A stretch of 64,000 bases of DNA from an uncultured bacterium (lineage in GTDB: Bacteria > B130-G9). The notes below the pieces were generated by a model. The model was not told where the DNA came from and ran no database searches. It was given only the letters and a program-made list of their open reading frames with translations. This document shows, in pieces, positions 1 through 64,000 of this stretch. Position 1 is the first letter of the stretch; every line of letters starts with the position of its first letter. The stretch is from positions 16,262 to 80,261 of the forward strand of contig CAYZPW010000001.1 in assembly GCA_964480475.1 (NCBI GenBank). The letters run 5' to 3'. The position numbers were made by a program, and so were the translations under genes.

Positions 1-16
1 TGCAATCATTGTGCCA

Positions 17-445
17 TTAGGGCAACGCCAAATACTCCCTGATTCCGCGCGCCGGGAACGCCCCCGGCACCTTGCCCAGCGCCGTGTCCTTTCGCAGTGC
101 AGGGCCTAGCTGAGGTGTCCAGGGCAGGAACCTGAATCCCGACCGCGAGATCAGTCCCGCGGACTGGATAAGGGCCGCTTGGCGAATGGGAACGAGTTGA
201 CCGTCGTCCAGAACCGTGAGGCGAACCTCGTCAACCTGGCCGGCGAGAAGCCACTGCGGGTTCTGGTCGAACCGGACCGTTGCCTCAGTTCCCTCAAAAC
301 TGGCCGGAAACGTCAGCGTCCCGGAGGCGCCGCGCGCGGTGAACTCGACCCTCGCCGTGGCGCTGTGCAGCGGCGTGGCGGCAACTATGTCGGCCCGGTC
401 GATCAATCCTGAATCGGCCCCAGGGGCAAGTCGCACTGGCTTCAT
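17..445 (-). CDS. hypothetical protein; boundaries uncertain and may be frameshift-joined with the upstream ORF
   Basis: 142-aa ORF with a beta-rich composition and no recognisable motif. It overlaps the 3' end of ORF 294..1178 in another frame. Confidence 0.25.
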   Translation of the reverse strand: MKPVRLAPGADSGLIDRADIVAATPLHSATARVEFTARGASGTLTFPASFEGTEATVRFDQNPQWLLAGQVDEVRLTVLDDGQLVPIRQAALIQSAGLISRSGFRFLPWTPQLGPALRKDTALGKVPGAFPARGIREYLALP

Positions 446-930
446 TTGAGGCCCCGTATTGCTGAACCTCGCGCACCACGTCAGATTCTAGACCCAGATA
501 TGACTCCTGACGTGCGATAATGCGAGCCGCAAGCTCCGGCAGTTCCCGGGCCTTCTCGCCGTCATAGCCAAATGCCCGCACCGACATCCCTTCTGGTATG
601 CTCTGATACTGGAAGCTACTCACCCACAGACGGAAAGGAAACGCATCGACCCGCGCGTCGTATTCCGCGCGCAGCGGCGCCCGGATGTTCCAAAGAAACG
701 AGGCTTCGTCGATCAAGGCCTCATCCTTAAACACAATGAAGATCAGCGTGTTATCCGGCACATCGGGCTGAACCGCCACGATTGCCTTGGGAAGCCGTGC
801 AGCCTCATCCGCCTCATCGACGAACGTCGCAAATAGCTTCAGGAATCCGGCGGCGTAGCTGCCTATTATCAACAGGGTCAATTGGCGCTCGAGGAGTCTC
901 CGTAGGACGGAACGACGGAAACTACCGCCT
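294..930 (-). CDS. hypothetical protein, coding core of ORF 294..1178
   Basis: Hydrophobic/acidic core (LTLLIIGSYAAGFLKLF...LIFIVFKDEALIDE...) flanked by Arg-rich stretches typical of out-of-frame GC-rich DNA. No clear start or RBS. No family recognised. Confidence 0.25.
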
Positions 931-1389
931 GCGCCTCGACGGGCTCTCGGAATGGTGGGCTGGGGACAATACAGCTGCCGCCACGGGGTCTCGCGCCAGG
1001 CCAGGGTCGAGTCCTGTGATGGCGCGCGAACGAGAACTCGGAGCCGCCTACTCACTCCTTGTGTCCGCGTAAAATGGCGGGGGCGGGAACGCTGCCCGGA
1101 GGTTTTGTCCCCGCCCCGAAAACCACAAACCAAAAGGAGGGTAACACGCCGAGTGAATCTCCGGGGCCGGAAACCCACACGGTTTTATGAGGCTATCTAC
1201 AATTGAAACAAAGGCGAGGGCCTCAAGGTTTCCCTGGTTTGGATGAGTTGGTGGTCTAGGCTCCGCGCACTGGCGTTTGCTTCAATCTGCATATTCGTCT
1301 TTGCGTACAAAGGGTTCTTTGATAGATTACATCCCAATAGGGCTTATTGAGGAGCTCCTAAACTGTCAACATCCAAGGGAGGTAACATC

Positions 1390-1878
1390 ATGGCGGAGGC
1401 AAACGAGAAACCGGCAGAAAAAAAGCATCCTGAAGACACGCGGGCGCACGAGAAGGAAACAACGCAACAAAAGGCAGCCCAACAGGGGCCAGCCGAAACG
1501 CAAGCGCCTCAACAGCAGGCGCCCGCAAAGCAGCAAATGGACGAGAAGCAGGCGAGGGGCTGGGCAATGCTATCTCACCTCGGGGCTTTCGTCGGCGTTG
1601 TCATCCCGTTCGGCAACATCATCGCCCCGCTGGTCATTTGGCTGATCAAGAGGGAAGAGTCAGCTTTTGTGGAGGACCAAGCCAAAGAGTCTCTCAACTT
1701 CCAGATATCACTGTCTATCTACATGCTCGTCGCGGGGCTTCTGACGTTCGTTCTGATAGGTTTCGTTCTTGTGCCTATTGCTGGGATATTCGGCATTGTC
1801 GTTGTGATCATCGCTGCTGTTACTGCAAACAAGGGCGAGAGATACCGCTATCCGCTGTGCATGAGGTTCATCAGGTAG
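1390..1878 (+). CDS. DUF4870-family membrane protein
   Basis: GGGAGG RBS 8 nt upstream. Low-complexity Q/A-rich N-terminus followed by two transmembrane segments. ESLNFQISL...YRYP..RFI motif is typical of DUF4870. Confidence 0.55.
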   Translation: MAEANEKPAEKKHPEDTRAHEKETTQQKAAQQGPAETQAPQQQAPAKQQMDEKQARGWAMLSHLGAFVGVVIPFGNIIAPLVIWLIKREESAFVEDQAKESLNFQISLSIYMLVAGLLTFVLIGFVLVPIAGIFGIVVVIIAAVTANKGERYRYPLCMRFIR

Positions 1879-2057
1879 CCGATCAGTTGAGCGACCCGAT
1901 CGACCACCATCACGAATCTGCAGGTAGTTACTCCGTCGGCGCGGATGCGGGATAGGATGGACGCCTGGGAGCCGGGCCGGTTTCCGGCCGTTTGGGCGAT
2001 TCTAGAACACTGATCAGAATTGAAGTGTAAAGCTTGCAGCAGAAACAAGGAGAGGAA

Positions 2058-2789
2058 ATGAACGAGACCAAACCGGACCAGGCAGACGTGCTTCAGCGGG
2101 TCAAATCCTTGCTTTCGGGAAGCGACTCATTCGAGGCGGCTAGATTCGTCAATGGGCTCGGCGAACCGCTAGATGTCGCCAAATGCTACGCCGGCCTTGT
2201 GGGTGATTTGTACTCCAAGGAGCGGTCGGTAGCAGACATGATTACAATGGGCAGAGTAGGGCTTCAGTATTGCCTGACAAAGGCTGATGAGCTGGCGGAT
2301 GAGGCCCCAGAGACAGCAGGGGCGCTCAAAGGCGTGGCGAAGGTGATCTCATTCAATCTGGCGGCAAACGCCTGGCCCGGCTGGGGCGCAGAGGGCTTTG
2401 CGGTCTCGCGGCACGATTCGGTCGCGGGGCTTGATGCCGCGAAGCTTAACCTACGAATGGTGAAAGAGCTGAACGAAGGGCCGGTTCCGCTCTCGGTTTC
2501 CCACTGGGCGATTGGCGCGCAGCACATGGCGCTGAGCGATTATGACAAGGCGCTTGAGGCGTTTGCCTCGTCAAAGGAGATGGCGGCCGAGGGCGATAAT
2601 GAAGGCGGCGAATGGCTGGCTCTCGGCTACATCGGGATCACGAACATCCTGGCGGGCAGCAAGGACAAAGGCGAGCAGCAACTGGATGAGGCAATAGCGG
2701 GTCTTCAGAAGCTCGATACGGACGACGCCAAGTTCTTTATTGACCAATTGAAGACTGCCCTTAAAGTTTTCTCAGCCCAGGCCGGGTAG
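2058..2789 (+). CDS. hypothetical alpha-helical protein
   Basis: AAGGAGAGG RBS before ATG 2058 (internal start of ORF 2034..2789). No recognisable domain. Confidence 0.45.
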   Translation: MNETKPDQADVLQRVKSLLSGSDSFEAARFVNGLGEPLDVAKCYAGLVGDLYSKERSVADMITMGRVGLQYCLTKADELADEAPETAGALKGVAKVISFNLAANAWPGWGAEGFAVSRHDSVAGLDAAKLNLRMVKELNEGPVPLSVSHWAIGAQHMALSDYDKALEAFASSKEMAAEGDNEGGEWLALGYIGITNILAGSKDKGEQQLDEAIAGLQKLDTDDAKFFIDQLKTALKVFSAQAG

Positions 2790-2897
2790 CCCACGCCTCA
2801 CGAGGGGCCGAGGGATCCAGTGGGCGGAGATGACATCTGGCAGAATATATCTGTGGTCGTTTGAAGGTCAGAATAGAACGTAAACGGAGGAGAAACG

Positions 2898-4088
2898 ATG
2901 AGCAAGACCATCAAGCTCTTGACGATCGCGTGCGTGCTGGTTTTCAGCATGTCGTGCGCGATCATCAACGAGCAGAACATCTACACCGACGGGCGCAACC
3001 TCACGAAGGTCTCGCAAAAGGAGAAGCAGGCCAAAGAGCGCGAGCGCAAGAACATGGACCCGTACGCCAAATGTGCGGGCAATTTCCTCGATTTCGACCT
3101 CAAGGAGCTCGAGAAGCAGGCGCGGGAGGCCTACGATGCAAAGAAGTATGAGGAGGCTGCGGTCCTTTACCTCAAGCTTCTGAGGCGCAATACCACTGAC
3201 GGCGGGAACATCTACAACCTCGCCTGCTGCTACGGCCTGCTCGGCAAGCCGGAACTCGCCGCGAAGTTCCTTGAACGGGCTTACAAGGCTGGCTTCACCG
3301 ACGTCGGGTGGATGAAGAACGACCCCGACTTCGAGAAGGTCAGGGGTAACGAGCAGTTCGACGCGACGATCGCCTGCCTCGAGGGCCAGGCTAAGAAGAA
3401 AGCCGAAGGCAAGGGCAAACCCATATACATCAGCGCCTCGTCCGAGTTCAGGTGCCGCCTCAAGTTCCCCGAGGGTTACGACGCAGAGAAGGCCTATCCG
3501 CTCCTCGTTGGTCTTCACGGCTACGGCAGCGACCCCGAGAGCTTCGTCGGCCTCTGGGAGCGCTTCGACAGCCCGCAGTTCATCTATGCCGTCCCGCAGG
3601 CGCCGTATCCCTATCTACGAGGCAACGAGCAGGGCTACAGCTGGAGCGCCCCCTTGCCGGACGAGGACCCCGCCAGCGAGCGCTCAAAGCTTCAGTCAGA
3701 GGAATACGTCGCGGAACTCGTCAAGCATCTCAAAGGCGAGTACAAAGTCGGCGACACTTACCTCTTTGGCTTCTCGCAGGGCTGTAGGATGACTTACACA
3801 ACTGGCATCAAGAACCACGAGCTCTTCAAGGGCCTGATATGCTTCGGTGGCTGGTTCTCAAAGGACTGGCTGGTGGAAAAGGCCGGCATCGACCTCAACG
3901 AGATGAACGACCTCAGGGTCTTCATCGCCCACGGCAGCAAAGACACACTCGTGAAGCTGGAGGAGGGCGAAAAGGCCAGGGACATTCTCAAGGAGCACGG
4001 CTACGACGTAACGTTCCACGAGTTCGACGGTGCGCACCGCGTCCCGAAAGAGGCGCTGCTCGAGGCGCAGAAGTGGATGGGTCAATAG
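2898..4088 (+). CDS. lipoprotein with a TPR-like N-terminal region and a phospholipase/carboxylesterase-family alpha/beta hydrolase domain
   Basis: GGAGGAG RBS. Signal peptide with lipobox (VFSMSC). TPR-like helices. LVGLHGYGSD...FGFSQGCRM (GxSxG nucleophile elbow)...FIAHGSKDTLV, typical of the PF02230 esterase family. Confidence 0.7.
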   Translation: MSKTIKLLTIACVLVFSMSCAIINEQNIYTDGRNLTKVSQKEKQAKERERKNMDPYAKCAGNFLDFDLKELEKQAREAYDAKKYEEAAVLYLKLLRRNTTDGGNIYNLACCYGLLGKPELAAKFLERAYKAGFTDVGWMKNDPDFEKVRGNEQFDATIACLEGQAKKKAEGKGKPIYISASSEFRCRLKFPEGYDAEKAYPLLVGLHGYGSDPESFVGLWERFDSPQFIYAVPQAPYPYLRGNEQGYSWSAPLPDEDPASERSKLQSEEYVAELVKHLKGEYKVGDTYLFGFSQGCRMTYTTGIKNHELFKGLICFGGWFSKDWLVEKAGIDLNEMNDLRVFIAHGSKDTLVKLEEGEKARDILKEHGYDVTFHEFDGAHRVPKEALLEAQKWMGQ

Positions 4089-4128
4089 GGGAGAAGAGGA
4101 AAAAGGGATAAAGGGACAAGGGGGATCT

Positions 4129-4626
4129 ATGGAATATCGATATGATGCGCCGTGCGGGATTTACTGCGGGGCGTGCGAGACGCTGCACGCGTTCAGGGAG
4201 GGCCGCGTCGAGGAGCACGCCAAGCTGGCGCAGATGAAGCCGGAAGACGTTAAGTGCGCGGGCTGCAAGACCGACGTAAACGCGAGATACTGCATCGGCT
4301 GCCACTTCCGTGACTGCACCAAAGAGAAGGGCGTCGAGTTCTGCTTTGAGTGCGAGGACTTCCCGTGCGAGCAGCTGGTGGCCTTCCGAAACGACGAATG
4401 GCCTCACCACTCATCCGTCCTGAAGAACCTTGAGACGATTCAGAAAAAGGGCCTCGACGCTTGGCTCGAAGAGCAGGCGAAGCGCTGGAGCTGTCCCGAA
4501 TGTGGCGAGGGCTTCACCTGGTATAGGAAGACCTGCCGAAACTGCGGCGCCGAGCTCTACGATTGCCGAGCGGAAGCAGAAGACCTTAAGGAAGAGGGAT
4601 CATTCGACAAGGGGAACCACGAATGA
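4129..4626 (+). CDS. DUF3795-like cysteine-rich (zinc-ribbon) protein
   Basis: Internal ATG with a G-rich RBS. Spaced Cys pairs (CGIYCGAC...CAGC...CIGCHFRDC...CFECEDFPCE...CPECG...CRNCG) match the DUF3795 pattern. Confidence 0.55.
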   Translation: MEYRYDAPCGIYCGACETLHAFREGRVEEHAKLAQMKPEDVKCAGCKTDVNARYCIGCHFRDCTKEKGVEFCFECEDFPCEQLVAFRNDEWPHHSSVLKNLETIQKKGLDAWLEEQAKRWSCPECGEGFTWYRKTCRNCGAELYDCRAEAEDLKEEGSFDKGNHE

Positions 4627-4779
4627 ACACCAATAAACACGAAGAAGGCCTGTTTCTGCCTTTGTGTCTTCGTGCCTTTGCTGTTGACTCTTACAGTCTC
4701 TGACTCTACCTCGGCATTCGTGTTCTTCGTAGTTCAGCTAATCTCAGGAGCGTGAATGAGCAAGTGCAGAATAACAAAG

Positions 4780-5008
4780 CTCTCCTCAGGACACCCGATG
4801 CTTGTCGCGGCGACGGTGGCTGGGCGGCAGAACCTCGCCCTACAACTGCCCGTTCCACGAGCTCGACAACGTCGTCCTCTCTCCCCACCGCGCCGCCTCA
4901 CCCTTCCGCGACCTGAAGCGCTGGGACGAGGTCATCGAGAACGTCTCCCGCTTTGCGAGCGGCGAGGACGAGTTCTTGAACACAGTGGATACCGAGGCGG
5001 GATATTGA
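4780..5008 (+). pseudogene. C-terminal remnant of a D-isomer-specific 2-hydroxyacid dehydrogenase
   Basis: Translation ...NCPFHELDNVVLSPHRAASPF...ENVSRFASGE matches the conserved C-terminal PNVILTPH segment of 2-HADH enzymes. No catalytic or NAD-binding domain lies upstream. Confidence 0.5.
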
Positions 5009-5145
5009 GCGACAAACCACCAAGCAGTGCGATAGGTTAAACAGGACGGTGCTTCTGAGCTCGCTCGCGTTCCGGTGACGGTGTTTTTTACGAGGCAGAA
5101 AGCCACAAAGCGTAAGCTCGCTACAGCGAATATCGGAATACAGAG

Positions 5146-5958
5146 ATGCTAGAACAGCTTAGAGAATTCGATCCTTTGACTCAGGCACTGCTTGCCGGAG
5201 TTCTAACGTGGTTCGTAACTGCTCTCGGGGCAGCCAGCGTATTCGCAGCAAGGACTGTCAGCCAGAAGCTTCTCGATGCTATGCTTGGATTCGCGGCCGG
5301 CGTGATGATTGCCGCGAGTTTTTGGTCGTTGTTGGTTCCCGCGATAGAAATGTCGCAGAATCATGCGATCGCGCGGTGGGTTCCAGCTGCGGTTGGTTTT
5401 CTTATAGGCACCGTTTTCTTGAGGCTGATAGACAGGATACTGCCGCATCTGCACATCGGTTTTCCGATTGACGAAGCTGAAGGGATCAAGGTATCCTGGA
5501 GGCGCAGCACGTTGCTTGTCACCGCGATAACACTGCATAACATACCTGAAGGTCTGGCGGTTGGGGTCGCGTTTGGTGCTGCGGCTGCTGGTCTTCCTTC
5601 AGCTACTTTGACTGCCGCCATTGCCCTGACTATAGGGATAGCGATTCAGAACTTCCCGGAAGGATTGGCTGTATCTATGCCTTTAAGGCGCGACGGGATG
5701 TCACGCATGAAGAGTTTCTGGTATGGTCAGCTATCCGCAGTAGTTGAACCTCTCTCGGCGCTTGTCGGAGCAGGATTGGTTACATTGGCTCAGCCTCTTC
5801 TGCCGTATGCTCTCTCTTTTGCTGCGGGCGCGATGATATTCGTTGTCGTAGAAGAGGTTATCCCGGAGTCACAACGCAGCGGCCACACCGATCTCGCTAC
5901 CGCCGGAACCATTTTGGGATTTCTGGTGATGATGATCCTCGATGTGGGGCTTGGCTAA
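5146..5958 (+). CDS. zupT: ZIP-family zinc transporter ZupT
   Basis: 270 aa with 8 predicted transmembrane segments. HNIPEGLAVG and GIAIQNFPEGLAV motifs are characteristic of ZupT. Confidence 0.8.
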   Translation: MLEQLREFDPLTQALLAGVLTWFVTALGAASVFAARTVSQKLLDAMLGFAAGVMIAASFWSLLVPAIEMSQNHAIARWVPAAVGFLIGTVFLRLIDRILPHLHIGFPIDEAEGIKVSWRRSTLLVTAITLHNIPEGLAVGVAFGAAAAGLPSATLTAAIALTIGIAIQNFPEGLAVSMPLRRDGMSRMKSFWYGQLSAVVEPLSALVGAGLVTLAQPLLPYALSFAAGAMIFVVVEEVIPESQRSGHTDLATAGTILGFLVMMILDVGLG

Positions 5959-6241
5959 TTCACGGCTCCTCGGAGAAACAGGTCCTTCGTGTCCGCCGCT
6001 GTTCCGCGTGGGCCTTTTGGCTGCGCCGGCTTCTTTCCAGCCGTCCGCGACAAGCCTACAAACCCACCTGCTCCGCAAGTTGGCGGGCGGAAACAGGCTG
6101 TCGAGATTGACGGAGCGTCTATGCCATCCGGCTCCAGCAGGGTGCGGGATTCTCCGCTGGCTGCTAATATACTACAGCTCAGGCGAAAAGGGTGTCTTGA
6201 GATATCGACCGGCACCCTTTCTGTCTAGACTTTGGCCAGAG

Positions 6242-6794
6242 CTACCTAAGAAACTTCGACACAAACGGTGAAGTCTCTCCACGCCGCAAAAAGTGCCCGG
6301 ACGGGCCCTCTCCCAAAAACTCGGAAAACCATGACTCATGCTCGATTTCCTCGTTCAGGATCGCCAGAGCCAAGTCGTAAGTTCTATGGTCCTTGCCGGC
6401 CGTCATGTTGCAGATCTCGGTATATCCATAGACAGCGCATCTTTCGGCGCCAACCAGAACTCTTAGAACCTCCTTGGCGTCGTTCGGATTCTTAGGAAGA
6501 TTGGCTGGCGGACATGCTGATAGATCGTGAAACTCCTTCATATCGTCCGGTAATCTTCCTCCCAGCTCGTATATGCGCGGCACCAGTGCCTCGAAGTGAT
6601 TGCGGTCTTCTATCCGAGCGGTTTCGGCGATTTCTTTTATGCCTTCGCCTTCTAATCCAATCAAATTGGCCCGCAAGATGGTGTAGTAATAGTAGGTGGT
6701 AAGCTCAGCCGCCGCATTTTTGATCAGGAGCTTCAGCAGCTTGTCCAGATCAACCCCTGATTTCCTCACAACTTCGATCGCCACTTTGGCCATG
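6242..6794 (-). CDS. ferritin-like diiron-carboxylate protein
   Basis: AGGAG RBS 8 nt before ATG 6794. Paired E...ExxH motifs (EDRNHFE; NEEIEHESWF) indicate a four-helix-bundle ferritin-like fold. Confidence 0.55.
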
Positions 6795-6972
6795 ATCTCT
6801 CTCCTCTTGTTTCTATAAAGGGTTGGTAAAAGCACAACACAGTTATTATATTACAACAGGTCAGGGCACGGGAGTCCTCCAAATATCGACCGATGCTCAT
6901 TCTGGCTAAAACAGCAGACGATCGTTGAACCTAACACGATGTAGAGGCTAAAGCGAGTATCAGGGCCAACAT

Positions 6973-7380
6973 ATGACCGAATCGCCGGAAGCCAAGCTCC
7001 TCTCCTATGGTCTCCTTTCCCCCGGGTATGAGGCGATCTACACGGGTCGGAAGGCGGGGGCGAGCGCTGAGGACACGCAAGGGCCGTGCGTTATCACCTC
7101 GGATGAGGATGGCAACGAGATCAAGAAGTGGTCGCTCTGGACTTGGACAGGCGTGCTTGAGGAGAAGGACTGGGACGACGACATCAAACTCATTAACCGG
7201 ATGCAGGAGCAGCTGGGGCCGTTGAGCGACGAGGCGCGGAAGATCCGCGCCCACATTGCGAGCCTGGCGGTATGCGACAACGGCTTCCCGGTCACAGTTG
7301 ACGAGCTGCTGGATGCCATCGGCAGTGGCGAGCTGAGGGAGCCCACATTCCACAACGGCTGCTTCATGCCAAGCCCCTAG
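6973..7380 (+). CDS. hypothetical protein
   Basis: 135-aa ORF with coding-like composition. No recognisable domain. Lies just upstream of the next hypothetical gene on the same strand. Confidence 0.4.
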   Translation: MTESPEAKLLSYGLLSPGYEAIYTGRKAGASAEDTQGPCVITSDEDGNEIKKWSLWTWTGVLEEKDWDDDIKLINRMQEQLGPLSDEARKIRAHIASLAVCDNGFPVTVDELLDAIGSGELREPTFHNGCFMPSP

Positions 7381-7413
7381 TGTGAGGAGAAGACCACTCA
7401 GCCGCACCAGGAG

Positions 7414-8277
7414 ATGGCAATGCAGGTCATCGAGGAGGTGCTGAATGGCTATCTCGTGGGCGAATCGGCGGAGGCCCTCGTTGAGAGGCATCCCCACGCG
7501 AAGAGGTTCATTAAACGGACCTACGAGTGGCTCGGGCCGGTCGAGGAGCTAACCGACGTCAAGCGGCTGATGCTTGGCCGCGTTCTTCTGCCATTTGATT
7601 TCCTCACAAAGCGGACCGAGGACCACGAGGCGATCTACAGGGACTGCTTCGAGCCAGGCGGACGAGGCGAGGCGCTTGACGAGAAGATCGCGGCCGCTGC
7701 GGGCCTGCCGAAGTTTTACTCACCTATTTCCAATTACAGGGAATACGTGGAGACCCGGGACGGCATGAAAGACCCCAAGAAGAAAGAGCTCTATAGAGTG
7801 CTCGGGATGCTCTCCCACGGGCTGCATGGGCTCTCCGATTGCCATCATGCCTGTTTCCGATGGATAGAGAATTGGATTCTGAGCATCGGCGCGGGCGAGA
7901 TGGAGACTGCAACGCACGCCAAGGGGACGGAGAAGGAGCGCCTCGGCAGGCTGCTCTTCGGTTACGTCCTCGCGCTGGACAGGTGGCTTCAGGACGTGTC
8001 GATGCACTTCCTGCTGCTCGACCTGAGCCACGTTGACCTGGGCTTCGATCCCAAGAACGAGATACTCCAGGTCTATGCCCATCTCGGCGAGGAGCGGACG
8101 CCCGTCAGGGAATGGCTCGCTGCGTCCCTTTGGAAGAATCTGAGCCTGATGCCGGTCGGGCCAGGGCGGTTCCTGCACAAGGAACTGCTAGAGCGGTCCA
8201 AGCAGGCGGGGACATCTCTCCGCGGGTGGATCGATCACAAGAGGAAACCACGAATGAACACGAATGGGCACGACTAG
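7414..8277 (+). CDS. hypothetical protein; start may be the second ATG at 7420
   Basis: 287 aa. CAGGAG RBS gives better spacing to ATG 7420. Contains RVLGMLSH (Rx6H). The stop codon lies inside the left arm of a long hairpin repeat. Confidence 0.45.
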   Translation: MAMQVIEEVLNGYLVGESAEALVERHPHAKRFIKRTYEWLGPVEELTDVKRLMLGRVLLPFDFLTKRTEDHEAIYRDCFEPGGRGEALDEKIAAAAGLPKFYSPISNYREYVETRDGMKDPKKKELYRVLGMLSHGLHGLSDCHHACFRWIENWILSIGAGEMETATHAKGTEKERLGRLLFGYVLALDRWLQDVSMHFLLLDLSHVDLGFDPKNEILQVYAHLGEERTPVREWLAASLWKNLSLMPVGPGRFLHKELLERSKQAGTSLRGWIDHKRKPRMNTNGHD

Positions 8278-8376
8278 TGCCCCTTTTCCCTCTCTCGTCT
8301 CTGTGTCTCTGTGGTTGATCCACATCATCCTTGAGCTTCCCTCATTTTTCGTGTTCATTCGTGTTCATTCGTGGTT
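8246..8376. repeat. long inverted repeat: 21-bp perfect arms (aaccacgaatgaacacgaatg / cattcgtgttcattcgtggtt) around a ~89-bp spacer
   Basis: Arms read directly at 8246-8266 and 8356-8376. A related motif, accacgaatgaacac, sits at 4617-4640 after the DUF3795 gene. Confidence 0.55.
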
Positions 8377-8388
8377 GAATCAGCTCTT

Positions 8389-9654
8389 ATGGATCACGTG
8401 GTATTATCTGATGTGCGGTCACAACCCATCCGCGTGATGCGGGTGATCACACAGCTCTCGCGAGGGGGCGTGGAGGCGAAGCTGGCCGAGCTCTTGCCTT
8501 TGCTCAGGCAGCAGGGCTTTGATGTCTCCGTGTGCTGCATCAAGGAGGCAGGGTCGCTGGCTCATCGGTTCGCCGAGGCGGGGATACCGGTTCACGTCCT
8601 GCCTGTTCGATCGCGGCTGCATCCGATCGACATGCTGCGCCTCGCCCGGTTCATCAGGCAGGAGCGGCCCGACATCGTGCACACGCACATGTATGCGGCG
8701 AATACGACAGGGACGATTGCTGCGCGGCTCGCGAAGACGCCGGTTATCGTCGCAAACGTTCACAACGTGGGGAAGTTCGCGTCGCGGCGCCAGGTTTTGC
8801 AGGACAGGATATTGTCCCGGTTCAGGGATGCGACGGTCTGCGTCTCAGAGCGGGTCAAGGCGGATTACCTTGAGGCGACAGGGCTTTCGGACGAGAAGGT
8901 AATGGTGATCTACAACGGTGTGGATACTGAGAGGTTCAGGCCAAGTTCGCAGGCTGGAAAGCCCGCCCCACACGGCCAACTGCCAACCGCCAACGGCCAA
9001 CCGATCAGGCAGGCTAGAAAGCCTACCCCACATGGGCGGGCTGGAAAGCCCGGCCCGCACTGTGAGCTCCGGAGGGAACTCGGAATCGGGGAGGACGAAC
9101 GCGTTCTGATTTCTGCCGGGCGCCTCATCCCGCAGAAGTCACCGGACCTTCTGATCGCTGCGTTCAAGATAGTCCACAAATCGCTCCCAGACACGCGGCT
9201 GTTGGTTCTTGGGACGGGCGAGCTTCGCGACGATCTTATGGCCATGACCGATAGGCTTGGACTTTCAGCGAGTGTTATCTTCGCGGGCTTTCGAGAGGAC
9301 ATTGCCGAATGCCTTGCCGCTTCGGACGTTTTTGTGTCATCCTCTGTTAAGGAGGGCTTCTCGAATGTGCTGCTTGAGGCGCTGGCCTCTGGCCTTCCGG
9401 CGGTGGTTACGGATGTCGGTGGGAATCGGGAGGCGGTCCGCGATGGTCGGGAGGGCTTCTTGTGTGGGCCAGGCGCAGAGGAGTTAGCCGAGTGGATTAT
9501 GCGCATTTTGGGCGATTCGGGCCTTCGAGAGCGCATGTCAAAGAATGCTAGGGAGCGAGCGATGGAGTTTAGTTTGGAGCAGATGGCGAACCAGACGGCG
9601 GCGTTTTATCACCGTCTTTTCTCGCAGAAGCGAGGGAGTGTAGCCGATGAATAA
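8389..9654 (+). CDS. glycosyltransferase family 4 (GT-B fold)
   Basis: N-terminal GT4 domain. C-terminal EGFSNVLLEALASGLPAVVTDVGG motif (the E-x7-E region). The inter-domain linker is made of in-frame 26-bp tandem repeats. The start is uncertain (alternative GTG at 8371 or ATG at 8437). Confidence 0.8.
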   Translation: MDHVVLSDVRSQPIRVMRVITQLSRGGVEAKLAELLPLLRQQGFDVSVCCIKEAGSLAHRFAEAGIPVHVLPVRSRLHPIDMLRLARFIRQERPDIVHTHMYAANTTGTIAARLAKTPVIVANVHNVGKFASRRQVLQDRILSRFRDATVCVSERVKADYLEATGLSDEKVMVIYNGVDTERFRPSSQAGKPAPHGQLPTANGQPIRQARKPTPHGRAGKPGPHCELRRELGIGEDERVLISAGRLIPQKSPDLLIAAFKIVHKSLPDTRLLVLGTGELRDDLMAMTDRLGLSASVIFAGFREDIAECLAASDVFVSSSVKEGFSNVLLEALASGLPAVVTDVGGNREAVRDGREGFLCGPGAEELAEWIMRILGDSGLRERMSKNARERAMEFSLEQMANQTAAFYHRLFSQKRGSVADE

Positions 9655-11584
9655 GACCCTGGTTTTCGTAGCCGACTTGATACTCAAGGGGCTGACGACG
9701 TTTTTCTATGAGCTCAGCGGCCTGTTCTTCTCTCACTTCATCCAGTTCATGCTCGCGGTGCTAATCCTCGTGATGGTCAACATCGAGCGCAAGCGAACGC
9801 ACAGCAAGGAGTTCGTGTATCTGACGCTCGGGTTCATGCTGCTGATGTTCCAGAAGTACCTGATCAGCACTATTCTGGGGATCAGAGTCCTTGCGCCGGG
9901 TGTGGCGCCCGCAGAGGAGTATTCAGTCTTGCTGTACCAAGTCCTGGAGCTCTTCGCGCTGATAATCCTGACCACAGCATTTCTGTATCCGGTGGCGCGG
10001 CGCAAGCTGAAGCTTCAGAGGATCATGGTCTATAACCTCTTCAGCGCGGTCGTCATCTCCCTCGCGGTGTTCCTCTCGTTCCATTTGCAGGAGCCTCCGG
10101 CGCCTTTCGCGCTGCACTGGGGAGCGTGGCTCTTCGCAGCGCTGGACCTCGCTCTTCTCCTGGCGATCATATTCTACACACTCGTCGCCGGGCGAAAATC
10201 TACGCCGCTAATCGTCGCTGCCGTGTCGTTGTGGGCCTTCACAGAGGTATTCAGACTCCGGAACGTTCTCGCATTTGGGGGGAGAGACTCGACGCTTTTG
10301 ATGCTTAGCGAGACGGTGCCGATTCTGGTGTATGCGTTGCTTGTTTTGGCGATTTTCAGGCAGATTTCCGCGGAATACATGAGGCTGCACACAGCGACTT
10401 TGAGAAGCAAGCAGAGGCTTCAGGCCATCTTCGACGGCATAACCGACGGGATAACGACGCTGGACAAGGACCTGAAGGTCATAAACGTCAATCAGAGCGA
10501 ACGTCGGTTCCTCGGTCTTCCGTCTGAGGCCATCATAGGCAAAACGTGCCATGAGCTCTACGGCCGAGGCGTCAAGCCCTGTGCGGACTGTCCCGCGCTT
10601 GCCACGTTCGAGTCGGGCACGAAATCCACCGCGGCGTTCCGTGCTTCGCGCAAGGAAGGCGAGAAACTCTCATTCTTCGAGGAGGAGGCGTTCCCGCTGT
10701 TCAATCAGGCGGGGGAAGTAGATCAGGTCATAATCTACATTAAGGACACGACGGACCGGCACAGGATAGAGGATCGGATGAGGTCGCTTGACCGCCTCGC
10801 AGCGGTCGGCGAGATGTCCACTCGAATCGCGCACGAGATACGAAATCCACTCGAGGCGATAAGCGGCTCCGCAGAGTATTTGGGCCAGACGGTCGATAGC
10901 GACCTTGTGCGCGAGTTCACGAAGATCATCCGCGACGAGTCGGAGAGACTCTCCAACCTTACAAGGAACCTTCTTAACTACTCAACGCGGATTCAGCTCA
11001 GCCTCAAACTGAGCAACCTCAACTACCTCGTGATGGACACCAAGAAGCTCCTGAGGACCGAGTTCGACGAGGCGCAGGCCAAGTTGAGGCTCAGACTCGA
11101 CAGAGAAATACCTGATACGGTCTTCGATCCGGGCCTGATTAAGCAGGTTATAATAAACCTCGTAATAAACTCACTGGAGGCGATGAATGGCCCCGGGGAC
11201 ATTCTCCTGGCCACACGCTGGTGTCATCCCGGTCCCGGGAAGAGGCTTGGCCCGGAGCTGGAACCACTCCTTGCCGAATTCGCGTCCGATAACGCACTCT
11301 ACCATTGTGTAGGGAACCAGGAACTGAAGATGACGAAGCACATTGCTTTGTATTGCAGGGACTGGGGAAAGGGCATCAGCAAAGAGCACATCCACACTAT
11401 CTTCATGCCATTCATCACGACCAAGGTTAAAGGCACTGGCCTTGGCCTCGCAACGACGGAGAAAATCGCTTCCGAGCACGAGGGCATGATCGAGGTCTTT
11501 AGCCGAGAAGGCAACGGGACTCTCTTTATCGTTAGACTGCCTGCCACAAAGGACACAAATGGCCTTTCTTCAAGCCAATCATAG
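9647..11584 (+). CDS. membrane sensor histidine kinase with a PAS domain
   Basis: About six N-terminal transmembrane segments; a PAS region (LQAIFDGITDGITTLD); an HisKA H-box (RIAHEIRNPLEAI); an HATPase_c domain (GTGLGLATTEKI) carrying an insertion. Overlaps the GT4 stop in the ATGA arrangement. Confidence 0.8.
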   Translation: MNKTLVFVADLILKGLTTFFYELSGLFFSHFIQFMLAVLILVMVNIERKRTHSKEFVYLTLGFMLLMFQKYLISTILGIRVLAPGVAPAEEYSVLLYQVLELFALIILTTAFLYPVARRKLKLQRIMVYNLFSAVVISLAVFLSFHLQEPPAPFALHWGAWLFAALDLALLLAIIFYTLVAGRKSTPLIVAAVSLWAFTEVFRLRNVLAFGGRDSTLLMLSETVPILVYALLVLAIFRQISAEYMRLHTATLRSKQRLQAIFDGITDGITTLDKDLKVINVNQSERRFLGLPSEAIIGKTCHELYGRGVKPCADCPALATFESGTKSTAAFRASRKEGEKLSFFEEEAFPLFNQAGEVDQVIIYIKDTTDRHRIEDRMRSLDRLAAVGEMSTRIAHEIRNPLEAISGSAEYLGQTVDSDLVREFTKIIRDESERLSNLTRNLLNYSTRIQLSLKLSNLNYLVMDTKKLLRTEFDEAQAKLRLRLDREIPDTVFDPGLIKQVIINLVINSLEAMNGPGDILLATRWCHPGPGKRLGPELEPLLAEFASDNALYHCVGNQELKMTKHIALYCRDWGKGISKEHIHTIFMPFITTKVKGTGLGLATTEKIASEHEGMIEVFSREGNGTLFIVRLPATKDTNGLSSSQS

Positions 11585-11663
11585 CTCGTCAACGGCCGCG
11601 CTCAACTGAATCACTCAAATACCATGCCGAACTCACCCTAAGTCGGGCCCAAGCCTGGCGCAC

Positions 11664-13805
11664 TCAGCCCACTGACTTCGAACTTTGGGCTTTGGACTTG
11701 GACTTCGGACTTTTCTTGAACTTCAAGGAGACCCATGTCTTGAAAACGAGTGGCCAGGCCCTCAGATTGAAGACAAGATTGACCGGCAGGATGCACTCCC
11801 ACGTGCAATAGCAGTTGGAGGTCTTGATGAAGTCGAAGAGTTTTTCGGCCCGCTCCGACTTCAAAAGGGCTCGGACGTCATAGCCGTTCTGCCTTAGATT
11901 GCCGAAGCTCTTGTTGAGTATCTCACACGGATAAACGTCGCCCGTGTCCCCGATGACAATCACTTTCTTTCCTGCTACGCAAGGATACGTCATCTTACCG
12001 TTTCTGGCGGCCATGGCATTCTCTTCCGGGGCCAGACGCATTAGGACCTCCTTCATTCCGGCGAATGGGTGCTTGTCCCGGCTCTTGAATTGCTCATCGA
12101 GGCGCAGCTTCGTCATCGCCTCGTAATAGTCCTGCATAGTGACATTTATCGCTCGCTTGTCACGAGCGTCGCCTCTGACGATGTTGATCGAGTGCTTCAG
12201 GCCAAGGTCGCAGGCGATGAACTCATGCAGCGGGACCATTTGGTCCTTGTTGAAGTAGGTGTAAGTTGTGCCCACTCTCAGGCCAAGGTTGGGATATCTG
12301 TCAGCGAGTGGCATCAGATGTCTTAATGTCTTAACTGCCTTTTCAAAGCCGTCTTTGACACCCCTTATCATATTATGCGTCTCTGGGAGGCCATCGAGCG
12401 TCACCTGAACCATGAGAAATGAGTGGGGGCAGCGGTTAAGTATCTCCCTGGCAATGTCAACTGTCTTCTCAGGCAAATAACCGTTCGTGTGCATGCAGAT
12501 AATATGGGCGCCGTTGTGCCTGTAGAAAGTCTCGCAGATGTCCGGAATGTCGTCCCTGAGCGTTGGCTCGCCGCCGGTGATGGCGAGGTACTTGATATGA
12601 CCGAGGCTCTTAGCGATCCTCTGGACCTCATCGAGCGACAGCTCCTGCCGCTTGAGCGACTCGTCCTGCCTCCTCCAGTTGAAGCAGTAGTTGCATTTGT
12701 TGTTGCACCTTGCGGTGACGAAAAGGATAACGTAGGGCGGCATACGGCTGAGAAGAAAGCGCACGTTATCAATTGGAGACAACAACGCCATGAGCGTTCG
12801 GGAAGCAATATGCCGCACGAGTGCAAGCGACACGCCAACCCCGACCGTCAGGTAGTAAAGCGTGTTGCAGATAACGGAATAGAAGGCGAAGACTATGTGC
12901 TTCCGTTTGGCTACCCAGAAGTAGAAATGATAGTTCATTACTACGGTCAGCGTGAACAGGGCGAGCGATGCCCAGAGCAGCGCTGGGTATAACGGTGACA
13001 AGAGGAGCGCTGCAAGCATCAAAACGGCGAGCATGACAGATATCTGCTCTTGTGGTCCGTTGGGATTGTCTCTTCTGCCTCGCGCCCGCAGAAAAGACCC
13101 CAGGACCCTATTGCTGCGCTTGAACCACTGCTTGAGTTTGGGAAACAGTGGCAGGTAATGGTGCCGGAGCTTGATGTCCGTGAAAAAAACAACCTTATGA
13201 TGCTTGATTAGGCGCAACCCCAGATCATAATCCTCGCCACCGATCCCTCCCAGCGACGAATCAAAGCCCCCCACCTCCGCGAACACATCTCTTTGTACGG
13301 CGCCTCCATAAGAAGGGAAGCAACAACTGAGGTATCGCGTCCTTGCCCGGTGCCTGCCCTCGAAAAGATAGACGCATTTCAGACCAATGAACGTTACACC
13401 CCATCGCTTGTCGTCAAGAGCGCCGGACATAACGCCGCCAGCGACTCTGATCTTGGGGTCCGACTCGAACGCGGCCGCAAACCTCCTGAGCGTATCCGGG
13501 GCAGGGACGATGTCCGAATCCATGAACACCAATATCTCGCCCTTCGCCTCTTCCGCCGCTCGGTTTCTCGCCTTCGCCACGCCCAAGTTGCGAGGCTGTT
13601 TTATGAGCCTCACGGGATACTGCTCGGCAATGTCTCTCGAAGCGTCCGTGCTACAATCGTCAACGACGATCACCTCGAAATCGGGATAGTCCGACGCGCA
13701 CGCGGCCTGGAGCGTCTCGCCCAGGGTCCTCTGGGCGTTGTAAACCGGAATAATCACCGATACTGACGGGTGCCTTCTCTCCGCCCGAGAATAATCCTCA
13801 CTCAT
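11664..13805 (-). CDS. fusion protein: GT2 glycosyltransferase (GtrB/DPM1-like) + transmembrane segments + radical SAM/SPASM domain
   Basis: N-terminal VSVIIPVYN...VVDDCSTD...DSD (GT2 DxD motifs). Two to three transmembrane helices. Then CNNKCNYC (CxxxCxxC) and a C-terminal Cys cluster CVAGKKV...YPCE...CYCTWEC (SPASM-like). AAAGGAA RBS before ATG 13805. Confidence 0.75.
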   Translation of the reverse strand: MSEDYSRAERRHPSVSVIIPVYNAQRTLGETLQAACASDYPDFEVIVVDDCSTDASRDIAEQYPVRLIKQPRNLGVAKARNRAAEEAKGEILVFMDSDIVPAPDTLRRFAAAFESDPKIRVAGGVMSGALDDKRWGVTFIGLKCVYLFEGRHRARTRYLSCCFPSYGGAVQRDVFAEVGGFDSSLGGIGGEDYDLGLRLIKHHKVVFFTDIKLRHHYLPLFPKLKQWFKRSNRVLGSFLRARGRRDNPNGPQEQISVMLAVLMLAALLLSPLYPALLWASLALFTLTVVMNYHFYFWVAKRKHIVFAFYSVICNTLYYLTVGVGVSLALVRHIASRTLMALLSPIDNVRFLLSRMPPYVILFVTARCNNKCNYCFNWRRQDESLKRQELSLDEVQRIAKSLGHIKYLAITGGEPTLRDDIPDICETFYRHNGAHIICMHTNGYLPEKTVDIAREILNRCPHSFLMVQVTLDGLPETHNMIRGVKDGFEKAVKTLRHLMPLADRYPNLGLRVGTTYTYFNKDQMVPLHEFIACDLGLKHSINIVRGDARDKRAINVTMQDYYEAMTKLRLDEQFKSRDKHPFAGMKEVLMRLAPEENAMAARNGKMTYPCVAGKKVIVIGDTGDVYPCEILNKSFGNLRQNGYDVRALLKSERAEKLFDFIKTSNCYCTWECILPVNLVFNLRAWPLVFKTWVSLKFKKSPKSKSKAQSSKSVG

Positions 13806-14117
13806 TTCCTTTTGAGGCCGTCCGGCAAGATTCTTGTGCTTAAGTGTCCAATTGATCCGAAACGCGGGTAGGCTACCACGTGGGTGAGGTGCTTGCAAGG
13901 TGGCAGGCCGGGCTTGCGTCTAGGTCGAGGGTGAACCCTATTGGTCGTGGCTTCAGCCGGGCGATTGAACGAGGCGTTTCCCCACCATTAGATCGCCCTG
14001 CTAAAACAGGAAGCTAATACAACTGGCCGTGACAATTGCCGCGTTCAAACGCTGCAATAATCACAAACATGTCCTTACCTACGATTGAGGATCACCCCCT
14101 GCCGCCTGGCCTCGGGG

Positions 14118-14352
14118 TAAGTCTTTCCCCAAAACTGAAGCTCCAATCGCTCAATTACTGCCTATATAGGCGCATTAAGAGCACTCACGAAGTGAGATAC
14201 GTCTGTTTCGGAAAAGAGGCCCTGCGATTAGCTGTCTCGCACTCGCCAGGGACAGGACTCACGCTTTCTGGCTACTATCGGTCTGTCCCCTTTCGCCTTT
14301 CCCCCTTTCCCCCTTTTGTCCCGTTTCCCCAATGGGGAAACTCCTCCTCAGG
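14118..14352 (+). repeat. MITE-like ~235-bp interspersed repeat, copy A
   Basis: About 80% identical over ~225 bp to 61824-62047. Ends in a polypyrimidine tract plus a gtttccccaatggggaaac hairpin. ORF 14036..14488 across it is probably spurious. Confidence 0.55.
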
Positions 14353-14478
14353 GGTCTTGGCAGAGGCGAAAGAGGTAAATAGGTCAATCCCGGACGTAGA
14401 GAAAGACACGCGAGAGACTAGTTGCAGAGAGGCCTTGCCCGCAACGGCTGGGCGACATCGGAGATGTGAGCTGCGTGG

Positions 14479-16380
14479 CTACAGGTAGTTTAGAAGCGTA
14501 ACTTGATTCAGTATCCTGGCCCCGATCGAAAGTGACGTTTGGTAAGCCAGCTCCTCCTGCTCGAGGCGCGCGATGGCCTCGGGTAGGTTCACGCCTTGCT
14601 GCACCTCAAGCTGCTCCTTCATCAGGGCCTGATAGTCGAGCAGATTCTTCTGAACCATCATCATGTATTGCAGCGTTGAGCCGGCCAGCGCCTCGGTCTT
14701 GATGAGATGATTTATGTTGCCGTCGAGCGCTACATGCTCGCTTCTGTCGTGCCTCAAATCAAGTGTGAACGAATCGCCCGCCTGAAACTCACCCGGGACA
14801 CCGGAGAATGAGACAGAGACGCCGTCTGCGATGAGGATGCTCTCGCCCGAGGAGTAGGCTTCGCCGACGTCGATCGTCTTGATGACCTCCCCGGTCGCCT
14901 GGTCCGTCACCGTGATCGTTACGCCCTCGGTCTCGCCCAAAAGGCCGCCTGTGCTGCCCACCGTGAAGACCCAGGTCGCGTCAATGTCCCCGGTGTAGTA
15001 GCCATCTCTGCTAACCGAAACGCTGCTCTCTCCATTCCAGTCGGATGGATCGAATATCTTGGACTGGACCACGCCCGCGTCTATGTTGCGCGCCAGGCGA
15101 TTGAGCGTGTCCAAAACGGCGACGCCATCCGTCTCTCCGCTTGATACACCGAAGAAGCTCTGAAGCGTGTTTGCGCCGGAGCTCAAGTCGTTCAGGACGA
15201 TCTTGGCATGGAGGCCCTCCGAAAGCGGGCGAAGCCGCAGGCGCCCCTGCGAATCAAAGCTCGCCTGTATGAAGACCTCGTCGTCGTATTGATCGCTTTG
15301 GCCGATGAACAGGCCGGCCTGATCGAGCAGATTGAGAACGTCGGACTGCGTGTATGACGTCCCCTCTGTAAGTGTGATTGTCTTTGTCGTCGCTCCGTCC
15401 GAGATTAGAAACTCTATGTCCCCGCCGCCGGCGCTGACGGGCGTCCCACGAACCGCATCAATGATCGCTGTCCCGATGACTGTGTCGGCCTGCAAGAACG
15501 TGTGGCCCGCCACGTTGATATCGACTATCAGGTCATCTCCGATCTTCGACTTGATGGCGCCGTTGTTGCCGACGTAGGAAAAGCTGCCCTGCGGGGTGTA
15601 CATGACGCGGAAGCTCTGCGTGCCTGAGGCCATCGTTGCCGACGTCTCGATCCGAAGGCCGCGGCCGGTATTGACTGTCTCTCCCAGGGTAACCGTTATC
15701 GAGTTGGCCAGGTGGTTGTAGCTCGAGAAATAATGCGTGTCGTCCCTTGAGTTGTCGTCGATCTGGACCGACGAGCCGTCGGCCTCCTTCAGCGAGACTG
15801 TGGCGCCTATACCGTCGGACGTTATCTCAACAGTATAAACAGAGCGCTCCAGTTCCGGCAGGTCTGAGAACGGCGAGCCGATCGTAATCGCATCGATGCC
15901 ATCCGGCAGCGAGCCGACGAGTGTGATGTCCCGCTCTAACCTGACAAAGGGCTGAGTGGATGTCCGCGTGCCGGAGAACATGTATCGGTTGTTCTGCGAG
16001 CGGTTTGCCAGCGAGACGAGCTCGTCAATGTAGCCGCTTACGGCCTGCGAAAGGCCACTTCTGGCATCGTCGGACGTCGTGTCACTCAGGGCGAACATGG
16101 CCTTTTCGAGCGCCTGCTGCACCAGGCCCGACGCCTGGTTGATGCTGTCCTGGGTCGTCTGAGACCATGAATACGCCGTGTCGGCGTTCGCGGAGTACCT
16201 CTCAATTCTGCTGATCGCCGCCTCGTATCGGTGGATTCTTGCGAGCCCGCTTGGGTCGTCTGAAGGCTTGTTGACCCTCTTGCCAGACGCGATCTGAGCG
16301 GTCAGTTCGCTCAGACGTTCGTATTGCAGCTCCGCCCTCGTGAGGAAGTTCTTAACCATCATGTTGCGAGTAACCCGCAT
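14479..16380 (-). CDS. flgL: flagellar hook-associated protein 3 FlgL, long form
   Basis: Flagellin-like N-terminal helix (NFLTRAELQYERL). Conserved C-terminus (LSIGARILNQVTLLNYL). Immediately downstream of flgK. Confidence 0.75.
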   Translation of the reverse strand: MRVTRNMMVKNFLTRAELQYERLSELTAQIASGKRVNKPSDDPSGLARIHRYEAAISRIERYSANADTAYSWSQTTQDSINQASGLVQQALEKAMFALSDTTSDDARSGLSQAVSGYIDELVSLANRSQNNRYMFSGTRTSTQPFVRLERDITLVGSLPDGIDAITIGSPFSDLPELERSVYTVEITSDGIGATVSLKEADGSSVQIDDNSRDDTHYFSSYNHLANSITVTLGETVNTGRGLRIETSATMASGTQSFRVMYTPQGSFSYVGNNGAIKSKIGDDLIVDINVAGHTFLQADTVIGTAIIDAVRGTPVSAGGGDIEFLISDGATTKTITLTEGTSYTQSDVLNLLDQAGLFIGQSDQYDDEVFIQASFDSQGRLRLRPLSEGLHAKIVLNDLSSGANTLQSFFGVSSGETDGVAVLDTLNRLARNIDAGVVQSKIFDPSDWNGESSVSVSRDGYYTGDIDATWVFTVGSTGGLLGETEGVTITVTDQATGEVIKTIDVGEAYSSGESILIADGVSVSFSGVPGEFQAGDSFTLDLRHDRSEHVALDGNINHLIKTEALAGSTLQYMMMVQKNLLDYQALMKEQLEVQQGVNLPEAIARLEQEELAYQTSLSIGARILNQVTLLNYL

Positions 16381-16391
16381 CGCGAATCCTC

Positions 16392-18098
16392 CTAGCTACC
16401 CAGCTTCTCAAGCACTGTGTCGATCATTGAGTTGACTACTGATATGAAATGAGCAGTGCTGTTGTATGCCTGCTGATACATGACGAGGTTTGCGAGCTCC
16501 TCGTCAACCGATACACCGGATGTCTGCTCCCTGAGGTTCTCGTAGAAGTCGAGGTTGTCCATCTCGTGTTTGACCTCGAAATCCGCCGTCGTTGTCTGAT
16601 TGCCCGCCCGCGTGGCCATAGAGTTGAAGAACTCGGCGAACGTCGCGGTCTCATCGTTCAATAGCAGCTCGTCAGCAAGCATTGAGAGCGAAAGCGCGTT
16701 CTCGCCGTCGCCCGCGCAGAACGTGGCCCCGGCCGCGATGAGCGTCGGGTCCTCAGCGATCGCATCAGCGACTTGGATGTCGTAAGAGTCGAATCCCGTG
16801 AGCAGGACGTTGACCCCAAGCTGCGCAAGTACACCGCCCGTGTCCTTTCCTACAACGAACTCGTGATCGCCAACGCCGGTGATCTCTAGTCTGTTCTGAG
16901 AGACGCTTGCCGAAAGGAGCGTCGTTGACGAGTTGATCATGGCAACCACGTCCTGAAGCGAATCGACGTCCGGGTCAACCGTAACGGTAACGCTCTGAAC
17001 TATCTGGCCGCCCTGGGTGATCGTGATGTTGAAGGTCCCTGCCTCAGAATCGTAGGCCAGGTTTGACCCGCCTTCCAGGTTCAGGGCGTCATTTAACGCG
17101 ATAGTCGAGCTGTACACCGCATAGGCGCCGGTCACGCTCGTCTGATCCCGGAGCGCAAAGCCCATGCTGTGCGCGCGATTGACCGTCTTGAGCAGAGTCG
17201 TGGTCAGCTCATCGAGTTCCTCAACAAAGGAGACGATCATCTCGTCCCGGGCCTCGAGGTTCGCGCCGAGCTTACCACCGTCTATAAAGGACGTTATGTT
17301 GTGCTGAGAGTTGCCGTCGTCCCAATAGATGTCGTAGAAACTGTTGTTATTAACGTTGTTGCGGCAAACGAGCGTGCTGCGCTGGTCCCTACTGACGAGC
17401 ATGCGATTGTCCCCAACGAATATCGTTACGTCCTCGATCATGTCAAAATCAATGAGTTGGGAAAGCTGGTCAAGCGCCTCGGCCCGGCGGTCTGTTAAGT
17501 CGTTGGCGTGCGTCATCTCATCGCCGTAACTGGCCGTTATGCCTATATTGAGCTCGGCGATCTCCGTCGTAAGCTGATTGATGCGCTCAACGATCTGGGC
17601 AACCTCGTCGTTGGCAAACGTGCGCTGGTTGCGGAACTTGGCATTCTGGGCGCGAATTGCGCTCGTTAGTCGCTCGGCGGTCTGGGCTAGGTTCTGCCTC
17701 TCGGCCGCGCCTTCCGGGCCATTGCCCACCTGTTCAACGGCCTGCCAGAACTCCGTCAAGGACTCGCCCAGGTGCTGCGCGTTGGCCGAGACAAGCGATT
17801 GCTCAACCTCCGAGATGAACGAATACTTGCGCTCGGAATAGGCCAGAAGTCCCTTGTGAAGATTCACCTTGGAAAGCGCATACGTGTCGCGATACTGCAC
17901 AATCTGGGCAATAGTCGCGCCGGTCCCGACCTGAAGCAGGCCCAGGCGACTCGGAGTCGAAGACGATAGAACCGCCGCCTGCCGCGTATAATTCGGCGTG
18001 TTGATGTTCGCGATGTTGTGCCCGCAGATGTTGATAGCTGTCTGCTGTGCAGCGAGAGACCTAACGCCGATGTTCAGAATCGAAAAGATGTTGGTCAT
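16392..18098 (-). CDS. flgK: flagellar hook-associated protein 1 FlgK
   Basis: N-terminal SILNIGVRSLAAQQTAINICGHNIANINTPNYTRQ and C-terminal LVMYQQAYNSTAHFISVVNSM are FlgK signatures. Confidence 0.85.
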   Translation of the reverse strand: MTNIFSILNIGVRSLAAQQTAINICGHNIANINTPNYTRQAAVLSSSTPSRLGLLQVGTGATIAQIVQYRDTYALSKVNLHKGLLAYSERKYSFISEVEQSLVSANAQHLGESLTEFWQAVEQVGNGPEGAAERQNLAQTAERLTSAIRAQNAKFRNQRTFANDEVAQIVERINQLTTEIAELNIGITASYGDEMTHANDLTDRRAEALDQLSQLIDFDMIEDVTIFVGDNRMLVSRDQRSTLVCRNNVNNNSFYDIYWDDGNSQHNITSFIDGGKLGANLEARDEMIVSFVEELDELTTTLLKTVNRAHSMGFALRDQTSVTGAYAVYSSTIALNDALNLEGGSNLAYDSEAGTFNITITQGGQIVQSVTVTVDPDVDSLQDVVAMINSSTTLLSASVSQNRLEITGVGDHEFVVGKDTGGVLAQLGVNVLLTGFDSYDIQVADAIAEDPTLIAAGATFCAGDGENALSLSMLADELLLNDETATFAEFFNSMATRAGNQTTTADFEVKHEMDNLDFYENLREQTSGVSVDEELANLVMYQQAYNSTAHFISVVNSMIDTVLEKLGS

Positions 18099-18117
18099 TG
18101 AGGCGCCTCCTCCACAG

Positions 18118-18636
18118 CTACAACGTTATCGAGGACCTGGACTCCTGCACGCCAGCTCTTAACCGACCATTCGCGGCATAGGTTGACGGCGGCTTGTCGT
18201 CCTGCGTGATCGTTCTGACCATGTGGTCAACGTCTTCCATGGATTTTCTTAGCAGCTCCTGGGTCCTCAGACCGGATTCGCCGGCGCTATTGGCCGCAAG
18301 CCTGTGCTCTTCGAGCCGCCGAGATAGGATACACGCCCTCTCGTCGTCATTTGTGAGAAGGAAGCCCGGCAGCTGATTCAGGGTGACGCTGTCGCGATCG
18401 ATTCCCGCGGCGCTGCAAGCTGCCGTCATCGCCCGGTCCGTCTTTTGTGAGGCGGCCGAAAGTTCGTTCTGGAGCCCGCGCTTCTTCTTAACCAAACGCC
18501 GCTGCGCATCCACGTCGCCGTTGATCACGAGCTCACGCTCGGCTGTGAAAAGCTCCGCAAGGTTGTTCAAGATTGCGGTCTGGGCCTCAATCGACTCGGC
18601 CAGTTCGTCAAAAAAGGGGTAGATGGAGGGTAGCAC
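18118..18636 (-). CDS. flgN: FlgN-like flagellar export chaperone
   Basis: 172-aa helical protein located between flgM and flgK. Assignment rests on position and size; similarity is weak. Confidence 0.45.
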   Translation of the reverse strand: MLPSIYPFFDELAESIEAQTAILNNLAELFTAERELVINGDVDAQRRLVKKKRGLQNELSAASQKTDRAMTAACSAAGIDRDSVTLNQLPGFLLTNDDERACILSRRLEEHRLAANSAGESGLRTQELLRKSMEDVDHMVRTITQDDKPPSTYAANGRLRAGVQESRSSITL

Positions 18637-18747
18637 TTTGTCTGCTCCTTTCGTCCGTAGGTTTGAGACTTCAGTTGGGCTTCGGGACGTTAGGAACCGG
18701 CTTTTTGTGCTAAACCGCCGATGAGAACGCTAGCGCTGAGCCTGAAA

Positions 18748-19074
18748 TCAGACCTTGATGCTGATACTGCTCAGCATCTTCTCGGCAATCTTCTCGGCGT
18801 CGGGGTTGTACTGACCGCTCTCGATCAGCTTGGAAAGCCTATCAACCTTCTCCTGGCGAACGTCTGGCAGCTTGTCAAGGGCGCTTTGAGCCAGTGCGCG
18901 GAGCTTGGCCTCACCAGAGATAGAGACCTTGTCCGACACATCTTCTCGCACTCGCGCTGAGACATCCTGCGCCTTGTCAACCTTACCTGCCTTCTCAACT
19001 TCCGCCTGTTTCTGGGTGTCAACTTTCCGATAAGAATCTACTGCCTGGCTTGGTGCGTTGCCTTCAATCTTCAT
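18748..19074 (-). CDS. flgM: anti-sigma-28 factor FlgM
   Basis: About 108 aa. Conserved C-terminus (KVDRLSKLIESGQYNPDAEKIAEKML). AGGAGG RBS. Confidence 0.7.
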   Translation of the reverse strand: MKIEGNAPSQAVDSYRKVDTQKQAEVEKAGKVDKAQDVSARVREDVSDKVSISGEAKLRALAQSALDKLPDVRQEKVDRLSKLIESGQYNPDAEKIAEKMLSSISIKV

Positions 19075-19131
19075 CTTAAATCCAACCTCCTGCACTTATC
19101 CGGTGCCACCACATCCATACTACCTGCGGCC

Positions 19132-19608
19132 TCATCGGTAAGTCAAGCCAGCATCTTTAGCAGATTCTTCACCCGTCCCATTAGCCGATTCCATCTCTCC
19201 GTTGTCCGACTGCTCCTCCATTGAGTTGATTAAACTTTGAAAAATCATATCTGAAAGGCCTATGCCGCCACCCTCACAGGCGGCCTTGGCCACCTCGTCA
19301 TCAAACATCGACATATATATCCTCTTCGCTGGGGTCTCGGGCATGAGCGACGACTTCTGCACCGTCTTTCTCATCTGCTTCAGAAGGTAGCCCAAAAAGA
19401 TCGCCTCGAACTTCTGACAGGCGTCGCGAAGCTCCTCGCGCTGGCTCGCATCCATCTTGTGAGCATGCCCCTTTGAGGCGTCAACTTTCGCCTTTGCCTG
19501 CTCCGCTTGCTGCATCAGTCGCTGCCAGCTTGCGTCCGATGCAAGCCTATTGAAGTTGATTGAACCGCCACTGAGAAGGTCGCTTGGCATTCTAAGTAAT
19601 CCCTTCAC
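19132..19608 (-). CDS. flgJ: flagellar rod-binding protein (FlgJ N-terminal domain type)
   Basis: CQKFEAIFLGYLLKQMRKT matches the rod-binding domain. No muramidase domain is present. Confidence 0.55.
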   Translation of the reverse strand: MKGLLRMPSDLLSGGSINFNRLASDASWQRLMQQAEQAKAKVDASKGHAHKMDASQREELRDACQKFEAIFLGYLLKQMRKTVQKSSLMPETPAKRIYMSMFDDEVAKAACEGGGIGLSDMIFQSLINSMEEQSDNGEMESANGTGEESAKDAGLTYR

Positions 19609-19629
19609 AACTCCGTATAGATACGCTCA

Positions 19630-20772
19630 TCAGATTATCTTGAGCTCCGCCCGCAATGCCCCGGCGGATTTGATCGCCTGAAGTATCGCTATGAGGTCCC
19701 TCGGCGAAACACCGATCGCGTTCAGGCCCGTTACGACGTCCTTGATCGTTACCGCTTGTTCCACCAAGAGCAGCCGCTGCTCCTCCTCGCTCACCTGGAT
19801 CGTTGTATCTGGTGTAACCGCCGTTTGGCCGCCCGACTCCGGATACGGCTGGCTCACGTCGAGTTCCGTCTTGATGACAACGCTGAGGCTCCCGTGCGCA
19901 ACCGCAACTGTGTCAACTTGAACGTCGCGGCCAATGACAATCGTGCCCGTTCGCTCATCAATCACTACGCGGGCGGTCGTGTCGGGCAGGACCTCGATGG
20001 CCTCCAGCCGTGATATGAACTCTACTATCTTCGCCCGCCGCTCGACAGGGACCGAGACCTCAACCGACCCCGCGTCCACCGTCCTGGCCAAATCGCCCAA
20101 CTTACTATTTATCGCCTCGGCGACCCTGGCAGCGGTCGTGAAGTCCTCCTCGCTCAACTTGATCGTCAAGCTGCTTCTGGAATTGACATTCGTCTCCAGG
20201 TTACGCTCAACGGTCGCGCCGTTCGGCACCTTGCCGACCGTGGGGTGGTTTTTCTGCGCCTTGGCGCCCGCGCCCGATGCCAGAAAGCCGCCAATTGAAA
20301 CGGGCCCCTGCGCCACCGCGTATATCTTGCCGTCTGGGCCCCGAAGCGGCGTCATGACCAGCGTCCCGCCCTGAAGGCTCGAGGCGTCCCCGAGCGATGA
20401 GACCGTCACGTCGAGCCTTGAGCCCGACTTCGCAAACGCCGGGAGACTCGTCGTTACGATCACGGCCGCGACGTTGCCGACCTTTATTTTCTGCGCGTCG
20501 GCCCGAATCCCGAGCCGGTCGAGCATATTGGCAAGGCTCTGCATCGTAAACTTCGTGCCGGATGCGTCGCCCGTGCCGTTGAGGCCTATGACGAGACCGT
20601 AGCCGATGAGCTGCTGCGTCCTGATCCCGTGTATCGACGCGATATCCTTCAGCCTCACCAGGCCCCCGCAGTCCCCGGACGCGCTGGCGAAGAGGACCGC
20701 GACCGTGAGGACCGCGCCCAAAAGCCCTCGAAAACCCAACTTGAAACCTGGAACTTTGAACTTGGAACTCAT
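19630..20772 (-). CDS. flgI: flagellar P-ring protein FlgI
   Basis: Signal peptide, then RLKDIASIHGIRTQQLIGYGLVIGLNGTGD, typical of FlgI. Confidence 0.9.
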   Translation of the reverse strand: MSSKFKVPGFKLGFRGLLGAVLTVAVLFASASGDCGGLVRLKDIASIHGIRTQQLIGYGLVIGLNGTGDASGTKFTMQSLANMLDRLGIRADAQKIKVGNVAAVIVTTSLPAFAKSGSRLDVTVSSLGDASSLQGGTLVMTPLRGPDGKIYAVAQGPVSIGGFLASGAGAKAQKNHPTVGKVPNGATVERNLETNVNSRSSLTIKLSEEDFTTAARVAEAINSKLGDLARTVDAGSVEVSVPVERRAKIVEFISRLEAIEVLPDTTARVVIDERTGTIVIGRDVQVDTVAVAHGSLSVVIKTELDVSQPYPESGGQTAVTPDTTIQVSEEEQRLLLVEQAVTIKDVVTGLNAIGVSPRDLIAILQAIKSAGALRAELKII

Positions 20773-20796
20773 CTTATTGCTCTATCCTCTTCTAAT

Positions 20797-21564
20797 TCAG
20801 AACGGCCAAACCAGAGATATAATGCGGCCAGCCCAGCCCGCTCGCTGCTCCTCTGAGACTTGTCCCTTGCCGCCGTAGAGTATTCTTGCGTCAGCAATCT
20901 TCGTGGAGGCAATTGTGTTGTCGGCCTGAATATCGCGCCTACGGATGATGCCGCTCACGAATATGGTCTCTTTCTCGCTGTTGATCCTTATCTCTCGCTG
21001 ACCGAGTATGACGAGATTGCCGTTGGGGAGCACCCTAACGACCCTTGCGCTGACCGTCGTGATGATCTTTCCTGAGCGAGCCGTCTTTCCGTCCCCGCTG
21101 AACGTCTTGTCGAGGTTCGCGGACAACAGGCTTGATGCGTCAGCACCTTCCGGGAACCTGAACCTACTGACCAAGGCTGCCTCGTGCCCAAAAAAAGTCG
21201 GGATGCCGGCCTTGATCTCGGATTTCTTGGCACCCGATGTCGAGGCGCTGTTCTCTGCCGTGGTGCTCTCGACTATCAGGATTGTTATGATGTCGTTCAC
21301 GCCCCTTGCCCTCGAATCGCTGTAAAGGACGCCAAACGGGAGCTGATCGTTCCAGAGCGAATCGGGCGCGAAGCCATCCCGCTCCGCTGGCTGCGCAGCC
21401 GGCAGCGCCGGGAAGTTCTGCGGCGGCATCGGCTCCGAAAAGGCCGAGTGCCGTTTGGTGAACGAACAGCCGGCGTAAAGGAACAACAGGGCCGAAATGC
21501 CCAGTAGAATGCCGATGATCTTAAGAGTAAGTCCTTTCAATTGCTCCCTCGCTTTCATTTGCAA
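20797..21564 (-). CDS. flgH: flagellar L-ring lipoprotein FlgH
   Basis: Lipobox LYAGCS. FlgH-like motif SLWNDQ, then ITILIVESTTAENS...VRVLPNGNLVILGQREIRIN. Confidence 0.85.
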   Translation of the reverse strand: MQMKAREQLKGLTLKIIGILLGISALLFLYAGCSFTKRHSAFSEPMPPQNFPALPAAQPAERDGFAPDSLWNDQLPFGVLYSDSRARGVNDIITILIVESTTAENSASTSGAKKSEIKAGIPTFFGHEAALVSRFRFPEGADASSLLSANLDKTFSGDGKTARSGKIITTVSARVVRVLPNGNLVILGQREIRINSEKETIFVSGIIRRRDIQADNTIASTKIADARILYGGKGQVSEEQRAGWAGRIISLVWPF

Positions 21565-21570
21565 TCGCGA

Positions 21571-22296
21571 TTATCGAGAAGCGCCCACGAGGACCAGCAC
21601 CGTGCCGTCCTGCTGCACAACCCCATAAACCGTTTTCTTTGAAGCGGTATTCTGAACTGGAATCACGTCGCCTGTCCGGCCGTCCTTGAGCGCCACTCCC
21701 AGCGCGGTGACGCGAAGCGATTTGATCCGCGCCTCAAGCCGGACCACGGTTCTCTTCTTCACTTTCGGCGGCTCAACTAACATATCCGTGGTGAGCATCT
21801 TGCCTTTGGGCAGCCCACGTTTTAACATCTTGCCGACCGCGAGATTGACGTCAGTTACGGGACGCTTCGAGGAATTGCCCCCAATCTCCCGCTCCCTAAC
21901 TAGCACGTCGCCTGGTCCAATCACGGAACCAGTTCTCATTGTCTGAGCCGCGCACACGACGGTCGTTCGCGCCGAGACATTCGCCGTCACCCAGTATTTC
22001 TTCTTCACTCCATCGTCCCCAAAGGCCGTTACAGCGAACGACAGCCGACCCAGCTCTCTGGCCGAGTTCTGCTGATGGATTTGCAGGCGGCATTTTTCGC
22101 CGGGCACGCTTATCTCGGGGACGCGGACGAACTCAATGGTAACCTCATCCCTTTCAAGATTGCTGTTGCTCAGAATCTTCTCGCGGACAATCGACTCGAT
22201 CCTACTTTGGGACACAACAGCCGCCTGGGCCGTGGCGACGAGCAGCAAGGCAATACATAAAGGCAAGGTATAATCGGTCAGCTTCAATCTGAACAT
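21571..22296 (-). CDS. flgA: flagellar P-ring assembly chaperone FlgA
   Basis: Signal peptide plus an SAF/FlgA C-terminal domain (GDVIPVQNTASKKTVYGVV). Confidence 0.75.
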   Translation of the reverse strand: MFRLKLTDYTLPLCIALLLVATAQAAVVSQSRIESIVREKILSNSNLERDEVTIEFVRVPEISVPGEKCRLQIHQQNSARELGRLSFAVTAFGDDGVKKKYWVTANVSARTTVVCAAQTMRTGSVIGPGDVLVREREIGGNSSKRPVTDVNLAVGKMLKRGLPKGKMLTTDMLVEPPKVKKRTVVRLEARIKSLRVTALGVALKDGRTGDVIPVQNTASKKTVYGVVQQDGTVLVLVGASR

Positions 22297-22307
22297 CCTG
22301 CCGCCTC

Positions 22308-23093
22308 CTATCGCTTCAGGTTGTTTGCCTGGCTCATCATCGAGTCCGCCGTCTGAATCGACTTGGCGTTGAGCTCGTATGCCCGCTGGGTCATGATCAT
22401 CTGAACCATCTCATCGACCACAGAGACGTTCGACATCTCCAGGAAGCCCTGGGCTATGTTGCCTCTGCCCTCCTCCCCGGGGCTTCCCGTTGTGGGGACC
22501 CCGGACGAATCCGTCTCCTGAAAGAGGTTCCTACCTACCGCCTTCAAGCCACCCGGATTTGAAAAAAGGGCCAGCTCCATCACGCCGACCTCCGACGGTG
22601 AGGTCTGCCCCGGCTGAAGCACCGAGACGGTGCCATCCGACTCAATCGAAATCGAAAGAGCGTCGGTCGGTATAACTATATCGGGCGAGAGTCTGTAGCC
22701 GTCCGGCGTTACTATTGAGCCAGCGCTGTCCAGCTGAAACGAGCCGGCCCGCGTGTAGGCCATATCGCCGGTCGGCAGCGTAACCTGGAAAAAGCCCTTA
22801 CCCTCAATGGCGACATCCAGCGGGGAGTTAGTGTTCTTGAGGCTCCCCATGCTGAACTCGCGCTGTGTCGAGACCGGCCTGACGCCGTGCCCCAACTGTA
22901 TCCCGCTGGGTACCTGCGAGCCTGCGATCGGGGCGCCGGGTGAGCGGAGCGTCTCATACATGAGGTCTTGAAACTCCGCTCGTGACTTCTTGAAACCGCT
23001 CGTATTGACGTTGGCAAGGTTGTTAGCAATCGTATCAATCGTCAGCTGCTGGGCCTGCATACCAGTTGCAGACGTCCACAGTGTTCTCATCAT
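22308..23093 (-). CDS. flgG: flagellar distal rod protein FlgG
   Basis: N-terminal [28 protein letters not shown] and C-terminal [21 protein letters not shown]. Confidence 0.9.
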
Positions 23094-23146
23094 CTTATCC
23101 TCCGAGCATACCTATCAAACATTCACTTATTTTGACTATTGCTGTG

Positions 23147-23893
23147 TTATCTTAAGTCAGGTAGCGTTGTGATCATTTTGCCTACGGTATCGTCCAGAAT
23201 CGCGCGGATGCTCTTCTGGTGAGATTCATACCGCCTCATCCCTTCGATCATCGAGACCATCTCCTCGATGATGTTGGCGTTGGAAGATTCTAAAAACCCC
23301 TGGTGCACCTCCGCGTTTGGCGCGTCTTCTGGTGGGACCTCGTCCGTCCTCGTGACCCAAATGCTAGCGCCGGCCTTCTCGAGAACGGACTTGTCGTCAA
23401 ATGTGACTATCCGCAGGCTGCCGACCGAGTTTCCGTCCGCGAAGACATCCCCGTTCGTATCGATCCGTATCTCGGCGGCCTCTGGGACCGTGAGCTCGCC
23501 TTGCCCGGCCATGACGGGAAGGCCGTTTTGGTCCAAGAGTTCTCCGCCAGAGCCGATCCTGAAGTTGCCCGCCCTCGTGTAGCCTTGTTTGTCGCCGAAC
23601 TTGACGACGAAGAACCCGTCGCCCTGTATAGCGAGGTCCAGAGGATTGTCCGTCTGCCTGAGCGGACCCTGCGCAAAGTCGGTCGCGGTTCCACCAATCA
23701 GCACACACGACGGCGCAAGCGGATCGTAGGAGGTGGACGAATCGGGGGCTGCTTCCTTGGTCAGAATCCTAAAGAACGGCGTGTCCTTCTTGTAGCCGAC
23801 AGTGTTTATATTGGCGAGATTATTCGATCGTATCTCGTGCGCCCTCGCCTCGGTCAGAAGACCCGACGCCGCCGCGTAAAAGCCCTTAATCAT
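23147..23893 (-). CDS. flgF: flagellar proximal rod protein FlgF
   Basis: N-terminal AAASGLLTEARAHEIRSNNLANINTVGYKKD; conserved rod-protein C-terminus. Confidence 0.85.
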   Translation of the reverse strand: MIKGFYAAASGLLTEARAHEIRSNNLANINTVGYKKDTPFFRILTKEAAPDSSTSYDPLAPSCVLIGGTATDFAQGPLRQTDNPLDLAIQGDGFFVVKFGDKQGYTRAGNFRIGSGGELLDQNGLPVMAGQGELTVPEAAEIRIDTNGDVFADGNSVGSLRIVTFDDKSVLEKAGASIWVTRTDEVPPEDAPNAEVHQGFLESSNANIIEEMVSMIEGMRRYESHQKSIRAILDDTVGKMITTLPDLR

Positions 23894-23949
23894 CCCTGAA
23901 AAACGCTCCTTTCATCTGCGTTGCCTACATCCTGTCGCCGTGATCTCAA

Positions 23950-23964
23950 GCAGATCCCGTGCCA
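23950..23964 (-). promoter_or_regulatory. candidate sigma54 (-24/-12) promoter for the flgF operon
   Basis: Minus strand reads TGGCACgggatCTGCt, about 60 nt upstream of the flgF ATG. Rod and ring genes are sigma54-dependent in many lineages. Confidence 0.3.
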
Positions 23965-24288
23965 TTGCAATCAAAAACGTATCTCTGAAGGCCGCTCATC
24001 CACGTCCCAAACGCAATTGTCAGACGTTGAGCACGACGCCCAAGGCGCTTCGGCAGGCGAGGGGTCTTGGTCAAGCAGCTATCATTTCGGCAGGTTTTTC
24101 CCCCTTGACGGAGGCAAGAAAGCTCAAGAACTTCTGGTTGATAACGCCTTCAACGCTGGGATATAGTCATCCTTAGCCTTGTTTTTCTTGTGGGCCTTGC
24201 GATCGGAAATAATTTCCCCCAAAGGGCCGGGACCGCTTGCTGATACGTTGCATAGCCCGAATACGTTCGAGTCTGGTGGAGGGTCTGG

Positions 24289-25632
24289 ATGGCACAGATA
24301 TTCCCGTTTAGGGGCTATCGATACAACGTTGAAAGGGTGAAGAGCCTCGATAAGGTAATAAGCGACCCTTACGACAAGATTGGCGACGAGCTACAGGAGT
24401 TCTATTACGAGAGAAGCCCACACAACATCGTCAGGATCATCAAGGGCAAGACCTATCCGAACGACACGGAGGCCAACGACCAATACACGCGGGCGGCGGG
24501 TTTCCTCAATTCATGGATAAGCGAGGGGATACTCAACCGGGACCAGACGCCCTGCATATATGTCTGTGATCAGGAATACATTGTCCCGGGCGTAGGGGGC
24601 GCCAGAACAAGGAAGGGATTCATTGCGCTTCTGCGGTTGATGTCCTACGAGGAGGGAGGCGTCAAGCCCCACGAGCGGACGCTTGCAGGCCCCAAGGCCG
24701 ACAGATTGAACCTGATGCGGGCCACCCAGGCACAGTTCGGTCAGGTATTCATGCTCTACCCAGACCCCGAGAACCTGGTGAATAACCTCCTGGACGAGGC
24801 GCGCTCCTTGCGCCTGCCACTAGTGGGGAGGGACCGCTTTGGCGATCTACACAAAATGTGGCCTGTCAGCGAGCCCAGGATCATAGGCGACCTGCAAAAG
24901 CTGATGCTGGGAAAGCAGGTATTCATAGCCGACGGGCACCACCGTTACGAGACCGCGCTAGCCTTCCGGGACGAGATGCGCGGCAAGGTTCCGCCAACCG
25001 ACGAGCTCGAGACGATAGAAAACCGCATGATCACGTTTGTCAGTTTTGACGATCCGGGCCTTCTAGTTCTGCCGACCCACAGACTGATAAGGCACGTGAA
25101 GGATTTCGATCCCGAGGCTCTTGTTGGGAGGCTTGGGGAACTCTTCGAGTTGGAGATGCTGCCGTTCTCGGACGAGGGGTCCCGGGAGACCGCGCGGGGC
25201 AAGATGATGGCCCGCTTGGATTCCGCCTCGGAGAACGAATACGTATTCGGCATGGTGCTGGCCGGGCAGAGTCAGTTCATTCTGGCGAGGCTCAGGGACG
25301 AGGCGATTCTCGACACGATGATGACAGGCGTGGGATACGAGGACTTCAAGCGGCTCGACGTGGTGATTCTCCACGTGCTTATCCTTGAGAATATCCTTGG
25401 GATAACGAAGGAAGACCTGGCCCACGAACGTAACGTCGAATACTTGCGCGACGCGGGCCCCGGCATTGATTCTGTGCTCAAGGGCGACGCTCAGGCGCTT
25501 TTTGTCTTGAATCCTACGAAGACCTGGCAGGTTCGCAACGTGGCTTCTGCCGGGGTCCGGATGCCTCAGAAATCTACTGACTTTTATCCTAAGCTCGTTA
25601 CGGGCCTTGTGCTTAACAAGCTTGGACTATGA
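24289..25632 (+). CDS. DUF1015-family protein
   Basis: 447 aa. N-terminal MAQIFPFRGYRYN and overall layout resemble DUF1015. Divergent from flgF. Confidence 0.5.
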   Translation: MAQIFPFRGYRYNVERVKSLDKVISDPYDKIGDELQEFYYERSPHNIVRIIKGKTYPNDTEANDQYTRAAGFLNSWISEGILNRDQTPCIYVCDQEYIVPGVGGARTRKGFIALLRLMSYEEGGVKPHERTLAGPKADRLNLMRATQAQFGQVFMLYPDPENLVNNLLDEARSLRLPLVGRDRFGDLHKMWPVSEPRIIGDLQKLMLGKQVFIADGHHRYETALAFRDEMRGKVPPTDELETIENRMITFVSFDDPGLLVLPTHRLIRHVKDFDPEALVGRLGELFELEMLPFSDEGSRETARGKMMARLDSASENEYVFGMVLAGQSQFILARLRDEAILDTMMTGVGYEDFKRLDVVILHVLILENILGITKEDLAHERNVEYLRDAGPGIDSVLKGDAQALFVLNPTKTWQVRNVASAGVRMPQKSTDFYPKLVTGLVLNKLGL

Positions 25633-25672
25633 TCCTAAATGAAGTTGTGAAGGATTAACTCTGGGTGATGCC

Positions 25673-25915
25673 ATGATGACGTTTTTCAAGCTGCTCGGGA
25701 TTGTGGTAGCCGCGGTTCTGGGAGTTTTGGTCTTTTGGTTCGTGATCTTGCCGATTGTCGTGTTCTGTTTCGGTCTCTGTTTTTCAGTGCTTTGGGGGAT
25801 TGCCAGCGTTTTGGCGTTTCTGGCAAAGATAGCGATATTCGTGGGGCTTCTGGCGTTTATTTGCTTGCTTCTCTTGCGAGTAGCTGCCTGGGGGCTTGAG
25901 CTGATTCTTTATTGA
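25673..25915 (+). CDS. small hydrophobic membrane protein (three transmembrane segments)
   Basis: 80 aa, almost entirely hydrophobic. No RBS verified. Confidence 0.3.
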   Translation: MMTFFKLLGIVVAAVLGVLVFWFVILPIVVFCFGLCFSVLWGIASVLAFLAKIAIFVGLLAFICLLLLRVAAWGLELILY

Positions 25916-25928
25916 GGGCGCTTGCTTC

Positions 25929-26993
25929 ATGGAAGCTGCATTGGTTGTCGAAGGCGACGTTGACATAAGGACCGGCGACATCGATGGCGCAGGCGATGTC
26001 ATGGTCAAGGGCGACGTTCGGTCAGGCCAAGTCGTCACGGCAAAAGGCTCGGTCAGCGTCTCGGGAGTTGTTGAGGTCAGCACGATCAGCGCCGGGGGCG
26101 ACGTTTCTGTGCTGTGTGGAATAGCTGGCAGAGGCAAGGGCAGGATTTGCGCAAAGGGCAAGATAACCGTTGGCTATGCGAACCAGGCTACGCTTGAGGC
26201 CGCCGCTGGCCTGGTTATCGGCTCATCAGCTATGAATAGCACGTTATTGACCGATGGCGATGTTCTTATTGAAGGTGATGGCGTTCTTGTGGGAGGCGTC
26301 GTGATGGCGGGCGGCAACCTCACGGCGAGGCGCGTTGGCCATAAGGGCGCAGACCTTTTGGACAAGAGCAAGGGCATGGCCACGCACGTGATTGAGAAGA
26401 CGGTTATTATGCTCGGCCTTCCGCCGCCGGTCCGCAAGGACCATCTTGAGGCGCGGTCCCGGTTGCCGCTGGCCGAGAAGTTAGGACGCTCGTCCGCGAA
26501 GAATGTCCAATACCTCATCTCGCGCGGAGTGCCGGGAATGGACAATGCGATGGCCGAGCGAGCAGCGTTTCTGGCCAAGGCGCCCGTTTCCGAGGCTTTT
26601 CTCTTGGGCAAGGGCCCAGAAGCCGCGCTTGAGGCCAACCAAGAACTCCAAACCATCGTAGCCAGCATCGCGCTAGGGCTGCCGTCGCCGTCCAAACATT
26701 CCGAACCTCAGGACTCCGAAATCCAAAATCTCGCGCTCCACCTGTATCACTTATACGCTGCGAATAGGTTCGTGATCGAGCTTTGCCAGCAGGAGCAGGA
26801 CCGGTTGAGTTGCCCTGAGCTCAATTTGGGTGCTGCGTTCTGCGCTCAAGACACGGTTCACGAAGGCGTAGAGATAACGATAGGGTTTCAGGACTTCTTG
26901 GTCGAGGACGAGATGGCCGGGACGGTTTTCAGGCTCGCGGACGGCGAGATCGTGGCACAGCCATACAGCGCGGACACAGACGACGGGAGCTGA
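25929..26993 (+). CDS. beta-helical FapA/DUF342- or bactofilin-like protein
   Basis: N-terminal ~150 aa of G-x-V/I repeats (VEGDVDIRTGDIDGAGDVMVKGDVRSGQVV...). Helical C-terminal half. Confidence 0.4.
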   Translation: MEAALVVEGDVDIRTGDIDGAGDVMVKGDVRSGQVVTAKGSVSVSGVVEVSTISAGGDVSVLCGIAGRGKGRICAKGKITVGYANQATLEAAAGLVIGSSAMNSTLLTDGDVLIEGDGVLVGGVVMAGGNLTARRVGHKGADLLDKSKGMATHVIEKTVIMLGLPPPVRKDHLEARSRLPLAEKLGRSSAKNVQYLISRGVPGMDNAMAERAAFLAKAPVSEAFLLGKGPEAALEANQELQTIVASIALGLPSPSKHSEPQDSEIQNLALHLYHLYAANRFVIELCQQEQDRLSCPELNLGAAFCAQDTVHEGVEITIGFQDFLVEDEMAGTVFRLADGEIVAQPYSADTDDGS

Positions 26994-26995
26994 GA

Positions 26996-27391
26996 ATGAG
27001 CGAAGAGACCAAGAACGATTCGCCGCGCGGCGAACAGAAAAGGCACTTCTTTAGAGGGGAGGTGGCTCTGACTGTGCGAGCCGAGCTGTTCGCGCTTCCC
27101 GACGGCTCAGAACTCCCAACTGATAGGGAGATACCCATCGATATGATCAATGTAGGCGGCGGTGGAATGCTTCTTCTGGTGACGCGCCGGACCCCGACTA
27201 CTGAGCTCGTCTGCGACAGAGCACTGGTTGACCTGTCGATTCCGAGTTTTGGGTCGGTTCTCGTGATACGGCTGCTTTCCCGCGTCGTCAGGATAGAGAC
27301 GCCAACGCCGGACGAGCTCCGCCTTGCTCTTGAGTTTCTCCTCCTCTCTCCGAAAGAGGCCGACGCCATTGTGCGCATGGCCTCGCCCTGA
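26996..27391 (+). CDS. PilZ-domain protein (c-di-GMP receptor)
   Basis: RHFFR (RxxxR) followed by DMINVGGGGM (D/NxSxGG-type) motifs. The start ATGA overlaps the upstream stop. Confidence 0.6.
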   Translation: MSEETKNDSPRGEQKRHFFRGEVALTVRAELFALPDGSELPTDREIPIDMINVGGGGMLLLVTRRTPTTELVCDRALVDLSIPSFGSVLVIRLLSRVVRIETPTPDELRLALEFLLLSPKEADAIVRMASP

Positions 27392-27458
27392 ACCCCTTGT
27401 GGCGCCCGTCCATTTGAGTGAATCAAAAGGAGGTAAAACCATCACGAGGAAACGAGCG

Positions 27459-29324
27459 ATGAGATTGCTAATTGTCGCCTTGATGCTTGCGCTTCTGGCG
27501 CTCGGCTGTGCCGGCATGTCCGACTCGGCCAGATACAAGGCTTACGAGGCCAGAGATAGGGGCGACTATGACGAGGCAATCGCTCTATTCTCGAAGGCGA
27601 TTCGCCTGAACCCCGAAAGTGCAAAGGCTTACCTGGGGCGTGGGCGGGTATATAGCAGGATGAAGAAGTATGACCTGGCCATCGCTGATTTCGACATCGC
27701 CATACAACTGGACCCCGAGCACTCTTCAGCATACGACAGCCGCGGGACCGCATACGAGAACGAGGGTCAACGTGACAAGGCGCTGGCCGATTACGCCAAG
27801 GCGATTGAGCTTGACCCGGAGAACTACGTCGCACACAACAATCGCGGACTACTCTTTGCGCGCGAGGATGACTATGGGAAGGCAATTGAGGAGTTCAGCA
27901 AAGCAATTGAGATAAACGCCAGATACGTCAAGGTCCGGTGCAACCGAGGCAATGCCTATGCCGACATAGGCAAGTTGGATGAGGCGATTGCCGACTACTC
28001 CGAGGCAATCAAGATCGATCCCAGAAGCTACAAAGCCTACGGTTCCCGGGGGGATGTGTATGCTAAGATGGACCTGCTTGATGAGGCGATCGCGGACTAT
28101 TCAGCCGCAATCAAGATGGAGGCTGGTCGTGCCAGCTTCTACTGCGATCGCGGGGACGCCTACGGCGACAGGGAAGACTATGACAAGGCGATCGCCGATT
28201 ACGCGAAGGCCATAGAACTCAGGCCCCAATACTGGAGGGCCTACTGCAATCGCGCGGGAACCTACGGCGATATGGGGGAGCTCGACAAGGCTCTAGCGGA
28301 TTACGATAAGGCGCTGGAGCTCAAGCCCGACTCATCAGAGACCTTCAACAGCCGTGCCTGGATGTTCGCGGAGATGGGCCAGTTCGAGAAGGCCATGCCC
28401 GACGCCAACAAGGCGATTGAGTTGGTCCCAGAAAGCGCCTCGGCTTACGACACGAGGGGCTACGCCTACGCCGGGATGGGCAAATATGACCTGGCGCTGG
28501 CGGACTACGAAAAGGCGCTGGAGCTCGTGCCCATCTATCCAGAGGCCCTGTATCATCGGGGTCGGCTCTTCTATGCCCACGGCGAGACCGAAAGGGCCCT
28601 GGCGGACTACGGTGAGGCGTTGGAGTTGAGGCCCAACTACGCTGAGGTCTATCTCAACCGGGCGCGAATCCACGAGGACTGGGAGCGCTGGAAGAGCGCA
28701 ATCACTGACTACACCCGCGTGATTGAGGTCCGTCCCTGGTCGTCAGAAGGCTACGTCAGGAGGGCCTACGTCTATTCCACGCAGGGCCGGTTCAAGCTTT
28801 CGGTCGCGGACTACGACAAGGCGGTTGAGGTCGATCCCACATGTGACCAGTGTTATTTGGGCCGCGCACGAGCGTGCCTCTCCATGCGCCTCTTGGACGG
28901 CGCGATCGCAAGCTGTTGCAAGGCGATTGAGGTGAACCCGGAGTGCTGGGACGCGTATCAGCTGCGGGGAAGCTGCCACCTTGACAGGGGCGAGTTCGAG
29001 GCGGCGATTTCGGATTGCAGCAAGGCCGTTGAGATCAACCCGCTGTGCAGCGAGGCGTTCAACAGCCGGGGCTATGCACGCGCTGCCCTGGGCTACGTAG
29101 AGAAGGCGCTTGAGGATTACACCAGAGCCGTCGAGCTAAACCCGAGCTTTGCCGACGCCTACTTCAACATGGCCACGGTCCTGGAGGCGACGGACCGAAT
29201 CGACGAGGCGATACGAGCCTATCGGCTCTTCGTGCAGTATGCGCCTCTTGAGCGCGGCAAAGCCGTCCAGCACGTCAAGAAAAAGATCGTGCGCCTCTCC
29301 CGCACGCTCGAAGGCCGCCGCTGA
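27459..29324 (+). CDS. TPR-repeat lipoprotein (about 17 TPR units)
   Basis: AAAGGAGG RBS. Signal peptide with lipobox (LALGCAG). Repeated A..Y..A..LDP TPR pattern throughout. Confidence 0.8.
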   Translation: MRLLIVALMLALLALGCAGMSDSARYKAYEARDRGDYDEAIALFSKAIRLNPESAKAYLGRGRVYSRMKKYDLAIADFDIAIQLDPEHSSAYDSRGTAYENEGQRDKALADYAKAIELDPENYVAHNNRGLLFAREDDYGKAIEEFSKAIEINARYVKVRCNRGNAYADIGKLDEAIADYSEAIKIDPRSYKAYGSRGDVYAKMDLLDEAIADYSAAIKMEAGRASFYCDRGDAYGDREDYDKAIADYAKAIELRPQYWRAYCNRAGTYGDMGELDKALADYDKALELKPDSSETFNSRAWMFAEMGQFEKAMPDANKAIELVPESASAYDTRGYAYAGMGKYDLALADYEKALELVPIYPEALYHRGRLFYAHGETERALADYGEALELRPNYAEVYLNRARIHEDWERWKSAITDYTRVIEVRPWSSEGYVRRAYVYSTQGRFKLSVADYDKAVEVDPTCDQCYLGRARACLSMRLLDGAIASCCKAIEVNPECWDAYQLRGSCHLDRGEFEAAISDCSKAVEINPLCSEAFNSRGYARAALGYVEKALEDYTRAVELNPSFADAYFNMATVLEATDRIDEAIRAYRLFVQYAPLERGKAVQHVKKKIVRLSRTLEGRR

Positions 29325-29440
29325 GCAGCCGGGGACAAATCCGTCATCGCTATTGTTGAGGCGCGGTCTCTGACCCGCCCGCTTTATGGATTGAACAGAA
29401 TCGGCCGTCGAGAACTTAGCAATCAATTAGAACGGGTAGA

Positions 29441-29470
29441 ACGGGCGGGTCTTCAGACCTCGCCCCTACA
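29441..29470. repeat. partial copy of the REP-like palindromic element (one hairpin unit)
   Basis: gggcgggtcttcagacctcgcccctaca, as in 31042-31073. A related half-site is at 29357-29381. Confidence 0.4.
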
Positions 29471-29673
29471 CAAATCCCCTTTCGCCTTTCCCCGTTTTCC
29501 GCATTGACCCATTGACCTTTCACCGGCGCGAATCTCATTCAGCGATTGAGTTCAAGACAACATGGTGGTTACGTGAGCGAAATGATGCACAATAACGCAC
29601 AATAGTGCACAGTATTGACTCAGTGATTCCTGATTCCTAAACGAGATTACTCTGACGAAGGCAGCGCTAGACA

Positions 29674-30939
29674 ATGCAGAAACTGGTGATAAACGGCGGG
29701 AAGAGGCTGTCCGGGACCGTCGAGGTCTCGGGCGCGAAGAACGCGGCGCTTCCGATACTCGCGGCCACGATTCTGACGGACGGCAGAACACGTCTGAATA
29801 ACGTCCCAAACGTGATTGACATCGACTCGATGTGCAGGCTGCTCGCCAATCTGGGCGTCCAGGCAGAAAGAGCGCCCGACGACGGGCACGCGGTCCAGGT
29901 CACGATGGGTAAGCTGTCGTCCCTTGAGGCGCCGTATGATTTGGTGCGTAAGATGCGGGCCTCAGTCATCGTCTTAGGCCCGATGCTGGCCAGATACGGT
30001 CGCGCGCGCGTATCGATGCCGGGCGGGTGCGCAATCGGCGAGCGGCCCATCAACATGCACCTTTCGGCGCTTGCGAAGATGGGCGCGGACATCGGCATCG
30101 ATCACGGCTACATTGAGGCGAGGGCGAGGCGCCTCGCGGGCGCTGAGATATGCCTTGACTATCCGACCGTCGGCGGCACGGAGAACATCATCTGTGCGGC
30201 GGCGCTGGCGAGGGGCACGACGGTAATCGACAACGCGGCCCAGGAGCCTGAGATTGTCGATCTCGCCGACTTTTTGAATAAGGCGGGCGCGATGATATCG
30301 GGCGCAGGGACGCATCGCATCGTCGTTGATGGCGTCAAGTCGCTGTCGGGCGTTGAGCACACGGTTATCCCCGACCGGATTGAGGCGGGGACGCACGCGA
30401 TTGCGGCGGCGATCACGGGTGGCGAGGTAACAGTCGCGCGGAGCAATCCGGGGCATCTTGACGTGCTTCTGGAGAAGCTAGGGGACTCGGGCTGCCAGGT
30501 CGAGACGTCGCCGGGTTCATTGACAGTCAGGGGCTGTGAGCGGCCCAGGCCGGTGAACGTCACGACGCTGCCGTATCCGGGCTATCCGACGGACCTTCAG
30601 GCCCAATGGCTTGCATTGATGACGCTGGCGGACGGCGCGAGCGTAGTCAAGGAGACTATCTTTGAGCGGCGCTTCATGCACGTGCAGGAGCTGAGGCGCA
30701 TGGGCGCGAGCATCACTGTCGATGGGGACACGGCCGTCGTTAGGGGCGTTGAGAGCCTTCAAGGTGCGCCCGTCATGTGCACGGACATCCGCGCAAGCGC
30801 CTCGCTAGTCCTTACGGGCCTCGTCGCGGAGAACACCACCGTCATCTCGCGGGTCTATCACCTCGACCGTGGCTACGAGCGCATCGAGGCGAAGCTGCGA
30901 GCGCTGGGCGCGGACATCGTCCGCGAGGAGGACCCGTAG
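29674..30939 (+). CDS. murA: UDP-N-acetylglucosamine 1-carboxyvinyltransferase MurA
   Basis: 421 aa. MQKLVINGGKRLSGTVEVSGAKNAALPIL N-terminus; conserved throughout. Confidence 0.9.
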   Translation: MQKLVINGGKRLSGTVEVSGAKNAALPILAATILTDGRTRLNNVPNVIDIDSMCRLLANLGVQAERAPDDGHAVQVTMGKLSSLEAPYDLVRKMRASVIVLGPMLARYGRARVSMPGGCAIGERPINMHLSALAKMGADIGIDHGYIEARARRLAGAEICLDYPTVGGTENIICAAALARGTTVIDNAAQEPEIVDLADFLNKAGAMISGAGTHRIVVDGVKSLSGVEHTVIPDRIEAGTHAIAAAITGGEVTVARSNPGHLDVLLEKLGDSGCQVETSPGSLTVRGCERPRPVNVTTLPYPGYPTDLQAQWLALMTLADGASVVKETIFERRFMHVQELRRMGASITVDGDTAVVRGVESLQGAPVMCTDIRASASLVLTGLVAENTTVISRVYHLDRGYERIEAKLRALGADIVREEDP

Positions 30940-30955
30940 CTGCGCGGATAGGCCG

Positions 30956-31073
30956 TGTAGGGGCGGGGTCTCAGACCCGCCCGCCTACATGAATCCCTGC
31001 GGATACGAGGCATCTTATGCGAGCATCAATTCGAAAGGGCGGGTCTGAGACCACGCCCCTACATAACCGCAAC
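30956..31073. repeat. REP-like interspersed element: two palindromic hairpins around a ~47-bp core
   Basis: tgtaggggcggggtctcagacccgcccgcctaca ... agggcgggtctgagaccacgcccctaca. Nearly identical in reverse orientation to 42785-42903. Confidence 0.6.
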
Positions 31074-31126
31074 GACTTATCTCCCAGCCTCCAACCAGCG
31101 TCACTGCCAGGCCAGAGGAATGTGGG

Positions 31127-31849
31127 TCAGACGAGCAGGATTGCGACAGTGAGGGCGGCTACGGCGCCGAACAAGAGGACTTGTGATGCGGTGATCGGCT
31201 TCGCGTTGCCGCCCTTGAGCCAGACTTCGGGACCGGAGTAGCCCTTGCTGGCCAGCCGGCCGAGAATGTCGTCCGATGCGAGATAGAGCCTCTTGAGCGC
31301 GAAGCGGACCAGCTTTTCGAGAATGCGGCGGGACTGGCCGACGGATTTCAGGCCGAAGGACCCGCCTCTCGCCCTTGCCGCGGTCCTTGCCGCGCCAAGC
31401 TTGTTCTTGCAGACCGGGAAGACCAGAAGGCCCGTTGAGACGAGCGAGACGAAGCTGTGGGAGAAGGAACCCGGACGAGTGGCAAACGGCAGAAAGCATC
31501 CAATGGCGTGCGTGAGTTCTTGTGGCTTTGCCGAGCCAAACAGGAGCGTCGCGGCGGCCCAAAGTGAGATTATCGTGAGCGCGAGCCTGGCCCCCCTTTC
31601 GCATCCGATCGTAGAGAACTGGCCGTAGCTCGAGCCATCCACAGCGAAAAAGCAATGCAGAGCAAACACGGAGCCAGCCACGAAGAGCAAGGCGAGTAGT
31701 GCGTGAGGGCGCCGCGGACGCGTTCTCCTGAAGAGGATTAGAAACGAGGCAAGAACGGCGCTAAAAATGGCGAGCCGGAGCGCGCTCTTGGCGAAGAAGA
31801 GGGCGCCGGCCAGAGCGAGAAAGTACAGTAGCTTTAGCCTTGCGTCCAT
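31127..31849 (-). CDS. ecfT: ECF-transporter transmembrane (T) component, CbiQ/EcfT family
   Basis: 240 aa with ~5 transmembrane segments. C-terminal RLALKRLYLASDDILGRLASKGY-type motif. No adjacent ATPase gene. Confidence 0.55.
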   Translation of the reverse strand: MDARLKLLYFLALAGALFFAKSALRLAIFSAVLASFLILFRRTRPRRPHALLALLFVAGSVFALHCFFAVDGSSYGQFSTIGCERGARLALTIISLWAAATLLFGSAKPQELTHAIGCFLPFATRPGSFSHSFVSLVSTGLLVFPVCKNKLGAARTAARARGGSFGLKSVGQSRRILEKLVRFALKRLYLASDDILGRLASKGYSGPEVWLKGGNAKPITASQVLLFGAVAALTVAILLV

Positions 31850-31865
31850 AGTCAGATGTCATTTT

Positions 31866-34800
31866 CTAGTGGAACTCAAATGGGGTTACCCAGATGTCGG
31901 TGACGGGCGAGAGGGTGCCTGGCCAGCAAAAGGCGGTGTAGAACGTGTATGTCCCGGGCGCGAGCGAGCCGTCCAGAACGACGTCGATGAACGTGAGTCC
32001 TTCTGGACAGTAGTATCCGGGCAGCGGGCGCCACTCTATCGGCGTCAGATCAACGCTAAACCCCGGCAGGCACAGCATCTGGCTGTCCGGCAAGACGACC
32101 ACCGCGTAAAGGTCAACGTCAACCGGCTCTCCGGGGTTGTAGCAATAGAAATCGGCCGTGAGCCGGTCGCCAGCATGGAAATCATCTCCGTTCACGAGGA
32201 TGGCGGCCGTTGGGGCGCCGTCGCTTGGATAGCTCCCGACGCAGTTTGAGACCTGCGACCAATTGTTGGAATCGTCAACCGCCTTGATCGCGAAGTAATG
32301 ATACGTTCCGGGCACGAAGCCCGACACAACGAACTGCTCAGCCGAGCCGCTCGTCCGCGGCGTCCAGGAAGTCGAATCAGCATAGACCGTCGCGGCAGGC
32401 CAGCTTGTCTCATTAATAGGGGCGGCGCCGAACCTAAGCTCGTAGGCGCTTGCGGTTCCGAATCGACCGTTATCGCCGGTCGCGGTGAAGCTTAGGAGTA
32501 ACTCGCCCGCGTTGAGCCATTTTCTGGCCGCAAGGTCGCATATCGGCGACGGCGGCACGGTTTCGCCGGTCGGCGTCGCGGAGGCCACATTCGACATCCG
32601 CGAGCCGTTGCTCGCCTCGTCGTAGGCCTTAATTGCGAAGTAGTGGGTCACGTTCGCCGTGAGGCCAGAGACCGCGAACGTCTCTGCGCTTCCTGCCGGC
32701 TGCGGCATCCAGAATAGAGAAGGCTCGTACAATGTGGCGCTCGAGAAGGTGTCAGCCGTGATCATCGACAACGAGTAGCGCAGCTCGTAGGACGACGCTG
32801 TGCCCTCGATGCCGCTGTCGCCCGTGGCGGTGAATCTCAACACGACGGAGTTCTCGCCAGCGGTCGCGGAGAGATTCTGTATAGAGGACGGCGGAACCGT
32901 ATCGCGGCCCGCTGTAGCTGAGGCGCAGTTTGAGACCTCCGATTGGTTTGAACCGTCGTCAAACGCCTTGAGCGCGAAGTAGTATGTTCTGCCGGAGACA
33001 AGGCCTGAGATGGTCTTCAGCTCCTGCTCTCCCGCTTCAAGTGGGGTCCAAGCGAGCGAGGGTTGATAGGTCTCCACGAACGCCCAGTTGGTGGCGCCGA
33101 TCTCAAACTCAGCGTATTTGAGGATGTAGCGGGTCGCGGCGCCGACAGTTCCGTCGTCGCCCGTCGCCGTCCAAAATAGGATCAATTGACCTTCCACCTC
33201 GCCGTCCTGGCCAGCGAGGTCCTCAATTCGCGCCGGTGGCACTTGGTCCTGACCGCCACCGGCGGACGCGCAGTTGGACACGGCCGACCAGTTCTCGGCG
33301 TCATCGACGGAGATGATGGCGAAGTAACACGGTATGCTGGAATCGAACCCGGAGATGACGAACGATTCGCTCGTGCCGGCCGTCTGGGGGACCCATTCAA
33401 GGGAGGGCGCATAGACCTGGGCGGCGTCCCAGTTGCCCGCGTTGATGAATGATTCAGAGTATCTGAGCTCGTAGCCGACGACTGTGCCGACGGTTCCGTC
33501 GTCGCCCGGCGCCGTGAAACTCAGCGTTATTTGACCCTCGAATGGCCCGGAAACCGCAAGCAAGTCCTCGATTGCCGCCGGCGGCACATCATCTGACGGC
33601 GCCTCAGTTGAGGCGAGATTCGAGATTGCCGAGGCGTTGCCCGCGTCGTCGAACACCTTGAGCGCGAAGTAGTATGCGGCTTCTGCGCCCAAGCCCGTCA
33701 CCGTTCTCTGCTCCTTGACTCCGGCTTGGACGGGCGTCCACGAGGTTGATGGCTCATAGAGCGTCACGGTGGAGAAATCGGACGCATCAAACGGCTCGGT
33801 GTGGTATCGCAGCTCGTAGCGCGCCGCCGTGCCGGAGCTGCCGTCATCGCCCGAGGCCGTCCAGCTGAGGTCGCAGGTTGTGGGGGTGTCGGCGTCCCGT
33901 TGAGCCGAGAGGTCCTCGACCCTTGCTGGTGGGACATTATCGTGCCCCGAGCCAACGAACATCATCTCGATCGTTGCGTCCGCGAGGTTGCCCCCGCCGT
34001 CGCGAGCATAAACGCTGAGTTCAACTATGCCCTGGCCGCTGTATGACACAGGCAGGTCGTTTGAATAGACGAAATCGCCCGGCCGGAGGTCCCCGTGCGT
34101 GCCGTCGTCGTAGAGCTCGGTGTCCGTCTCGCCGCCAATCGGGAGCAGATTAGCAGTTACGGAGGTTATGTTGCCGCGGCCATCCTTGTGCACCGCACAG
34201 ACGCAGAACAGGACATCAACTTCGCCGTTCTTCCCAGGCGCCGAGTCAACCACAGCCGGATATGACAGCGCGTAGGCTATTTCAACGGTCGAGCTGCCGC
34301 CGCTCTCACGGACCGAGCGCTGGGTCGTGCCCACGTCAACGGTCGCCTGAACAAGTTCGCCCTGCGAGACGGTGAAATCGCCCGACTGGGGCACGAACAG
34401 AGTCTCGAGGTCTTCGTCGCCACCGGAGAAATCCTCTACCATGAGGTAGAACGTGCCCGGAGCAGGAAAGAAGCTCACTCTTCCCGACGCGGCGAGGCTA
34501 CCCTCGTTCTTTCGGCCCAAATAGAGGCCGTCGTCCGCGAAAAGATAGGCCCTTGCCGACTGGAACGCCGCTCCGTTCTTCTGAACGGTAACCTCCACCT
34601 CGTTCTCCACGAACGTCTTTGTGATGCTTATGGATTCGGCCGCCGAGAGCTTGACGAGGCGCTCGCATCTCGAATCCCTCACATCGGCGCCAGATGTGAA
34701 TTGGAGCCTGTATTGGCCCGGAGGCACGGTTAGCGTCCGCTGGCCGTCGTCGCCTACACCGTAGTCTGGGGTCGAGGCTACCCATTTGCCTGAGCTTTCG

Positions 34801-37202
34801 TCGAAGACCTCGACGTCGCCGTTGCACGGGCCGTTTGTGTTCTCGATTCTTGCGTGGATGTATGCCGTATCGACAACTACGTCCCGGTCGAGGCTCTGTC
34901 CGCTGGCGAGCGAGACAGGAGAATCGAGGCTCTGCACGTGCGTGGCGCCATCAAAGCCCTGATATGTCAGTTGGGCCTCGTATTGGCCGGTTAGGAGCAC
35001 ATAGGAGCGCTCGCCCAACGGCAGTGCGCCAACGTCGGGGGGCATGCGCCTCGTATCGTCTTTGTGGAGCAGGCTCGTAAAATCCTTGTAGCCGTCCGAT
35101 GCCGGAACGTAGATGTAGAGCGCAAGATTGCTCGTAACCGGCCCCGCCGAATCGAACGTCGAAATCGTCAGCTGCCCTTGCCCCACGGTCTTGGAATGCT
35201 GCTTACGCTGGCCCGCGGCGAGCTGTATCGGATAGTCGATGGGGTGCGCGGCGATGCTGTTGGGATCGACGTATTGGTATCGGAAGCTGAACGTTGACGG
35301 CATCAGGTTGAACGTGTGATCGCTGGCGGCAAGAAGTGGATAGCCGTCGGCCGCAGTCAGGAGCGTCCCCGCCGAGTTATATATCCAAATCCTGCCCTCA
35401 GCCGAGCCGTCCCGGTCGCGCAGGTCAACCCAGACCGTGCCGTTGCCAAACGTAACGGTATCCGCGTCGCTCGCGCCCTCGGCCAGTGTGAATCCCCTCG
35501 TGATAACGCAGGCGTTAGGCGAGGACTCGTCATAGGCATACTTGATGGTGTATGTGCCCGCCGGGACATCCCACTCCTGAAACCCGTCGTCGCCTACGCC
35601 ATAGCGCGTGGTCTCCTCGACGAGCGCCCCGGTCTCCTCGTCGTAGATCGATGCGCCGCCGTTGCACGACCCATTGGCGTCGCGGAGATAGATGCCCAGC
35701 GTGCACGAGTCCGTGCCGCGCTCAAAGTCCAAGAGGTCGAGCGTGTATGAGTTCGCCTCCAGGTCGTTTGCTTCGATGTCGAAAAAGAACCGCTCAATTG
35801 GATCGCCCTCTTGAGGCGCGAAATAGACCTGAACGATGTATGTGGCTGGGATGACGTTATCAAATGAGCAGAGCCCGCCTTCGTGGGCCAGCGCGCTCGC
35901 CACCGCGTCGCCTGTGTCCTGATTGAGAAGGAACGCCGTCGCGGAACTGGCGGGGACGTTCTCGCCATCGTAGCGGACCCTCAGCGAGAGATCGCTGCCC
36001 CGCTCGACGGCGATCTGTAGCGTTTCAGTTGCGCCAGCGGCAAGTTCCCGGCCGACGAGGAACCACGTCTTCGAGGGCTCAACGAGCGAGTTCTCGACCT
36101 TGACGCTCACGCTGCCGGCAGGGACGTATCCGAAATCGACGATACCTCCAGGCCCGGGGGATTTGCCCTCATCAATCACGTCGAAACTCGGGTCGTGTAT
36201 CAGCGAGAGCTTCACAGCGTCATCGACAATTGGCGTTCCCGCGGCGTCCTTCACCTCGCAGCGCAGCCTCGCGACCTCGTCAAGAAGGATCGGGAGATTC
36301 ACGCTAAGGTCCGCCGGCGCCTCAAGGTCAAAGAAATATCGCTCCAGGCTCACAAGGCCGCGGTTATAGACGACCTTGATTTTGTAGTAGCCTGCGACTA
36401 CTTCGCCAAAGTCGGCCCTGCCGGAGCCGTCGCACAACAGCGCGTCAACGACCTCCGAAAACGGCGCCGATTGGTGCGACAAGAAGACCGTCGCCGAACC
36501 GGTCAGCGCTCGACCGAATGAGTCGGAGACCGTGAACTTCAGGCCCGAACAGAGCGGTATCTCGACGCGCCTCGTCTGGTTCGAGTTCGGCTGAACCACG
36601 ACGTCGAACGTGTGAAATCCGCCTTCAGGCCGAATCGACCAATGCCGCACCTTCGCGGAGTATATCCCTGGAACCACGTCATCGAAGTGCGCCTCTCCCA
36701 GACCGTCGCAGCGAACGCTGTCAACGAGATTGCTGGTGATTTGATCGTATAGATAGACGTCAATGTCGCCGTCCGGAACGGAGCCCGCCTCAGACCGAAC
36801 CCGTATTCTGAGATCGCCGCTGGAGCGAAAATTGATGGAGTCCTGAACGTCCTGCCCCGGGCCGACGACGATGTGGTGCTTGAACTTGACCACGACCGGC
36901 TGCACGCGCACGTGCTTGACCCTGATGAAATAAGTGTTGGCGCCTAAGCCCGAGAAAGTCAGCTTGCCCTCGGCGTCCGTCATGATTTTGCCAGGCGGGT
37001 CCTGAAACGCCAGATTGCCCTCGACAAACAGCGCGCCCTCCGCGTCGCCCGCAGAGACAGAACCCAAATCGTCAAGAACTGTCAGCTCGATACTCGCCGC
37101 GGCCGCGTCCGAGGCGGACCCCAATGAGCTGCTGCAAACCAGAAGCGCAAGCACTAGAAACGCTTGCGGCCAATTTCGGGCCTCTGAATTCCTATTCATC
37201 AT
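31866..37202 (-). CDS. giant secreted protein: Ig/CarboxypepD_reg-like beta-sandwich repeats, five tandem FN3-like repeats and a distinct C-terminal domain
   Basis: 1778 aa. N-terminal signal peptide. Five ~108-aa repeats (PPA.IEDL...GDDG..G....YELRY...Y.FA.KA.D...N.S). C-terminal ~120 aa share motifs with the C-terminus of ORF 60047..61723. Confidence 0.75.
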   Translation of the reverse strand: MMNRNSEARNWPQAFLVLALLVCSSSLGSASDAAAASIELTVLDDLGSVSAGDAEGALFVEGNLAFQDPPGKIMTDAEGKLTFSGLGANTYFIRVKHVRVQPVVVKFKHHIVVGPGQDVQDSINFRSSGDLRIRVRSEAGSVPDGDIDVYLYDQITSNLVDSVRCDGLGEAHFDDVVPGIYSAKVRHWSIRPEGGFHTFDVVVQPNSNQTRRVEIPLCSGLKFTVSDSFGRALTGSATVFLSHQSAPFSEVVDALLCDGSGRADFGEVVAGYYKIKVVYNRGLVSLERYFFDLEAPADLSVNLPILLDEVARLRCEVKDAAGTPIVDDAVKLSLIHDPSFDVIDEGKSPGPGGIVDFGYVPAGSVSVKVENSLVEPSKTWFLVGRELAAGATETLQIAVERGSDLSLRVRYDGENVPASSATAFLLNQDTGDAVASALAHEGGLCSFDNVIPATYIVQVYFAPQEGDPIERFFFDIEANDLEANSYTLDLLDFERGTDSCTLGIYLRDANGSCNGGASIYDEETGALVEETTRYGVGDDGFQEWDVPAGTYTIKYAYDESSPNACVITRGFTLAEGASDADTVTFGNGTVWVDLRDRDGSAEGRIWIYNSAGTLLTAADGYPLLAASDHTFNLMPSTFSFRYQYVDPNSIAAHPIDYPIQLAAGQRKQHSKTVGQGQLTISTFDSAGPVTSNLALYIYVPASDGYKDFTSLLHKDDTRRMPPDVGALPLGERSYVLLTGQYEAQLTYQGFDGATHVQSLDSPVSLASGQSLDRDVVVDTAYIHARIENTNGPCNGDVEVFDESSGKWVASTPDYGVGDDGQRTLTVPPGQYRLQFTSGADVRDSRCERLVKLSAAESISITKTFVENEVEVTVQKNGAAFQSARAYLFADDGLYLGRKNEGSLAASGRVSFFPAPGTFYLMVEDFSGGDEDLETLFVPQSGDFTVSQGELVQATVDVGTTQRSVRESGGSSTVEIAYALSYPAVVDSAPGKNGEVDVLFCVCAVHKDGRGNITSVTANLLPIGGETDTELYDDGTHGDLRPGDFVYSNDLPVSYSGQGIVELSVYARDGGGNLADATIEMMFVGSGHDNVPPARVEDLSAQRDADTPTTCDLSWTASGDDGSSGTAARYELRYHTEPFDASDFSTVTLYEPSTSWTPVQAGVKEQRTVTGLGAEAAYYFALKVFDDAGNASAISNLASTEAPSDDVPPAAIEDLLAVSGPFEGQITLSFTAPGDDGTVGTVVGYELRYSESFINAGNWDAAQVYAPSLEWVPQTAGTSESFVISGFDSSIPCYFAIISVDDAENWSAVSNCASAGGGQDQVPPARIEDLAGQDGEVEGQLILFWTATGDDGTVGAATRYILKYAEFEIGATNWAFVETYQPSLAWTPLEAGEQELKTISGLVSGRTYYFALKAFDDGSNQSEVSNCASATAGRDTVPPSSIQNLSATAGENSVVLRFTATGDSGIEGTASSYELRYSLSMITADTFSSATLYEPSLFWMPQPAGSAETFAVSGLTANVTHYFAIKAYDEASNGSRMSNVASATPTGETVPPSPICDLAARKWLNAGELLLSFTATGDNGRFGTASAYELRFGAAPINETSWPAATVYADSTSWTPRTSGSAEQFVVSGFVPGTYHYFAIKAVDDSNNWSQVSNCVGSYPSDGAPTAAILVNGDDFHAGDRLTADFYCYNPGEPVDVDLYAVVVLPDSQMLCLPGFSVDLTPIEWRPLPGYYCPEGLTFIDVVLDGSLAPGTYTFYTAFCWPGTLSPVTDIWVTPFEFH
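32230..33860 (-). repeat. five tandem ~324-bp coding repeats (FN3-like units) inside the giant gene
   Basis: Five consecutive, alignable ~108-aa units in the translation. Coordinates are approximate. Confidence 0.45.
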
Positions 37203-37336
37203 TACATATCCCTCAAATTGCTGACCAGGTCCCAGCCGTGCGGGCCGATAATAGATGATGATAGATTCCAGCCACGCTTGCGCGGACCAACACTATGTTC
37301 TGGTCCAGCAAAGCTTGAGAACTTCCTTATGGCTTG

Positions 37337-37693
37337 TCAAGCACGTTGACCTCTGATTCGCACCGCACCAGGTGTGATCACTGTAAAACTGTGAGCCAGT
37401 TCATCGGCATGTTCTTGCACAGCAATTGCCACAACCTCCGCTTTCCGTGTTGGAGATAGACCAGACAAGCGCGTCAATACAACCCCGTGAGCCACGCGTC
37501 CCTGTCGAAACACCAATTCCCCAAAATCCTTGTCCGCAGTCAAGACTAACGCTTGTTCTTGGTTTGCTCTTCTCAGCACATCCTCATCCGAACTGCTCGG
37601 TTCCATCTCGACTACGTTGAGGACAGAATGACCATCGTCTCTGAGACGGTCAACGATTGGTTCATCCACGTTTTCGTCGGCCAGGAACTTCAC
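37337..37693 (-). CDS. DUF5615 PIN-like putative toxin
   Basis: MKFLADENVDEPIVDRLRDDGHSV...DKDFGELVF. 4-bp overlap with the upstream DUF433 gene. Confidence 0.65.
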   Translation of the reverse strand: MKFLADENVDEPIVDRLRDDGHSVLNVVEMEPSSSDEDVLRRANQEQALVLTADKDFGELVFRQGRVAHGVVLTRLSGLSPTRKAEVVAIAVQEHADELAHSFTVITPGAVRIRGQRA

Positions 37694-37938
37694 CGCACCG
37701 CTTCCGGCAGCGGATACACGACATCCGCCCTTAATGCCTCCGCAGCAAACGCAAGCGCAGCTTGGATAGAGTCGCGAGTCAATCTGGGATGGGCCTCAAG
37801 AATCTGCTCAACCGTCTCACCGGCAGCCAGCTTCTCAAGAATCAGCTCGACGGTGATGCGTGTGCCCGCGATTACCGGCTTGCCCATCATAATCGAGGGA
37901 TCTGATTGAATAATGCCTCTGTCCATACCTCTCATCAC
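37690..37938 (-). CDS. DUF433 putative antitoxin
   Basis: MGKPVIAGTRITVELILEKLAAGETVEQILEAHPRLTRDSIQAALAFAAE matches DUF433 strongly. Confidence 0.7.
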   Translation of the reverse strand: MMRGMDRGIIQSDPSIMMGKPVIAGTRITVELILEKLAAGETVEQILEAHPRLTRDSIQAALAFAAEALRADVVYPLPEAVR

Positions 37939-38126
37939 CTTGGTCCCGCTAAATGTTCCCTAATGCCTATTGAAAAAGGCAAGACTACCACACCTTCCTC
38001 ATAAATGTCGCCAAGCCTCGTCCTCCTCGGGCATTAGCCAATCCTTCGCAAGAGAGCTTTGGGTCACCACTGCGGTTCCTGTTGCTTCTCCTACTGCTTA
38101 GCAACCGAGGCATTGCGACCCGAGTT

Positions 38127-38312
38127 CTACATGCAGAGACTGTGCTGGCCTTTGTCGAGCTCCTCAATAGTCCCCAAATGCGCTTCTATTGCGTCCTTGA
38201 TGTTCTCCAAGGCCTCGTCTTGGGTTCGTCCCTGCGACCAGCAGCCCGGCAGGCCAGGGACCCAAACAGCATAGCCTTCTTCCGTCTTCTTGAGACTTAC
38301 TCTGTATTTCAT
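38127..38312 (-). CDS. hicB: HicB-family antitoxin (short form), copy 1
   Basis: YRVSLKKTEEGYAVWVPGLPGCWSQGRTQDEALENIKDAIEAHL. Confidence 0.6.
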   Translation of the reverse strand: MKYRVSLKKTEEGYAVWVPGLPGCWSQGRTQDEALENIKDAIEAHLGTIEELDKGQHSLCM

Positions 38313-38398
38313 AACGCCTCCACACTTCTCTCAAGCATCTCGCTCACTCTGTCCCCTCGCAAGCCAGAAGTTGACCGATACGAGAGCTCGCTGTCGTC

Positions 38399-38620
38399 TC
38401 ACAGCAACTCAAGGAATTCCTCAATGGTGAGGCCAGAATTGCGGATTAGGACCCGAAGCGTTCCAACAGACAGTTCTCTGTGTTGGGGAATCGAGAGGTT
38501 GGCCCTCACACCGGGTTTGACCATCACCACGTGACTACCAACTTGGCCAAGCCGCTCCCAGCCGGCCTTTTGAAAGGCCTTGGCAGCATCCTTGCCTGAG
38601 ATGTTCGCCAATCGGGCCAC
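38399..38620 (-). CDS. hicA: HicA-family mRNA interferase toxin; non-ATG start, N-terminus uncertain
   Basis: C-terminus ...GSHVVMVKPGVRANLSIPQHRELSVGTLRVLIRNSGLTIEEF. The longer ORF 38399..38815 extends over hicB2 in another frame. Confidence 0.55.
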   Translation of the reverse strand: MARLANISGKDAAKAFQKAGWERLGQVGSHVVMVKPGVRANLSIPQHRELSVGTLRVLIRNSGLTIEEFLELL

Positions 38621-38624
38621 AGGG

Positions 38625-38840
38625 CTACACTGACACGACGATGGCTTTCTGGCCGGGCCCTTGCGCCAACGTAGCGGTTGCCTTCTGGTCCTCGGCCCAC
38701 AACCAAGCAATGATTGCTTCTTTGATGTTCTCCAGGGCTTCCTTTTCGTCCTTACCCTGAGAGACGCACCCGGGAAGCGCTGGACACTCCGCAACAAGCC
38801 AGCCATCTTCGGCACGCTCGACTGTAACGTGAAACATCAT
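38625..38840 (-). CDS. hicB: HicB-family antitoxin (short form), copy 2
   Basis: MMFHVTVERAEDGWLVAECPALPGCVSQGKDEKEALENIKEAIIAWL. Paralogous to copy 1. Confidence 0.55.
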   Translation of the reverse strand: MMFHVTVERAEDGWLVAECPALPGCVSQGKDEKEALENIKEAIIAWLWAEDQKATATLAQGPGQKAIVVSV

Positions 38841-38853
38841 GGCTCTGACCCTC

Positions 38854-39060
38854 CTATTGCATGGCAGGCAAAGTCCGGTTGTCATTCGCCTGCTTTCCCA
38901 ATGACGTGACGTATTCGAGAAAACTCAATCCTTCGAGCTCCGCCTCTCTGGCAATGATCTTCCTCCCGATATGGACCTGTTGCAGGGGCCGATCCTCAGG
39001 GAACTCCGCCTCAACCGTCCTTCTTATTGCTTTTGTTTCTTCTTCTGCGATTGCGCTCAT
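38854..39060 (-). CDS. small hypothetical protein (68 aa), possible antitoxin-like or regulatory protein
   Basis: Compact ORF with coding-like composition, packed between hicB2 and the methyltransferase gene. No family recognised. Confidence 0.3.
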   Translation of the reverse strand: MSAIAEEETKAIRRTVEAEFPEDRPLQQVHIGRKIIAREAELEGLSFLEYVTSLGKQANDNRTLPAMQ

Positions 39061-39293
39061 ATCGTACTTTCTATCTACCGGTGACAGTGTCGTTCAACTC
39101 ACTTCCGTGACTGGTGCTGAGCGATTAGGCTACGAACCTTAGGAACCAATGCATAGGGGATCTTCATAATGCTCTGGCCCTGTTGTTCGCATACTGCTTC
39201 ATCTTCAGCCACGGCCTGCTCTTCAGTCTGATGCTCATAATGAGCTAACACCCGACGGACTCGCTCTTCATCCGGGTGGAAACCTGCTCTCCT

Positions 39294-39809
39294 TCACTTG
39301 TCTTCCTCTCTCTTGCCGCCCGCCGCACAATCCGCAGATTCTCTGTATCCATCTTTCGAGAAACTATACGTCTTCTTGCCCTCTCGCAAGAGCCTGAACA
39401 GTCTTTTCTTCGTCACTTCGGACAGGACCTCATCCTCTTTCATATGATGATCGCTGAAGGATAGAATCCCATCTTGTTTCATCACTCGATGCAGCTCCTC
39501 TAATACTCCGTCTGGGTCAGTTAGTGTGTGAAAGGTGTCGTATAGGATAACTACGTCAATGCTACTGTCTGGCAATTGAGTCCTGCAATCGGAGCAAATG
39601 GTTGTCACATTCGTCAATTGCCTTTTAGAAGCCATTTTCTGAACGCTCCGAATCGCGAGCGGGTGGATATCCAAGGCGTAGATTCTTCCCGATTTCCCCG
39701 CCAATTCCGCCACCCCGGTTACGTAACCTCCAGGACCACACCCATAATCGAGCACGTGAGACCCCGGCCTTTCGGTCATGTTCCTCACTCGGTAAGCCTT
39801 GTCAGACAT
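39294..39809 (-). CDS. class I SAM-dependent methyltransferase
   Basis: Motif I VLDYGCGPGGY; post-I acidic residue (ALDI); motif IV-like ILYDTFH. Confidence 0.65.
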   Translation of the reverse strand: MSDKAYRVRNMTERPGSHVLDYGCGPGGYVTGVAELAGKSGRIYALDIHPLAIRSVQKMASKRQLTNVTTICSDCRTQLPDSSIDVVILYDTFHTLTDPDGVLEELHRVMKQDGILSFSDHHMKEDEVLSEVTKKRLFRLLREGKKTYSFSKDGYRESADCAAGGKREEDK

Positions 39810-39818
39810 TAGGGCGTT

Positions 39819-40076
39819 TCACGCATATTCGTAGAGAGGCGCTGTCCCAGCAGGTTCAGAAGCTGTTTGCAGCAATGCCTCAATCCGACGCACTGTGTCC
39901 GGCTTCAGGAGGACGTCCCCGCATACCGAGCAAACCTCTGCCGGCACGTGATCAATGACAACCACTTGCCCGTTGCGGCGCACGGTGTGTGCAATCTGTC
40001 TCTCCTCATATTGACCGGGACAGCCTTCAATTGTACAATTCATCGACATCACCTCCTTTGGGTAGGTGTTCGCCAT
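39819..40076 (-). CDS. YgiT-type (MqsA-like) zinc-finger putative antitoxin
   Basis: CTIEGCPGQYEER...VVVIDHVPAEVCSVCGDVLL matches the TIGR03831-type CxxC...CxxC pattern. Confidence 0.55.
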   Translation of the reverse strand: MANTYPKEVMSMNCTIEGCPGQYEERQIAHTVRRNGQVVVIDHVPAEVCSVCGDVLLKPDTVRRIEALLQTASEPAGTAPLYEYA

Positions 40077-40354
40077 TTCGGTTCTTCAGGCTCATACACG
40101 GTAATCACGATTAGCGCTGGCTGTGATGTTGTGCATACGATGTGCAAAGGACGACCAGCACGTGTGAGGCCGTTGAGCAGACAACACGCTCCTCGCCGGT
40201 GTTCCGGATAATTCTCCAGGATCTTTCCTGAGGTTATAGCATCCAAGACTTCGTCGAGGGTGATGTCTTCCTCAACCATCTCTTGGTACCCATGTTGCGT
40301 AATGTGGAGGTTCTCCGCCGAGGCCTGAGCGCGTATCCGGTGCAACACAGTCTT
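40049..40354 (-). CDS. DUF4258 putative toxin
   Basis: ITQHGYQEMVEEDITLDEVLDAITSGKILENYPEHRRGACCLLNGLTRAGRPLHIVC...LIVITVYEP. Overlaps the zinc-finger gene by 28 bp. Confidence 0.55.
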   Translation of the reverse strand, partial: KTVLHRIRAQASAENLHITQHGYQEMVEEDITLDEVLDAITSGKILENYPEHRRGACCLLNGLTRAGRPLHIVCTTSQPALIVITVYEPEEPKWRTPTQRR

Positions 40355-40427
40355 AAGATCCATGCTACGAGTATCATCCATTAAAGCTAACCCATACAGG
40401 GGTAATGAAGCGCCGGCACAGTTCGCC

Positions 40428-40643
40428 TCAATAGTTCCTGTTGTGACATTTCTCCAGCCGCTCAAAGTATATCTTCTTTATCTCCTCATCCGATTTGTCG
40501 GGGAATCTCTTTCTGAGCCCGTGTAAGAATAGCCCTCGAACGAACTCAGACAGCTCGAAGCACTTGAGCAGCCTCGCCTCGGGTGTCATGGAGCGAAGTA
40601 TCTGAATATGCAGCTTGTGATTCGCACGCTCTTTGATATTCAT
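40428..40643 (-). CDS. small hypothetical protein (~71 aa) in a lower-GC segment
   Basis: MNIKERANHKLHIQILRSMTPEARLLKCFELSEF... Local GC is about 48%, against ~60% elsewhere. Confidence 0.3.
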   Translation of the reverse strand: MNIKERANHKLHIQILRSMTPEARLLKCFELSEFVRGLFLHGLRKRFPDKSDEEIKKIYFERLEKCHNRNY

Positions 40644-40718
40644 CCCTCGCAGTACAACTCCTTGAGATCGGCCCAAATGGGGCTCAGCAGCGCCAAGAAA
40701 CGCAACCTAGACTCGTTT

Positions 40719-41123
40719 CTATCTCAGTATCTCCAGCCTGACCTCGACCAGGCCCGCCTCGAGCATGTCGAGCTCTTTTGCCGCGCCCAGCGACAAGTCG
40801 ATTATCCTCTTCTTCTTGTCCTTGAACGGGCCCCGGTCGTTTATGCGTACGACGACGCTCCTGCCATTCTCCAGGTTGGTGACCCTGACCCACGTGTCAA
40901 ATGGCAGCGTTCTGTGCGCCGCTGTCATGGCGAACATGTTATAGGTCTCGCCGTTTGCCGTCTTGCGACCGTGGAACTTGCCGCCATACCAGGACGCGTA
41001 GCCGTATTGAACGCCTTTCCTGATCTTGTGCGATCTGTGGGCGCAGCATCCGAGTGCGATGGATAACGTGAGTATGACGGCTAGTGTGCGGCAGAGCTTT
41101 GCGCCTCGCTTGGGCATGATCAC
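40719..41123 (-). CDS. rlpA: septal-ring lytic transglycosylase RlpA-family lipoprotein (DPBB domain)
   Basis: Lipobox [27 protein letters not shown]...[22 protein letters not shown]. Confidence 0.7.
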
Positions 41124-41225
41124 CCTCTCAAGAGCCTTTCGTAGCAGATATTGAGCAGAATACCGCCGAGCAATATGAACGATTAGGCTTGGTTCTGCAA
41201 CCTACGCGCCCGCGTGCCCGTATCG

Positions 41226-42722
41226 TCAGGTCGTGTCCCCTCTTTGCCCGAATGAACCCCTGAAGAGGTATTTGAAGAAGGTCTTGGCGGCCTTCTTGGT
41301 CCGACTTATCTCGCTTGGATGTCGAATCATCTGAAGGGCCTTCCGAGCGATATAGCTCGGCCTCAGGTAGAACTTCTGACGCGCCTCGTCACACCACTTG
41401 ACCAGCTCCTTGCCCGAGAAGTCGCCCGTCCTGACAACGCAGTTGTGCAAACCCTCCTCCGTCAGCCAGTCGGAGTATCTATCGACGGTCAGAAAGCCAC
41501 CTGCCTGATACTCGTCGTAGAGCTCTGTCCCAGGATACGCCATTATCGGATAGAACTGCGCGGTGTCAGGCGACAGTTCAAGGGCCAGATCAAGCGTTTT
41601 TTGCATCGTCTCGCGCGTTTCTCCTGGCAGGCCAACCATAAAGCATCCGTGCACCAGAATCCCCGCGCGCCTCGCGTCATCGGCGAAGGTGTGCATCATC
41701 TGAACCGTCGTCCCCTTGTGAATAGCATCCAGAAGCGCCTGAGAGCCGCTCTCGAAGCCGACGCAAACCATCCGGCACCCCGCCATCCTCATGGCCCTCA
41801 GTGACTCGTAATCAACGTCGGCCCGGCAGTTTGCTGTCCACGGAAACCTAATGCCGCGCCTCTTCACAAGTTCACAGAACTCGATGCAACGTGTCTTGTC
41901 CGCCGGAAGCGTGTCGTCCTCAAAGAAGATCGACCTCGCGTTCGGGAAGTGCTGGATCACGTATTGCATCTCCTCGACAACGTTCTCCGGCGAACGAAAT
42001 CGATAGCGCCGCCCGTGCATCGTCTGCGGATAAACGCAGAACGTGCAGCCGTTGGGACAGCCCCGGCCAGCGTTGACCGTTACCATAGGATACAGGGCGT
42101 TGGGGTTGAAATAGTCCTCTATCCGCAGGAATCTGTTATAAATTGGCGCCACGAAAGGCAGAGCGTCCAGGTCCTCGATTGGCTCTCTGCTTGCCGTTCT
42201 CACAAACTCGCCATCGTTGAGATATGCAACGCCCGGTATCGCCTCGAGCTCCATCTCGCCCGCGACCCATCTCGCCAGGTCCAAAACGGTATAGTCGTAC
42301 TCGCCGATGCAAATGCCATCCAGCGCGTCCGTGCTTCGCAGAGTCTCCTCAGGCAGCGCGGAGGGATGCGTCCCGACCGCAAAGACCTTGGTCTTGATCC
42401 GCGACTTGATCGCCTCGGCCACCTTGAGGTCGTTTTCGAGGCTCGGCGTCACTACATCCATTATCACCAGGTGAGGCGCAAAACCGGAGACCTTGCTGAG
42501 AACCTCTTCGAGCGCAATTCCCGCTGCGGGCGCGTCCCAGAGCTCCGCCTGAACGCCTGCTTCCAGAAGAACGCCAGTCGCGTGAGCCAGCCAAATCGGG
42601 AAGTAGATCGTCCCGCTCTTGGTTACAGCTGGGCTGCGCTGCGGCCGCGAGAACTTCTTGAAATACGGCGCATTCAGCACCAGGACCCGAAGGTCATTAA
42701 GGTTCTTCACATTCCTCTTCAT
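41226..42722 (-). CDS. B12-binding-domain radical SAM protein
   Basis: N-terminal cobalamin-binding-like domain. CPNGCTFC (CxxxCxxC). Confidence 0.75.
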   Translation of the reverse strand: MKRNVKNLNDLRVLVLNAPYFKKFSRPQRSPAVTKSGTIYFPIWLAHATGVLLEAGVQAELWDAPAAGIALEEVLSKVSGFAPHLVIMDVVTPSLENDLKVAEAIKSRIKTKVFAVGTHPSALPEETLRSTDALDGICIGEYDYTVLDLARWVAGEMELEAIPGVAYLNDGEFVRTASREPIEDLDALPFVAPIYNRFLRIEDYFNPNALYPMVTVNAGRGCPNGCTFCVYPQTMHGRRYRFRSPENVVEEMQYVIQHFPNARSIFFEDDTLPADKTRCIEFCELVKRRGIRFPWTANCRADVDYESLRAMRMAGCRMVCVGFESGSQALLDAIHKGTTVQMMHTFADDARRAGILVHGCFMVGLPGETRETMQKTLDLALELSPDTAQFYPIMAYPGTELYDEYQAGGFLTVDRYSDWLTEEGLHNCVVRTGDFSGKELVKWCDEARQKFYLRPSYIARKALQMIRHPSEISRTKKAAKTFFKYLFRGSFGQRGDTT

Positions 42723-42756
42723 TCAACGTCACCAACCCGTGTGGGGTAAGCTTTCC

Positions 42757-43022
42757 GAGGCTGTGTCATAAGTTGTTGCCGTTGTGTAGGGGCGTGGTCT
42801 GAAGACCCGCCCTTTCGAATTGATGCTCGCATAAGATGCCTCGTATCCGCAGGGATTCACGTAGGCGGGCGGGTCTGAGACCACGCCCCTACAGGCCGAT
42901 TCCGACAATCGCGTCGCATAAGAAAACCGCCGCGTTGATCTTGACAATCGGCCGTATTTCCTGTATCGTTATTGTCTGAATGCACGACGAAATCCTTGCC
43001 AATTGACTTATGACACAGCCTC
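42757..43022. mobile_element. MITE-like unit bounded by 16-bp perfect terminal inverted repeats, enclosing a REP-like element
   Basis: gaggctgtgtcataag (42757-42772) and cttatgacacagcctc (43007-43022) are exact reverse complements, 234 bp apart. Confidence 0.4.
42785..42903. repeat. REP-like double-hairpin element (reverse orientation relative to 30956-31073)
   Basis: Reverse complement matches 30956-31073 with only a few substitutions. Confidence 0.6.
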
Positions 43023-43264
43023 TTCCAGCCTACCAAGATTCTCACCATAGACACTGATTCGCGAGAAGCAACGTATAGCTAGGGAAGTGTTTGGTCAAGC
43101 ACGGTATGGGAGGAGTTCCCGATAGAACGGAGACTCATCCTTCAAGAATTGTCGCTTGACCGTTTGAACTCGAACGTTGAACCTTTGGGTTTGAGGGCCT
43201 AACTGGTCGGAGGCATTTGCGAGTATTCAACCTGAGACTTAGAACGCGAGACCGGAAGCTACGA

Positions 43265-44641
43265 ATGAGATCAGTGGCATTTTTGACGCTAGGCTGCAAG
43301 CTGAACCAATTCGAGAGCGCGGCTATGGCGGGCCAGCTGGAGGAGGCGGGATTTGAGATAATCGATCCTAAGCGGCCGGCGGACGTTTATATCATCAACA
43401 CGTGCACGGTTACGGGCAAGACGGATCACAGGAGCCGGGCCGCCGTCCGTCGTGCTCAGCGGCTCAATCTTGACGCGGTAATCGTCGTTGCGGGGTGCTA
43501 CTGCAAGGTCGCGCCGGACGAGGTCGAGGCGCTGCCCGGGGTTGACCTCATAATCGGGAATGCCGAGAAGCCGAAGATCGTCGCGCTGCTCCGAGGACTG
43601 GTCAGCGGTAGTGATTCATTAGAGAACCAGCTGGGGTTCACCACAGAGACGGAGAGAAACGGAGGGGTCCCGCCCGCAGCAGTAGGGGCGCCGCTTGCCG
43701 CGCCCTTTCGATCCCCGAGCGAAGAGCCGATGATCGTGCGGTTTTTCGATTATTCGCGCGCCTTCGTGAAGGTTCAGGCGGGCTGCGACTCGCAGTGCGC
43801 CTACTGCATCATCCCGAGGGCAAGAGGCCCAAACAGCAGTTCGTCGCCCGATTGGGTCATAAAGCAGGTTCAGAAGCTGGTCGGTGCGGGATACCAGGAG
43901 GTCGTCCTCTGCGGGACGCATCTGGGGACTTATGGCCTCGACCTTGCCCAAGGGCCGACATTTACAGATATGCTGAAACACATCCTTGAAGAGACGTCCC
44001 TTAAGCGCGTCCGCCTGAGCTCGATCGAGCCGATGGAGTTCGACGCCGAGCTGAGGGAGGCAATCGTATCGTCTAACAGAATCTGCCGACATCTACACAT
44101 CCCGCTTCAGAGTGGCTGCGACGCCGTTCTGAAGGCGATGAACCGCGGCTATTCAACGGACGATTACAGAGAACTGATTGAGTGGTTCAAGGCAAAATGC
44201 CCTGGGATGTGCATCGGTGCGGATGTGATCGTTGGCTTCCCAGCTGAGACTGAGGCGCAGTTTGAGGCGACGCTCGCGTTCATTCGGAGCATCGATCTTT
44301 CCTACCTGCACGTCTTCTCGTATTCTGTTCGGCCGGGGACGCCCGCAGCAAGGGACTATACGAGCCGCCAGCAAGTGCCGCCGGAGGAGATCAAGCGGCG
44401 AAGCAGAGCGCTTCGCGCCGAGAGCCGGGCAAAACGGCTCAGGTTCAGCCAGGCGCTTTTGGGAAGCACACTGGACGTGCTGGTGCTCAAGAGAACCGAC
44501 GGTCAGACGGGGAGGCGCCTTGCTCTTTCCGACAACTACGTCAACGTCCTTGTCGATGCGGACGAGTCCCTTGCAGGGCAGATTCTCCCCGCTCGCATCA
44601 CCTCTGTAACTGAAGACGCGGTGATGGGACAGCCCCAGTGA
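43265..44641 (+). CDS. MiaB/RimO-family tRNA methylthiotransferase (MtaB-like)
   Basis: MTTase N-terminal domain (FLTLGCKLNQFES...INTCTV). Radical SAM CDSQCAYC. TRAM-like C-terminus. Roughly 55-aa low-complexity insertion. Confidence 0.75.
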   Translation: MRSVAFLTLGCKLNQFESAAMAGQLEEAGFEIIDPKRPADVYIINTCTVTGKTDHRSRAAVRRAQRLNLDAVIVVAGCYCKVAPDEVEALPGVDLIIGNAEKPKIVALLRGLVSGSDSLENQLGFTTETERNGGVPPAAVGAPLAAPFRSPSEEPMIVRFFDYSRAFVKVQAGCDSQCAYCIIPRARGPNSSSSPDWVIKQVQKLVGAGYQEVVLCGTHLGTYGLDLAQGPTFTDMLKHILEETSLKRVRLSSIEPMEFDAELREAIVSSNRICRHLHIPLQSGCDAVLKAMNRGYSTDDYRELIEWFKAKCPGMCIGADVIVGFPAETEAQFEATLAFIRSIDLSYLHVFSYSVRPGTPAARDYTSRQQVPPEEIKRRSRALRAESRAKRLRFSQALLGSTLDVLVLKRTDGQTGRRLALSDNYVNVLVDADESLAGQILPARITSVTEDAVMGQPQ

Positions 44642-44845
44642 CACTTGGAGCAATTGAGGACATGAAGCCGGTGCAACGAGGGTTTCCGCTCGCACTTGGA
44701 GGCGGCGGCTCCTAGCCGCCATGTTTCGTCGCCGCGCTCTTCTTGTTCATGTGGTAGGCTTCTTACCATGGACTGACGCGCGATGCGAAGCCAGAATCGG
44801 AAGCCGGCCTCAGGCTGGCAATTCGCCGTGTTGGTTCGATGTCTC

Positions 44846-47053
44846 TCAAAAGGTCTGCGACGCTGTCCTGACAACCTCCGTGCATCTGGGCCGGTGTGGC
44901 TTCATGAAAAACCATTGCGAGTGTATCCGATCATGGAACTCGAGACTCCCCGGCTCGGCCAGCCCAGCAATGAACTCAAATTCTGTATCTCGTGTTACGT
45001 TGGCCAAAGCTGGAACTTCCCGGACCTTCAGCTCAATCAGGGAGATATGTACCCGGCCCCTGTCGAGCTCAAGACGTGTTGGGTTGTAGGGGCTGAGCTC
45101 GCCTTCAGGCAACCAGGACACTCGTCCTGTGTCGTCTCTAAGCGCCGCAATGAGGTCACACTGGGTATCGTCTTTGTCTGCGATCACCAGCACCTTGCAG
45201 ATAATATCGTCGTCCCGTGTATAGGTTCTTTTGCACATGGCATTGTTGTGCGGTGAGGGCAGGTTCACTGCGACCATGGGGAAGAGTCCTACCTCCTCAG
45301 GTCTAACCTTCCGGCCAAGATTGAACCAGATGGGGAAGAGCGTCTCTCTGAAGTCATACGATATCCCTCTACTCTCAAGATACCGCGTAAGCACTTGCCT
45401 CATGCTGCACCGCATGAAGGCGAATGCAGGCGCCTTGGCCCGTCCTACTTCTTCCGTCAGCTCTCGGATGCGATCACCCTTAGAAGGGCCCACATCGGCC
45501 GCGCACACGGTCTGCCTATCAGTTACGAATGTCGTTAGCGTTGAGCACCAGTAGCTGGAGGAGACATGATGTATCCCAAACTCCTCAAGCATACTAACAA
45601 AACCCCTGTAGCGGTCGCTTATATATCTGGTCTCACACGCATACAGATGACTGGACACAACATTCACCGTTAGCACCAGGACCGCGATCGCTACAGCAAT
45701 TGGCTTTGACCGTCGGAACAGTGCGGCAATTCCAAGACCGAACAGGAATGCTATCGATATATAAGCCACGTCGATATAACGGTGAGCAAGAGCCAATCTA
45801 TCTGGTGTCATTAGCACGAGGACGAATGGAACCAGCAGGAGAAGCACAATGAAAACCAGAATGAACTTGTCTGCAATGGACGCGTCCGCTCGCCTGGCGC
45901 GTATGATGAGGTGACGGATAAGCCATGCGCATCCTACGATGAACAGCACGCCGAGCACTGCCGCCAGAAGCGGATTGAGCGGCCTTTCTGCGACGCGAAA
46001 ACGCGCGCCCAGCATTATTGGGAGAGTGAAGCGGGAGATACCAGACATTCTTGCAGTTATGCCAGCGGTGATGCCGGAATCACGAGCAAAGGTCTGGTCA
46101 ACCACTGAAGACAAGTGCCCGAATCCTGTTCCCAACTCGTAGAGAATCGCTGGGAGGTAACCCAGGGCAAAACCTCCCGCAAAGAGTCCGAGAAGACGTA
46201 ATCGAATTAGATTGCGCCGGAAAATGAGAAAGAATGCCAATATCGCAAGAATGATGAGGATGGCAAAGCTCCGGATGTAGATGGAGAAGCCTGCCACAGC
46301 TCCCAGGGCAGAGATAAGATAGGGTCGCGGTGCCGGTCTTTGAGCGATGAGAAAAGCAAGCCAAAGCATGACGACGGAGAGCAACAGGGTCTCTGAGATC
46401 GCGCAGCCGGCGGATAGGATGCTCTCTGTCAGAGCAAAAGGAGATACCGCAAGATAGAGCCCCGAGACCACCGCGACGGCCCTTCCTACAAGCCTCAGGA
46501 CTAACAGGTAGAAGATTATCTCGAATGCCGCATAAACGGACCAGTTCACGGCCATCAATGCTGTTGCGCTCATCCAGCCCACGGGCAGAAGCGCTAGGAG
46601 GTGGGGCAGAAGAGTCCCGAGGTAAGATTGACCATAGTAGAATATGGGGGCTGGTTTCCCCGCGCCGATGTCCTGTGCCATGAGACCTATCATCGCGTCA
46701 TCTGCGGTGAATATCGAATATGGACGCATCAGAAAAGAAAGACGGCAGAGGAGTGAGGCCGCCAATAGCAAAGAAATGGTTGCGAAGTCGGATTTGTTCC
46801 AGGCTTGCTGTTTTATTATATGTTTGCGCCCCGAGCCGCTCATCGAGACGGCCACTACGGCGCAGATGGCGATAATCCCAAAGAGCCACAGACGTGCCAT
46901 ACCGACCGCGCCCTTCAGCGGCTCAAGAGGCGGCAATCCGGCGGATTCGTGAAACCAATCATAGATTAGCAGGCAGTAAGCGGCAATCATGACGCCTACA
47001 GCCACTGCTACGATTCTTCTGTATGTCCCTCGACAACTTGGAGCTTCAGTCAT
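44846..47053 (-). CDS. polytopic GT-C-like (ArnT/PMT-like) membrane glycosyltransferase with a soluble C-terminal domain
   Basis: 735 aa. About 12 transmembrane segments in the first 500 aa. C-terminal ~200-aa soluble domain. Confidence 0.5.
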   Translation of the reverse strand: MTEAPSCRGTYRRIVAVAVGVMIAAYCLLIYDWFHESAGLPPLEPLKGAVGMARLWLFGIIAICAVVAVSMSGSGRKHIIKQQAWNKSDFATISLLLAASLLCRLSFLMRPYSIFTADDAMIGLMAQDIGAGKPAPIFYYGQSYLGTLLPHLLALLPVGWMSATALMAVNWSVYAAFEIIFYLLVLRLVGRAVAVVSGLYLAVSPFALTESILSAGCAISETLLLSVVMLWLAFLIAQRPAPRPYLISALGAVAGFSIYIRSFAILIILAILAFFLIFRRNLIRLRLLGLFAGGFALGYLPAILYELGTGFGHLSSVVDQTFARDSGITAGITARMSGISRFTLPIMLGARFRVAERPLNPLLAAVLGVLFIVGCAWLIRHLIIRARRADASIADKFILVFIVLLLLVPFVLVLMTPDRLALAHRYIDVAYISIAFLFGLGIAALFRRSKPIAVAIAVLVLTVNVVSSHLYACETRYISDRYRGFVSMLEEFGIHHVSSSYWCSTLTTFVTDRQTVCAADVGPSKGDRIRELTEEVGRAKAPAFAFMRCSMRQVLTRYLESRGISYDFRETLFPIWFNLGRKVRPEEVGLFPMVAVNLPSPHNNAMCKRTYTRDDDIICKVLVIADKDDTQCDLIAALRDDTGRVSWLPEGELSPYNPTRLELDRGRVHISLIELKVREVPALANVTRDTEFEFIAGLAEPGSLEFHDRIHSQWFFMKPHRPRCTEVVRTASQTF

Positions 47054-47584
47054 CTTGGAAAAGCATCAGCCCTTTCGCCCTCGGTCGCCGTGCCCTCACT
47101 CACCCTCGTATTCAGGGTATTTCCCGTGTACTGGCCGCGATTCCTTATCAGAGGACTTTGGCCCATTTCCTCTCTCGAACTGCGCTGATCTGGAGTCATA
47201 AGACTCTTTTCCTGCAAAATTATTGATATGGCTCTGAATTCACTCCATGCCCTTTGCCAAAAGACAAGAAGTGGGCGCGCAATGTCAAGTTGCTTCTTCC
47301 GACCGACCGCAATATCATGCAAAATGAACGTGGGACCTTGCTCCGTCCTCGCTGCCGAATCTCAAGCGGGGTGTTGCGGCATTGTGCAATGGCGACTTCC
47401 TCGAGCGCAGCCATCAGGAGACCTGCTCTACATAACGAGATACACTTCATGGTGTCTCACCACACCAAGGCGTCGGTTCTCCCATGAAACTATTGACGCA
47501 ACTGGTGTGTTTGCACTACAGGGCTATGTAAGTAGCTACGGCTGCGAGCAGTGATTGCGGGCGGAATGCTATTGAGGTGATCTG

Positions 47585-48319
47585 TTGAGGAAGAAGAGAA
47601 CTAGCGCGGAACAGAAAGACGGGTTCATGGGCCCGGTCGCACAGCGGCTGGTTGAATACGTGGAGGTCGCGGCGATTGCGATACTTCTGGCGTTCTTTCT
47701 GAGGACTTTCGTTGTGCAGGCGTTCATGATACCGACCGGCTCGATGGAGAACACGCTTCTGCGAGGAGACCATATCCTGGTCAACAGGATGATTTACAGT
47801 TCAGAGGGCTTAGGCCCACTGGAGTGGATTCTGCCCGTGCGCGAGCCCGAGCGGCTGGACATCATGGTCTTCAAGAACCCGACCAGGTTGAAGCAGGATT
47901 ACATCAAGCGGATGGTCGCCATGCCAGGCGATGCCGTCGCCTATGAGGCAAAACGGCTCTCGCTCAACGGAGTCGAGGCGGTTCATGGCTTTGAGCGGCA
48001 CGGGAGCCCCTGGGTGATCCCTCGTGACAGGGACAAGAGAGACTTCTTTGGCCCGCTTGACGTTCCAGAGGGTCACTACTTCATGATGGGGGATAACCGA
48101 GACAACAGCAAGGACTCGAGGTACTGGGGCCCTCTTGACGCGGACTTGGTCAAGGGCAGAGCTTTTCTGGTCTACTTCTCATGGACGCCTTCCAGCGTGG
48201 CATTTCAGGACAAAAGCCTTGCGGAAAGGCCGCATTCTCTGGCGGAATCAGTGTGGTTCAACATAACCCATCTTGGCGACAGGCTGCGCCTCGGGCGGGT
48301 GCTGAGCATCATAAGATAG
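47585..48319 (+). CDS. lepB: signal peptidase I LepB
   Basis: Box B GSMENTL; box D KRMVAMPGD; box E YFMMGDNRDNSKDSRYWG. Confidence 0.8.
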   Translation: MRKKRTSAEQKDGFMGPVAQRLVEYVEVAAIAILLAFFLRTFVVQAFMIPTGSMENTLLRGDHILVNRMIYSSEGLGPLEWILPVREPERLDIMVFKNPTRLKQDYIKRMVAMPGDAVAYEAKRLSLNGVEAVHGFERHGSPWVIPRDRDKRDFFGPLDVPEGHYFMMGDNRDNSKDSRYWGPLDADLVKGRAFLVYFSWTPSSVAFQDKSLAERPHSLAESVWFNITHLGDRLRLGRVLSIIR

Positions 48320-50233
48320 CGGGAAGGCGATCTCGTCCAGGCGTGCGTCGAGGCTCGCCTGGGGATTGAAATCGGGGATGACTTCCCTGATTATCTCGAT
48401 TATCTCCTCCTTGCTTCCCCAATGAACAGCCCACCACAGCCTGTCCATAGCCGAGTCGAGATCGACGTTGACGGGCATCTGCGATGCGGCCACGTTGATC
48501 TTGGGGTGAACCGTCACGCGCACCGTCTCGTCCTCGGACCACAGCGTCTCGGCTATCTTTTCACCTTGCCTGAGCCCGGTATATCTGATCTGGACCTTGC
48601 GCTGCCTGGGCGTTGAGTAGAGGCTTATCAGGTCCTCAGCGAGGTCCTTAATCCTGATCGGTTTGCCCATGTCAAGAACTTGCACCTCACCGTTCTTGGC
48701 CAAAACAGTCGCCTGAGTTATCAGCTGCACCGCCTCATAGATGGTCATGAAATAGCGCTTCGCGTCCGGATGCGTTATGGTGACCGGTCCGCCGTTCCTT
48801 ATCTGCTCCTCAAAAATCGGGACAACGCTTCCCTGGCTGCCCAGAACATTACCGAATCTAACGGCCACAAACCTGCCTTTCTCGCCCTCGCCAAAGCGCC
48901 GTGTGAGGACCTCGCAGAGCTTCTTTGAGGCGCCCATGAAGTTGACCGGCTCAACCGCCTTGTCGCTTGAGATGAGCACAAAGCTCTGAACGCCGGAGTT
49001 CTTGGCTTCTCGGAGCAGATTGAGCGTCCCGAAGACGTTGTTCCTGATGGCGCGCCTGAAGTTGACATCCATAAGCGGCGCGTGCTTGTGCGCCGCGGCG
49101 TGGAAGACTACGTCAGGCCTTTGACGCGCAAAGAGAGCCTTTATCGCGGAGGCGTTGCATATATCCTCCACAACGGGGCAGATCGCACAGGTTAGGTGCT
49201 TTGCCAGGAGCTCGCGGTGCAGGTTGAAGATAGCGGTCTCATCGATATCGAGAAGCACCAGCTTTTCGGGGCTGTATGCGCCTATTTGGCGGGCGAGCTC
49301 CGACCCGATGGAGCCGCCGGCGCCTGTTATGAGCACGCGCTTGCAGTAAAGGCTCTTCTTGACGGTCGAAAGGTCTATCTCGACCGGGTCCCGGTGTAGC
49401 AAATCCTCGACGCGTATCGGTCGGATCTGCTCCAGCCGGACCGTGCCATCGATTATCTCCTTCAACGCTGGAACGATCTGAACCTCAACGTCGAAGCCCC
49501 GGCAGTAATCCACAATGCCCCGTATCCTGTCCCCGGACGTGGAAGGGATCGCGATGATAATGTGGCCTATCTGCTCGCGCTCGATTATCTCAGGGAGCGA
49601 GTGCCTGTCCCCCTTGACCCGCACACCTTTGACTCGCATGCCGATTTTTGCCGCGTCATCATCGATGAACCCTACGAGCCTCAGGCCCAACTCAGGGTGC
49701 TTGAACATCTCCTCGCAGACCATCTCGCCCGCCTCGCCCGCGCCGACAATCAACGTCGCGACTGCGCCTCTTCTGGCCGCCGACCTCCTGTTTCGAGCGG
49801 AGACAATGAGCCTGAAGAGCGAGAGGAGACAGATGAGTAGCAGTGTATCGACCACGCCCAACCTCAGCGCAAACAAGTCCTTCGACGCGGCGAAATACGA
49901 CGCATAAAAGAGCAGCGAGCCGAACGTCACGGTATTGGCTAGCCGCTCGACGTCCCGCAACGTGAAAACGCTCCACCTCTGCCGCGGCACGCCCAAGACC
50001 GCGAACGAGGCGGCACGCACCAAGATCACACCGCCGAGTAGTGGAAGGAACTTGGCCCACAGAACCGAGGCGCCCGACCCCGAAGCGACCAAGATCATCC
50101 CGAGGACAAAGCTCACTGCGGCAAGAAAAAGATCGGACATGAACTTGACCGCTGCTCTGAGAGCGCTTGAAGAGTCCATTTTTGAGAAGGCCCCTCTTCG
50201 CAAAGCGTATCGATTGTCTTTTGGACTGCTCAT
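48248..50233 (-). CDS. membrane-anchored nucleotide-sugar 4,6-dehydratase/epimerase (CapD/PglF/WbpM family)
   Basis: Four N-terminal transmembrane segments. Rossmann VLITGAGGSIGSEL. Conserved catalytic region. The 3' end overlaps lepB convergently by ~72 bp. Confidence 0.8.
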   Translation of the reverse strand: MSSPKDNRYALRRGAFSKMDSSSALRAAVKFMSDLFLAAVSFVLGMILVASGSGASVLWAKFLPLLGGVILVRAASFAVLGVPRQRWSVFTLRDVERLANTVTFGSLLFYASYFAASKDLFALRLGVVDTLLLICLLSLFRLIVSARNRRSAARRGAVATLIVGAGEAGEMVCEEMFKHPELGLRLVGFIDDDAAKIGMRVKGVRVKGDRHSLPEIIEREQIGHIIIAIPSTSGDRIRGIVDYCRGFDVEVQIVPALKEIIDGTVRLEQIRPIRVEDLLHRDPVEIDLSTVKKSLYCKRVLITGAGGSIGSELARQIGAYSPEKLVLLDIDETAIFNLHRELLAKHLTCAICPVVEDICNASAIKALFARQRPDVVFHAAAHKHAPLMDVNFRRAIRNNVFGTLNLLREAKNSGVQSFVLISSDKAVEPVNFMGASKKLCEVLTRRFGEGEKGRFVAVRFGNVLGSQGSVVPIFEEQIRNGGPVTITHPDAKRYFMTIYEAVQLITQATVLAKNGEVQVLDMGKPIRIKDLAEDLISLYSTPRQRKVQIRYTGLRQGEKIAETLWSEDETVRVTVHPKINVAASQMPVNVDLDSAMDRLWWAVHWGSKEEIIEIIREVIPDFNPQASLDARLDEIAFPLSYDAQHPPEAQPVAKMGYVEPH

Positions 50234-50640
50234 CCACCACTGTAGTTTTCCCTATAATCGGAAATCCGGCTCCCATTCTTTAGTCCAAGTCACACCTCGA
50301 TGAGACGGACCGGGCCTTAAATGTGCGTCACCATCTGCGCTGTAGGCGATGTCGGGCATCGTAGGGGCGGGTCACGAGGCGTCCTCTTCTGATTTAACCG
50401 AACGCGCGGAGGGCGGCTCGTGAGCCACCCCCACAGGGTCTATCACGCGTCCTGTAGCCACATTTTCAACGGCGAGGCGGGCAGATGCACAGCAAGGCTT
50501 GTGACACTGCCTTGATGGCTCAATGGCCGAGGCGCGTAACAAGGCGGGAGGCCAACGCCCGGACCCTGCACGCTGCTATGCCCACGATAAGGATGACTAG
50601 CCGCACAAGCCTCATCGGCCGATTCTCGCGGGCATGGCCG

Positions 50641-51342
50641 TTAGACGGCGAGGCCGCGACGGATTTCCGCCGCTCTGCTCTCAACGTACTTCTCAAGGGT
50701 GCGCCGGTCATCATCGGAAATGGCAGTGAATGCAACCGCACAACTGACGGCGGTCATCCTGACAATCCTGGCGTTCACCCGAATGCTCCTTTTGGGCAGC
50801 TTTAGCTGCATCCCCTCTATCGTCTTGCCAGCCTCGAGAATGGGCGCGCGAACTTTGGAAACGAAGAGCGCGCCGCCGACCGAGATATCGGTGACATTGC
50901 CCAGAATGGCGTTGTCATCCACGACGAGGTACGCTCCGACAGGTTCACCGGGCGATGGTTCCACGCGGAAATGACTCCTCGATCGCGTGAGGACGGCGCT
51001 TTCTGGAAACGCTATCTTCCAAAGCCAATCCTTGTCTTCTTTCCAGCCTTTTTCAAACGGAGCCGTGAAACTGACCAGAAAGTCGCCTTTGACAAATGAG
51101 ACCGAAATAAACCGGTTGGAACTTAGCAGCTCGTTCCCGTAGCCCGGAAACAACGACTCAAGGACTAGATGCTGCTTTGACAGGTCAGTTTGGGCTGAGA
51201 AACGGGACTGGAGTCTCAGCGCGAAGGCCTCGATCTGGACGTCCAGCGACAGACCTTCATTCGCGGCGTAGGCAAGCAAACGCCTCACATTGTCAGGTTT
51301 CGAGAATGTTCTGGACCAACCTTCTTTGCTCATGCCGCGCAA
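50641..51342 (-). CDS. PilZ-domain protein with an N-terminal accessory domain (YcgR-like layout)
   Basis: C-terminal ...VDDNAILGNVTDISVGGALFVSKV (DxSxGG). RxxxR-like element upstream. Confidence 0.5.
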   Translation of the reverse strand: MRGMSKEGWSRTFSKPDNVRRLLAYAANEGLSLDVQIEAFALRLQSRFSAQTDLSKQHLVLESLFPGYGNELLSSNRFISVSFVKGDFLVSFTAPFEKGWKEDKDWLWKIAFPESAVLTRSRSHFRVEPSPGEPVGAYLVVDDNAILGNVTDISVGGALFVSKVRAPILEAGKTIEGMQLKLPKRSIRVNARIVRMTAVSCAVAFTAISDDDRRTLEKYVESRAAEIRRGLAV

Positions 51343-51369
51343 AAACGAACCTATTTCGCTGGGTTCAGA

Positions 51370-52059
51370 TCAATCTTGTCCCAGCATCGCACGGAACCCT
51401 CTTAAAAAAAGCTTTGCAAGGGCTGAGATGCCAGCCCGCCAGGCCGGCAGCTTAACCTGACCCAGCCTAGCCTCGTAGGGTATCCTTATCTCACCGCATC
51501 TTCTGCCGTTTGTGCTAAACGCCTCAATCTTGATGTCCTGCGAGAACGACCAGCCATCGCTTTCAAGGTGCATCTCAGGCAGCATCTCGCGCTTGAACAC
51601 CCACATCCCAGAAAGAATGTCATTGAACGGCGTAGAAAACAAGACCCGAGCGCACACCGTGAAAATCTTGTTGCCGATCACGTTCCTGAGGCTCATCGCG
51701 TCCCTGCGCTGAAGCGGGAAACGCGACGCGCTTGCGAAATCCAGCTCGCGCGCCTCAAACTCGTCCAAGAGGTCCGAAAGAAGATGTATCGGATACGTCC
51801 CGTCCGCGTCCGTTGTTGCGATTACCTCGCACGTTGCGCTTTCAAGCCCCGTCCGATACGCCCGGCCGTAGCCGCGCCTGGGCTCGACGACGACCCTTGC
51901 TCCCAGTGAGGTGGATATCTCGACCGAATTGTCCTGGGAGCCGTTGTCAACAACAAGCACCTCGTCAACGAAGTCCGGAACCGCCTCGATAACCCCCCCG
52001 ATACCTTCCTCCTCGTTGAGGCACGGGATAACCACAGAAATAGTCTTGCCCTTATACAT
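51370..52059 (-). CDS. GT2 glycosyltransferase (polyprenyl-phosphate sugar transferase, DPM1-like)
   Basis: SVVIPCLNEE...VVDNGSQD...TDADGT. Confidence 0.75.
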   Translation of the reverse strand: MYKGKTISVVIPCLNEEEGIGGVIEAVPDFVDEVLVVDNGSQDNSVEISTSLGARVVVEPRRGYGRAYRTGLESATCEVIATTDADGTYPIHLLSDLLDEFEARELDFASASRFPLQRRDAMSLRNVIGNKIFTVCARVLFSTPFNDILSGMWVFKREMLPEMHLESDGWSFSQDIKIEAFSTNGRRCGEIRIPYEARLGQVKLPAWRAGISALAKLFLRGFRAMLGQD

Positions 52060-52354
52060 CTCAGAGCGGATGACCTTACGTTATTGAAAGTCGCAAAAGA
52101 CGCCTAAACGTTCGCATCAAAGCGCTGCGATGTCAATTGGTAAGGAGGGCCAGGAGTTTTCGCAATAGTATGCCTTGGGGCGGCTGCAGACGTGCTGGCG
52201 GCTCACTTTGAGGGATTCTGGCCCCAGAGGCTTCTGGAATCTGGGCGGGAGGCGGGGACTATTCGAAAGTGATGCTTCAATGCCCTGAAAGGGGCATCAT
52301 GTGCGTAGCCGTAGGTGAAACCTACGGATCTTTGCGAAGAGAAAGCTAATAGAC

Positions 52355-52397
52355 CTCGAACGCGTCGGACAATCTCTGTGAGATTGTCCGACGCGTT
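52355..52397. promoter_or_regulatory. perfect 20-bp-arm palindrome with a 3-nt loop in a divergent intergenic region
   Basis: cgaacgcgtcggacaatctc tgt gagattgtccgacgcgttcg, read directly. No T-tract follows on either strand. Confidence 0.4.
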
Positions 52398-52731
52398 CGG
52401 TCTGAGGGTCATGTTCCGCACGAATACCCCGCGTTTCACACGGGGCTACCCACGTGGCCCCCTTTCAGGGGACTTAAGCTCCTCGGACCTGACGTCAAGC
52501 GCACTATCCCCTCGCTGCAGGTCAAGCCGAACACCCAACAACCCGGAGAATCAAGGCCAAAGAATTCCGAAACTCCAGGCAAAGGGGGCAGCTCACACCG
52601 AGCACGGTCTGATTATGCCATGTTTTTGGCGCAGAATGCGCTGGGCGCCGGTCTTTGCACTTGCAACTTGAAACCCAGCTTGCTACGAATCCTTGATATC
52701 GCAATTACGGAACTAACTGCAAGGAGTTACC

Positions 52732-53244
52732 ATGGTCATTACAAGGAGTCGTATCTGTCTGCGCTGCGCTGTCTTGGCGCTCTGTCACGCCCTGCTATCG
52801 ACTGCGCTGTTCGCAGCGGAGGTTAAGCCGGGGGGCAAGAAGGCGCCCAATTTCACGTTGACGAATGTCAAGACAGGCAAGCCCGTCTCGCTCTCCGACT
52901 TCAAAGGCAGGGTCGTAGTGATAGATTTCTGGGCAACCTGGTGTATCCCCTGCCGGAAGGCGATGAAGTTCTACGAGAAGCTTTACCGCGAGAAGCACAA
53001 GGAAGGGCTTGTTGTCCTGACCATCTCGATCGATCAGCGAGAGAAGAAGCTCAAGAACTTCCTCGAGAAGCGGCCAGTGAGCTTTCCCATTCTTCATGAT
53101 CCTAAGAAAACACTGATGAAACAGTATGGCGTCTTCAAGATCCCTACGACTTTCATCGTCGATAGAGACGGAAGGATACAGAACAAATACGTCGGCATCG
53201 TGGAGAAGGTCGTCAGGGCGAGAGTGGAGGAGCTGCTGAAGTGA
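52732..53244 (+). CDS. TlpA-like thiol-disulfide oxidoreductase (redoxin)
   Basis: Signal peptide. VIDFWATWCIPCRKAM (CxxC). Confidence 0.75.
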   Translation: MVITRSRICLRCAVLALCHALLSTALFAAEVKPGGKKAPNFTLTNVKTGKPVSLSDFKGRVVVIDFWATWCIPCRKAMKFYEKLYREKHKEGLVVLTISIDQREKKLKNFLEKRPVSFPILHDPKKTLMKQYGVFKIPTTFIVDRDGRIQNKYVGIVEKVVRARVEELLK

Positions 53245-53501
53245 ATGGGAGCGCACGTATCTTTAAGGACTGGTCGTTTCTGATTCTGACGCTGCTGCTG
53301 CTGGTATTGTGCATTTGTCAGGGCTGCGCTACGGTCAAGCCTTATGATATGGAGTTTCTGACCGACCCGATCATGCTGTTCGAGGAGATTAACCCCGACG
53401 TCGGCACGCTGGAGTTCCTAGTCTTCGGCGATATGGAGAAGGCCTGGGTTACTGGCGGCGGTGCGAGCGGCGGCGGCTGTGTCAGCTGTGCCGGCAAGTA
53501 G
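53241..53501 (+). CDS. small lipoprotein, DUF4266-like
   Basis: Lipobox LCICQGCA. C-terminal GGGASGGGCVSCAGK Gly/Cys motif. 4-bp overlap with the tlpA-like stop. Confidence 0.4.
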   Translation: MNGSARIFKDWSFLILTLLLLVLCICQGCATVKPYDMEFLTDPIMLFEEINPDVGTLEFLVFGDMEKAWVTGGGASGGGCVSCAGK

Positions 53502-53510
53502 GGGCGCCCC

Positions 53511-54687
53511 GGTGAGAACTGGATCGACTTCTAGAAGGAAAACGTCAAGACACGGCGCGATTCTCGCTCTATGCCTCGCCCTCCTGCTCCTGGCAGCGTT
53601 TGACGGCCATTGCGCTCAGGACAACTTCACGTTCAACTACTTCCGCTATCGCGACGAGAACGACACGATAAACGCGGCATTCGCGTTCAGGCTCGATAAG
53701 CAGGTGTTCGAGAAGACCAAGCTGAAGCTCTCGTATCTACACTCCGATACCCGGTATTGGAAGGTCCCGCTGTGGGAGCCGGCCGTAAGGCATTACTCGC
53801 GCGGCGATCAGTATTCGCTTCAAGTCGAGCAGAAGACGATCAAGGACGGGAAGCTCGTGGTCGGATACGTTTTCACCGACCACGCCATAAGGCTCACGGA
53901 AGCCTATCTCATCCACGAGATGGAGGAAAAAGCAAAATCTGACCCGGAAATAGGAGGGCTGCGAAAGCCGACGTCGAGCGCCTACAACATCTCCTACTCG
54001 CAGCCGTTCTTCGACCAGAACACGACGGTTGAGGCCTCATACTCACACACGGACGCTAACCTTACCCCATACTGGGAATACGACATCAACACGATGACGC
54101 ATCTCGCCAACAGGACGACCTCATACACCAATGCGTTCACGCTGACCGTAACGCAGATATTCACACAATACACAACTTGCCAGCTGAGCGCCTCGTATGC
54201 GACGCAGTCTGCCCTTCCCGAGACATGGTCTTATTCTGCGAAGCTGCATCAGTATCTGCCGAGCAGAACGTCGATTCAGGTGTATTATCGTTACTCGCAT
54301 GACAACGATTGCTTCTACACAAACACGGTCGAGGCGAAGGTATATCAGTATCTCACGGACGAGATAATTGTCGTGGCAAGATACCGCTGGCACACCGAGG
54401 ATGACCCGAGCCTCAATGAGGAGCAGGAGTGGAAGCTCTGGCAGCAGCAGGAGTATGGCGAGGACCTCAGTGTCAGCCTGTTCCCGTCGGATTCGGTTAC
54501 GATTGGCGGTGGCGTGATAGTCGATGTGCTCGGCCTGGCCGGCAACCCGGCGTGGCTTGGAGGCGATTATCTGGACAAGATCAATCTCGACGTTCGGTTC
54601 AACCGCTACCGGCACAACAGCAAGTTCGAGAAAGACCATTATCTCGATGCGGAGATGTATTCGGCGGGCCTGGGCTTTCTGTTCTGA
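53511..54687 (+). CDS. DUF3570-like predicted outer-membrane beta-barrel protein; start uncertain, possibly GTG
   Basis: Signal peptide (ILALCLALLLLAA). Alternating hydrophobic beta-strand pattern and an aromatic-rich C-terminus (GLGFLF). Confidence 0.4.
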
Positions 54688-54726
54688 GACGTGTTGCGCC
54701 AGCGCACCAGCCAGACATTGCGACCC

Positions 54727-56391
54727 TTATGGCTGTGGCTGGCCAGGCGCCCAGCTGGACGGTGCATCCTGTCTGGAATACAAGAAGAACCTGTATTTGC
54801 GGAACAGGTCGAACATACCCTTGCCTTCGTAGAGCGTGTAGTCGTCGTTGAGGACCTCGTGGTCCAGCAGCATGTTCTGGTAGTTGTGCTCGGTCCAGGT
54901 CTGTCCAGTTACGTCAAGCAAGAGCAGATAGTCGGGCTTGCGGCGGAAGATATACATGGGCTCGAACTTGGCGTGCGCCTTGCCTTTCAGCCGGGCGATG
55001 TAGCGGTCCGTCAAGCCGCGCATGTCGATAACGCTGAGCCTCGAGTAGTAAGGAATCAATCCCGCCTCGCCAAGAGCCACCGTGGCATCGGGCCGAATCC
55101 GTTCGCGCATCATCTTCGCCACGCGGTAGTATTCGCGGTTGAGAACGTCGCGGACCGCAAAGCCGGACGGTTTCTTAGCAACCAGCATTACGTCGGCCGT
55201 GTGATAGGCGAACAGACTGACAATCGTGATGATCATCGCAGCGGACAGCCTCTGGCGCAGGATGCCACACCGCTCTGACACTCCGAATCTCTCCCACAAC
55301 GTCAATGCCCCATGCTGAGCCATCAGAACCAGCGCGGGCACTATCGGCATGAAGAGCCTGTAACTGCCCATCCAGTCCCCCCCGGAGTAAATGATGAACG
55401 CCGACATGGCAACCGTCTGCCACAAAAGGAACCAATACCCCTCCCTGAACCCGCTCGAAGAGGACTGGGTGGTCTGTCCCTGGCCGGGCACGGGGCCTTT
55501 GCGCAACCTGCTATCAATTCCAACACTTAACACTTCACTTTGGACCTTCGACTTTCGACCCCGAGCGTGCATAAAGAGCGGAAGCAGACATAACAGCAGA
55601 AATGGGCCGAGAATCGTCGAAACGCCGAAGCCGAAATACTCCAGGCCGCCCCAGAACTGCGCCTGGCCTCCGCCGGTCGTCTTCGCGTAGAAGGTGTTAG
55701 GGAAAATGTCTCCGTAATAGATGTATCGCCACACGATGAACCCCGCGAACGGCACGGAGTATGTCGCGGCGCCAGGCAGCAGAGCTCTGACCTTGTGCCG
55801 GCGTCGGATCAGGTAGATAAGCGTTGTCAGAAAGGCTGCCGCGAAAAGTATCGGTATCTCCGGTCGGGTGAGCGATGCGAGCAGGAAGAAGAACGCGGAC
55901 AGGCCGAAAAGCGCCGCTGGGGTGGCTTTGCCGTTTTCCCGACTGAGAAGCACTCGCATATTGAGGTATTGCCCCGTTGCGACCAGGAGCGCGCAGAAAC
56001 TGGTCTCAAGTCCTCCGACGGTCCAGGCGACGAACTGCGGCGACGTGCAGAGCAGAATTGGCGCAAGACAGGCGAGCAAGATCGGGCTGCTGCTGTTTTT
56101 TCTGTTCAATCGGGTAGCTTTATAGACCACGATGACGCATAGAAGGCCGGACAGAAGGCCGACCGCCTTCGACCAGACAAGCAAGCCGTGCGGGAAGCCA
56201 GTCAGGCCGCTCAAGACAAGGAGCGAGAGTATCTGAGCGAAGAGGAAGTTGGAGTAGCCCTCGACTCGTTCACCGGTATTGAAGACGAGGCCTTCACCGG
56301 TTGCTTGGTTCTCGGCGTAGCGGAATGTGATGAACGCGTCGTCGGTCGAGGCGTTGACGAGGTGCAGCGCCATCAGTGCGAATAGAAACAT
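54727..56391 (-). CDS. polytopic GT-C-like membrane protein with a soluble C-terminal domain
   Basis: N-terminal loop motif STDDAFITFRYAEN. At least 10 transmembrane segments. The 5' end of the longer ORF (to 56490) is probably non-coding; start taken at MFLFAL. Confidence 0.45.
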   Translation of the reverse strand: MFLFALMALHLVNASTDDAFITFRYAENQATGEGLVFNTGERVEGYSNFLFAQILSLLVLSGLTGFPHGLLVWSKAVGLLSGLLCVIVVYKATRLNRKNSSSPILLACLAPILLCTSPQFVAWTVGGLETSFCALLVATGQYLNMRVLLSRENGKATPAALFGLSAFFFLLASLTRPEIPILFAAAFLTTLIYLIRRRHKVRALLPGAATYSVPFAGFIVWRYIYYGDIFPNTFYAKTTGGGQAQFWGGLEYFGFGVSTILGPFLLLCLLPLFMHARGRKSKVQSEVLSVGIDSRLRKGPVPGQGQTTQSSSSGFREGYWFLLWQTVAMSAFIIYSGGDWMGSYRLFMPIVPALVLMAQHGALTLWERFGVSERCGILRQRLSAAMIITIVSLFAYHTADVMLVAKKPSGFAVRDVLNREYYRVAKMMRERIRPDATVALGEAGLIPYYSRLSVIDMRGLTDRYIARLKGKAHAKFEPMYIFRRKPDYLLLLDVTGQTWTEHNYQNMLLDHEVLNDDYTLYEGKGMFDLFRKYRFFLYSRQDAPSSWAPGQPQP

Positions 56392-56449
56392 GAGAAGCGC
56401 AAGGAGCGCTGCGCGGCACCGCGGCGCCTCGTGGAGCAAGGATGAAGGC

Positions 56450-56503
56450 GGAAGGATGAAGGATGAGTCATTCATTAGAGCGCATTTCATCCTTCATCCT
56501 TCC
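56450..56503 (-). terminator. 17-bp perfect hairpin downstream of map (terminator- or attenuator-like; no U-tract)
   Basis: ggaaggatgaaggatga / tcatccttcatccttcc around a 20-nt loop. Followed by a (cctttgtg)x3 repeat related to 4668-4690. Confidence 0.35.
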
Positions 56504-56533
56504 TTTGTGCCTTTGTGCCTTTGTGGTTCTCCC

Positions 56534-57325
56534 CTACGGCGTCGCAAAGAAGTCTCGGTCGGATTCGTGCAGCGTCAGGATTCTCGGACCTTGCGAGGTT
56601 ATCGCGATTGCGTGCTCGAACTGTGCGGAGAGGCGGCCATCGGCGGTCACGGCTGTCCATTGGTCACTTTTGACCTTCAACCTGTAGGTTCCCTCATTGA
56701 TCATCGGTTCCAGACAGAAGACCATCCCCTCCTGGATTGGCGCCCCGTGGCCCTTTCGGCCATAGTGCGGGACCTGCGGGTCCTCGTGCAGCGACCGCCC
56801 AAGCCCGTGCCCGACGAAGTCCCGAACAACTGAGAAACCGTGGGATTCAACGTAGCTCTGAATGGCATATCCGATGTCGCCCAGCCTGTTGCCCGGCCTT
56901 GCCGCCTCGATCGCGAGCTTGAGAGACATCTTGGTCACATCAAAGAGCCGTTTAGCTCTTGCCGTCGGCGTTCCCACTAGAATCGATATGGCTGTATCAC
57001 CGTGGAAACCGTCCTTCAGGACGCCGATGTCTAACTTCAACAGGTCGCCGGACTTCAGCTTGCGGTCGGAGGGTATCCCGTGGACTATCTCCTCATTGAT
57101 GCTCGTCGTGATGGAGCCCGGGAAAGGCGGAAGCCCAGCGAGCGAATAGCCCTTGAAGGAAGGTCTAGCGCCGCTTTTCAGGATGAGCTCCTCGGCCATC
57201 ACGTCGAGTTCCTGGGTCGTGACGCCTGGCCTTGACGCAAGCCTCAGCTGATACAGGACTTCGGCAGCGATCTGGCACGAACGCTCGATGGCCTCTATTT
57301 CTCGGGCGCTTTTGAGATCGATCAT
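56534..57325 (-). CDS. map: methionine aminopeptidase type I
   Basis: 263 aa. Metal ligands in conserved context (D...D...H...E...E). Typical MIDLKSAREIE N-terminus. Confidence 0.9.
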   Translation of the reverse strand: MIDLKSAREIEAIERSCQIAAEVLYQLRLASRPGVTTQELDVMAEELILKSGARPSFKGYSLAGLPPFPGSITTSINEEIVHGIPSDRKLKSGDLLKLDIGVLKDGFHGDTAISILVGTPTARAKRLFDVTKMSLKLAIEAARPGNRLGDIGYAIQSYVESHGFSVVRDFVGHGLGRSLHEDPQVPHYGRKGHGAPIQEGMVFCLEPMINEGTYRLKVKSDQWTAVTADGRLSAQFEHAIAITSQGPRILTLHESDRDFFATP

Positions 57326-57348
57326 CTGGCGGCGATGGCGGCTCCCGG

Positions 57349-64000: not shown

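Follow-up and report, generated by a model that had tools for sequence, protein, structure and literature searches.

The window analysed here, a stretch of 64,000 nucleotides from an uncultured bacterium, carries a gene whose product joins a family 2 glycosyltransferase (GT2), a membrane module and a radical SAM domain with a C-terminal cysteine region. On one side of this solitary gene is a flagellar operon, on the other a convergent pair of genes for a histidine kinase and a GT4 glycosyltransferase. The features are as follows (L and P numbers denote loci and proteins).

11664..13805, (-) strand: GT2-TM-radical SAM fusion gene, 713 aa, stop codon at 11664-11666 (open reading frame with an RBS-like site)
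13806..13935, (-) strand: conserved 5' leader/promoter region, near-identical to that of L089, of uncertain membership in the system
13101..13769, (-) strand: GT2 (GT-A fold) catalytic domain, aa 13-235, with conserved D49-D50, D96-S97-D98, E191-D192 and H215
12750..13100, (-) strand: membrane module, aa 236-352 (from Kyte-Doolittle hydropathy, AlphaFold helices and Foldseek)
12171..12737, (-) strand: radical SAM core, aa 357-545, with a GGEP motif at aa 411-414
12684..12707, (-) strand: CX3CX2C motif (CNNKCNYC), aa 367-374, read from the sequence; predicted site of the SAM-cleaving 4Fe-4S cluster
11766..12008, (-) strand: auxiliary-cluster (twitch/SPASM-like) domain, aa 600-680 (from PF13186 and invariant cysteines)

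The frame is uninterrupted over 11664..13898 (-), and from the ATG at 13805 it reproduces exactly the coordinates of the preliminary description made from the sequence alone. AAAGGAA, an RBS-like site, precedes this ATG, and the closest homologues begin at the same point. As that description had proposed, all three modules (Pfam matches PF00535, PF04055 and PF13186) lie in one genuine 713-aa polypeptide, and the missed stop or frameshift that it had suggested looking for at the junction is absent. Public data contain a protein (P0001) that is 100% identical to the fusion, and full-length proteins with 72-77% identity are present in other samples. Three independent JGI metagenome assemblies (orthologous loci L089-L091, reached via the cluster member P0121) agree in encoding a protein of 713 aa that falls in the 90%-identity cluster of the fusion. 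An assembly or annotation artefact, in which a sequencing error joined two neighbouring genes, is a general possibility whose one specific argument is that both halves occur as stand-alone versions in other genomes; it is effectively refuted by the continuous frame, by these three assemblies, by dozens of full-length homologues that align unbroken through the GT2/radical SAM junction, and by an AlphaFold model that is confident along the linker helices. In the 5' region, 125 nt are nearly identical to the leader of L089 and the remaining intergenic region diverges; a search of the conserved 125-nt leader for riboswitches or leader RNAs gave no Rfam match.

Domains of the fusion protein

In the N-terminal part, PF00535 (Glycos_transf_2) matches aa 16-174 with 127.7 bits (cutoff: 23.3), which together with the GT-A fold assigns the domain to GT2. 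Both the DXD motif and the acidic catalytic base expected of GT2 enzymes are found: among 31 aligned fusions, D50 and D96 never vary and D49 and D98 almost never, and E191 of GGED is nearly invariant in a 14-sequence alignment. E191-D192 is likely the catalytic-base motif; the residue roles are drawn by analogy from further GT2 enzymes (PMC12595478).

The membrane module starts with the end of an amphipathic interface helix, followed by a strongly hydrophobic hairpin (aa 250-268 and 275-301, Kyte-Doolittle peak 2.3) and by a third helix of 49 residues (aa 304-352) that is less hydrophobic (peak 1.7). AlphaFold gives these helices pLDDT values that are for the most part >90. If the third helix spans the membrane, the radical SAM domain would be extracellular, which would count against the scheme proposed below. 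A Foldseek alignment to the membrane enzyme PcManGT (6YV7) spans 348 columns, and the closest folds of the GT2-membrane part are PcManGT, hyaluronan synthase (HAS) and BcsA. The GtrB/DPM1-like arrangement first assigned to this region is not upheld, as the closest sequence and structure matches are not GtrB, DPM1 or ArnC, and the fold is PcManGT- or HAS-like. We conclude that the fusion carries an inverting GT-A enzyme of family 2 with intact DXD and E-D motifs followed by a hydrophobic hairpin, and that this layout is the 'minimal cellulose-synthase-like' arrangement of PcManGT (Pcal_0472, PDB 6YV7-6YV9), a membrane-bound mannosyltransferase from Pyrobaculum calidifontis that depends on Dol-P. 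The two proteins share 20-22% sequence identity, and the donor and acceptor specificity of PcManGT is not transferable to the fusion. PcManGT is reportedly GDP-, Dol-P- and Mn-dependent with three TM helices (a 2020 study in J Mol Biol), and we know of no radical SAM partner for it.

The radical SAM half is matched by PF04055 (Radical_SAM; aa 363-497, 70 bits against a cutoff of 29.5). Its C367, C371 and C374 are invariant in all alignments and G411-P414 is invariant too, as expected for the radical SAM superfamily, and its partial TIM-barrel fold matches SkfB, BlsE and MoaA. The SPASM-like cysteine cluster noted earlier holds in part: PF13186 (SPASM) matches aa 609-668 marginally above its cutoff (23.5 versus 21.5 bits), but the invariant C-terminal cysteines are exactly four (C609, C627, C665 and C667, in fused and stand-alone members alike) rather than the full seven. 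They are arranged as C609-X12-G622-X4-C627 followed by C665-X-C667; C671 is present but variable. The seven-cysteine SPASM motif (CX9-15GX4C-gap-CX2CX5CX3C-gap-C) was not found, the family alignments containing no further conserved cysteines. A twitch domain is expected to supply three to four cysteine ligands for a single cluster, which the four invariant cysteines fit. Aligned with the family profile, BtrN matches over the C-terminal region only (E = 5e-4, marginal), in a part of BtrN that we take to be its twitch domain. Judged by its cysteine pattern, the C-terminal domain therefore looks more like a one-cluster twitch-type domain than a full SPASM domain; the radical SAM half as a whole is one with a canonical CX3CX2C cluster motif and one predicted auxiliary cluster site of four invariant cysteines. 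For the twitch/SPASM dehydrogenases BtrN and anSME (the latter with two auxiliary clusters and a peptide substrate), E-values against the family are marginal (5e-4) and imply no likeness of reaction; structural likeness of the twitch/SPASM kind does not predict the chemistry of radical SAM enzymes.

Fused and unfused relatives and their genomic neighborhoods

Genomes were scanned for the family with a five-sequence radical SAM alignment as query. Many lower matches (about 25% identity, in Bacteroidales and others) were left out; the generic ITGGEP motif probably drew them in from other radical SAM families. Among the 150 best-scoring representatives at 50% identity, at least about 63 are full-length fusions, found in bacteria and in Asgard and other archaea, and unfused gene pairs come in addition; the family also occurs in Bathyarchaeia and DPANN archaea. 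With its radical SAM half, the fusion falls in an uncharacterised family of more than 1,000 clusters, whose members bear only generic names. No curated family (NCBIfam equivalog) matched, the NCBIfam scores of both halves lying far below cutoffs, and a literature search (including bifunctional, polyprenyl and GT-C contexts) found no description of a GT2-radical SAM architecture. The architecture thus appears undescribed, as was first thought, but it is not unique to the window, being uncommon but recurrent.

One fusion has the two halves in reverse order (P0263), and five others (P0153, P0159, P0227, P0232 and P0266) have no detectable hydrophobic segment. Stand-alone radical SAM members often adjoin a GT2-TM gene: unfused pairs are seen in L096 (GT2 of 356 aa, then radical SAM), L097 (GT2 of 337 aa, then radical SAM) and L020 (radical SAM, then GT2), and L012 has radical SAM, GT2 and PMT_2 in succession. 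Four loci (L013, L015, L016 and L095) have stand-alone members with no GT2 nearby. In a rough neighbour-joining tree, fused and stand-alone forms are intermixed. Because of the fusions, the reversed order, the adjacent pairs and the interleaving in the tree, we consider the two enzymes to be functionally coupled.

The surroundings of the family differ from lineage to lineage. In the relatives, genes of envelope glycan synthesis dominate, among them Wzx, amino-sugar genes and genes for B12-radical SAM enzymes, small GT2s and PMT_2 GT-C enzymes. L092 has a Wzx-type flippase together with a GT4 and a GDSL lipase, and L009 an NDP-sugar dehydratase with a sugar C-methyltransferase. L094 and L097 each carry a trio of GFO/IDH oxidoreductase, DegT aminotransferase and hexapeptide acetyltransferase; L020 has a carbamoyltransferase and L005 a pyruvyl transferase. 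PMT_2 adjoins the fusion in L001 and L003 and lies near the family radical SAM gene in L012 and L094; GT2 and PMT_2 likewise co-occur in three-component glycosylation systems, which consist of a polyprenyl-phosphate GT2 (GtrB, ArnC, DPM1), a flippase and a GT-C (ArnT/PMT). B12-radical SAM genes are neighbours in L003, L005, L007/8, L013, L015, L092, L094, L095 and L097. The one in L003 may belong to adjoining fosfomycin-like phosphonate genes and was not counted as strong evidence.

In the window, the genes next to the fusion (flagellar operon, histidine kinase and GT4) are not the conserved partners of the family, and the candidate partners (a B12-radical SAM enzyme, a weak PMT_2-like protein and a small GT2) lie 28-38 kb away. 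A role in flagellar glycosylation was considered, the gene following flgL on the same strand, and rejected as a general explanation: no flagellar neighbours were found beyond the close relatives of the window.

Proposed role and alternative readings

We lean, with modest confidence, towards reading the fusion as a membrane-anchored two-enzyme polypeptide of cell-envelope glycoconjugate biosynthesis, which glycosylates a lipid-linked acceptor and then tailors the sugar by radical chemistry. The suggestion that the radical chemistry acts on a glycan or glycolipid intermediate was part of the preliminary description and is favoured by the context, namely the fused or adjacent GT2 and the PMT_2, Wzx, amino-sugar and NDP-sugar genes; a peptide precursor and an RRE-like N-terminal extension are both absent. 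In the proposed scheme, the GT2 at the cytoplasmic face of the membrane would use a nucleotide sugar to glycosylate an acceptor anchored by a lipid. By analogy with the Dol-P-dependent PcManGT, this acceptor is most probably a sugar or glycan linked to polyprenyl phosphate, but it may also be a membrane lipid or something else; we infer it only from the PcManGT-like fold and the neighbouring genes. The tethered radical SAM domain would then cleave SAM and take a hydrogen atom off the newly attached sugar, and the fully ligated auxiliary cluster would pass an electron in a redox-type tailoring reaction. Candidates for this reaction are those of the BtrN type (C-OH oxidised to a keto sugar, or epimerisation) and of the BlsE type (a uronic acid decarboxylated to a pentose), as well as dehydration and ring contraction. 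In many genomes, HpnJ/BchE-like B12-radical SAM enzymes may act on the same intermediate, and the product would be flipped and handed by a GT-C enzyme (PMT_2) to its final acceptor.

There are precedents for parts of this scheme. In the Arn pathway, ArnD deformylates undecaprenyl-phosphate-L-Ara4FN, i.e. a sugar is tailored on its lipid carrier. In blasticidin S biosynthesis, the glycosyltransferase BlsD is followed by BlsE, a radical SAM decarboxylase acting on the sugar. BlsE matches the family profile weakly and in the core only (34 bits), and BlsD and BlsE are separate soluble enzymes whose substrate is a nucleoside and not a membrane compound.

A rather unlikely alternative is that the GT2 glycosylates a membrane lipid alcohol directly, like HpnI with bacteriohopanetetrol or as proposed for archaeal GDGT, and that one or more radical SAM enzymes rearrange the sugar to a carbocyclic (cyclitol-/calditol-like) head group that is ether-linked or acid-stable in another way. 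In the HpnI/HpnK/HpnJ pathway, which leads from bacteriohopanetetrol glucosamine to the cyclitol ether, a GT21-like membrane GT2 glycosylates the lipid, and rearrangement of the sugar is the role proposed for a radical SAM enzyme (PMC13459092); such ring contraction after glycosyl transfer is documented or proposed for HpnI/HpnK/HpnJ and for the calditol synthase Cds (PMC13459092, PMC9092360, PMC9385802). HpnJ-like B12-radical SAM genes accompany the family in many loci, HpnJ being the best or second-best NCBIfam match of all four B12-radical SAM proteins tested (L094, L095, L007 and L097). The GT2 of the window weakly matches HpnI and also has GT21-type Pfam matches. The archaeal fusions L007/L008 have a UbiA prenyltransferase gene nearby, and the presence of the family in Asgard, Bathyarchaeia and DPANN archaea also speaks for this reading. 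These scores are, however, far under the equivalog cutoffs (HpnJ, TIGR03471: 83-232 bits against 577.6; HpnI, TIGR03472: 41.5 bits against 310). The HpnJ-like protein is moreover a neighbour of the B12 type, unlike the fused domain, which is of the twitch/SPASM type without a B12 domain; the surveyed loci showed no squalene-hopene cyclase, no other hpn genes and no tetraether genes; and PMT_2, Wzx, GT4 and NDP-sugar genes indicate carrier-based glycan assembly.

We regard it as improbable that the fusion makes a polysaccharide processively, in the manner of hyaluronan or cellulose synthase, with the radical SAM domain modifying the growing polymer, e.g. by epimerisation. The fusion does match PF13632 (Glyco_trans_2_3, 46 bits), and PgaC and NodC are among its NCBIfam matches, but two clearly hydrophobic helices and one weaker helix (with no hydrophobic segment detectable in several members) are too few for a translocation channel, a recognisable QxxRW motif was not seen in the alignment, and the closest match, PcManGT, is a non-processive Dol-P-dependent transferase.

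It is very unlikely that the fusion is a maturase of a ribosomal peptide (RiPP) or cofactor, in which the radical SAM domain cross-links or otherwise modifies a peptide and the GT2 glycosylates it, as MftC and MftF do for mycofactocin. MftF is the best NCBIfam match of the glycosyltransferase half (112-114 bits) and the peptide maturase WgkB that of the radical SAM half (72-75 bits), and SkfB, SuiB and the sactipeptide synthase 5wgg are among the best solved-structure matches. Every score is nevertheless far under its family cutoff (280 for MftF; MftC reaches 52 bits against 265), and four of the seven usual SPASM cysteines are present. Stand-alone members begin about 20-40 residues before CX3CX2C and therefore have no space for an N-terminal RRE. 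When all open reading frames of 20 aa or more in the 673-nt gap upstream were compared with a 42-aa open reading frame upstream of the L004 homologue, none was conserved, and neither the window nor its relatives have a conserved small ORF upstream or an RRE domain that could stand for MftA/MftB. Glycan genes dominate the surroundings, and precursor peptides, proteases and transporters are absent.

Returning to the membrane-anchored glycoconjugate enzyme, we raise the tentative possibility that the GT2 and twitch-type radical SAM pair, often with HpnJ-like B12-radical SAM enzymes, represents a widespread and previously unrecognised radical chemistry on sugars bound to membrane lipids or polyprenyl carriers in anaerobic bacteria and archaea (including Asgard and DPANN). 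Reactions of this kind could turn a lipid-linked uronic acid into a pentose by decarboxylation independently of O2 and NAD, contract the ring to give a carbocyclic head group, or C-methylate the sugar. If true, radical chemistry on a lipid-bound sugar would yield envelope glycolipids or glycan residues of a new class. Most known radical SAM enzymes with sugar substrates come from soluble antibiotic pathways (BtrN, DesII, BlsE, AprD4 and GenK), and HpnJ and Cds are among the few proposed for lipid head groups, their mechanisms still being proposals. With a radical SAM domain tethered to a membrane glycosyltransferase, the system is well defined and tractable, and the fusion itself indicates the reaction that supplies the substrate. 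The family spans many uncultured bacterial and archaeal phyla. Its product could point to new sugars or lipids in the envelopes of anaerobes, new lipid biomarkers and new radical carbohydrate chemistry, and the identity of that product would let more than 1,000 proteins labelled 'radical SAM protein' or 'glycosyltransferase' be annotated.

The two convergent neighbours of the fusion gene are a PAS histidine kinase and a GT4, as first read. As for the linker of tandem repeats ascribed to the GT4, the sole detection by Tandem Repeats Finder in this gene is a 29-nt array of 7/14-nt units, and the translation of the repeat region contains three GKPxPHG-like motifs.

Reading frame and domain anatomy

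The minus-strand ORF of the GT2-membrane-radical SAM fusion (11664..13898) is open throughout, and the start ATG at 13805, which has AAAGGAA just 5' of it and lies at the same position as in the closest homologues, gives a 713-aa protein. The preliminary description had claimed one ORF at 11664-13805; these coordinates are exact, and three Pfam domains are found in the single protein (the helices lie between the two enzymes):

aa 16-174, Glycos_transf_2 (127.7 bits, cutoff 23.3)
aa 250-268 and 275-301, two strongly hydrophobic helices
aa 304-352, long, less hydrophobic helix
aa 363-497, Radical_SAM (70 bits, cutoff 29.5)
aa 367-374, CNNKCNYC
aa 609-668, SPASM (23.5 bits, cutoff 21.5)

A missed stop or frameshift, a concern raised at that stage, is excluded by a 100% identical protein in public data, by three independent JGI assemblies (orthologous loci L089-L091, with a 713-aa protein of the same 90%-identity cluster and the same synteny), and by dozens of homologues that align through the junction of the GT2 and radical SAM parts without a break; there is practically no chance that the fusion is an artefact.

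In the GT half, every one of 31 aligned full-length fusions keeps D50 and, within the DXD motif D96-S97-D98, also D96; D49, D98 and H215 are nearly invariant, as is E191 of the GGED motif in a 14-sequence alignment. Invariant in the radical SAM half of the fusion alignments are C367/C371/C374, GGEP (aa 411-414), R417, D419, N441 and R544. The SPASM-like cysteine cluster proposed earlier holds as a Pfam match, but not as the seven-cysteine motif: exactly four C-terminal cysteines (C609, C627, C665, C667) are invariant, and they stay so once stand-alone relatives join the alignment. Since their pattern, CX12GX4C ... CXC, matches the SPASM signature in its first half and then adds a CXC, we read them as the predicted ligands of one fully ligated auxiliary 4Fe-4S cluster in a twitch-type domain. 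Consistent with this reading, the family profile aligned with BtrN only over the C-terminal region (E 5e-4), a stretch that is presumably the BtrN twitch domain. The protein apparently combines a catalytically intact, membrane-anchored GT2 with an intact, tethered radical SAM enzyme that has one auxiliary-cluster site.

The AlphaFold model, built from a 31-sequence alignment, is confident (mean pLDDT 87.2, pTM 0.73). Foldseek gave the N-terminal half PcManGT, a Dol-P-dependent membrane mannosyltransferase, as its top match (6YV7; 348 aligned columns, E 3.9e-13); the next-ranking membrane enzymes are hyaluronan synthases and BcsA. The earlier label "GtrB/DPM1-like" therefore needs correction, and the modelled GT2 half belongs to the GT2 branch that is membrane-integrated and cellulose-synthase-like. 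By sequence, no solved protein was found close to the radical SAM half (best, SkfB core, 66 bits).

Coupling of GT2 and radical SAM genes

A word-indexed search found fusions in only about 15 clusters, all generically named, among them a Coatesbacteria MAG and the Asgard archaeon Candidatus Sigynarchaeum. By exhaustive profile search, about 63 of the 150 best representatives (50% clustering) are full-length fusions (670-790 aa), and about 50 others, 343-395 aa long, stand alone and match the radical SAM half only (380-455 bits). The profile of this half reaches 1,065 clusters at E <= 1e-40, every one named 'radical SAM protein' or similar.

Besides the GT2-TM-radical SAM order of the window, we found GT2-radical SAM proteins without a detectable hydrophobic segment (P0153, P0159, P0227, P0232, P0266) and one in reverse order, radical SAM-GT2-TM (P0263). 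These two forms argue that both catalytic domains would lie on the same, cytoplasmic side, and the way in which the sequence places positive charges around the helices fits with this. Stand-alone radical SAM genes often have as immediate neighbour a 337-370-aa GT2 (GT21 matches, plus Glyco_trans_2_3 in L020), the counterpart of the GT2-TM part of the fusion. Arrangements by locus are:

L096, GT2 then radical SAM, 23-nt gap
L097, GT2 then radical SAM, genes overlapping
L012, radical SAM, GT2, PMT_2
L020, radical SAM then GT2
L094, GT2 two genes upstream of radical SAM

A rough neighbour-joining tree computed for the radical SAM halves, without support values, has fused and stand-alone forms interleaved, which points to repeated fusion or fission. 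GT2 and radical SAM are linked evolutionarily in many lineages, embedded in glycan-assembly loci. That the architecture is not a described one is borne out: no description was found in the literature searched, and no NCBIfam equivalog was reached by the fusion or by any of five stand-alone members (best 60-115 bits vs cutoffs of 170-650). The family of radical SAM proteins, the systematic way in which it is coupled to a PcManGT-like GT2, and the membrane-tethered fused form are uncharacterised and, as far as we found, undescribed; each component belongs to a known kind, and precedents exist for the pathway logic.

Neighbourhoods and proposed chemistry

Recurrent neighbours across the surveyed loci are genes for envelope glycans:

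PMT_2-type GT-C enzymes (L001/L014, L003, L012, L094; weakly L032)
B12-binding radical SAM enzymes (L003, L005, L007/8, L013, L015, L092, L094, L095, L097)
small GT2s of about 235-240 aa (L094, L097)
amino-sugar trios of GFO/IDH oxidoreductase, DegT aminotransferase and hexapeptide acetyltransferase (L094, L097)
NDP-sugar dehydratase and sugar C-methyltransferase (L009)
Wzx, GT4 and GDSL lipase (L092)
carbamoyltransferase (L020), pyruvyl transferase (L005), UbiA (L007/8)

HpnJ is the best or second-best NCBIfam match, far under cutoff, of the B12-radical SAM enzymes tested from L094, L095, L007 and L097, and is neither for that of L013.

We lean somewhat towards a general model in which the GT2 glycosylates a lipid-anchored acceptor and the radical SAM enzyme then tailors the sugar. 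The GT2, with PcManGT as nearest fold, would act at the inner membrane face; the radical SAM domain would take a hydrogen atom from the newly added sugar, for a redox-type tailoring via the auxiliary cluster; and in many genomes B12-radical SAM partners, flipping and a GT-C enzyme would come next. On equal footing, the reaction could be an oxidation or epimerisation, the decarboxylation of a uronate, a dehydration or a ring contraction. BlsD/BlsE is a direct precedent for a GT acting first and a radical SAM enzyme then acting on the sugar (PMC3715490); at the lipid level, the proposed analogues are HpnI/HpnJ and Cds (PMC13459092). A variant acting on a lipid head group is unlikely, and a processive synthase is improbable. 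Still less credible is a peptide maturase, since neither a conserved small ORF nor an RRE-type extension turned up in the window, the relatives or the stand-alone members. The fusion itself is a solid finding, and it gives a testable starting point for work on membrane-level radical chemistry of carbohydrates.

Two of these loci and one protein have further features. L005 (500-16000) has at least nine radical SAM genes packed unusually densely around the fusion homologue (several SPASM-type, three B12-binding). The same stretch codes for an AMP-binding enzyme, a DUF362 protein and the pyruvyl transferase, and has two very short ORFs of 46 and 51 aa. In L003 (1-9870), an early-fosfomycin-pathway-like phosphonate cluster adjoins the PMT_2 gene and fusion homologue; its genes (fused cytidylyltransferase-PEP mutase, TPP-dependent decarboxylase, Fe-alcohol dehydrogenase, B12-radical SAM, CDP-alcohol phosphatidyltransferase, LPG_synthase_TM protein) suggest a phosphonate-decorated lipid or glycan. 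The protein P0105 (669 aa) joins polysaccharide deacetylase (PF01522), GT2 and radical SAM, a set recalling HpnI (GT), HpnK (deacetylase) and HpnJ (radical SAM); within P0105, the radical SAM portion lies at a greater distance from the family of the window fusion.

Surroundings in the window

The fusion gene is solitary: a flagellar operon lies upstream, and on the other side it converges with a PAS histidine kinase and a GT4, the sensor kinase and GT4 named in the preliminary description. This synteny is common only to close relatives. The remaining cassette components (B12-radical SAM, weakly PMT_2-like protein, PglF-like dehydratase, small GT2) lie 28-38 kb away. Genes of these regions are:

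8371-9654, plus, GT4 glycosyltransferase with low-complexity linker
14479-23893, minus, complete flgF-flgG-flgA-flgH-flgI-flgJ-like-flgN-flgK-flgL operon, directly upstream of the fusion gene
41226-42722, minus, B12-binding radical SAM
43217-44641, plus, MiaB-like radical SAM
44846-47053, minus, 735-aa membrane protein, sub-threshold PMT_2 match
48248-50233, minus, PglF/WbpM-like Polysacc_synt_2 dehydratase
50641-51342, minus, PilZ protein
51370-52059, minus, small GT2, 229 aa

The stretch 41226-52059 is a second glycan-type gene set, whose component types are those that other genomes have around members of the radical SAM family. Of the tandem repeats claimed for the GT4 linker, three GKPxPHG-like motifs are present, but Tandem Repeats Finder gave only a 29-nt array of 7/14-nt units (8975-9003); the GT4 has 427 aa vs 412 aa in the L089 orthologue, which may be repeat-length variation.

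FlgI is 55-59% identical to Desulfobacterota-type MAG proteins and at most 59% to any named organism's protein; in L089-L091, the flgJ-like gene and flgN have flgM between them. In the intergenic region from flgL to the fusion gene (13806-14478), where no Rfam match or convincing ORF was found, the 125 nt beside the start codon are nearly identical to L089, and the window has about 370 nt extra, including a purine-rich GGGGAAAGGGGGAAAGGCGAAAGGGGA stretch. A 1,778-aa ORF (31866-37202, minus), with weak matches only, to fibronectin type III and CarboxypepD_reg-like domains, probably encodes a large surface or adhesin-like protein.

Follow-up and report, generated by a model that had tools for sequence, protein, structure and literature searches.

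The repeats at three places in the window, as the whole 64,000-nt stretch of DNA analysed here is called, are probably members of a family of non-autonomous, MITE-like DNA transposons of a Coatesbacteria-type lineage, sited next to -35-like hexamers. The evidence supports a non-coding mobile element and not a structured RNA. Both readings had been put forward in the initial annotation. The MITE-like one is strengthened by terminal inverted repeats (TIRs), duplications of the target at a number of independent loci, an empty site for one of the three copies (copy C), the non-coding nature of the sequence and about 40 related copies. The RNA reading finds no support, with no Rfam match, a terminal hairpin as the only product of consensus folding and no excess covariation. 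The most distinctive property of the family was missed in that annotation: its palindromic end is fixed 15-18 bp upstream of -35 hexamers.

Copies in the window and the wider family

The window had been described as holding a pair of repeats of about 225 bp, each with a C/T tract and a palindromic hairpin, and this description was borne out. The pairwise alignment of copy A (14119-14346) with copy C (61824-62046) extends over about 223 nt at 79% identity, and a repeat search of the window returns the direct-repeat pair 14124-14346 / 61826-62048 (223 nt, 79% identity). Copy B, on the minus strand, is common with A and C only over about 60 nt, which comprise the C/T tract and the palindrome. It had been regarded as a partial copy; the shared tract and palindrome stand, but it is not a random fragment and represents a discrete 3' module that recurs elsewhere. 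The sequence CGTTTCCCCAAYGGGGAAACTCC occurs three times in the window (at 14322, at 62024 and, on the minus strand, at 59834) and in none of 100 shuffles. The positions of the copies and of their parts are given in Table 1.

The copies had also been placed next to surface-protein and flagellar genes. This holds only in part. The neighbours are a gene with a flagellin N domain (FlgL-like) on one side of copy A and a GT2/radical-SAM gene on the other, a gene for a secreted 573-aa protein of unassigned family between copies B and C, a DnaB_C-domain gene facing copy B, and Lon downstream of copy C. The longest-ORF start of the 573-aa gene (60047-61768) is probably too long. The likely start is the ATG at 61717, preceded by the Shine-Dalgarno sequence GGAAGGGG, and it was placed there because the database protein P0001 has 556 aa. 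Similarly, the start of the 744-aa ORF (11664-13898) is probably too early; the likely start is 13805, and the database protein P0131 has 713 aa.

Table 1. Positions of the element copies and of associated features in the window
Feature	Position	Strand	Remarks
Pyrimidine tract of the same type, without palindrome	4075-4118	-	21.3 bits
Copy A, left imperfect flanking direct repeat CCTCGGGGT	14110-14118		at the element boundary, 213 nt 5' of the palindrome
Copy A, full-length element, 228 nt	14119-14346	+	nhmmer E = 5e-57
Copy A, 5' TIR-like end AAGTCTTTCCCCAAAA	14119-14134	+	
Copy A, pyrimidine tract	about 14283-14322	+	
Copy A, palindrome	14323-14341	+	followed by TCCTC, 14342-14346
Copy A, right flanking repeat CCTCAGGGGT	14346-14355		
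TTGGCA, -35-like hexamer	14357-14362	+	15 nt 3' of the copy A palindrome
Pyrimidine tract without palindrome, then directly TTGACC	29474-29503	+	weak: 12.8 bits, E = 0.09
Promoter-like TTGACT-17-TATCGT	59791-59819	-	17 nt after the copy B palindrome
Copy B, solo 3' module	59832-59903	-	79.9 bits
Copy B, TCCTC	59832-59836	-	
Copy B, palindrome	59837-59855	-	
Copy B, pyrimidine tract	59856-59903	-	G/A-rich on the plus strand
TTGAAT, candidate -35 of the divergent 573-aa gene	61803-61808	-	read from the sequence; putative promoter role
Copy C, left target-site duplication TCTAAGACTGGTGG	61810-61823		14/14 match to the right copy
Copy C, full-length element, 223 nt	61824-62046	+	palindrome 62025-62043
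Copy C, right target-site duplication	62047-62060		

The full unit of the family is about 227 bp long. Copy lengths range from 217 to 231 nt, and six copies are exactly 227 nt long, with no indels among them despite identities of 61-78%. The terminal inverted repeats described earlier (GGAGTTTCC.../...GGAAACTCC) are real, and the 5' TIR has the 15/16-nt family form (C/G)AGGAGTTTCCCCAA(A/T). In the best copies the 3' end ...TTGGGGAAACTCCTC is the inverted complement of the 5' end at 15/16 positions; the TIR is degraded in copy A, L027 and L020 (numbers with L denote loci outside the window). The 3' TIR is preceded by its own inverted copy, and therefore a 19-bp palindrome, GTTTCCCCAAYGGGGAAAC, is formed; the TIR itself consists of the right arm of this palindrome plus TCC(TC). 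About 150 bp of non-coding sequence separate the 5' TIR from the pyrimidine tract. The tract, immediately 5' of the palindrome, is built from 2-8 copies of an 8-nt unit (CCTTTTCG-like), shows autocorrelation peaks at 8 and 16 nt, and is composed of 42% C, 44% T, 10% G and 4% A. A second subfamily has a different 5' part. Many copies contain a conserved promoter-like sequence, TGGACA-18-TACTAT, which is absent from the L012 subfamily. Every reading frame is stopped in some of the copies, no ORF is conserved, and 3-nt periodicity of the substitutions was not found (p = 0.6).

At about half of the loci, including that of copy B, only the 3' 70-85 bp are present as a solo module. Solo forms have about 8 nt in common just 5' of the tract (GGTCTGTCC / GGACGTCC), so that the 5' edge of the module looks discrete. 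Intermediate 5' truncations occur at a few loci (L016, L009, L029, L041). Tracts without a palindrome are also present, as at the two places in the window listed in Table 1, of which the one on the plus strand lies upstream of an EPSP-synthase gene.

Further copies were collected with the exact palindrome as a search pattern in one genome per species and in metagenome contigs; the invariance of the palindrome in the collection is a consequence of this exact-pattern ascertainment. In the one-genome-per-species set the palindrome is found in a single MAG, CBDVDH01, at five loci whose flanks are unlike the window, with a copy number of 5-8. The metagenome scan returned 44 loci. About 38 of these carry the pyrimidine tract and are true members, forming 34 independent contexts, and the rest are chance matches; L014, L031, L038, L046 and L024 were rejected as pattern matches in unrelated DNA. 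Two metagenome loci correspond to copies in the window (L034 to copy C, L028 to copy B). In total, at least 13 copies are full-length (nhmmer, MAFFT). The family is not limited to the copies first noticed: about 40 copies are known beyond the window, with TIRs and duplications at other loci, and all of them come either from a single MAG of the genome collection or from metagenome contigs that belong to the same lineage. Records named Candidatus Coatesbacteria are among the close orthologues of the window Lon (77-94% identity) and of the GT2/radical-SAM protein, and the host is therefore taken to be an uncultured Coatesbacteria-type bacterium. No match to the element was found among the viral contigs and plasmids searched, and a full-text literature search for the palindrome sequence returned no paper.

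Several other repeats are present in the window and its relatives. A second family consists of G+C-rich palindromes (TGTAGGGGCGGGGTCTCAGACCCGCCC / GGGCGGGTCTGAGACCACGCCCCTACA) at 29439-29473, 30945-31091 and 42757-42904. It includes an inverted doublet (30956-30982 / 31037-31063) and a 102-nt inverted pair of 93% identity 11.7 kb apart, and its motif also occurs in L002 and L054; its GTAG start is reminiscent of REP/REPIN elements. The sequence GCAGGCTGGAAAGCCCGCCCCACAC forms three tandem-like copies at 8949-9060 and is also found in L001 and L004 of the related MAG. The repeat CGGCCAACTGCCAAC(C/T)G(C/T)CAAC occurs at 8964-8994 and 59933-59963, the second just upstream of the copy B tract, and short-unit repeats (AAAGTCC, GCAATCC) similarly precede the solo modules in L008 and L017. 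Inverted repeats of AACCACGAATGAACAC(C/G)AAT... (4615-4646, 8246-8273, 8345-8376; 28-32 nt, 91-93%) flank a 3.7-kb segment. Upstream of lon, L052 (3990-4230) and L053 (1-130) have 3-4 tandem units of about 77 nt (...CTCCTTTCACTAGCGGGCGTGCCCGGTCGGCTCGCAGCCGAGAGCCTCGGCTCCCATAG...) that are absent from the window, and this close relative lacks the 573-aa gene that stands between the DnaB-like gene and lon. Coding repeats comprise 102-nt TPR units at 27570-29146 in a 666-aa protein (27324-29324); in a 1778-aa protein on the minus strand (31866-37202) the repeat units, at 32430-33860, are about 345 nt long.

Traces of insertion and turnover

Duplication of the target was assessed by searching the 300 nt upstream for repeats of the 24 nt that follow the palindrome, and the null distribution was obtained by swapping flanks between copies. 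Direct repeats at the element boundary, 212-218 nt upstream of the palindrome, are present in five or six full-length copies. The matches are 14/14 in copy C, 13/13 in L006, 11/12 in L012, 9/10 in L040 and 8/8 in L036, and a score of at least 10 was reached in 2 of 436 swapped-flank comparisons. The repeat of copy A is imperfect, CCTC(A)GGGGT, and weaker than those of C, L006, L012 and L040. The apparent length of the duplication varies from 10 to 14 bp unless microhomology is assumed at the ends; as read from the sequences, a duplication of 10 bp fits every case if 0-4 nt of microhomology with the element ends are allowed. An apparent 16-bp duplication at L043 (JGI2924J29684_1078278) was rejected, as it belongs to an unrelated tandem repeat of about 227 nt that contains GTTTCCCCAAAGGGGAAAC.

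The direct repeat that brackets copy C had already been noted as exact and taken for a target-site duplication. It is exact, but its length is 14 nt and not 13, and its interpretation is confirmed by an empty site. A metagenome contig with a 94% identical Lon (L051) has the same flanks and a single copy of the target, TCTAGAATTGGTGG, with no element between them (...GATTCAAATCTAGAATTGGTGGATTCGG...). Beside this empty site, at about 3400-3760 of L051, lies a short, apparently truncated ORF, which we take, by eye, to resemble the N-terminal zinc-ribbon of IS1595-type transposases. For copy A, a syntenic relative or empty site was not found; the GT2/radical-SAM orthologues lie in a different neighbourhood, without the module.

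Other loci show turnover of the sequence. The promoter beside copy B, TTGACT-17-TATCGT, has conserved orthologues in both L052 and L054/L055. The module itself is absent from L054/L055 and degenerate in L052, where the palindrome is broken and the spacing is 12 instead of 17 nt. At one further site a full version (L040) and a solo version (L004) of the element are found. Their tracts are 68% identical, while the genes beside the site are 96-98% identical at first and second codon positions. This difference points to turnover or recombination between copies.

On these observations the element would be mobilised by DDE-type transposition, either cut-and-paste or replicative, with a duplication that fits 10 bp and a transposase presumably supplied in trans. 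Several findings count against this explanation, among them the varying apparent length of the duplication and the positions of copies A and C described below. Neither a TIR pair more than 300 nt apart nor a linked transposase was found in the window and the fetched loci, that is, in about 0.4 Mb of related DNA, which leaves the family with no autonomous partner there. In addition, convincing duplications were not found around the solo modules except at L017 (8/9), and these modules may have arisen by deletion, by recombination or through mobility of their own. A TIR-like match at 52151 was considered as part of an autonomous partner and rejected; it is weak, and the genes that follow it are a peroxiredoxin-type gene and a gene of unknown function, not a transposase. 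Another TIR-like sequence, AGGCGTTTCCCCAC (GGGGAAACGCCTC on the minus strand), lies at 13972-13985, about 135 nt upstream of the 5' end of copy A, and may be a relic end of another element. Variant modules with the hairpin ATTTCCGTGTTGCGGAAAC or GTTTCCCCGAATGGGGAGAAC were observed at L005 (2619-2666), L030 (3920-3967), L016 (4162-4216) and L050 (7627-7700). Exactly 13 nt after such modules the 5' end of a full-length element, CAGGAGTTTCCCC, begins; the variant module of L016 instead has a promoter 16 nt away. Full elements are thus stacked head-to-tail behind such modules, with the offset kept.

Position beside promoter-like hexamers

All copies were aligned on the palindrome, and the best -35/-10 match was scored in the 34 independent downstream contexts. 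The palindrome is followed by TCCTC, about 10 variable nt, a TTGACA-like hexamer, 17 nt and a TATAAT-like hexamer. The best match begins 15-18 nt after the palindrome in 24 of the 34 contexts, and a literal TTGAC stands at that position in 21 of them, against an expectation of about 0.4% per sequence. The next gene is mostly co-directional and starts about 95-125 nt after the palindrome. The centre of the palindrome would lie near -61/-62 of a sigma-70-type promoter predicted from the consensus, which in this lineage is probably TTGACA-17-TATAAT. The hexamers are inferred to be active promoters from their sequence. Among full-length copies, the palindrome end points toward the promoter in 11 of 12. 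In L006, L012, L040, L036 and copy A the stretch from TCC(TC) to the hexamer contains the duplicated target; consequently, the hexamer belongs to the host sequence, with the insertion site 0-3 bp upstream.

The copies in the window follow this arrangement to different degrees. Copy B is separated by 112 nt from the start of the DnaB_C-domain gene (59724), and its promoter-like sequence lies in between, about 70 nt upstream of that gene. Copy C lies 112 nt upstream of lon, and the distance from its palindrome end to the lon -35 box is 52 nt. The spacing rule holds for copy C only at the other end, where GGAAACTCC of the 5' TIR, read on the minus strand, precedes TTGAAT with 13 nt in between; this hexamer, 16 nt from the GGAAAC of the TIR, is also present at the L051 empty site. 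Copy A faces a weak hexamer at which a promoter scan found no full sigma-70 match. There is no co-directional gene behind it because the flgL-like gene converges there. The genes downstream of the family encode, among others, Lon, a helicase-domain protein, CspA, a PFOR subunit, glycosyltransferases and TetR. A heat-shock regulon, suggested by the nearby Lon and Hsp20, was rejected in view of this diversity; the downstream genes are functionally unrelated and therefore do not form a regulon.

The position can be explained by the choice of target or by selective retention. The duplicated target lies 0-3 bp upstream of a TTGACA-like hexamer, the palindrome end nearly always faces the hexamer, and the 3' 70-85 bp also persist as a discrete solo module at the same position. 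In the explanation preferred here, targets beside -35-like DNA would be favoured, and copies would be retained at some loci since the module would act there as an upstream promoter or insulator element. Target choice is consistent with three findings: the hexamer outside the duplication is the only feature common to the targets; copies A and C stand beside weak or opposite-strand hexamers without obvious benefit; and the module decays at the copy B orthologue. Selective retention is suggested by the orientation bias, by the conservation of the L012/L030 element above synonymous sites and by the strict conservation of length. We favour target choice, with occasional exaptation, as the cause of the position, a preference that sequence alone cannot separate from retention. 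A more specific version is offered tentatively, as a possibility somewhat short of even: the element may target promoter DNA, either the TTGAC motif or DNA bound by sigma factor and RNA polymerase, and insert 0-3 bp upstream of -35 hexamers. It would thereby act as a mobile promoter accessory or insulator that delivers a palindrome at about -61 and a rut-like tract to many unrelated genes.

It is unlikely that the family is instead a resident cis-regulatory promoter module, with the palindrome as the operator of a dimeric activator in a class-I-like position (about -61.5), the tract as an upstream architectural element, similarity kept by selection and mobility incidental. Such a module would be expected to keep a spacing of 15-18 nt to the -35 box and to point its palindrome toward the promoter, as is the case in most contexts and copies, and it is kept at orthologous promoters in different genomes. 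The element shared by L012 and L030 is 92-94% identical, compared with 78% at third codon positions of the adjacent gene, and full-length copies hold 227 nt without indels at 61-78% identity. However, the duplications and the empty site show that the whole 223-bp unit came by insertion. At the orthologues of copy B, the palindrome is broken and the spacing reduced from 17 to 12 nt in L052 with the promoter intact, and the promoter is conserved without the module in L054; of what would mark a class I site or UP element, a fixed upstream position is seen, but one orthologous promoter does without the module. The version found in L040 differs from that at the same site in L004, and the unrelated downstream genes form no regulon. 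Finally, in a variant hairpin a C-G pair is flipped to G-C with the pairing intact, a change more in keeping with a hairpin than with a fixed protein site.

Function at the RNA level was also considered. For the 3' module as RNA, folding predicts a pyrimidine tract without structure and, after it, a hairpin of about -11 kcal/mol. The rut site of a Rho-dependent terminator is a C-rich, G-poor, unstructured RNA stretch of at least 40 nt that lies downstream of a stop codon and gives Rho-dependent 3' ends; the composition of the tract given above and its predicted lack of structure agree with this. In all 11 solo modules for which an upstream ORF could be called, the gene before the module is co-directional (crude ORF calls), and its stop codon is often only 60-200 nt away. 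The module might accordingly be a terminator or insulator in which Rho would load on the tract as on a rut site and the hairpin would cause a pause or stop, so that read-through from the upstream gene ends before the next promoter. We regard this as improbable. The hairpin is followed by UCCUC and not by a U run, a scan for intrinsic terminators at the modules gave nothing, and without a U-tail the module does not qualify as a canonical intrinsic terminator. Full-length copies are often found between divergent genes, where there is nothing to terminate, and in L004 the module is already directly preceded by a canonical terminator. Nor would such a role account for the fixed spacing to the -35 box.

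A retro-mobile, SINE-like origin is very improbable. In such a target-primed process nicked targets would receive a copy of an RNA that ends in the hairpin, so that 3' ends would stay constant while copies could be truncated at the 5' end. The 3' end is indeed always intact, 5' ends vary from solo through intermediate (L016, L009, L029, L041) to full-length forms, the apparent duplication length varies, and solo forms begin near the predicted start of the internal promoter-like site. The clear TIRs argue against it, as do the fit of all duplications to a fixed 10 bp, the solo and intermediate forms without duplications and the lack of any reverse transcriptase linked to the elements; recombination between copies, or decay on the side that faces away from the promoter, would account for the truncation just as well.

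The RNA folding results leave little room for a structured RNA. Rfam gave no match at the curated gathering thresholds and only chance-level matches at permissive ones. RNAalifold on 13 copies yields the terminal hairpin and one weak 8-bp helix on the forward strand, and only the hairpin on the reverse strand. In the TIR "stem" a compensated change is never seen, and 9 of 11 pairs depart only by breaking. The internal stem ctgtc...gacag noted earlier is present in copies A and C, and the CTGTCTC/GGGACAG pairing is kept in 83% across the 13 copies, but its covariation does not exceed controls: the double changes come mostly from one subfamily, and 23 of 500 shuffles, like the slid controls, reach the overall covariation. 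A small RNA or riboregulator gene of about 225 nt, to which the terminal hairpin, the partly conserved internal stem and an internal TGGACA-18-TACTAT that would start transcription at the pyrimidine tract might point, is the least probable reading of all, given these folding and covariation results, the missing promoter-like site in the L012 subfamily and the location of copies upstream of promoters and not in 5' UTRs.

Significance and comparison with known systems

MITEs are well known in bacteria; a single position relative to the -35 box at more than 20 independent loci is unusual. If target choice is the cause, the family would be a rare bacterial case of promoter-directed integration, to which the retrotransposons that home to Pol III promoters in yeast offer an analogy. 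If retention is the cause, the family would illustrate how a selfish element can carry a regulatory or insulating module to unrelated genes. In both cases, the family provides a lineage-specific promoter marker for an uncultured phylum without experimental genetics, and its repeats are likely breakpoints of genome rearrangement and of MAG misassembly.

Among systems that are not MITEs, REP/REPIN elements are mobilised by RAYT transposases, cause no target duplication and carry a 5' GTAG signature. The family resembles them as short intergenic palindromes repeated across a genome. They have no TIR-bounded unit of 227 bp, and the palindrome of the family lacks the 5' GTAG. The classical class I position of CRP is about 61-62 bp upstream of the transcription start. 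The family is like class I sites and UP elements in that its palindrome centre lies about 61-62 bp upstream of the putative start, with a tract rich in T runs further upstream; it is unlike them in that the module is delivered by transposition, is dispensable at L054, and has no A/T-rich sequence from -38 to -52. Among insertion sequences, ISAs1 has CAGGG ends and direct repeats of 8-10 bp, and subgroups of IS4 also make duplications of about 10 bp. The CAGGAG ends of the family and its duplication of about 10 bp presumably resemble ISAs1, which is a lead only; neither a transposase nor a full-length IS with the TIRs of the family was found in the window and fetched loci.

The closest parallels are bacterial MITEs. 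Elements such as Correia/NEMIS, ERIC and RUP are shorter than about 250 bp, non-coding, intergenic and present in many copies, have TIRs, target-site duplications and filled and empty sites, and in some cases influence neighbouring promoters or transcripts (Delihas 2008, PMC2229807). The window family shares these defining features, except for a cognate transposase, which was not found. It differs from classical MITEs in that it is not A+T-rich, has neither TA termini nor a TA duplication but a duplication of about 10 bp, forms no stem-loop of the whole unit but only 15-nt TIRs and a local palindrome at one end, and contains a pyrimidine tract with an 8-nt period. Correia elements carry promoter boxes of their own (PMC2229807), whereas the family stands at a fixed offset from host -35 boxes. 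Compared with the 26-bp TIR, TA duplication, IHF site and Neisseria host that characterise Correia/NEMIS, the family has a 15-nt TIR, a duplication of about 10 bp, no TA termini and another lineage as its host. YPAL/RU-2 of Yersinia is about 168 bp long, is not A+T-rich, has no TA termini, shows empty/filled polymorphism and an apparent duplication of variable length, and targets regions of dyad symmetry (PMC2229807). Compared by description, it is the nearest in style among the described elements, from which the present family differs in adjoining -35-like hexamers.

Follow-up and report, generated by a model that had tools for sequence, protein, structure and literature searches.

A four-gene cluster divergent from flgF in Coatesbacteria-like bacteria: a DUF1015 gene and a putative c-di-GMP motility module of a micro-protein, a truncated FapA and a PilZ protein

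Organization and conservation of the locus

The DNA analyzed here (the window, 64,000 nucleotides in its full length) carries a cluster of four genes, which encode a DUF1015 protein, a small hydrophobic membrane protein (micro-protein), a truncated FapA (FapA-core protein) and a single-domain PilZ protein (Table 1). As described in the initial annotation, the four genes are co-directional, and the cluster is separated by 395 bp (23894-24288) from flgF, which starts at 23893 on the minus strand. Their boundaries had also been called overlapping or near-overlapping; the intergenic gaps are 40, 13, and 2 nt in gene order, and near-overlapping is correct for the last two junctions only, with no overlap at any junction. 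At the last of these, the PilZ start codon stands 2 nt past the FapA stop codon.

Table 1 Features of the four-gene cluster and its surroundings.
Feature	Position	Strand	Size or remark
Sigma54-like promoter TGGCAC-N5-CTGCT	23949-23964	-	~55 nt upstream of flgF start; 1-mismatch pattern match
Sigma70-like promoter TTGATA-18 nt-TATAGT	24138-24167	+	~120 nt upstream of DUF1015 start codon; consensus 10/12
Palindrome GGAAATAATTTCC	24205-24217		5' untranslated region, read from sequence
DUF1015 gene	24289-25632	+	447 aa
Small hydrophobic membrane protein gene (gene 2)	25673-25915	+	80 aa
Truncated FapA gene	25929-26993	+	354 aa
Single-domain PilZ gene	26996-27391	+	131 aa
TPR lipoprotein gene	27459-29324	+	TPR families (Pfam), lipobox in translation; downstream neighbor

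In the intergenic region, both hexamers of the sigma70-like promoter are invariant in four loci, while the rest of the intergenic sequence has diverged. The palindrome is kept in three of these four loci and partly in the fourth, and it may be an operator site. Using Rfam, no match was found in the whole window at the gathering threshold, and a search of the 5' region at E ≤ 1 gave a chance snoRNA match only and no riboswitch. A conserved ribosome-binding site (GGTGA) lies upstream of gene 2, the 40-nt gap before this gene contains no conserved promoter and no convincing terminator, and the terminator-like matches sit within coding sequence at chance frequency. The four genes thus appear to be co-transcribed from the sigma70-like, housekeeping-type promoter. 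The sigma54-like site before flgF does not vary among the four Coatesbacteria-like intergenic regions that were aligned; this site belongs to the context of the divergent flagellar operon and is outside the four-gene cluster. When the window was scanned for sigma28 and sigma54 patterns, the counts were at chance level, and only the conserved site before flgF was retained. Because the promoter of the four-gene operon is sigma70-like and that of flgF is sigma54-like, the operon is not visibly in the flagellar regulon, and the promoters give no sign of regulatory coupling to the flagellar hierarchy.

All related contigs with coverage keep the block of DUF1015, micro-protein, FapA and PilZ genes divergent from flgF, even where FapA identity has fallen to 46%, and all relatives carrying it are Coatesbacteria-like and uncultured. 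PilZ directly follows the short FapA in 12 of 12 loci with coverage, the micro-protein and DUF1015 genes are upstream of FapA in 8 of 8, and flgF is divergent in 7 of 7. In a further diverged member (L101), PilZ (MKTDSGEQRRAFFRR) also begins right after FapA. Among the four proteins, DUF1015 is the slowest-evolving (64-80% identity, compared with 45-76% for the other three). This conservation of gene order is more than chance. The initial annotation had made its proposal depend on linkage in related genomes, and it stands in this respect, since the cluster is conserved beside the flagellar rod/ring operon in all of them. The conserved block ends at PilZ, because three different genes come after PilZ. 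In the window, PilZ is followed by a TPR lipoprotein gene. A TTG open reading frame from 27324 overlaps the PilZ gene, and the true start of the lipoprotein is most likely the ATG at 27459 (MRLLIVALMLALLALGC...). This gene is 3' of PilZ only in closer relatives (L090, L001, L095, L097, and L099), and other genes stand in its place in the more distant relatives L003 and L005. We considered it as a fifth core member and dropped it for this reason; it is probably outside the conserved core.

The DUF1015 protein

The first gene encodes a full-length DUF1015 protein (Pfam PF06245, 279 bits, E 5e-83), which shares 43-51% identity along its entire length with homologues named Planctomycetota, Chlamydiota, Chloroflexota, Terriglobia, and Thermotogae. 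Together with 14 homologues from several phyla, it has 63 invariant columns, including the motifs PYDKI, HE.T...PK.DR, IADGHHRYET, PTHR, and QKSTDF.PK, and it carries the ParB/Srx-like DGHHR motif. DUF1015 had been annotated as having no assigned function, which is out of date: in a 2024-2026 preprint the family was proposed to be SerBK, a serine-kinase-like replacement for the phosphoserine phosphatase SerB, with complementation of E. coli serB, although its biochemical activity is not settled even in that preprint (10.1101/2024.10.14.618325). Like the SerBK proteins CDIF630erm_01132, CBO1128, and BT1151, the protein of the window matches PF06245 over its full length and has every motif that is invariant in the family, and it is a putative orthologue of these tested proteins. 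A Clostridial homologue (Solibaculum, L060), which is 39% identical, adjoins a serC-like aminotransferase gene. In contrast, the gene of the window is not beside serA or serC and heads an operon with motility-type genes: its immediate neighbors are flgF and the micro-protein gene, and of the window open reading frames scanned with Pfam, none is of the serA or serC type.

In other species, the neighborhood of DUF1015 is different. We examined 80 DUF1015 loci in other species: within 6 kb, none has a flagellar or PilZ gene, and a FapA gene occurs at just one. In this case (L031, Clostridial), DUF1015 and a canonical FapA are 3.3 kb apart, lie on different strands and are separated by several unrelated genes, and we did not count it as linkage. 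The linkage of DUF1015 to DUF342 and PilZ at flagellar loci, which the initial annotation had suggested for profiling, therefore does not hold at these loci outside the clade. An association with serA/serC-type genes is also only partial, with 6 Aminotran_5 and 3 2-Hacid_dh genes among 127 immediate neighbors examined with Pfam, which also include 6 HAD genes. The product of the DUF1015 gene is most likely a SerBK-type, serine-kinase-like metabolic enzyme that is separate from a motility module.

The micro-protein, the FapA core and the PilZ protein

The 80-aa product of gene 2 belongs to no Pfam or NCBIfam family. Its hydropathy is above 1.9 throughout, and it probably has three transmembrane segments. 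It is 49-76% identical to its counterparts in L002, L003, and L005, with a conserved C-terminal R-x4-GLExxLY motif, and on this sequence evidence gene 2 is a real gene.

The third gene had been likened to FapA (DUF342) or bactofilins. The FapA part of this comparison is borne out by Pfam (PF03961, E 2.7e-43, 149 bits with a cut-off of 31) and by profile-profile alignment (hhalign) with ten canonical FapA proteins (probability 99.9%, E 6.7e-37, residues 3-351), and the bactofilin part is not, as there was no Pfam match to PF04519 in this protein. MinC_C (PF03775) scored 16.8 bits against a cut-off of 33.2, and we dropped membership of both MinC and bactofilin families on these profile scores. 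The Pfam match covers only profile positions 2-157, because two insertions sit in the helical region. The protein has a right-handed β-solenoid (residues 1-136), from which a disordered loop (139-152) leads to a helical hairpin region (166-293), and a β cap (303-345) is at the C-terminal end. It shares the PF03961 solenoid, the helical hairpin, and the C-terminal β cap with canonical FapA of V. vulnificus, Firmicutes, and Thermotogae, and in both cases the gene is beside flagellar or chemotaxis genes. However, the alignment starts at position 249 of the canonical profile; the N-terminal part of canonical FapA (~250 aa) is absent, with no Pfam match to FapA_N (PF20250) in the 354-aa protein, and the two helical-region insertions are also a difference from canonical FapA. 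An in-frame stop lies upstream, the open reading frame takes the first start codon that follows it, and all 14 close homologues are 348-359 aa in length. End-to-end matches to this protein are rare, with 4-5 cluster representatives among 1.84 billion. For the FapA/DUF342 family, ~9,000 cluster representatives were found. Particularly, the FapA of the window type is always paired with PilZ and the micro-protein, while no PilZ neighbor was found at three canonical FapA loci examined. Another locus (L100) carries a canonical long FapA of a high-GC organism and was set aside as irrelevant.

The solenoid has a MinC-like turn, R31-S32-G33-Q34 (nt 26019-26030), at the place where canonical FapA has a Q/E-x-G-F turn. 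HMMER aligns this V-R-S-G-Q of the window with the RSGQ motif by which T. maritima MinC binds MinD, and a PDB profile search with the FapA family gave 1hf2 at E 0.021. Apart from a structural similarity to MinC, only this RSGQ-like turn is shared, and it is a four-residue turn within a repetitive fold. Compared with MinC and bactofilins, the solenoid of the window is longer and is followed by the helical hairpin and cap typical of FapA, and the N-terminal domain of MinC is missing. No MinD/FlhG gene was found among the window open reading frames scanned with Pfam. The FapA of V. vulnificus acts as an effector of polar flagellar assembly (PMC12918733), and FapA is co-present with flagellar genes (preprint 10.64898/2026.06.11.731707). 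Canonical FapA genes were found within che/fla operons; that of Fervidobacterium is not near flagellar genes.

The fourth gene had been called a clear PilZ. The PilZ fold is well supported, but 'clear' is a little too strong for the sequence by itself, as the protein scores 20.0 bits with PF07238, below the cut-off of 22.5. We keep the assignment because its orthologues pass this cut-off (38.3 bits for L001 and 25.6 bits for L005), its model matches PilZ domains, and the RxxxR motif is invariant. Precomputed PF07238 matches exist for 16 of 19 PilZ family hits. In the AF2 model (pLDDT 77.8), a β-barrel is followed by a C-terminal helix, and residues 1-20, which include the RxxxR arm, are disordered. 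With Foldseek, the top 37 matches of this model were all PilZ domains (best YcgR, E 1.2e-5), and the top ones were the c-di-GMP-bound PilZ domains of YcgR, Alg44, BcsA, and MotI. No match to PDB sequences was obtained with the PilZ family profile even at E 10. The RxxxR motif is R16-H-F-F-R20 (nt 27041-27055), and R16, F19, R20, and G57 are invariant in all 18 PilZ sequences. The second motif of the window protein is N52-V-G-G-G-G57 (nt 27149-27166), in which Gly54 replaces Ser; in 14 of 18 relatives the motif reads N-x-S-x-x-G, with the canonical serine of D/NxSxxG. From its sequence and model, the protein has a PilZ fold with largely intact c-di-GMP motifs and is predicted to bind c-di-GMP; the affinity could be weaker in this genome because of the Gly in place of Ser and the score under the Pfam cut-off.

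Compared with YcgR, MotI (DgrA), and MapZ-type PilZ effectors of flagellar function, the protein has the same PilZ β-barrel with an N-terminal RxxxR arm, and PilZ of the window type adjoins flagellar genes, including motA-motB in another lineage. In contrast to these effectors, it consists of one domain only (~130 aa), PilZN/YcgR_N is missing, and its sequence is too diverged for a profile match to PDB PilZ domains. The partner of MapZ is CheR1, whereas the gene order points to the FapA core as the partner of the window PilZ.

The pairing of short FapA with PilZ recurs beside motor genes, because an unrelated lineage has an operon of short FapA, motA, motB, and a 132-aa PilZ with the motifs RREFFR and NFSGAG. 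This second lineage is represented by one operon type on two near-identical contigs (L104/L105). Its FapA is truly N-less, with an in-frame stop upstream, and its FapA and PilZ each align end to end with the Coatesbacteria proteins; no DUF1015 gene is nearby. A 'short FapA'-HDOD-FliP arrangement (L102/L103) was rejected as an N-less FapA, as the contig ends before any stop codon is reached upstream of the gene, and another contig (L106) was too short to show neighbors. The motility-related c-di-GMP reading of FapA and PilZ is strengthened by this recurrence with motA-motB.

A candidate c-di-GMP module and competing explanations

In our preferred reading, to which we give a probability of about 0.5 as a whole, the four-gene operon is specific to the Coatesbacteria-like lineage and joins two functionally separate parts. 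Gene 1 would be a housekeeping DUF1015/SerBK-type enzyme with a ParB/Srx-like fold, which acts in place of phosphoserine phosphatase, and genes 2-4 would be a motility accessory module of the ~3-TM micro-protein, the FapA core without FapA_N, and the translationally coupled PilZ. These three proteins probably form a motility regulator. PilZ would take c-di-GMP via its flexible RxxxR arm and β-barrel, and the loaded PilZ would dock on the FapA-core scaffold or alter its activity. The micro-protein would keep this scaffold at the membrane, and the scaffold would then work on the flagellar machinery. The candidate target is the stator, as suggested by the FapA-motA-motB-PilZ operon of the second lineage, and a MinD/FlhG-type ATPase, contacted via the MinC-like RSGQ turn, is an alternative target. 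High c-di-GMP would then result in less flagellar assembly or rotation. The initial annotation had suggested such a c-di-GMP-responsive flagellar module for the whole cluster; this is plausible for the last three genes, from synteny, the PilZ motifs, and the motAB pair, and it is unsupported for DUF1015. A more specific form, which we consider doubtful, is that the FapA core and the single-domain PilZ are a split, two-protein counterpart of YcgR/MotI, in which the loaded PilZ sits on a membrane-tethered, MinC-like β-helix and MotA or a MinD/FlhG-type ATPase is engaged via RSGQ.

Alternatively, all four proteins might be one dedicated flagellar-control unit, in which the kinase-like DUF1015 enzyme acts on the FapA/PilZ module, or on a flagellar component, by modifying or fueling it. 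One conserved promoter with short gaps between the four genes would fit this, a DUF1015 gene that is co-transcribed with the other three could have a role in common with them, and the unsettled activity of the SerBK family would fit as well. DUF1015 is at the head of the cluster in every locus with coverage (8 of 8) and apparently also in the more diverged P0169/P0324 clade. However, the protein has full-length homologues in the other phyla named above, and its enzyme motifs are all family-wide ones. To our knowledge, most of these lineages are not known for flagella. Furthermore, the 80 loci from other species have no PilZ or flagellar gene nearby and a single FapA gene on the other strand, serC-like and serA-like neighbors recur, and the short FapA and PilZ of the second lineage occur without DUF1015. 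We therefore consider a four-protein unit quite improbable.

The other two explanations concern the last three genes, and we regard both as unlikely. The trio might serve polarity or division in the manner of MinC, or be a different c-di-GMP output, and just happen to lie beside flgF. Its promoter type is unlike that of the flagellar operon, the RSGQ turn is at the MinD-binding position of a β-helix for which no solved structure is a closer match than MinC and bactofilin, and some FapA genes, such as that of Fervidobacterium, are away from flagellar genes. This is opposed by the divergent flgF, which is kept in all seven loci with coverage despite rearrangement on the downstream side, by the pair that brackets motA-motB in L104/L105, by other FapA genes within che/fla operons, and by the low MinC_C score and the missing MinC N-terminal domain. 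Alternatively, PilZ might be a degenerate adaptor without c-di-GMP binding, as is PA2960, the type IV pilus PilZ, and the module would then be an accessory to structure or assembly that receives no second-messenger signal. The serine-free N-V-G-G-G-G motif, the score under the Pfam cut-off, and the failure of the family profile to find a PDB sequence are consistent with this. However, RxxxR is present in all 18 sequences and the canonical N/D-x-S-x-x-G in 14 of them, while the non-binding PilZ proteins known to us are without RxxxR. In addition, the modeled fold is best matched by c-di-GMP-bound PilZ domains, and the predicted disorder of the RxxxR arm is what one would expect of a binding arm in the apo state.

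In conclusion, the reading of the DUF1015 position as a lineage quirk guards against the spread of a 'flagellar DUF1015' annotation from gene context. FapA/DUF342 is a very large, flagella-tied family in which the Vibrio protein is the only one studied. The N-less FapA strictly paired with a coupled PilZ, together with the pair that brackets motAB, leads to a testable model in which the FapA solenoid serves as the output scaffold of a c-di-GMP switch on the flagellar motor. If true, the split counterpart of YcgR/MotI would be a previously undescribed class of c-di-GMP effectors that control how flagella rotate or where they are placed, and would offer a first mechanistic view of what the widespread FapA solenoid does.

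Layout and predicted transcription of the cluster

Plus-strand open reading frames were found exactly where the initial annotation had placed the four genes of the cluster (DUF1015, micro-protein, FapA-like protein and PilZ), with intergenic gaps of 40, 13 and 2 nt. At 395 bp from the cluster, Pfam searches identified flgF-flgG-flgA-flgH-flgI on the minus strand, then genes for a rod-binding (FlgJ-like) protein, flgM, flgN, flgK and, closing the flagellar operon, a flagellin-N (FlgL-like) gene. Next to this last gene lies a fusion of family-2 glycosyltransferase and radical SAM, possibly a glycosylation or modification enzyme of the flagellum. An NCBIfam scan of the cluster proteins gave nothing beyond the Pfam result. 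Judged by the names of close homologues, the window belongs to Candidatus Coatesbacteria, an uncultured candidate phylum. Elsewhere in the window, a 1778-aa protein with weak fn3 and CarboxypepD_reg matches only is probably a large surface protein.

When the 395-bp intergenic region was aligned across four loci, three conserved islands were detected in otherwise diverged sequence. A sigma54-like promoter, TGGCAC-N5-CTGCT (TGGCACGGGATCTGCT), lies ~55 nt upstream of flgF; its sequence is unchanged across the four loci despite their divergence, a sign that the rod/ring operon may depend on RpoN for its expression in this phylum. Before DUF1015, a sigma70-like promoter (TTGATA-18-TATAGT) forms a conserved island, and between it and the DUF1015 start, in the 5' UTR, the perfect palindrome GGAAATAATTTCC is conserved in three of the four loci, had no match among Rfam families and may be an operator for some regulator. 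Since the GGTGA ribosome-binding site alone is conserved in the 40-nt gap upstream of the micro-protein gene, the four genes are probably a single transcript, read from a housekeeping-type promoter.

Coordinates of the features discussed (window positions unless a locus or residues are named)
Feature	Position	Strand	Size
DUF1015 ORF	24289-25632	+	447 aa
Micro-protein ORF	25673-25915	+	80 aa
FapA-like ORF	25929-26993	+	354 aa
PilZ ORF	26996-27391	+	131 aa
TPR lipoprotein	27459-29324	+	621 aa
Sigma54-like promoter	23949-23964	-	
Palindrome	24205-24217		
Flagellin-N (FlgL-like) gene	14479-16380	-	633 aa
Glycosyltransferase/radical SAM fusion	11664-13898	-	744 aa
Probable large surface protein	31866-37202	-	1778 aa
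Second PilZ protein	50641-51342	-	233 aa
Family-2 glycosyltransferase gene	51370-52059	-	
Right-handed beta-solenoid, AF2 model	FapA core residues 1-136		
Disordered loop, AF2 model	FapA core residues 139-152		
Helical region, AF2 model	FapA core residues 166-293		
C-terminal beta cap, AF2 model	FapA core residues 303-345		
PilZ orthologue, related locus L005	L005 9062-9499		145 aa
Public gene call, same orthologue	L005 9224-9499		91 aa
FapA-motA-motB-132-aa protein operon, second lineage	L104 4170-6973; L105 5001-7804		
FapA-core genes	L102 12-2527; L103 19-1265		

A FapA core coupled to a PilZ protein

In the 354-aa protein, Pfam matched FapA (PF03961, E 2.7e-43) over profile positions 2-157 only, and FapA_N (PF20250), the N-terminal domain of canonical FapA, was absent; bactofilin gave zero Pfam match. 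When its profile was compared with that of ten canonical FapA proteins, the whole protein aligned to positions 249-529 of 549 (probability 99.9%), and it is therefore the PF03961 core minus the ~250-residue N-terminal part. Its AF2 model (pLDDT 87.8) has four regions, starting with a beta-solenoid. A profile search run exhaustively over 1.84 billion representatives recovered about 9,000 proteins of the FapA superfamily, and end-to-end matches to the core were limited to 4-5 representatives. The search also returned giant proteins in which the FapA-type beta-solenoid is repeated many times in tandem (P0170, 3620 aa with 13 matched stretches; P0172, P0173 and others, 1000-1900 aa), whose architecture is very unlike that of the flagellar FapA.

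The short FapA forms a tight clade of 14 homologues (348-359 aa, 46-96% identity), beyond which the next matches are full-length FapA_N+FapA proteins (E about 1e-14). From gene tables for three clade members and from metagenome contigs surveyed by tblastn, we found PilZ directly after the short FapA in 12/12 loci with coverage, with micro-protein and DUF1015 genes upstream in 8/8 and divergent flgF in 7/7. Even in P0169, a still more diverged member (locus L101), the PilZ start (MKTDSGEQRRAFFRR) lies 1 base 3' of the FapA stop. The genes after PilZ vary: close relatives have a TPR lipoprotein there, and the related loci L003 and L005 have different genes, so the conserved block ends at PilZ. 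The TPR lipoprotein, kept only in closer relatives, consists almost wholly of TPR repeats and starts 67 nt past PilZ, a gap in which no terminator-like site was found; a TTG-started ORF at 27324 overlaps PilZ, and the ATG at 27459 is the probable true start. The micro-protein is hydrophobic along nearly its whole length, matched no Pfam family, and shows 49-76% identity to its counterparts at three further loci, the C-terminal GLExxLY being invariant.

The window PilZ scored 20.0 bits, slightly under the 22.5-bit Pfam cut-off, and had only 19 relatives by sequence, all from the one clade that bears the cluster. Residues R16, F19, R20 and G57 are invariant in 18 sequences. In the AF2 model (pLDDT 77.8), the RxxxR arm is disordered and is followed by a beta-barrel and a C-terminal helix; the model's best PDB matches are the c-di-GMP-bound PilZ domains of YcgR, Alg44, BcsA, MotI, MrkH and PlzA. 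On the basis of motif conservation, model and PDB matches, the protein is assigned to the PilZ fold; the family probably binds c-di-GMP, which for the window copy is a prediction only. The orthologue in L005, the most diverged locus, starts 8 nt past FapA and scores above the Pfam cut-off; the public gene call is shortened and has lost the RxxxR arm. A second PilZ protein in the window, in which an unassigned 120-aa N-terminal part precedes the domain (PF07238, E 1.2e-10, residues 122-221), is encoded just downstream of a gene for a family-2 glycosyltransferase and could be a YcgR-like or exopolysaccharide-associated c-di-GMP receptor.

Beyond this clade, PilZ neighbours were absent from three canonical FapA loci; one canonical FapA ends a cheB-cheA-cheW-cheC-cheD-sigma factor operon and another precedes cheW-MCP genes. 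In an unrelated lineage (bacterium GCA_035288405.1), P0182 is a genuine FapA lacking FapA_N (295 aa, PF03961 profile positions 3-272, in-frame stop upstream) at the head of an operon with motA, motB and a 132-aa protein, which contains canonical RxxxR and NxSxxG motifs (RREFFR and NFSGAG) and is named PilZ by NCBI. Both proteins align end-to-end with their Coatesbacteria counterparts (FapA, probability 99.8%, 32% identity; PilZ profile, probability 87%, E 3.9e-6), so a FapA core paired with a ~130-aa PilZ occurs in more than one clade. L102 and L103 each have an HDOD-domain gene after the FapA-core gene, with fliP next in L102; these FapA-core genes are possibly cut by the contig end, and whether they lack FapA_N is uncertain.

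The DUF1015 gene

The 447-aa protein matches DUF1015 (E 5e-83) and is the most conserved of the four within the clade. Its full-length identity is 43-51% to homologues that carry the names Planctomycetota, Chlamydiota, Chloroflexota, Terriglobia and Thermotogae, with which it has 63 invariant columns in common, including IADGHHRYET. A recent preprint reported that genes for DUF1015 lie in clusters with serA and serC and occur in serB-lacking genomes, that CBO1128 complements an E. coli serB mutant, that BT1151 is required for growth with serine as nitrogen source, and that the family is predicted to have a fold similar to that of the serine kinase SbnI; its authors named the family SerBK and regard the biochemistry as still open (10.1101/2024.10.14.618325). 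Using phmmer and profile HMMs, neither PilZ nor flagellar rod or ring genes were found within 6 kb of DUF1015 in 80 other-species loci. One canonical FapA gene was found within that distance, at the Clostridial locus L031, on the opposite strand with unrelated genes between. Immediate neighbours by Pfam were lineage-specific Amidase_3 and VWA in Acidobacteria, and Aminotran_5 (6), HAD (6) and 2-Hacid_dh (3) outside Acidobacteria; the Solibaculum gene adjoins a serC-like gene.

A proposed composite operon and its alternatives

The cluster is best read as a composite operon: first a metabolic gene of SerBK type, then three genes that together make up a motility module. Within the module, the single-domain PilZ would signal the c-di-GMP state to a FapA-core scaffold associated with the membrane, and the scaffold would act upon the flagellar motor or flagellar assembly. 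A rival reading, close to the four-gene c-di-GMP-responsive flagellar module suggested initially with DUF1015 as a member without assigned function, is that all four genes on their probable common transcript work jointly, but the SerBK preprint and the 80 other-species loci speak against the DUF1015 part, which we have dropped.

The other three genes could also, less probably, be a Min-like, non-flagellar device. HMMER aligned RSGQ of T. maritima MinC, a motif in contact with helix 7 of MinD (PMC6803595, PMC5548801), to V-R-S-G-Q at residues 30-34 of the FapA core, whereas the turn of canonical FapA differs at this position; this likeness points towards a MinD/FlhG-type partner as a lead, not as evidence. 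MinC_C reached 16.8 bits, below the Pfam threshold, and in the second lineage the FapA core and PilZ flank the stator genes motA-motB. Alternatively, and likewise less probably, PilZ may be an adaptor without c-di-GMP binding: the second motif, N/D-x-S-x-x-G in 14 of 18 sequences, reads N-V-G-G-G-G in the window copy, and the binding predicted for the family is to be set against this reading.

The evidence for the cluster is identity, fold, motifs and synteny, beyond which we infer from gene context in uncultured organisms. DUF1015, its most mysterious-looking part, is largely explained away. Each protein family is known, and we found no description, in the literature searched, of a FapA without FapA_N strictly coupled to PilZ and a micro membrane protein. 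The FapA core and PilZ may be a split analogue of YcgR, and their pairing offers a testable handle on FapA function.

What the first reader, a model, noticed from the sequence alone, without database searches (positions are those of the whole stretch)
37337..40676. Ten-gene minus-strand run of toxin-antitoxin modules with uncharacterised members
The run is tightly packed with overlapping stop and start codons. In order it holds DUF4258 with a YgiT zinc-finger antitoxin, a class I methyltransferase, a 68-aa orphan, HicB, HicA, a second HicB, and DUF433 with DUF5615. A ~71-aa ORF sits at the 5' end in a GC-poor segment (~48% vs ~60%). A HicA flanked by two HicB paralogues is unusual. The methyltransferase plus its downstream 68-aa ORF, and the GC-poor small ORF, have no assigned role and could be new toxin-antitoxin or defence components acquired horizontally.
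Basis: partly seen in the sequence, partly recalled or inferred. Interest (0 to 1): 0.55.

Follow-up and report, generated by a model that had tools for sequence, protein, structure and literature searches.

The report
Mosaic, partly decayed toxin-antitoxin gene island
This stretch is an ordinary horizontally acquired island of toxin-antitoxin genes. Three modules are intact, and the "mystery" genes are leftovers of known or recognisable modules: a truncated methyltransferase, a frameshifted small gene and two antitoxin-like genes that have lost their toxins.

Summary
Window 37337-40676 (minus strand) holds the genes listed, at 52.8% GC, the lowest of any 3340-nt stretch in the 64-kb window.

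The proposed methyltransferase + 68-aa pair is not supported.
- **Methyltransferase:** it is a 5'-truncated copy of a widespread stand-alone 176-aa enzyme. Syntenic relatives carry the full-length gene at this spot; a closer relative keeps only its last 35 codons.
- **68-aa ORF:** in 47 of 57 informative genomes its homologue lies about 10 nt downstream of a ~152-aa PIN-domain gene. That gene is absent from the window, so this is an orphaned PIN partner.
- **71-aa GC-poor ORF:** it is a MenA1 (Rv0078B)-like antitoxin. In 66 of 75 loci with a downstream ORF, its homologue is followed by an overlapping 188-aa MenT1-like nucleotidyltransferase gene. Only about 8 homologous codons of that gene survive here, because a DUF4258-YgiT cassette replaced it together with the methyltransferase 5' end.
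- **Missed eleventh gene (39099-39297):** it belongs to an unannotated 67-aa family often coupled to DUF4258-like toxins. A 5-nt deletion has frameshifted it.

Intact modules are DUF4258-YgiT, HicB-HicA plus a second HicB, and DUF433-DUF5615. Interest is low. Two small-protein families with no Pfam or NCBIfam match are a minor by-product.

The parts
40428..40643 (-). 71-aa MenA1 (Rv0078B)-like antitoxin gene, orphaned. The longest ORF extends to 40676.
   Evidence: There are 294 cluster representatives, and 20 of 40 homologues hit PF18993. The window copy itself scores only 14 bits. In 66 of 75 loci the homologue is followed by a MenT1-like NTase gene.
40387..40449 (-). Stub of the MenT1-like nucleotidyltransferase toxin gene (MSQQELLR..., then unrelated codons and a stop)
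   Evidence: The start lies 22 nt upstream of the 71-aa ORF stop, as in 66 relatives. Homology to L003 and L087 ends at 40408 and 40427. No NTase-family match anywhere in the window.
40049..40381 (-). DUF4258 toxin gene (RelE/ParE-superfamily fold), 110 aa
   Evidence: PF14076, 71 bits. Part of the ~660-nt segment absent from L003, L087 and L088.
39819..40076 (-). YgiT/MqsA-N-type zinc-ribbon antitoxin gene, 85 aa, overlapping DUF4258 by 28 nt
   Evidence: TIGR03831, 32.9 bits against a cut-off of 20.2. DUF4258-MqsA fusions are described in PMC11980606.
39294..39809 (-). 5'-truncated class I SAM methyltransferase ORF (171 aa) with a 19-aa non-family C-terminal tail
   Evidence: Family residues 37-174 align to 39767-39354; the first 36 have no match. 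Full-length 176-aa orthologues sit at the same position in L087 and L088. L003 keeps only 35 codons.
39099..39297 (-). Frameshifted gene of a 67-aa family with no Pfam or NCBIfam match (MK..FPPGWDEERVRRVLAHYE.QTEEEAVAEDEAA...). Its GTG start overlaps the methyltransferase stop.
   Evidence: 2719 homologues. A 5-nt deletion lies inside the invariant PPGWDE codons relative to L003 and L087. Intact homologues overlap a DUF4258-like toxin gene by 4 nt in 8 places.
38854..39060 (-). 68-aa orphan partner of a PIN-domain toxin family (three-helix protein)
   Evidence: 107 homologues with no Pfam hit. A PIN gene lies directly upstream in 47 of 57 informative loci. AF2 model pLDDT 90.4. No PIN of that family in the window.
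38625..38840 (-). HicB1, short HicB/UPF0150-type antitoxin (71 aa, no DNA-binding domain)
   Evidence: PF15919 26.6 bits and PF21748 24.2 bits, both just under cut-off. 51% identical to HicB2. 4-nt spacer to HicA.
38399..38620 (-). HicA toxin gene (73 aa, GSH motif present)
   Evidence: PF07927, 49.5 bits against a cut-off of 27.
38127..38312 (-). HicB2, second short HicB antitoxin (61 aa). It has its own GGAGG ribosome-binding site and lies 86 nt after HicA.
   Evidence: PF15919, 41.3 bits. Sequence read.
37690..37938 (-). DUF433 (COG2442) predicted antitoxin gene
   Evidence: PF04255, 85.8 bits. The PIN-COG2442 pairing was predicted in PMC2701414.
37337..37693 (-). DUF5615 PIN-like predicted toxin gene, overlapping DUF433 by 4 nt
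   Evidence: PF18480 94.3 bits and PF18478 (PIN_10) 29.5 bits.

Best explanation
The region is a recombination-prone island of type II toxin-antitoxin (TA) genes. It lies between an rlpA-like gene and a giant FN3-repeat surface-protein gene.

Three modules look intact and should work as their families do:
- DUF4258 is a putative RelE/ParE-fold RNase, neutralised by a YgiT/MqsA-type zinc-ribbon antitoxin.
- HicA is an mRNA interferase neutralised by a short HicB. A second, separately translated HicB paralogue lies downstream.
- DUF5615 is a PIN-like nuclease paired with a DUF433 antitoxin.

The remaining four genes are relics of gene turnover:
- An ancestral arrangement survives in relatives L087 and L088: rlpA, MenA1-like antitoxin, MenT1-like nucleotidyltransferase toxin, full-length 176-aa methyltransferase. 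L087 continues with the 67-aa small gene; L088 ends at the methyltransferase.
- In the window's lineage a ~660-nt DUF4258-YgiT cassette replaced the NTase toxin gene and the first 36 codons of the methyltransferase. This left an orphan MenA1-like antitoxin and a truncated methyltransferase ORF.
- The 67-aa gene then acquired a 5-nt frameshifting deletion.
- The 68-aa gene is the downstream partner of a PIN-domain toxin family whose toxin gene is missing here.

Shown: the homologies, the synteny, the breakpoints and the frameshift. Inferred: the order of events, the activity of each toxin and antitoxin, and that the truncated methyltransferase is inactive.
For: - **Domain assignments:**
- **Methyltransferase truncation:** the alignment shows the family N-terminus (about 38 aligned residues) replaced by 14 unrelated residues, plus a 19-aa foreign tail. 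tblastn aligns family residues 37-174 only.
- **Synteny:** L087 and L088 (81-83% nt identity in the flanks) carry rlpA, the 71-aa gene, a 188-aa NTase and a full 176-aa methyltransferase. L087 also has the intact 67-aa gene. L003 (93-95% identity) has 89 nt in place of window 40408-39398, with an NTase stub fused to the last 35 methyltransferase codons.
- **71-aa family:** 20 of 40 homologues hit PF18993. 66 of 75 downstream ORFs belong to the 188-aa NTase family. That family's profile best matches MenT1, PDB 8AN4, at E=3e-6. Rv0078B is MenA1, the antitoxin of MenT1 (PMC10435456).
- **68-aa family:** a PIN gene (PF01850) ends about 10 nt upstream in 47 of 57 informative loci.
- **67-aa family:** the 5-nt deletion is shown. 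Coupling to a DUF4258-like toxin is seen in 8 places.
- **Missing partners:** no PIN or NTase of these families anywhere in the 64 kb.
- **Composition:** low GC and GC3.
Against: - The truncated methyltransferase keeps an open 171-aa frame with all core SAM-binding motifs. It is identical in several samples, so residual function cannot be excluded.
- The window's own 71-aa protein scores below the PF18993 cut-off (14 against 27 bits). Its assignment rests on its homologues and their neighbours.
- That the 68-aa and 67-aa proteins are antitoxins is inferred only from gene neighbourhood. Neither matches a Pfam or NCBIfam model (the 68-aa protein was also scanned against PADLOC), and the 68-aa model matches no solved structure.
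- The direction of events (insertion versus differential deletion) is inferred from three relatives.
- No expression data are available.
Confidence: 0.8

Rival explanations
1. One reading: the methyltransferase and the 68-aa ORF form a new two-gene toxin-antitoxin or defence module.
For: The two genes are near each other on the same strand in a TA island. The methyltransferase domain resembles that of the MADS defence protein Mad2 (PADLOC, E=3e-22). The order methyltransferase, 67-aa gene, 68-aa gene (or a remnant of it) is shared by the window, L003 and L087.
Against: - They are separated by a frameshifted gene.
- Of 66 loci with a 68-aa homologue, only the near-identical relative L003 has any methyltransferase sequence.
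- The 68-aa family pairs with PIN genes.
- Three methyltransferase homologues examined are stand-alone, with no small partner.
- The window copy is truncated.
- The Mad2 match covers only the generic methyltransferase domain, positions 290-415 of 492.
Confidence: 0.04
2. The truncated methyltransferase is a functional minimal enzyme, now co-transcribed with DUF4258-YgiT as a three-gene unit (for example modifying the toxin's RNA target or the antitoxin).
For: The 171-aa frame is open and starts 9 nt after the YgiT stop. Motif I (VLDYGCGPG) and the other invariant core residues are retained. The same sequence occurs in several samples.
Against: - 36 conserved N-terminal residues are lost and a foreign tail is added.
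- No ribosome-binding site is evident upstream.
- The close relative L003 has deleted the gene.
- The other DUF4258-YgiT pair seen, in L108, has no methyltransferase match.
Confidence: 0.1
3. The orphan antitoxin-like genes (71-aa MenA1-like, 68-aa PIN partner, second HicB) are retained because they act in trans. They would neutralise cognate toxins encoded elsewhere in the genome or on invading elements (anti-addiction).
For: Both orphans keep intact frames, whereas neighbouring relics are truncated or frameshifted. Both are also intact in L003. The 71-aa gene is additionally intact in L087 and L088, where its toxin gene is still present.
Against: No cognate toxin lies within the 64 kb and the rest of the genome was not available. 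The relatives are too close for retention to prove selection. L087 has lost most of the 68-aa gene.
Confidence: 0.15

Closest known systems
MenAT1 (MenA1/Rv0078B - MenT1/Rv0078A) nucleotidyltransferase toxin-antitoxin system of M. tuberculosis (PMC10435456)
   Same: A small (~70 aa) antitoxin gene lies upstream of, and overlaps, a ~190-aa NTase toxin gene. Homologues of the 71-aa ORF hit PF18993. The partner family's best solved relative is MenT1 (8AN4).
   Different: In the window the toxin gene is reduced to a stub of about 8 homologous codons. The window protein itself scores below the Pfam cut-off. The NTase partner matches MenT1 over its N-terminal ~75 residues only (E=3e-6).
HicAB / HicBA type II TA systems
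   Same: A HicA toxin domain with the GSH motif. HicB-fold antitoxins are adjacent, with the antitoxin-first order known from S. pneumoniae HicBA.
   Different: Two HicB paralogues (51% identical) flank one HicA. Both are short (61-71 aa) and lack the RHH or HTH DNA-binding domain that many HicB proteins carry.
DUF4258 toxins with MqsA-like antitoxins (RelE/ParE superfamily survey, PMC11980606)
   Same: A DUF4258 toxin is followed by a zinc-ribbon MqsA-N-type antitoxin. That survey lists DUF4258-MqsA fusions.
   Different: The antitoxin has only the YgiT zinc-finger part (85 aa) and no C-terminal HTH. The activity of the DUF4258 family is uncharacterised.
PIN - COG2442/DUF433 predicted TA pairs (Makarova et al. 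2009, PMC2701414)
   Same: A DUF433 gene overlaps a PIN-like (DUF5615) gene by 4 nt, in antitoxin-first order.
   Different: None noted. This is a standard example and is untested experimentally here.
VapBC (PIN toxin with upstream antitoxin)
   Same: The 68-aa family is tightly linked to a PIN-domain (PF01850) gene.
   Different: The order is reversed, with the PIN gene first. The partner is a three-helix protein with no Pfam family, no detectable VapB-type DNA-binding domain and no solved structural relative. The PIN gene is absent from the window.

Membership tests
MenA1 / Rv0078B-related antitoxin (PF18993) | Sequence match to the family model above its cut-off | tested here: inconclusive
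   The window protein scores 13.8-14.3 bits against a cut-off of 27.1. 20 of 40 homologues match at E<=0.01, best 7.6e-8.
MenA1 / Rv0078B-related antitoxin (PF18993) | Gene located directly upstream of a MenT-like nucleotidyltransferase toxin gene | tested here: not met
   In the window only a stub remains (40449-40387) and no NTase match exists in the 64 kb. The feature is met in relatives: 66 of 75 downstream ORFs, with the NTase profile matching MenT1 8AN4 at E=3e-6.
MenA1 / Rv0078B-related antitoxin (PF18993) | Binds and neutralises its NTase toxin | not testable with these tools
   Needs co-expression or binding assays.
HicAB | HicA toxin domain with catalytic histidine | tested here: met
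   PF07927, 49.5 bits against 27. The GSH motif is present in the sequence.
HicAB | Adjacent HicB-fold antitoxin | tested here: met
   HicB2 scores 41.3 bits on PF15919. HicB1 scores 26.6 against 27 and is 51% identical to HicB2.
DUF4258 - MqsA-like TA | DUF4258 domain | tested here: met
   PF14076, 71 bits against 25.
DUF4258 - MqsA-like TA | MqsA-family antitoxin (zinc finger plus C-terminal HTH) | tested here: not met
   The YgiT zinc finger is met (TIGR03831, 32.9 against 20.2). Full-length MqsA models are not: TIGR03830 scores 20.4 against 61.8 and PF15731 17.1 against 30. The 85-aa protein has no HTH.
PIN - DUF433 (COG2442) TA | DUF433 gene adjacent to a PIN-like gene | tested here: met
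   PF04255 85.8 bits, PF18480 94.3 bits and PIN_10 29.5 bits, with a 4-nt overlap.
Class I SAM methyltransferase, 176-aa family | Rossmann-fold SAM-binding core | tested here: met
   Methyltransf_31, 82.7 bits. The invariant core residues are present.
Class I SAM methyltransferase, 176-aa family | Full-length architecture including the conserved N-terminal ~36 residues | tested here: not met
   The N-terminus is replaced by 14 unrelated residues. tblastn aligns residues 37-174 only.
MADS defence system (Mad2) | Full-length Mad2 (492-position model) with the other mad genes nearby | tested here: not met
   The PADLOC match covers model positions 290-415 only. No other PADLOC hit occurs in the run.
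VapBC-like PIN module (68-aa ORF as partner) | PIN-domain toxin gene adjacent | tested here: not met
   Absent from the window. Present next to homologues in 47 of 57 loci.

The most novel reading that the evidence does not exclude
The 68-aa gene belongs to an undescribed two-gene module: a PIN-domain toxin followed by a three-helix partner. This module travels as a small integrase-less cassette. In other genomes it sits in arrays of TA or defence cassettes, each bracketed by a repeated copy of the 3' end of a housekeeping gene (tldD or carB). The window's copy would be a stranded remnant of such a cassette. Separately, the orphan antitoxins in the window could be retained as in-trans anti-addiction factors.
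Probability: 0.25. Interest if true: 0.5.

Novelty: new member of a known kind. Interest (0 to 1): 0.22.

Why it matters
The main value is as a correction. The apparently unassigned genes in this island are explained by gene decay and cassette replacement, not by a new defence mechanism. The island is a clear small example of TA turnover at one chromosomal hotspot: three relatives each show a different subset of modules, stubs and orphans.

Two by-products may help annotation. A ~2700-member 67-aa family is coupled to DUF4258-like toxins. A ~100-member 68-aa family is coupled to PIN toxins, mainly in ANME and other archaea and in sediment bacteria. Neither family matches any Pfam or NCBIfam model.

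Tried and rejected
1. **The 68-aa ORF as a split-off RHH DNA-binding domain of HicB.** Rejected. The AF2 model is three helices with no N-terminal strand. Homologues are next to PIN genes, not Hic genes.
2. **A decayed hicA downstream of HicB2, which would explain the two HicBs as tandem hicBA modules.** Not supported. No Pfam hit at E<=10 and no BLASTP alignment to HicA.
3. **Fold or sequence relatives of the 68-aa protein among solved structures.** None. hmmsearch found 0 hits at E<=10. The best Foldseek hit had E about 1, weakly homeodomain-like.
5. **Host-gene direct repeats bracketing cassettes in the window island, as seen around PIN-68aa cassettes elsewhere.** None.
6. **Promoter and terminator scans.** Not above the shuffled expectation.
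7. **Viral contigs for the 67-aa family.** Only one locus.
8. **Traces of the missing methyltransferase N-terminus in other frames.** None significant.
9. **Organism name from protein clusters.** None given.


Full report
**1. Observation**

Profile scans confirm the assignments:
- DUF4258 (40049-40381): 71 bits.
- YgiT-type zinc finger (39819-40076): TIGR03831, 32.9 bits.
- Class I SAM methyltransferase (39294-39809): Methyltransf_31, 82.7 bits.
- HicB-like (38625-38840): 26.6 bits, just under the cut-off.
- HicA (38399-38620): 49.5 bits.
- Second HicB (38127-38312): 41.3 bits.
- DUF433 (37690-37938): 85.8 bits.
- DUF5615/PIN-like (37337-37693): 94.3 bits.

The run is 52.8% GC. That is the lowest 3340-nt stretch in the 64-kb window (mean 57.0%, sd 2.0). 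GC3 is 0.39-0.66 in the run and 0.73-0.79 in the flanking rlpA-like, radical-SAM and giant FN3 genes. The 71-aa ORF is 47.2% GC. The same arrangement occurs on independent contigs from other samples (L001, L002, L086).

Not all junctions are tight. Overlaps or spacers of 13 nt or less occur at five junctions:
- DUF4258/YgiT
- methyltransferase/next gene
- 68-aa ORF/HicB1
- HicB1/HicA
- DUF433/DUF5615

The other gaps are 38-190 nt.

**2. The methyltransferase is a truncated relic**

The protein has more than 3000 homologues of about 176 aa. They are 70-75% identical to it but cover only about 82% of it. The alignment shows why:
- The family's conserved N-terminus (MDKP..FK.MSF.YKFRD.FLPRMNILKEVGIKPG) is replaced in the window by 14 unrelated residues.
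- The family's normal end (TYSF.K..) is followed here by a foreign 19-residue tail.
- tblastn with a full-length orthologue aligns residues 37-174 to 39767-39354. It finds no trace of the first 36 residues in 38000-41500.

Three homologues examined on long contigs are stand-alone genes in unrelated neighbourhoods, with no TA genes or small partners.

**3. Synteny shows what happened**

- **L087 and L088.** These two metagenome contigs share the window's flanks at 81-83% nt identity. Both carry rlpA, the 71-aa gene, a 188-aa nucleotidyltransferase (NTase) gene overlapping it, and a full-length 176-aa methyltransferase. L088 ends there. L087 also carries the radical-SAM gene upstream, and continues with an intact 67-aa gene, a remnant of the 68-aa gene, a truncated DUF433 and the giant FN3 gene. 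It has no Hic genes and no DUF4258-YgiT.
- **L003.** This closer relative (93-95% identity) is colinear with the window except that window 40408-39398 is replaced by 89 nt. That leaves an NTase stub fused to the last 35 methyltransferase codons.
- **The window.** About 660 nt carrying DUF4258-YgiT (roughly 40427-39767) occupy the place of about 700 nt in L087. Those 700 nt hold the NTase gene and the methyltransferase 5' end.

The simplest reading is cassette replacement in the window's lineage and an independent deletion in L003. Either way the methyltransferase is dispensable and damaged here.

**4. The GC-poor 71-aa ORF**

The ORF has 294 cluster representatives. 20 of 40 homologues hit PF18993, the Rv0078B-related antitoxin family. 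The window protein itself is sub-threshold at about 14 bits.

80 metagenome loci were examined, and 75 of them have a downstream ORF. In 66 of those 75 the ORF starts 22 nt before the small gene's stop and belongs to one conserved family, 188 aa where full length (MSQQELLR...GS..SSLQGEPRSTHDIDLV). A profile of that family best matches PDB 8AN4 at E=3e-6. 8AN4 is MenT1 (Rv0078A), and Rv0078B is its antitoxin MenA1 (PMC10435456).

The window retains only MSQQELLR of this toxin gene, at 40449. No NTase of the family exists anywhere in the 64 kb. The 71-aa ORF is therefore an orphaned MenA1-like antitoxin gene.

**5. A missed, frameshifted gene**

Directly after the methyltransferase stop (GTGA overlap) lies a member of a family of about 67 aa with 2719 homologues and no Pfam or NCBIfam match. 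Relative to L003 and L087 the window has a 5-nt deletion inside the invariant PPGWDE codons, so the gene is broken.

Of 30 places examined (several are near-identical contexts from related samples):
- In 8 an intact homologue overlaps by 4 nt an upstream 94-99-aa gene with a DUF4258 match near threshold.
- In 5 there is only a fragment of such a gene.
- In the rest the homologue is solo.

This suggests an antitoxin-like partner of DUF4258-type toxins.

**6. The 68-aa ORF**

The ORF has 107 homologues and no Pfam family. Many are from ANME, Altiarchaeales, Asgard and other archaea, and from sediment bacteria.

66 genome loci were analysed, and 57 have room upstream. In 47 of those 57 a PIN-domain gene (PF01850, 41 bits) ends about 10 nt upstream. 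It is about 152 aa where intact and fragmentary in some loci. Only the near-identical L003 shares the window's methyltransferase and Hic context.

The AF2 model is a confident three-helix bundle (pLDDT 90.4). It has no sequence or fold relative among solved structures. No PIN of this family occurs in the window. The ORF is best read as the orphaned downstream partner, presumably the antitoxin, of a PIN toxin. The pairing is shown by neighbourhood; the role is inferred.

**7. Intact modules**

- **DUF4258-YgiT.** DUF4258 belongs to the RelE/ParE superfamily, its activity is unknown, and fusions to MqsA are known (PMC11980606).
- **HicB1-HicA.** They are separated by 4 nt.
- **HicB2.** It is 51% identical to HicB1, lies 86 nt after HicA and has its own GGAGG site. 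Both HicBs lack a DNA-binding domain. The trio is conserved in L003 and absent in L087. I could not quantify how unusual it is. An attempt to explain it by a decayed second hicA failed.
- **DUF433-DUF5615.** This is the PIN-COG2442 pairing predicted by Makarova et al. (PMC2701414).

**8. Verdict**

The idea of a new methyltransferase + 68-aa module is not supported, and PADLOC finds no defence system.

The island is an ordinary, mosaic, partly decayed TA cluster. Two small-protein families with no Pfam or NCBIfam match are minor annotation gains.

One unrelated lead came from other genomes. There, PIN-68aa cassettes are often bracketed by repeated copies of a host gene's 3' end, sometimes in arrays with other TA or defence cassettes.

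Noticed in passing
L004:3205-8139 (Dehalococcoidia MAG JAUWRG010000003); also L006:2912-4632, L007, L010, L053 and others: In 15 of 66 loci the PIN-68aa pair is bracketed by direct repeats of 46-400 nt at 82-98% identity. In the two loci inspected in detail the repeat is the 3' end of the adjacent host gene. In L004 the last ~235 nt of a complete tldD/pmbA-like gene recur four times. Between the copies lie three different small cassettes: PIN+68aa; a 128-aa ORF plus a YgiT-like finger; and an AAA-ATPase, a 176-aa ORF and a YgiT-like finger. No integrase is visible in the 8 kb. In L006 the repeated sequence is 400 nt of the carB 3' end. This looks like accretion of integrase-less cassettes at one target. 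The mechanism is unknown.
   Followed up: partly
window 39099-39297 and family P0228-P0347: A family of about 2700 proteins of ~67 aa (MK..FPPGWDEERVRRVLAHYE.QTEEEAVAEDEAA..VP.ELVP.VR.LIA.HQ) has no Pfam or NCBIfam model. In several places it is translationally coupled (4-nt overlap) to a 94-99-aa DUF4258/BrnT-like toxin gene. It is a likely unannotated antitoxin family.
   Followed up: partly
window 37940-38126 (minus strand, gap between HicB2 and DUF433): A short reading frame ends ...VVTQSSLAKDWLMPEEDEAWRHL*. From memory, this resembles the C-terminal tails of some small antitoxins, so it may be another gene remnant. It has no Pfam hit at E<=10.
   Followed up: partly
L003:5316-5661: In the close relative the DUF5615/PIN-like gene is split into two overlapping ORFs (apparent frameshift). 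In L087 the DUF433 gene is truncated and DUF5615 is absent. This shows further decay of the same island in relatives.
   Followed up: no
window 31866-37202 (minus strand): A 1778-aa secreted protein with many fibronectin-III-like repeats lies immediately downstream of the island. Together with the rlpA-like gene (40719-41123) and the B12-radical-SAM gene (41226-42722), it forms the conserved flanks of the hotspot in L003 and L087.
   Followed up: no
Methyltransferase family P0109-P0227 (e.g. L073:4001-4531, L074:4001-4531): A stand-alone methyltransferase of about 176 aa is 64-75% identical to the window copy across Aerophobetes, Chloroflexi, Deltaproteobacteria and others. It has invariant CSDC and SFSDHHMKE motifs and no assigned substrate. 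That level of conservation is unusually high for a gene with no conserved neighbourhood.
   Followed up: no
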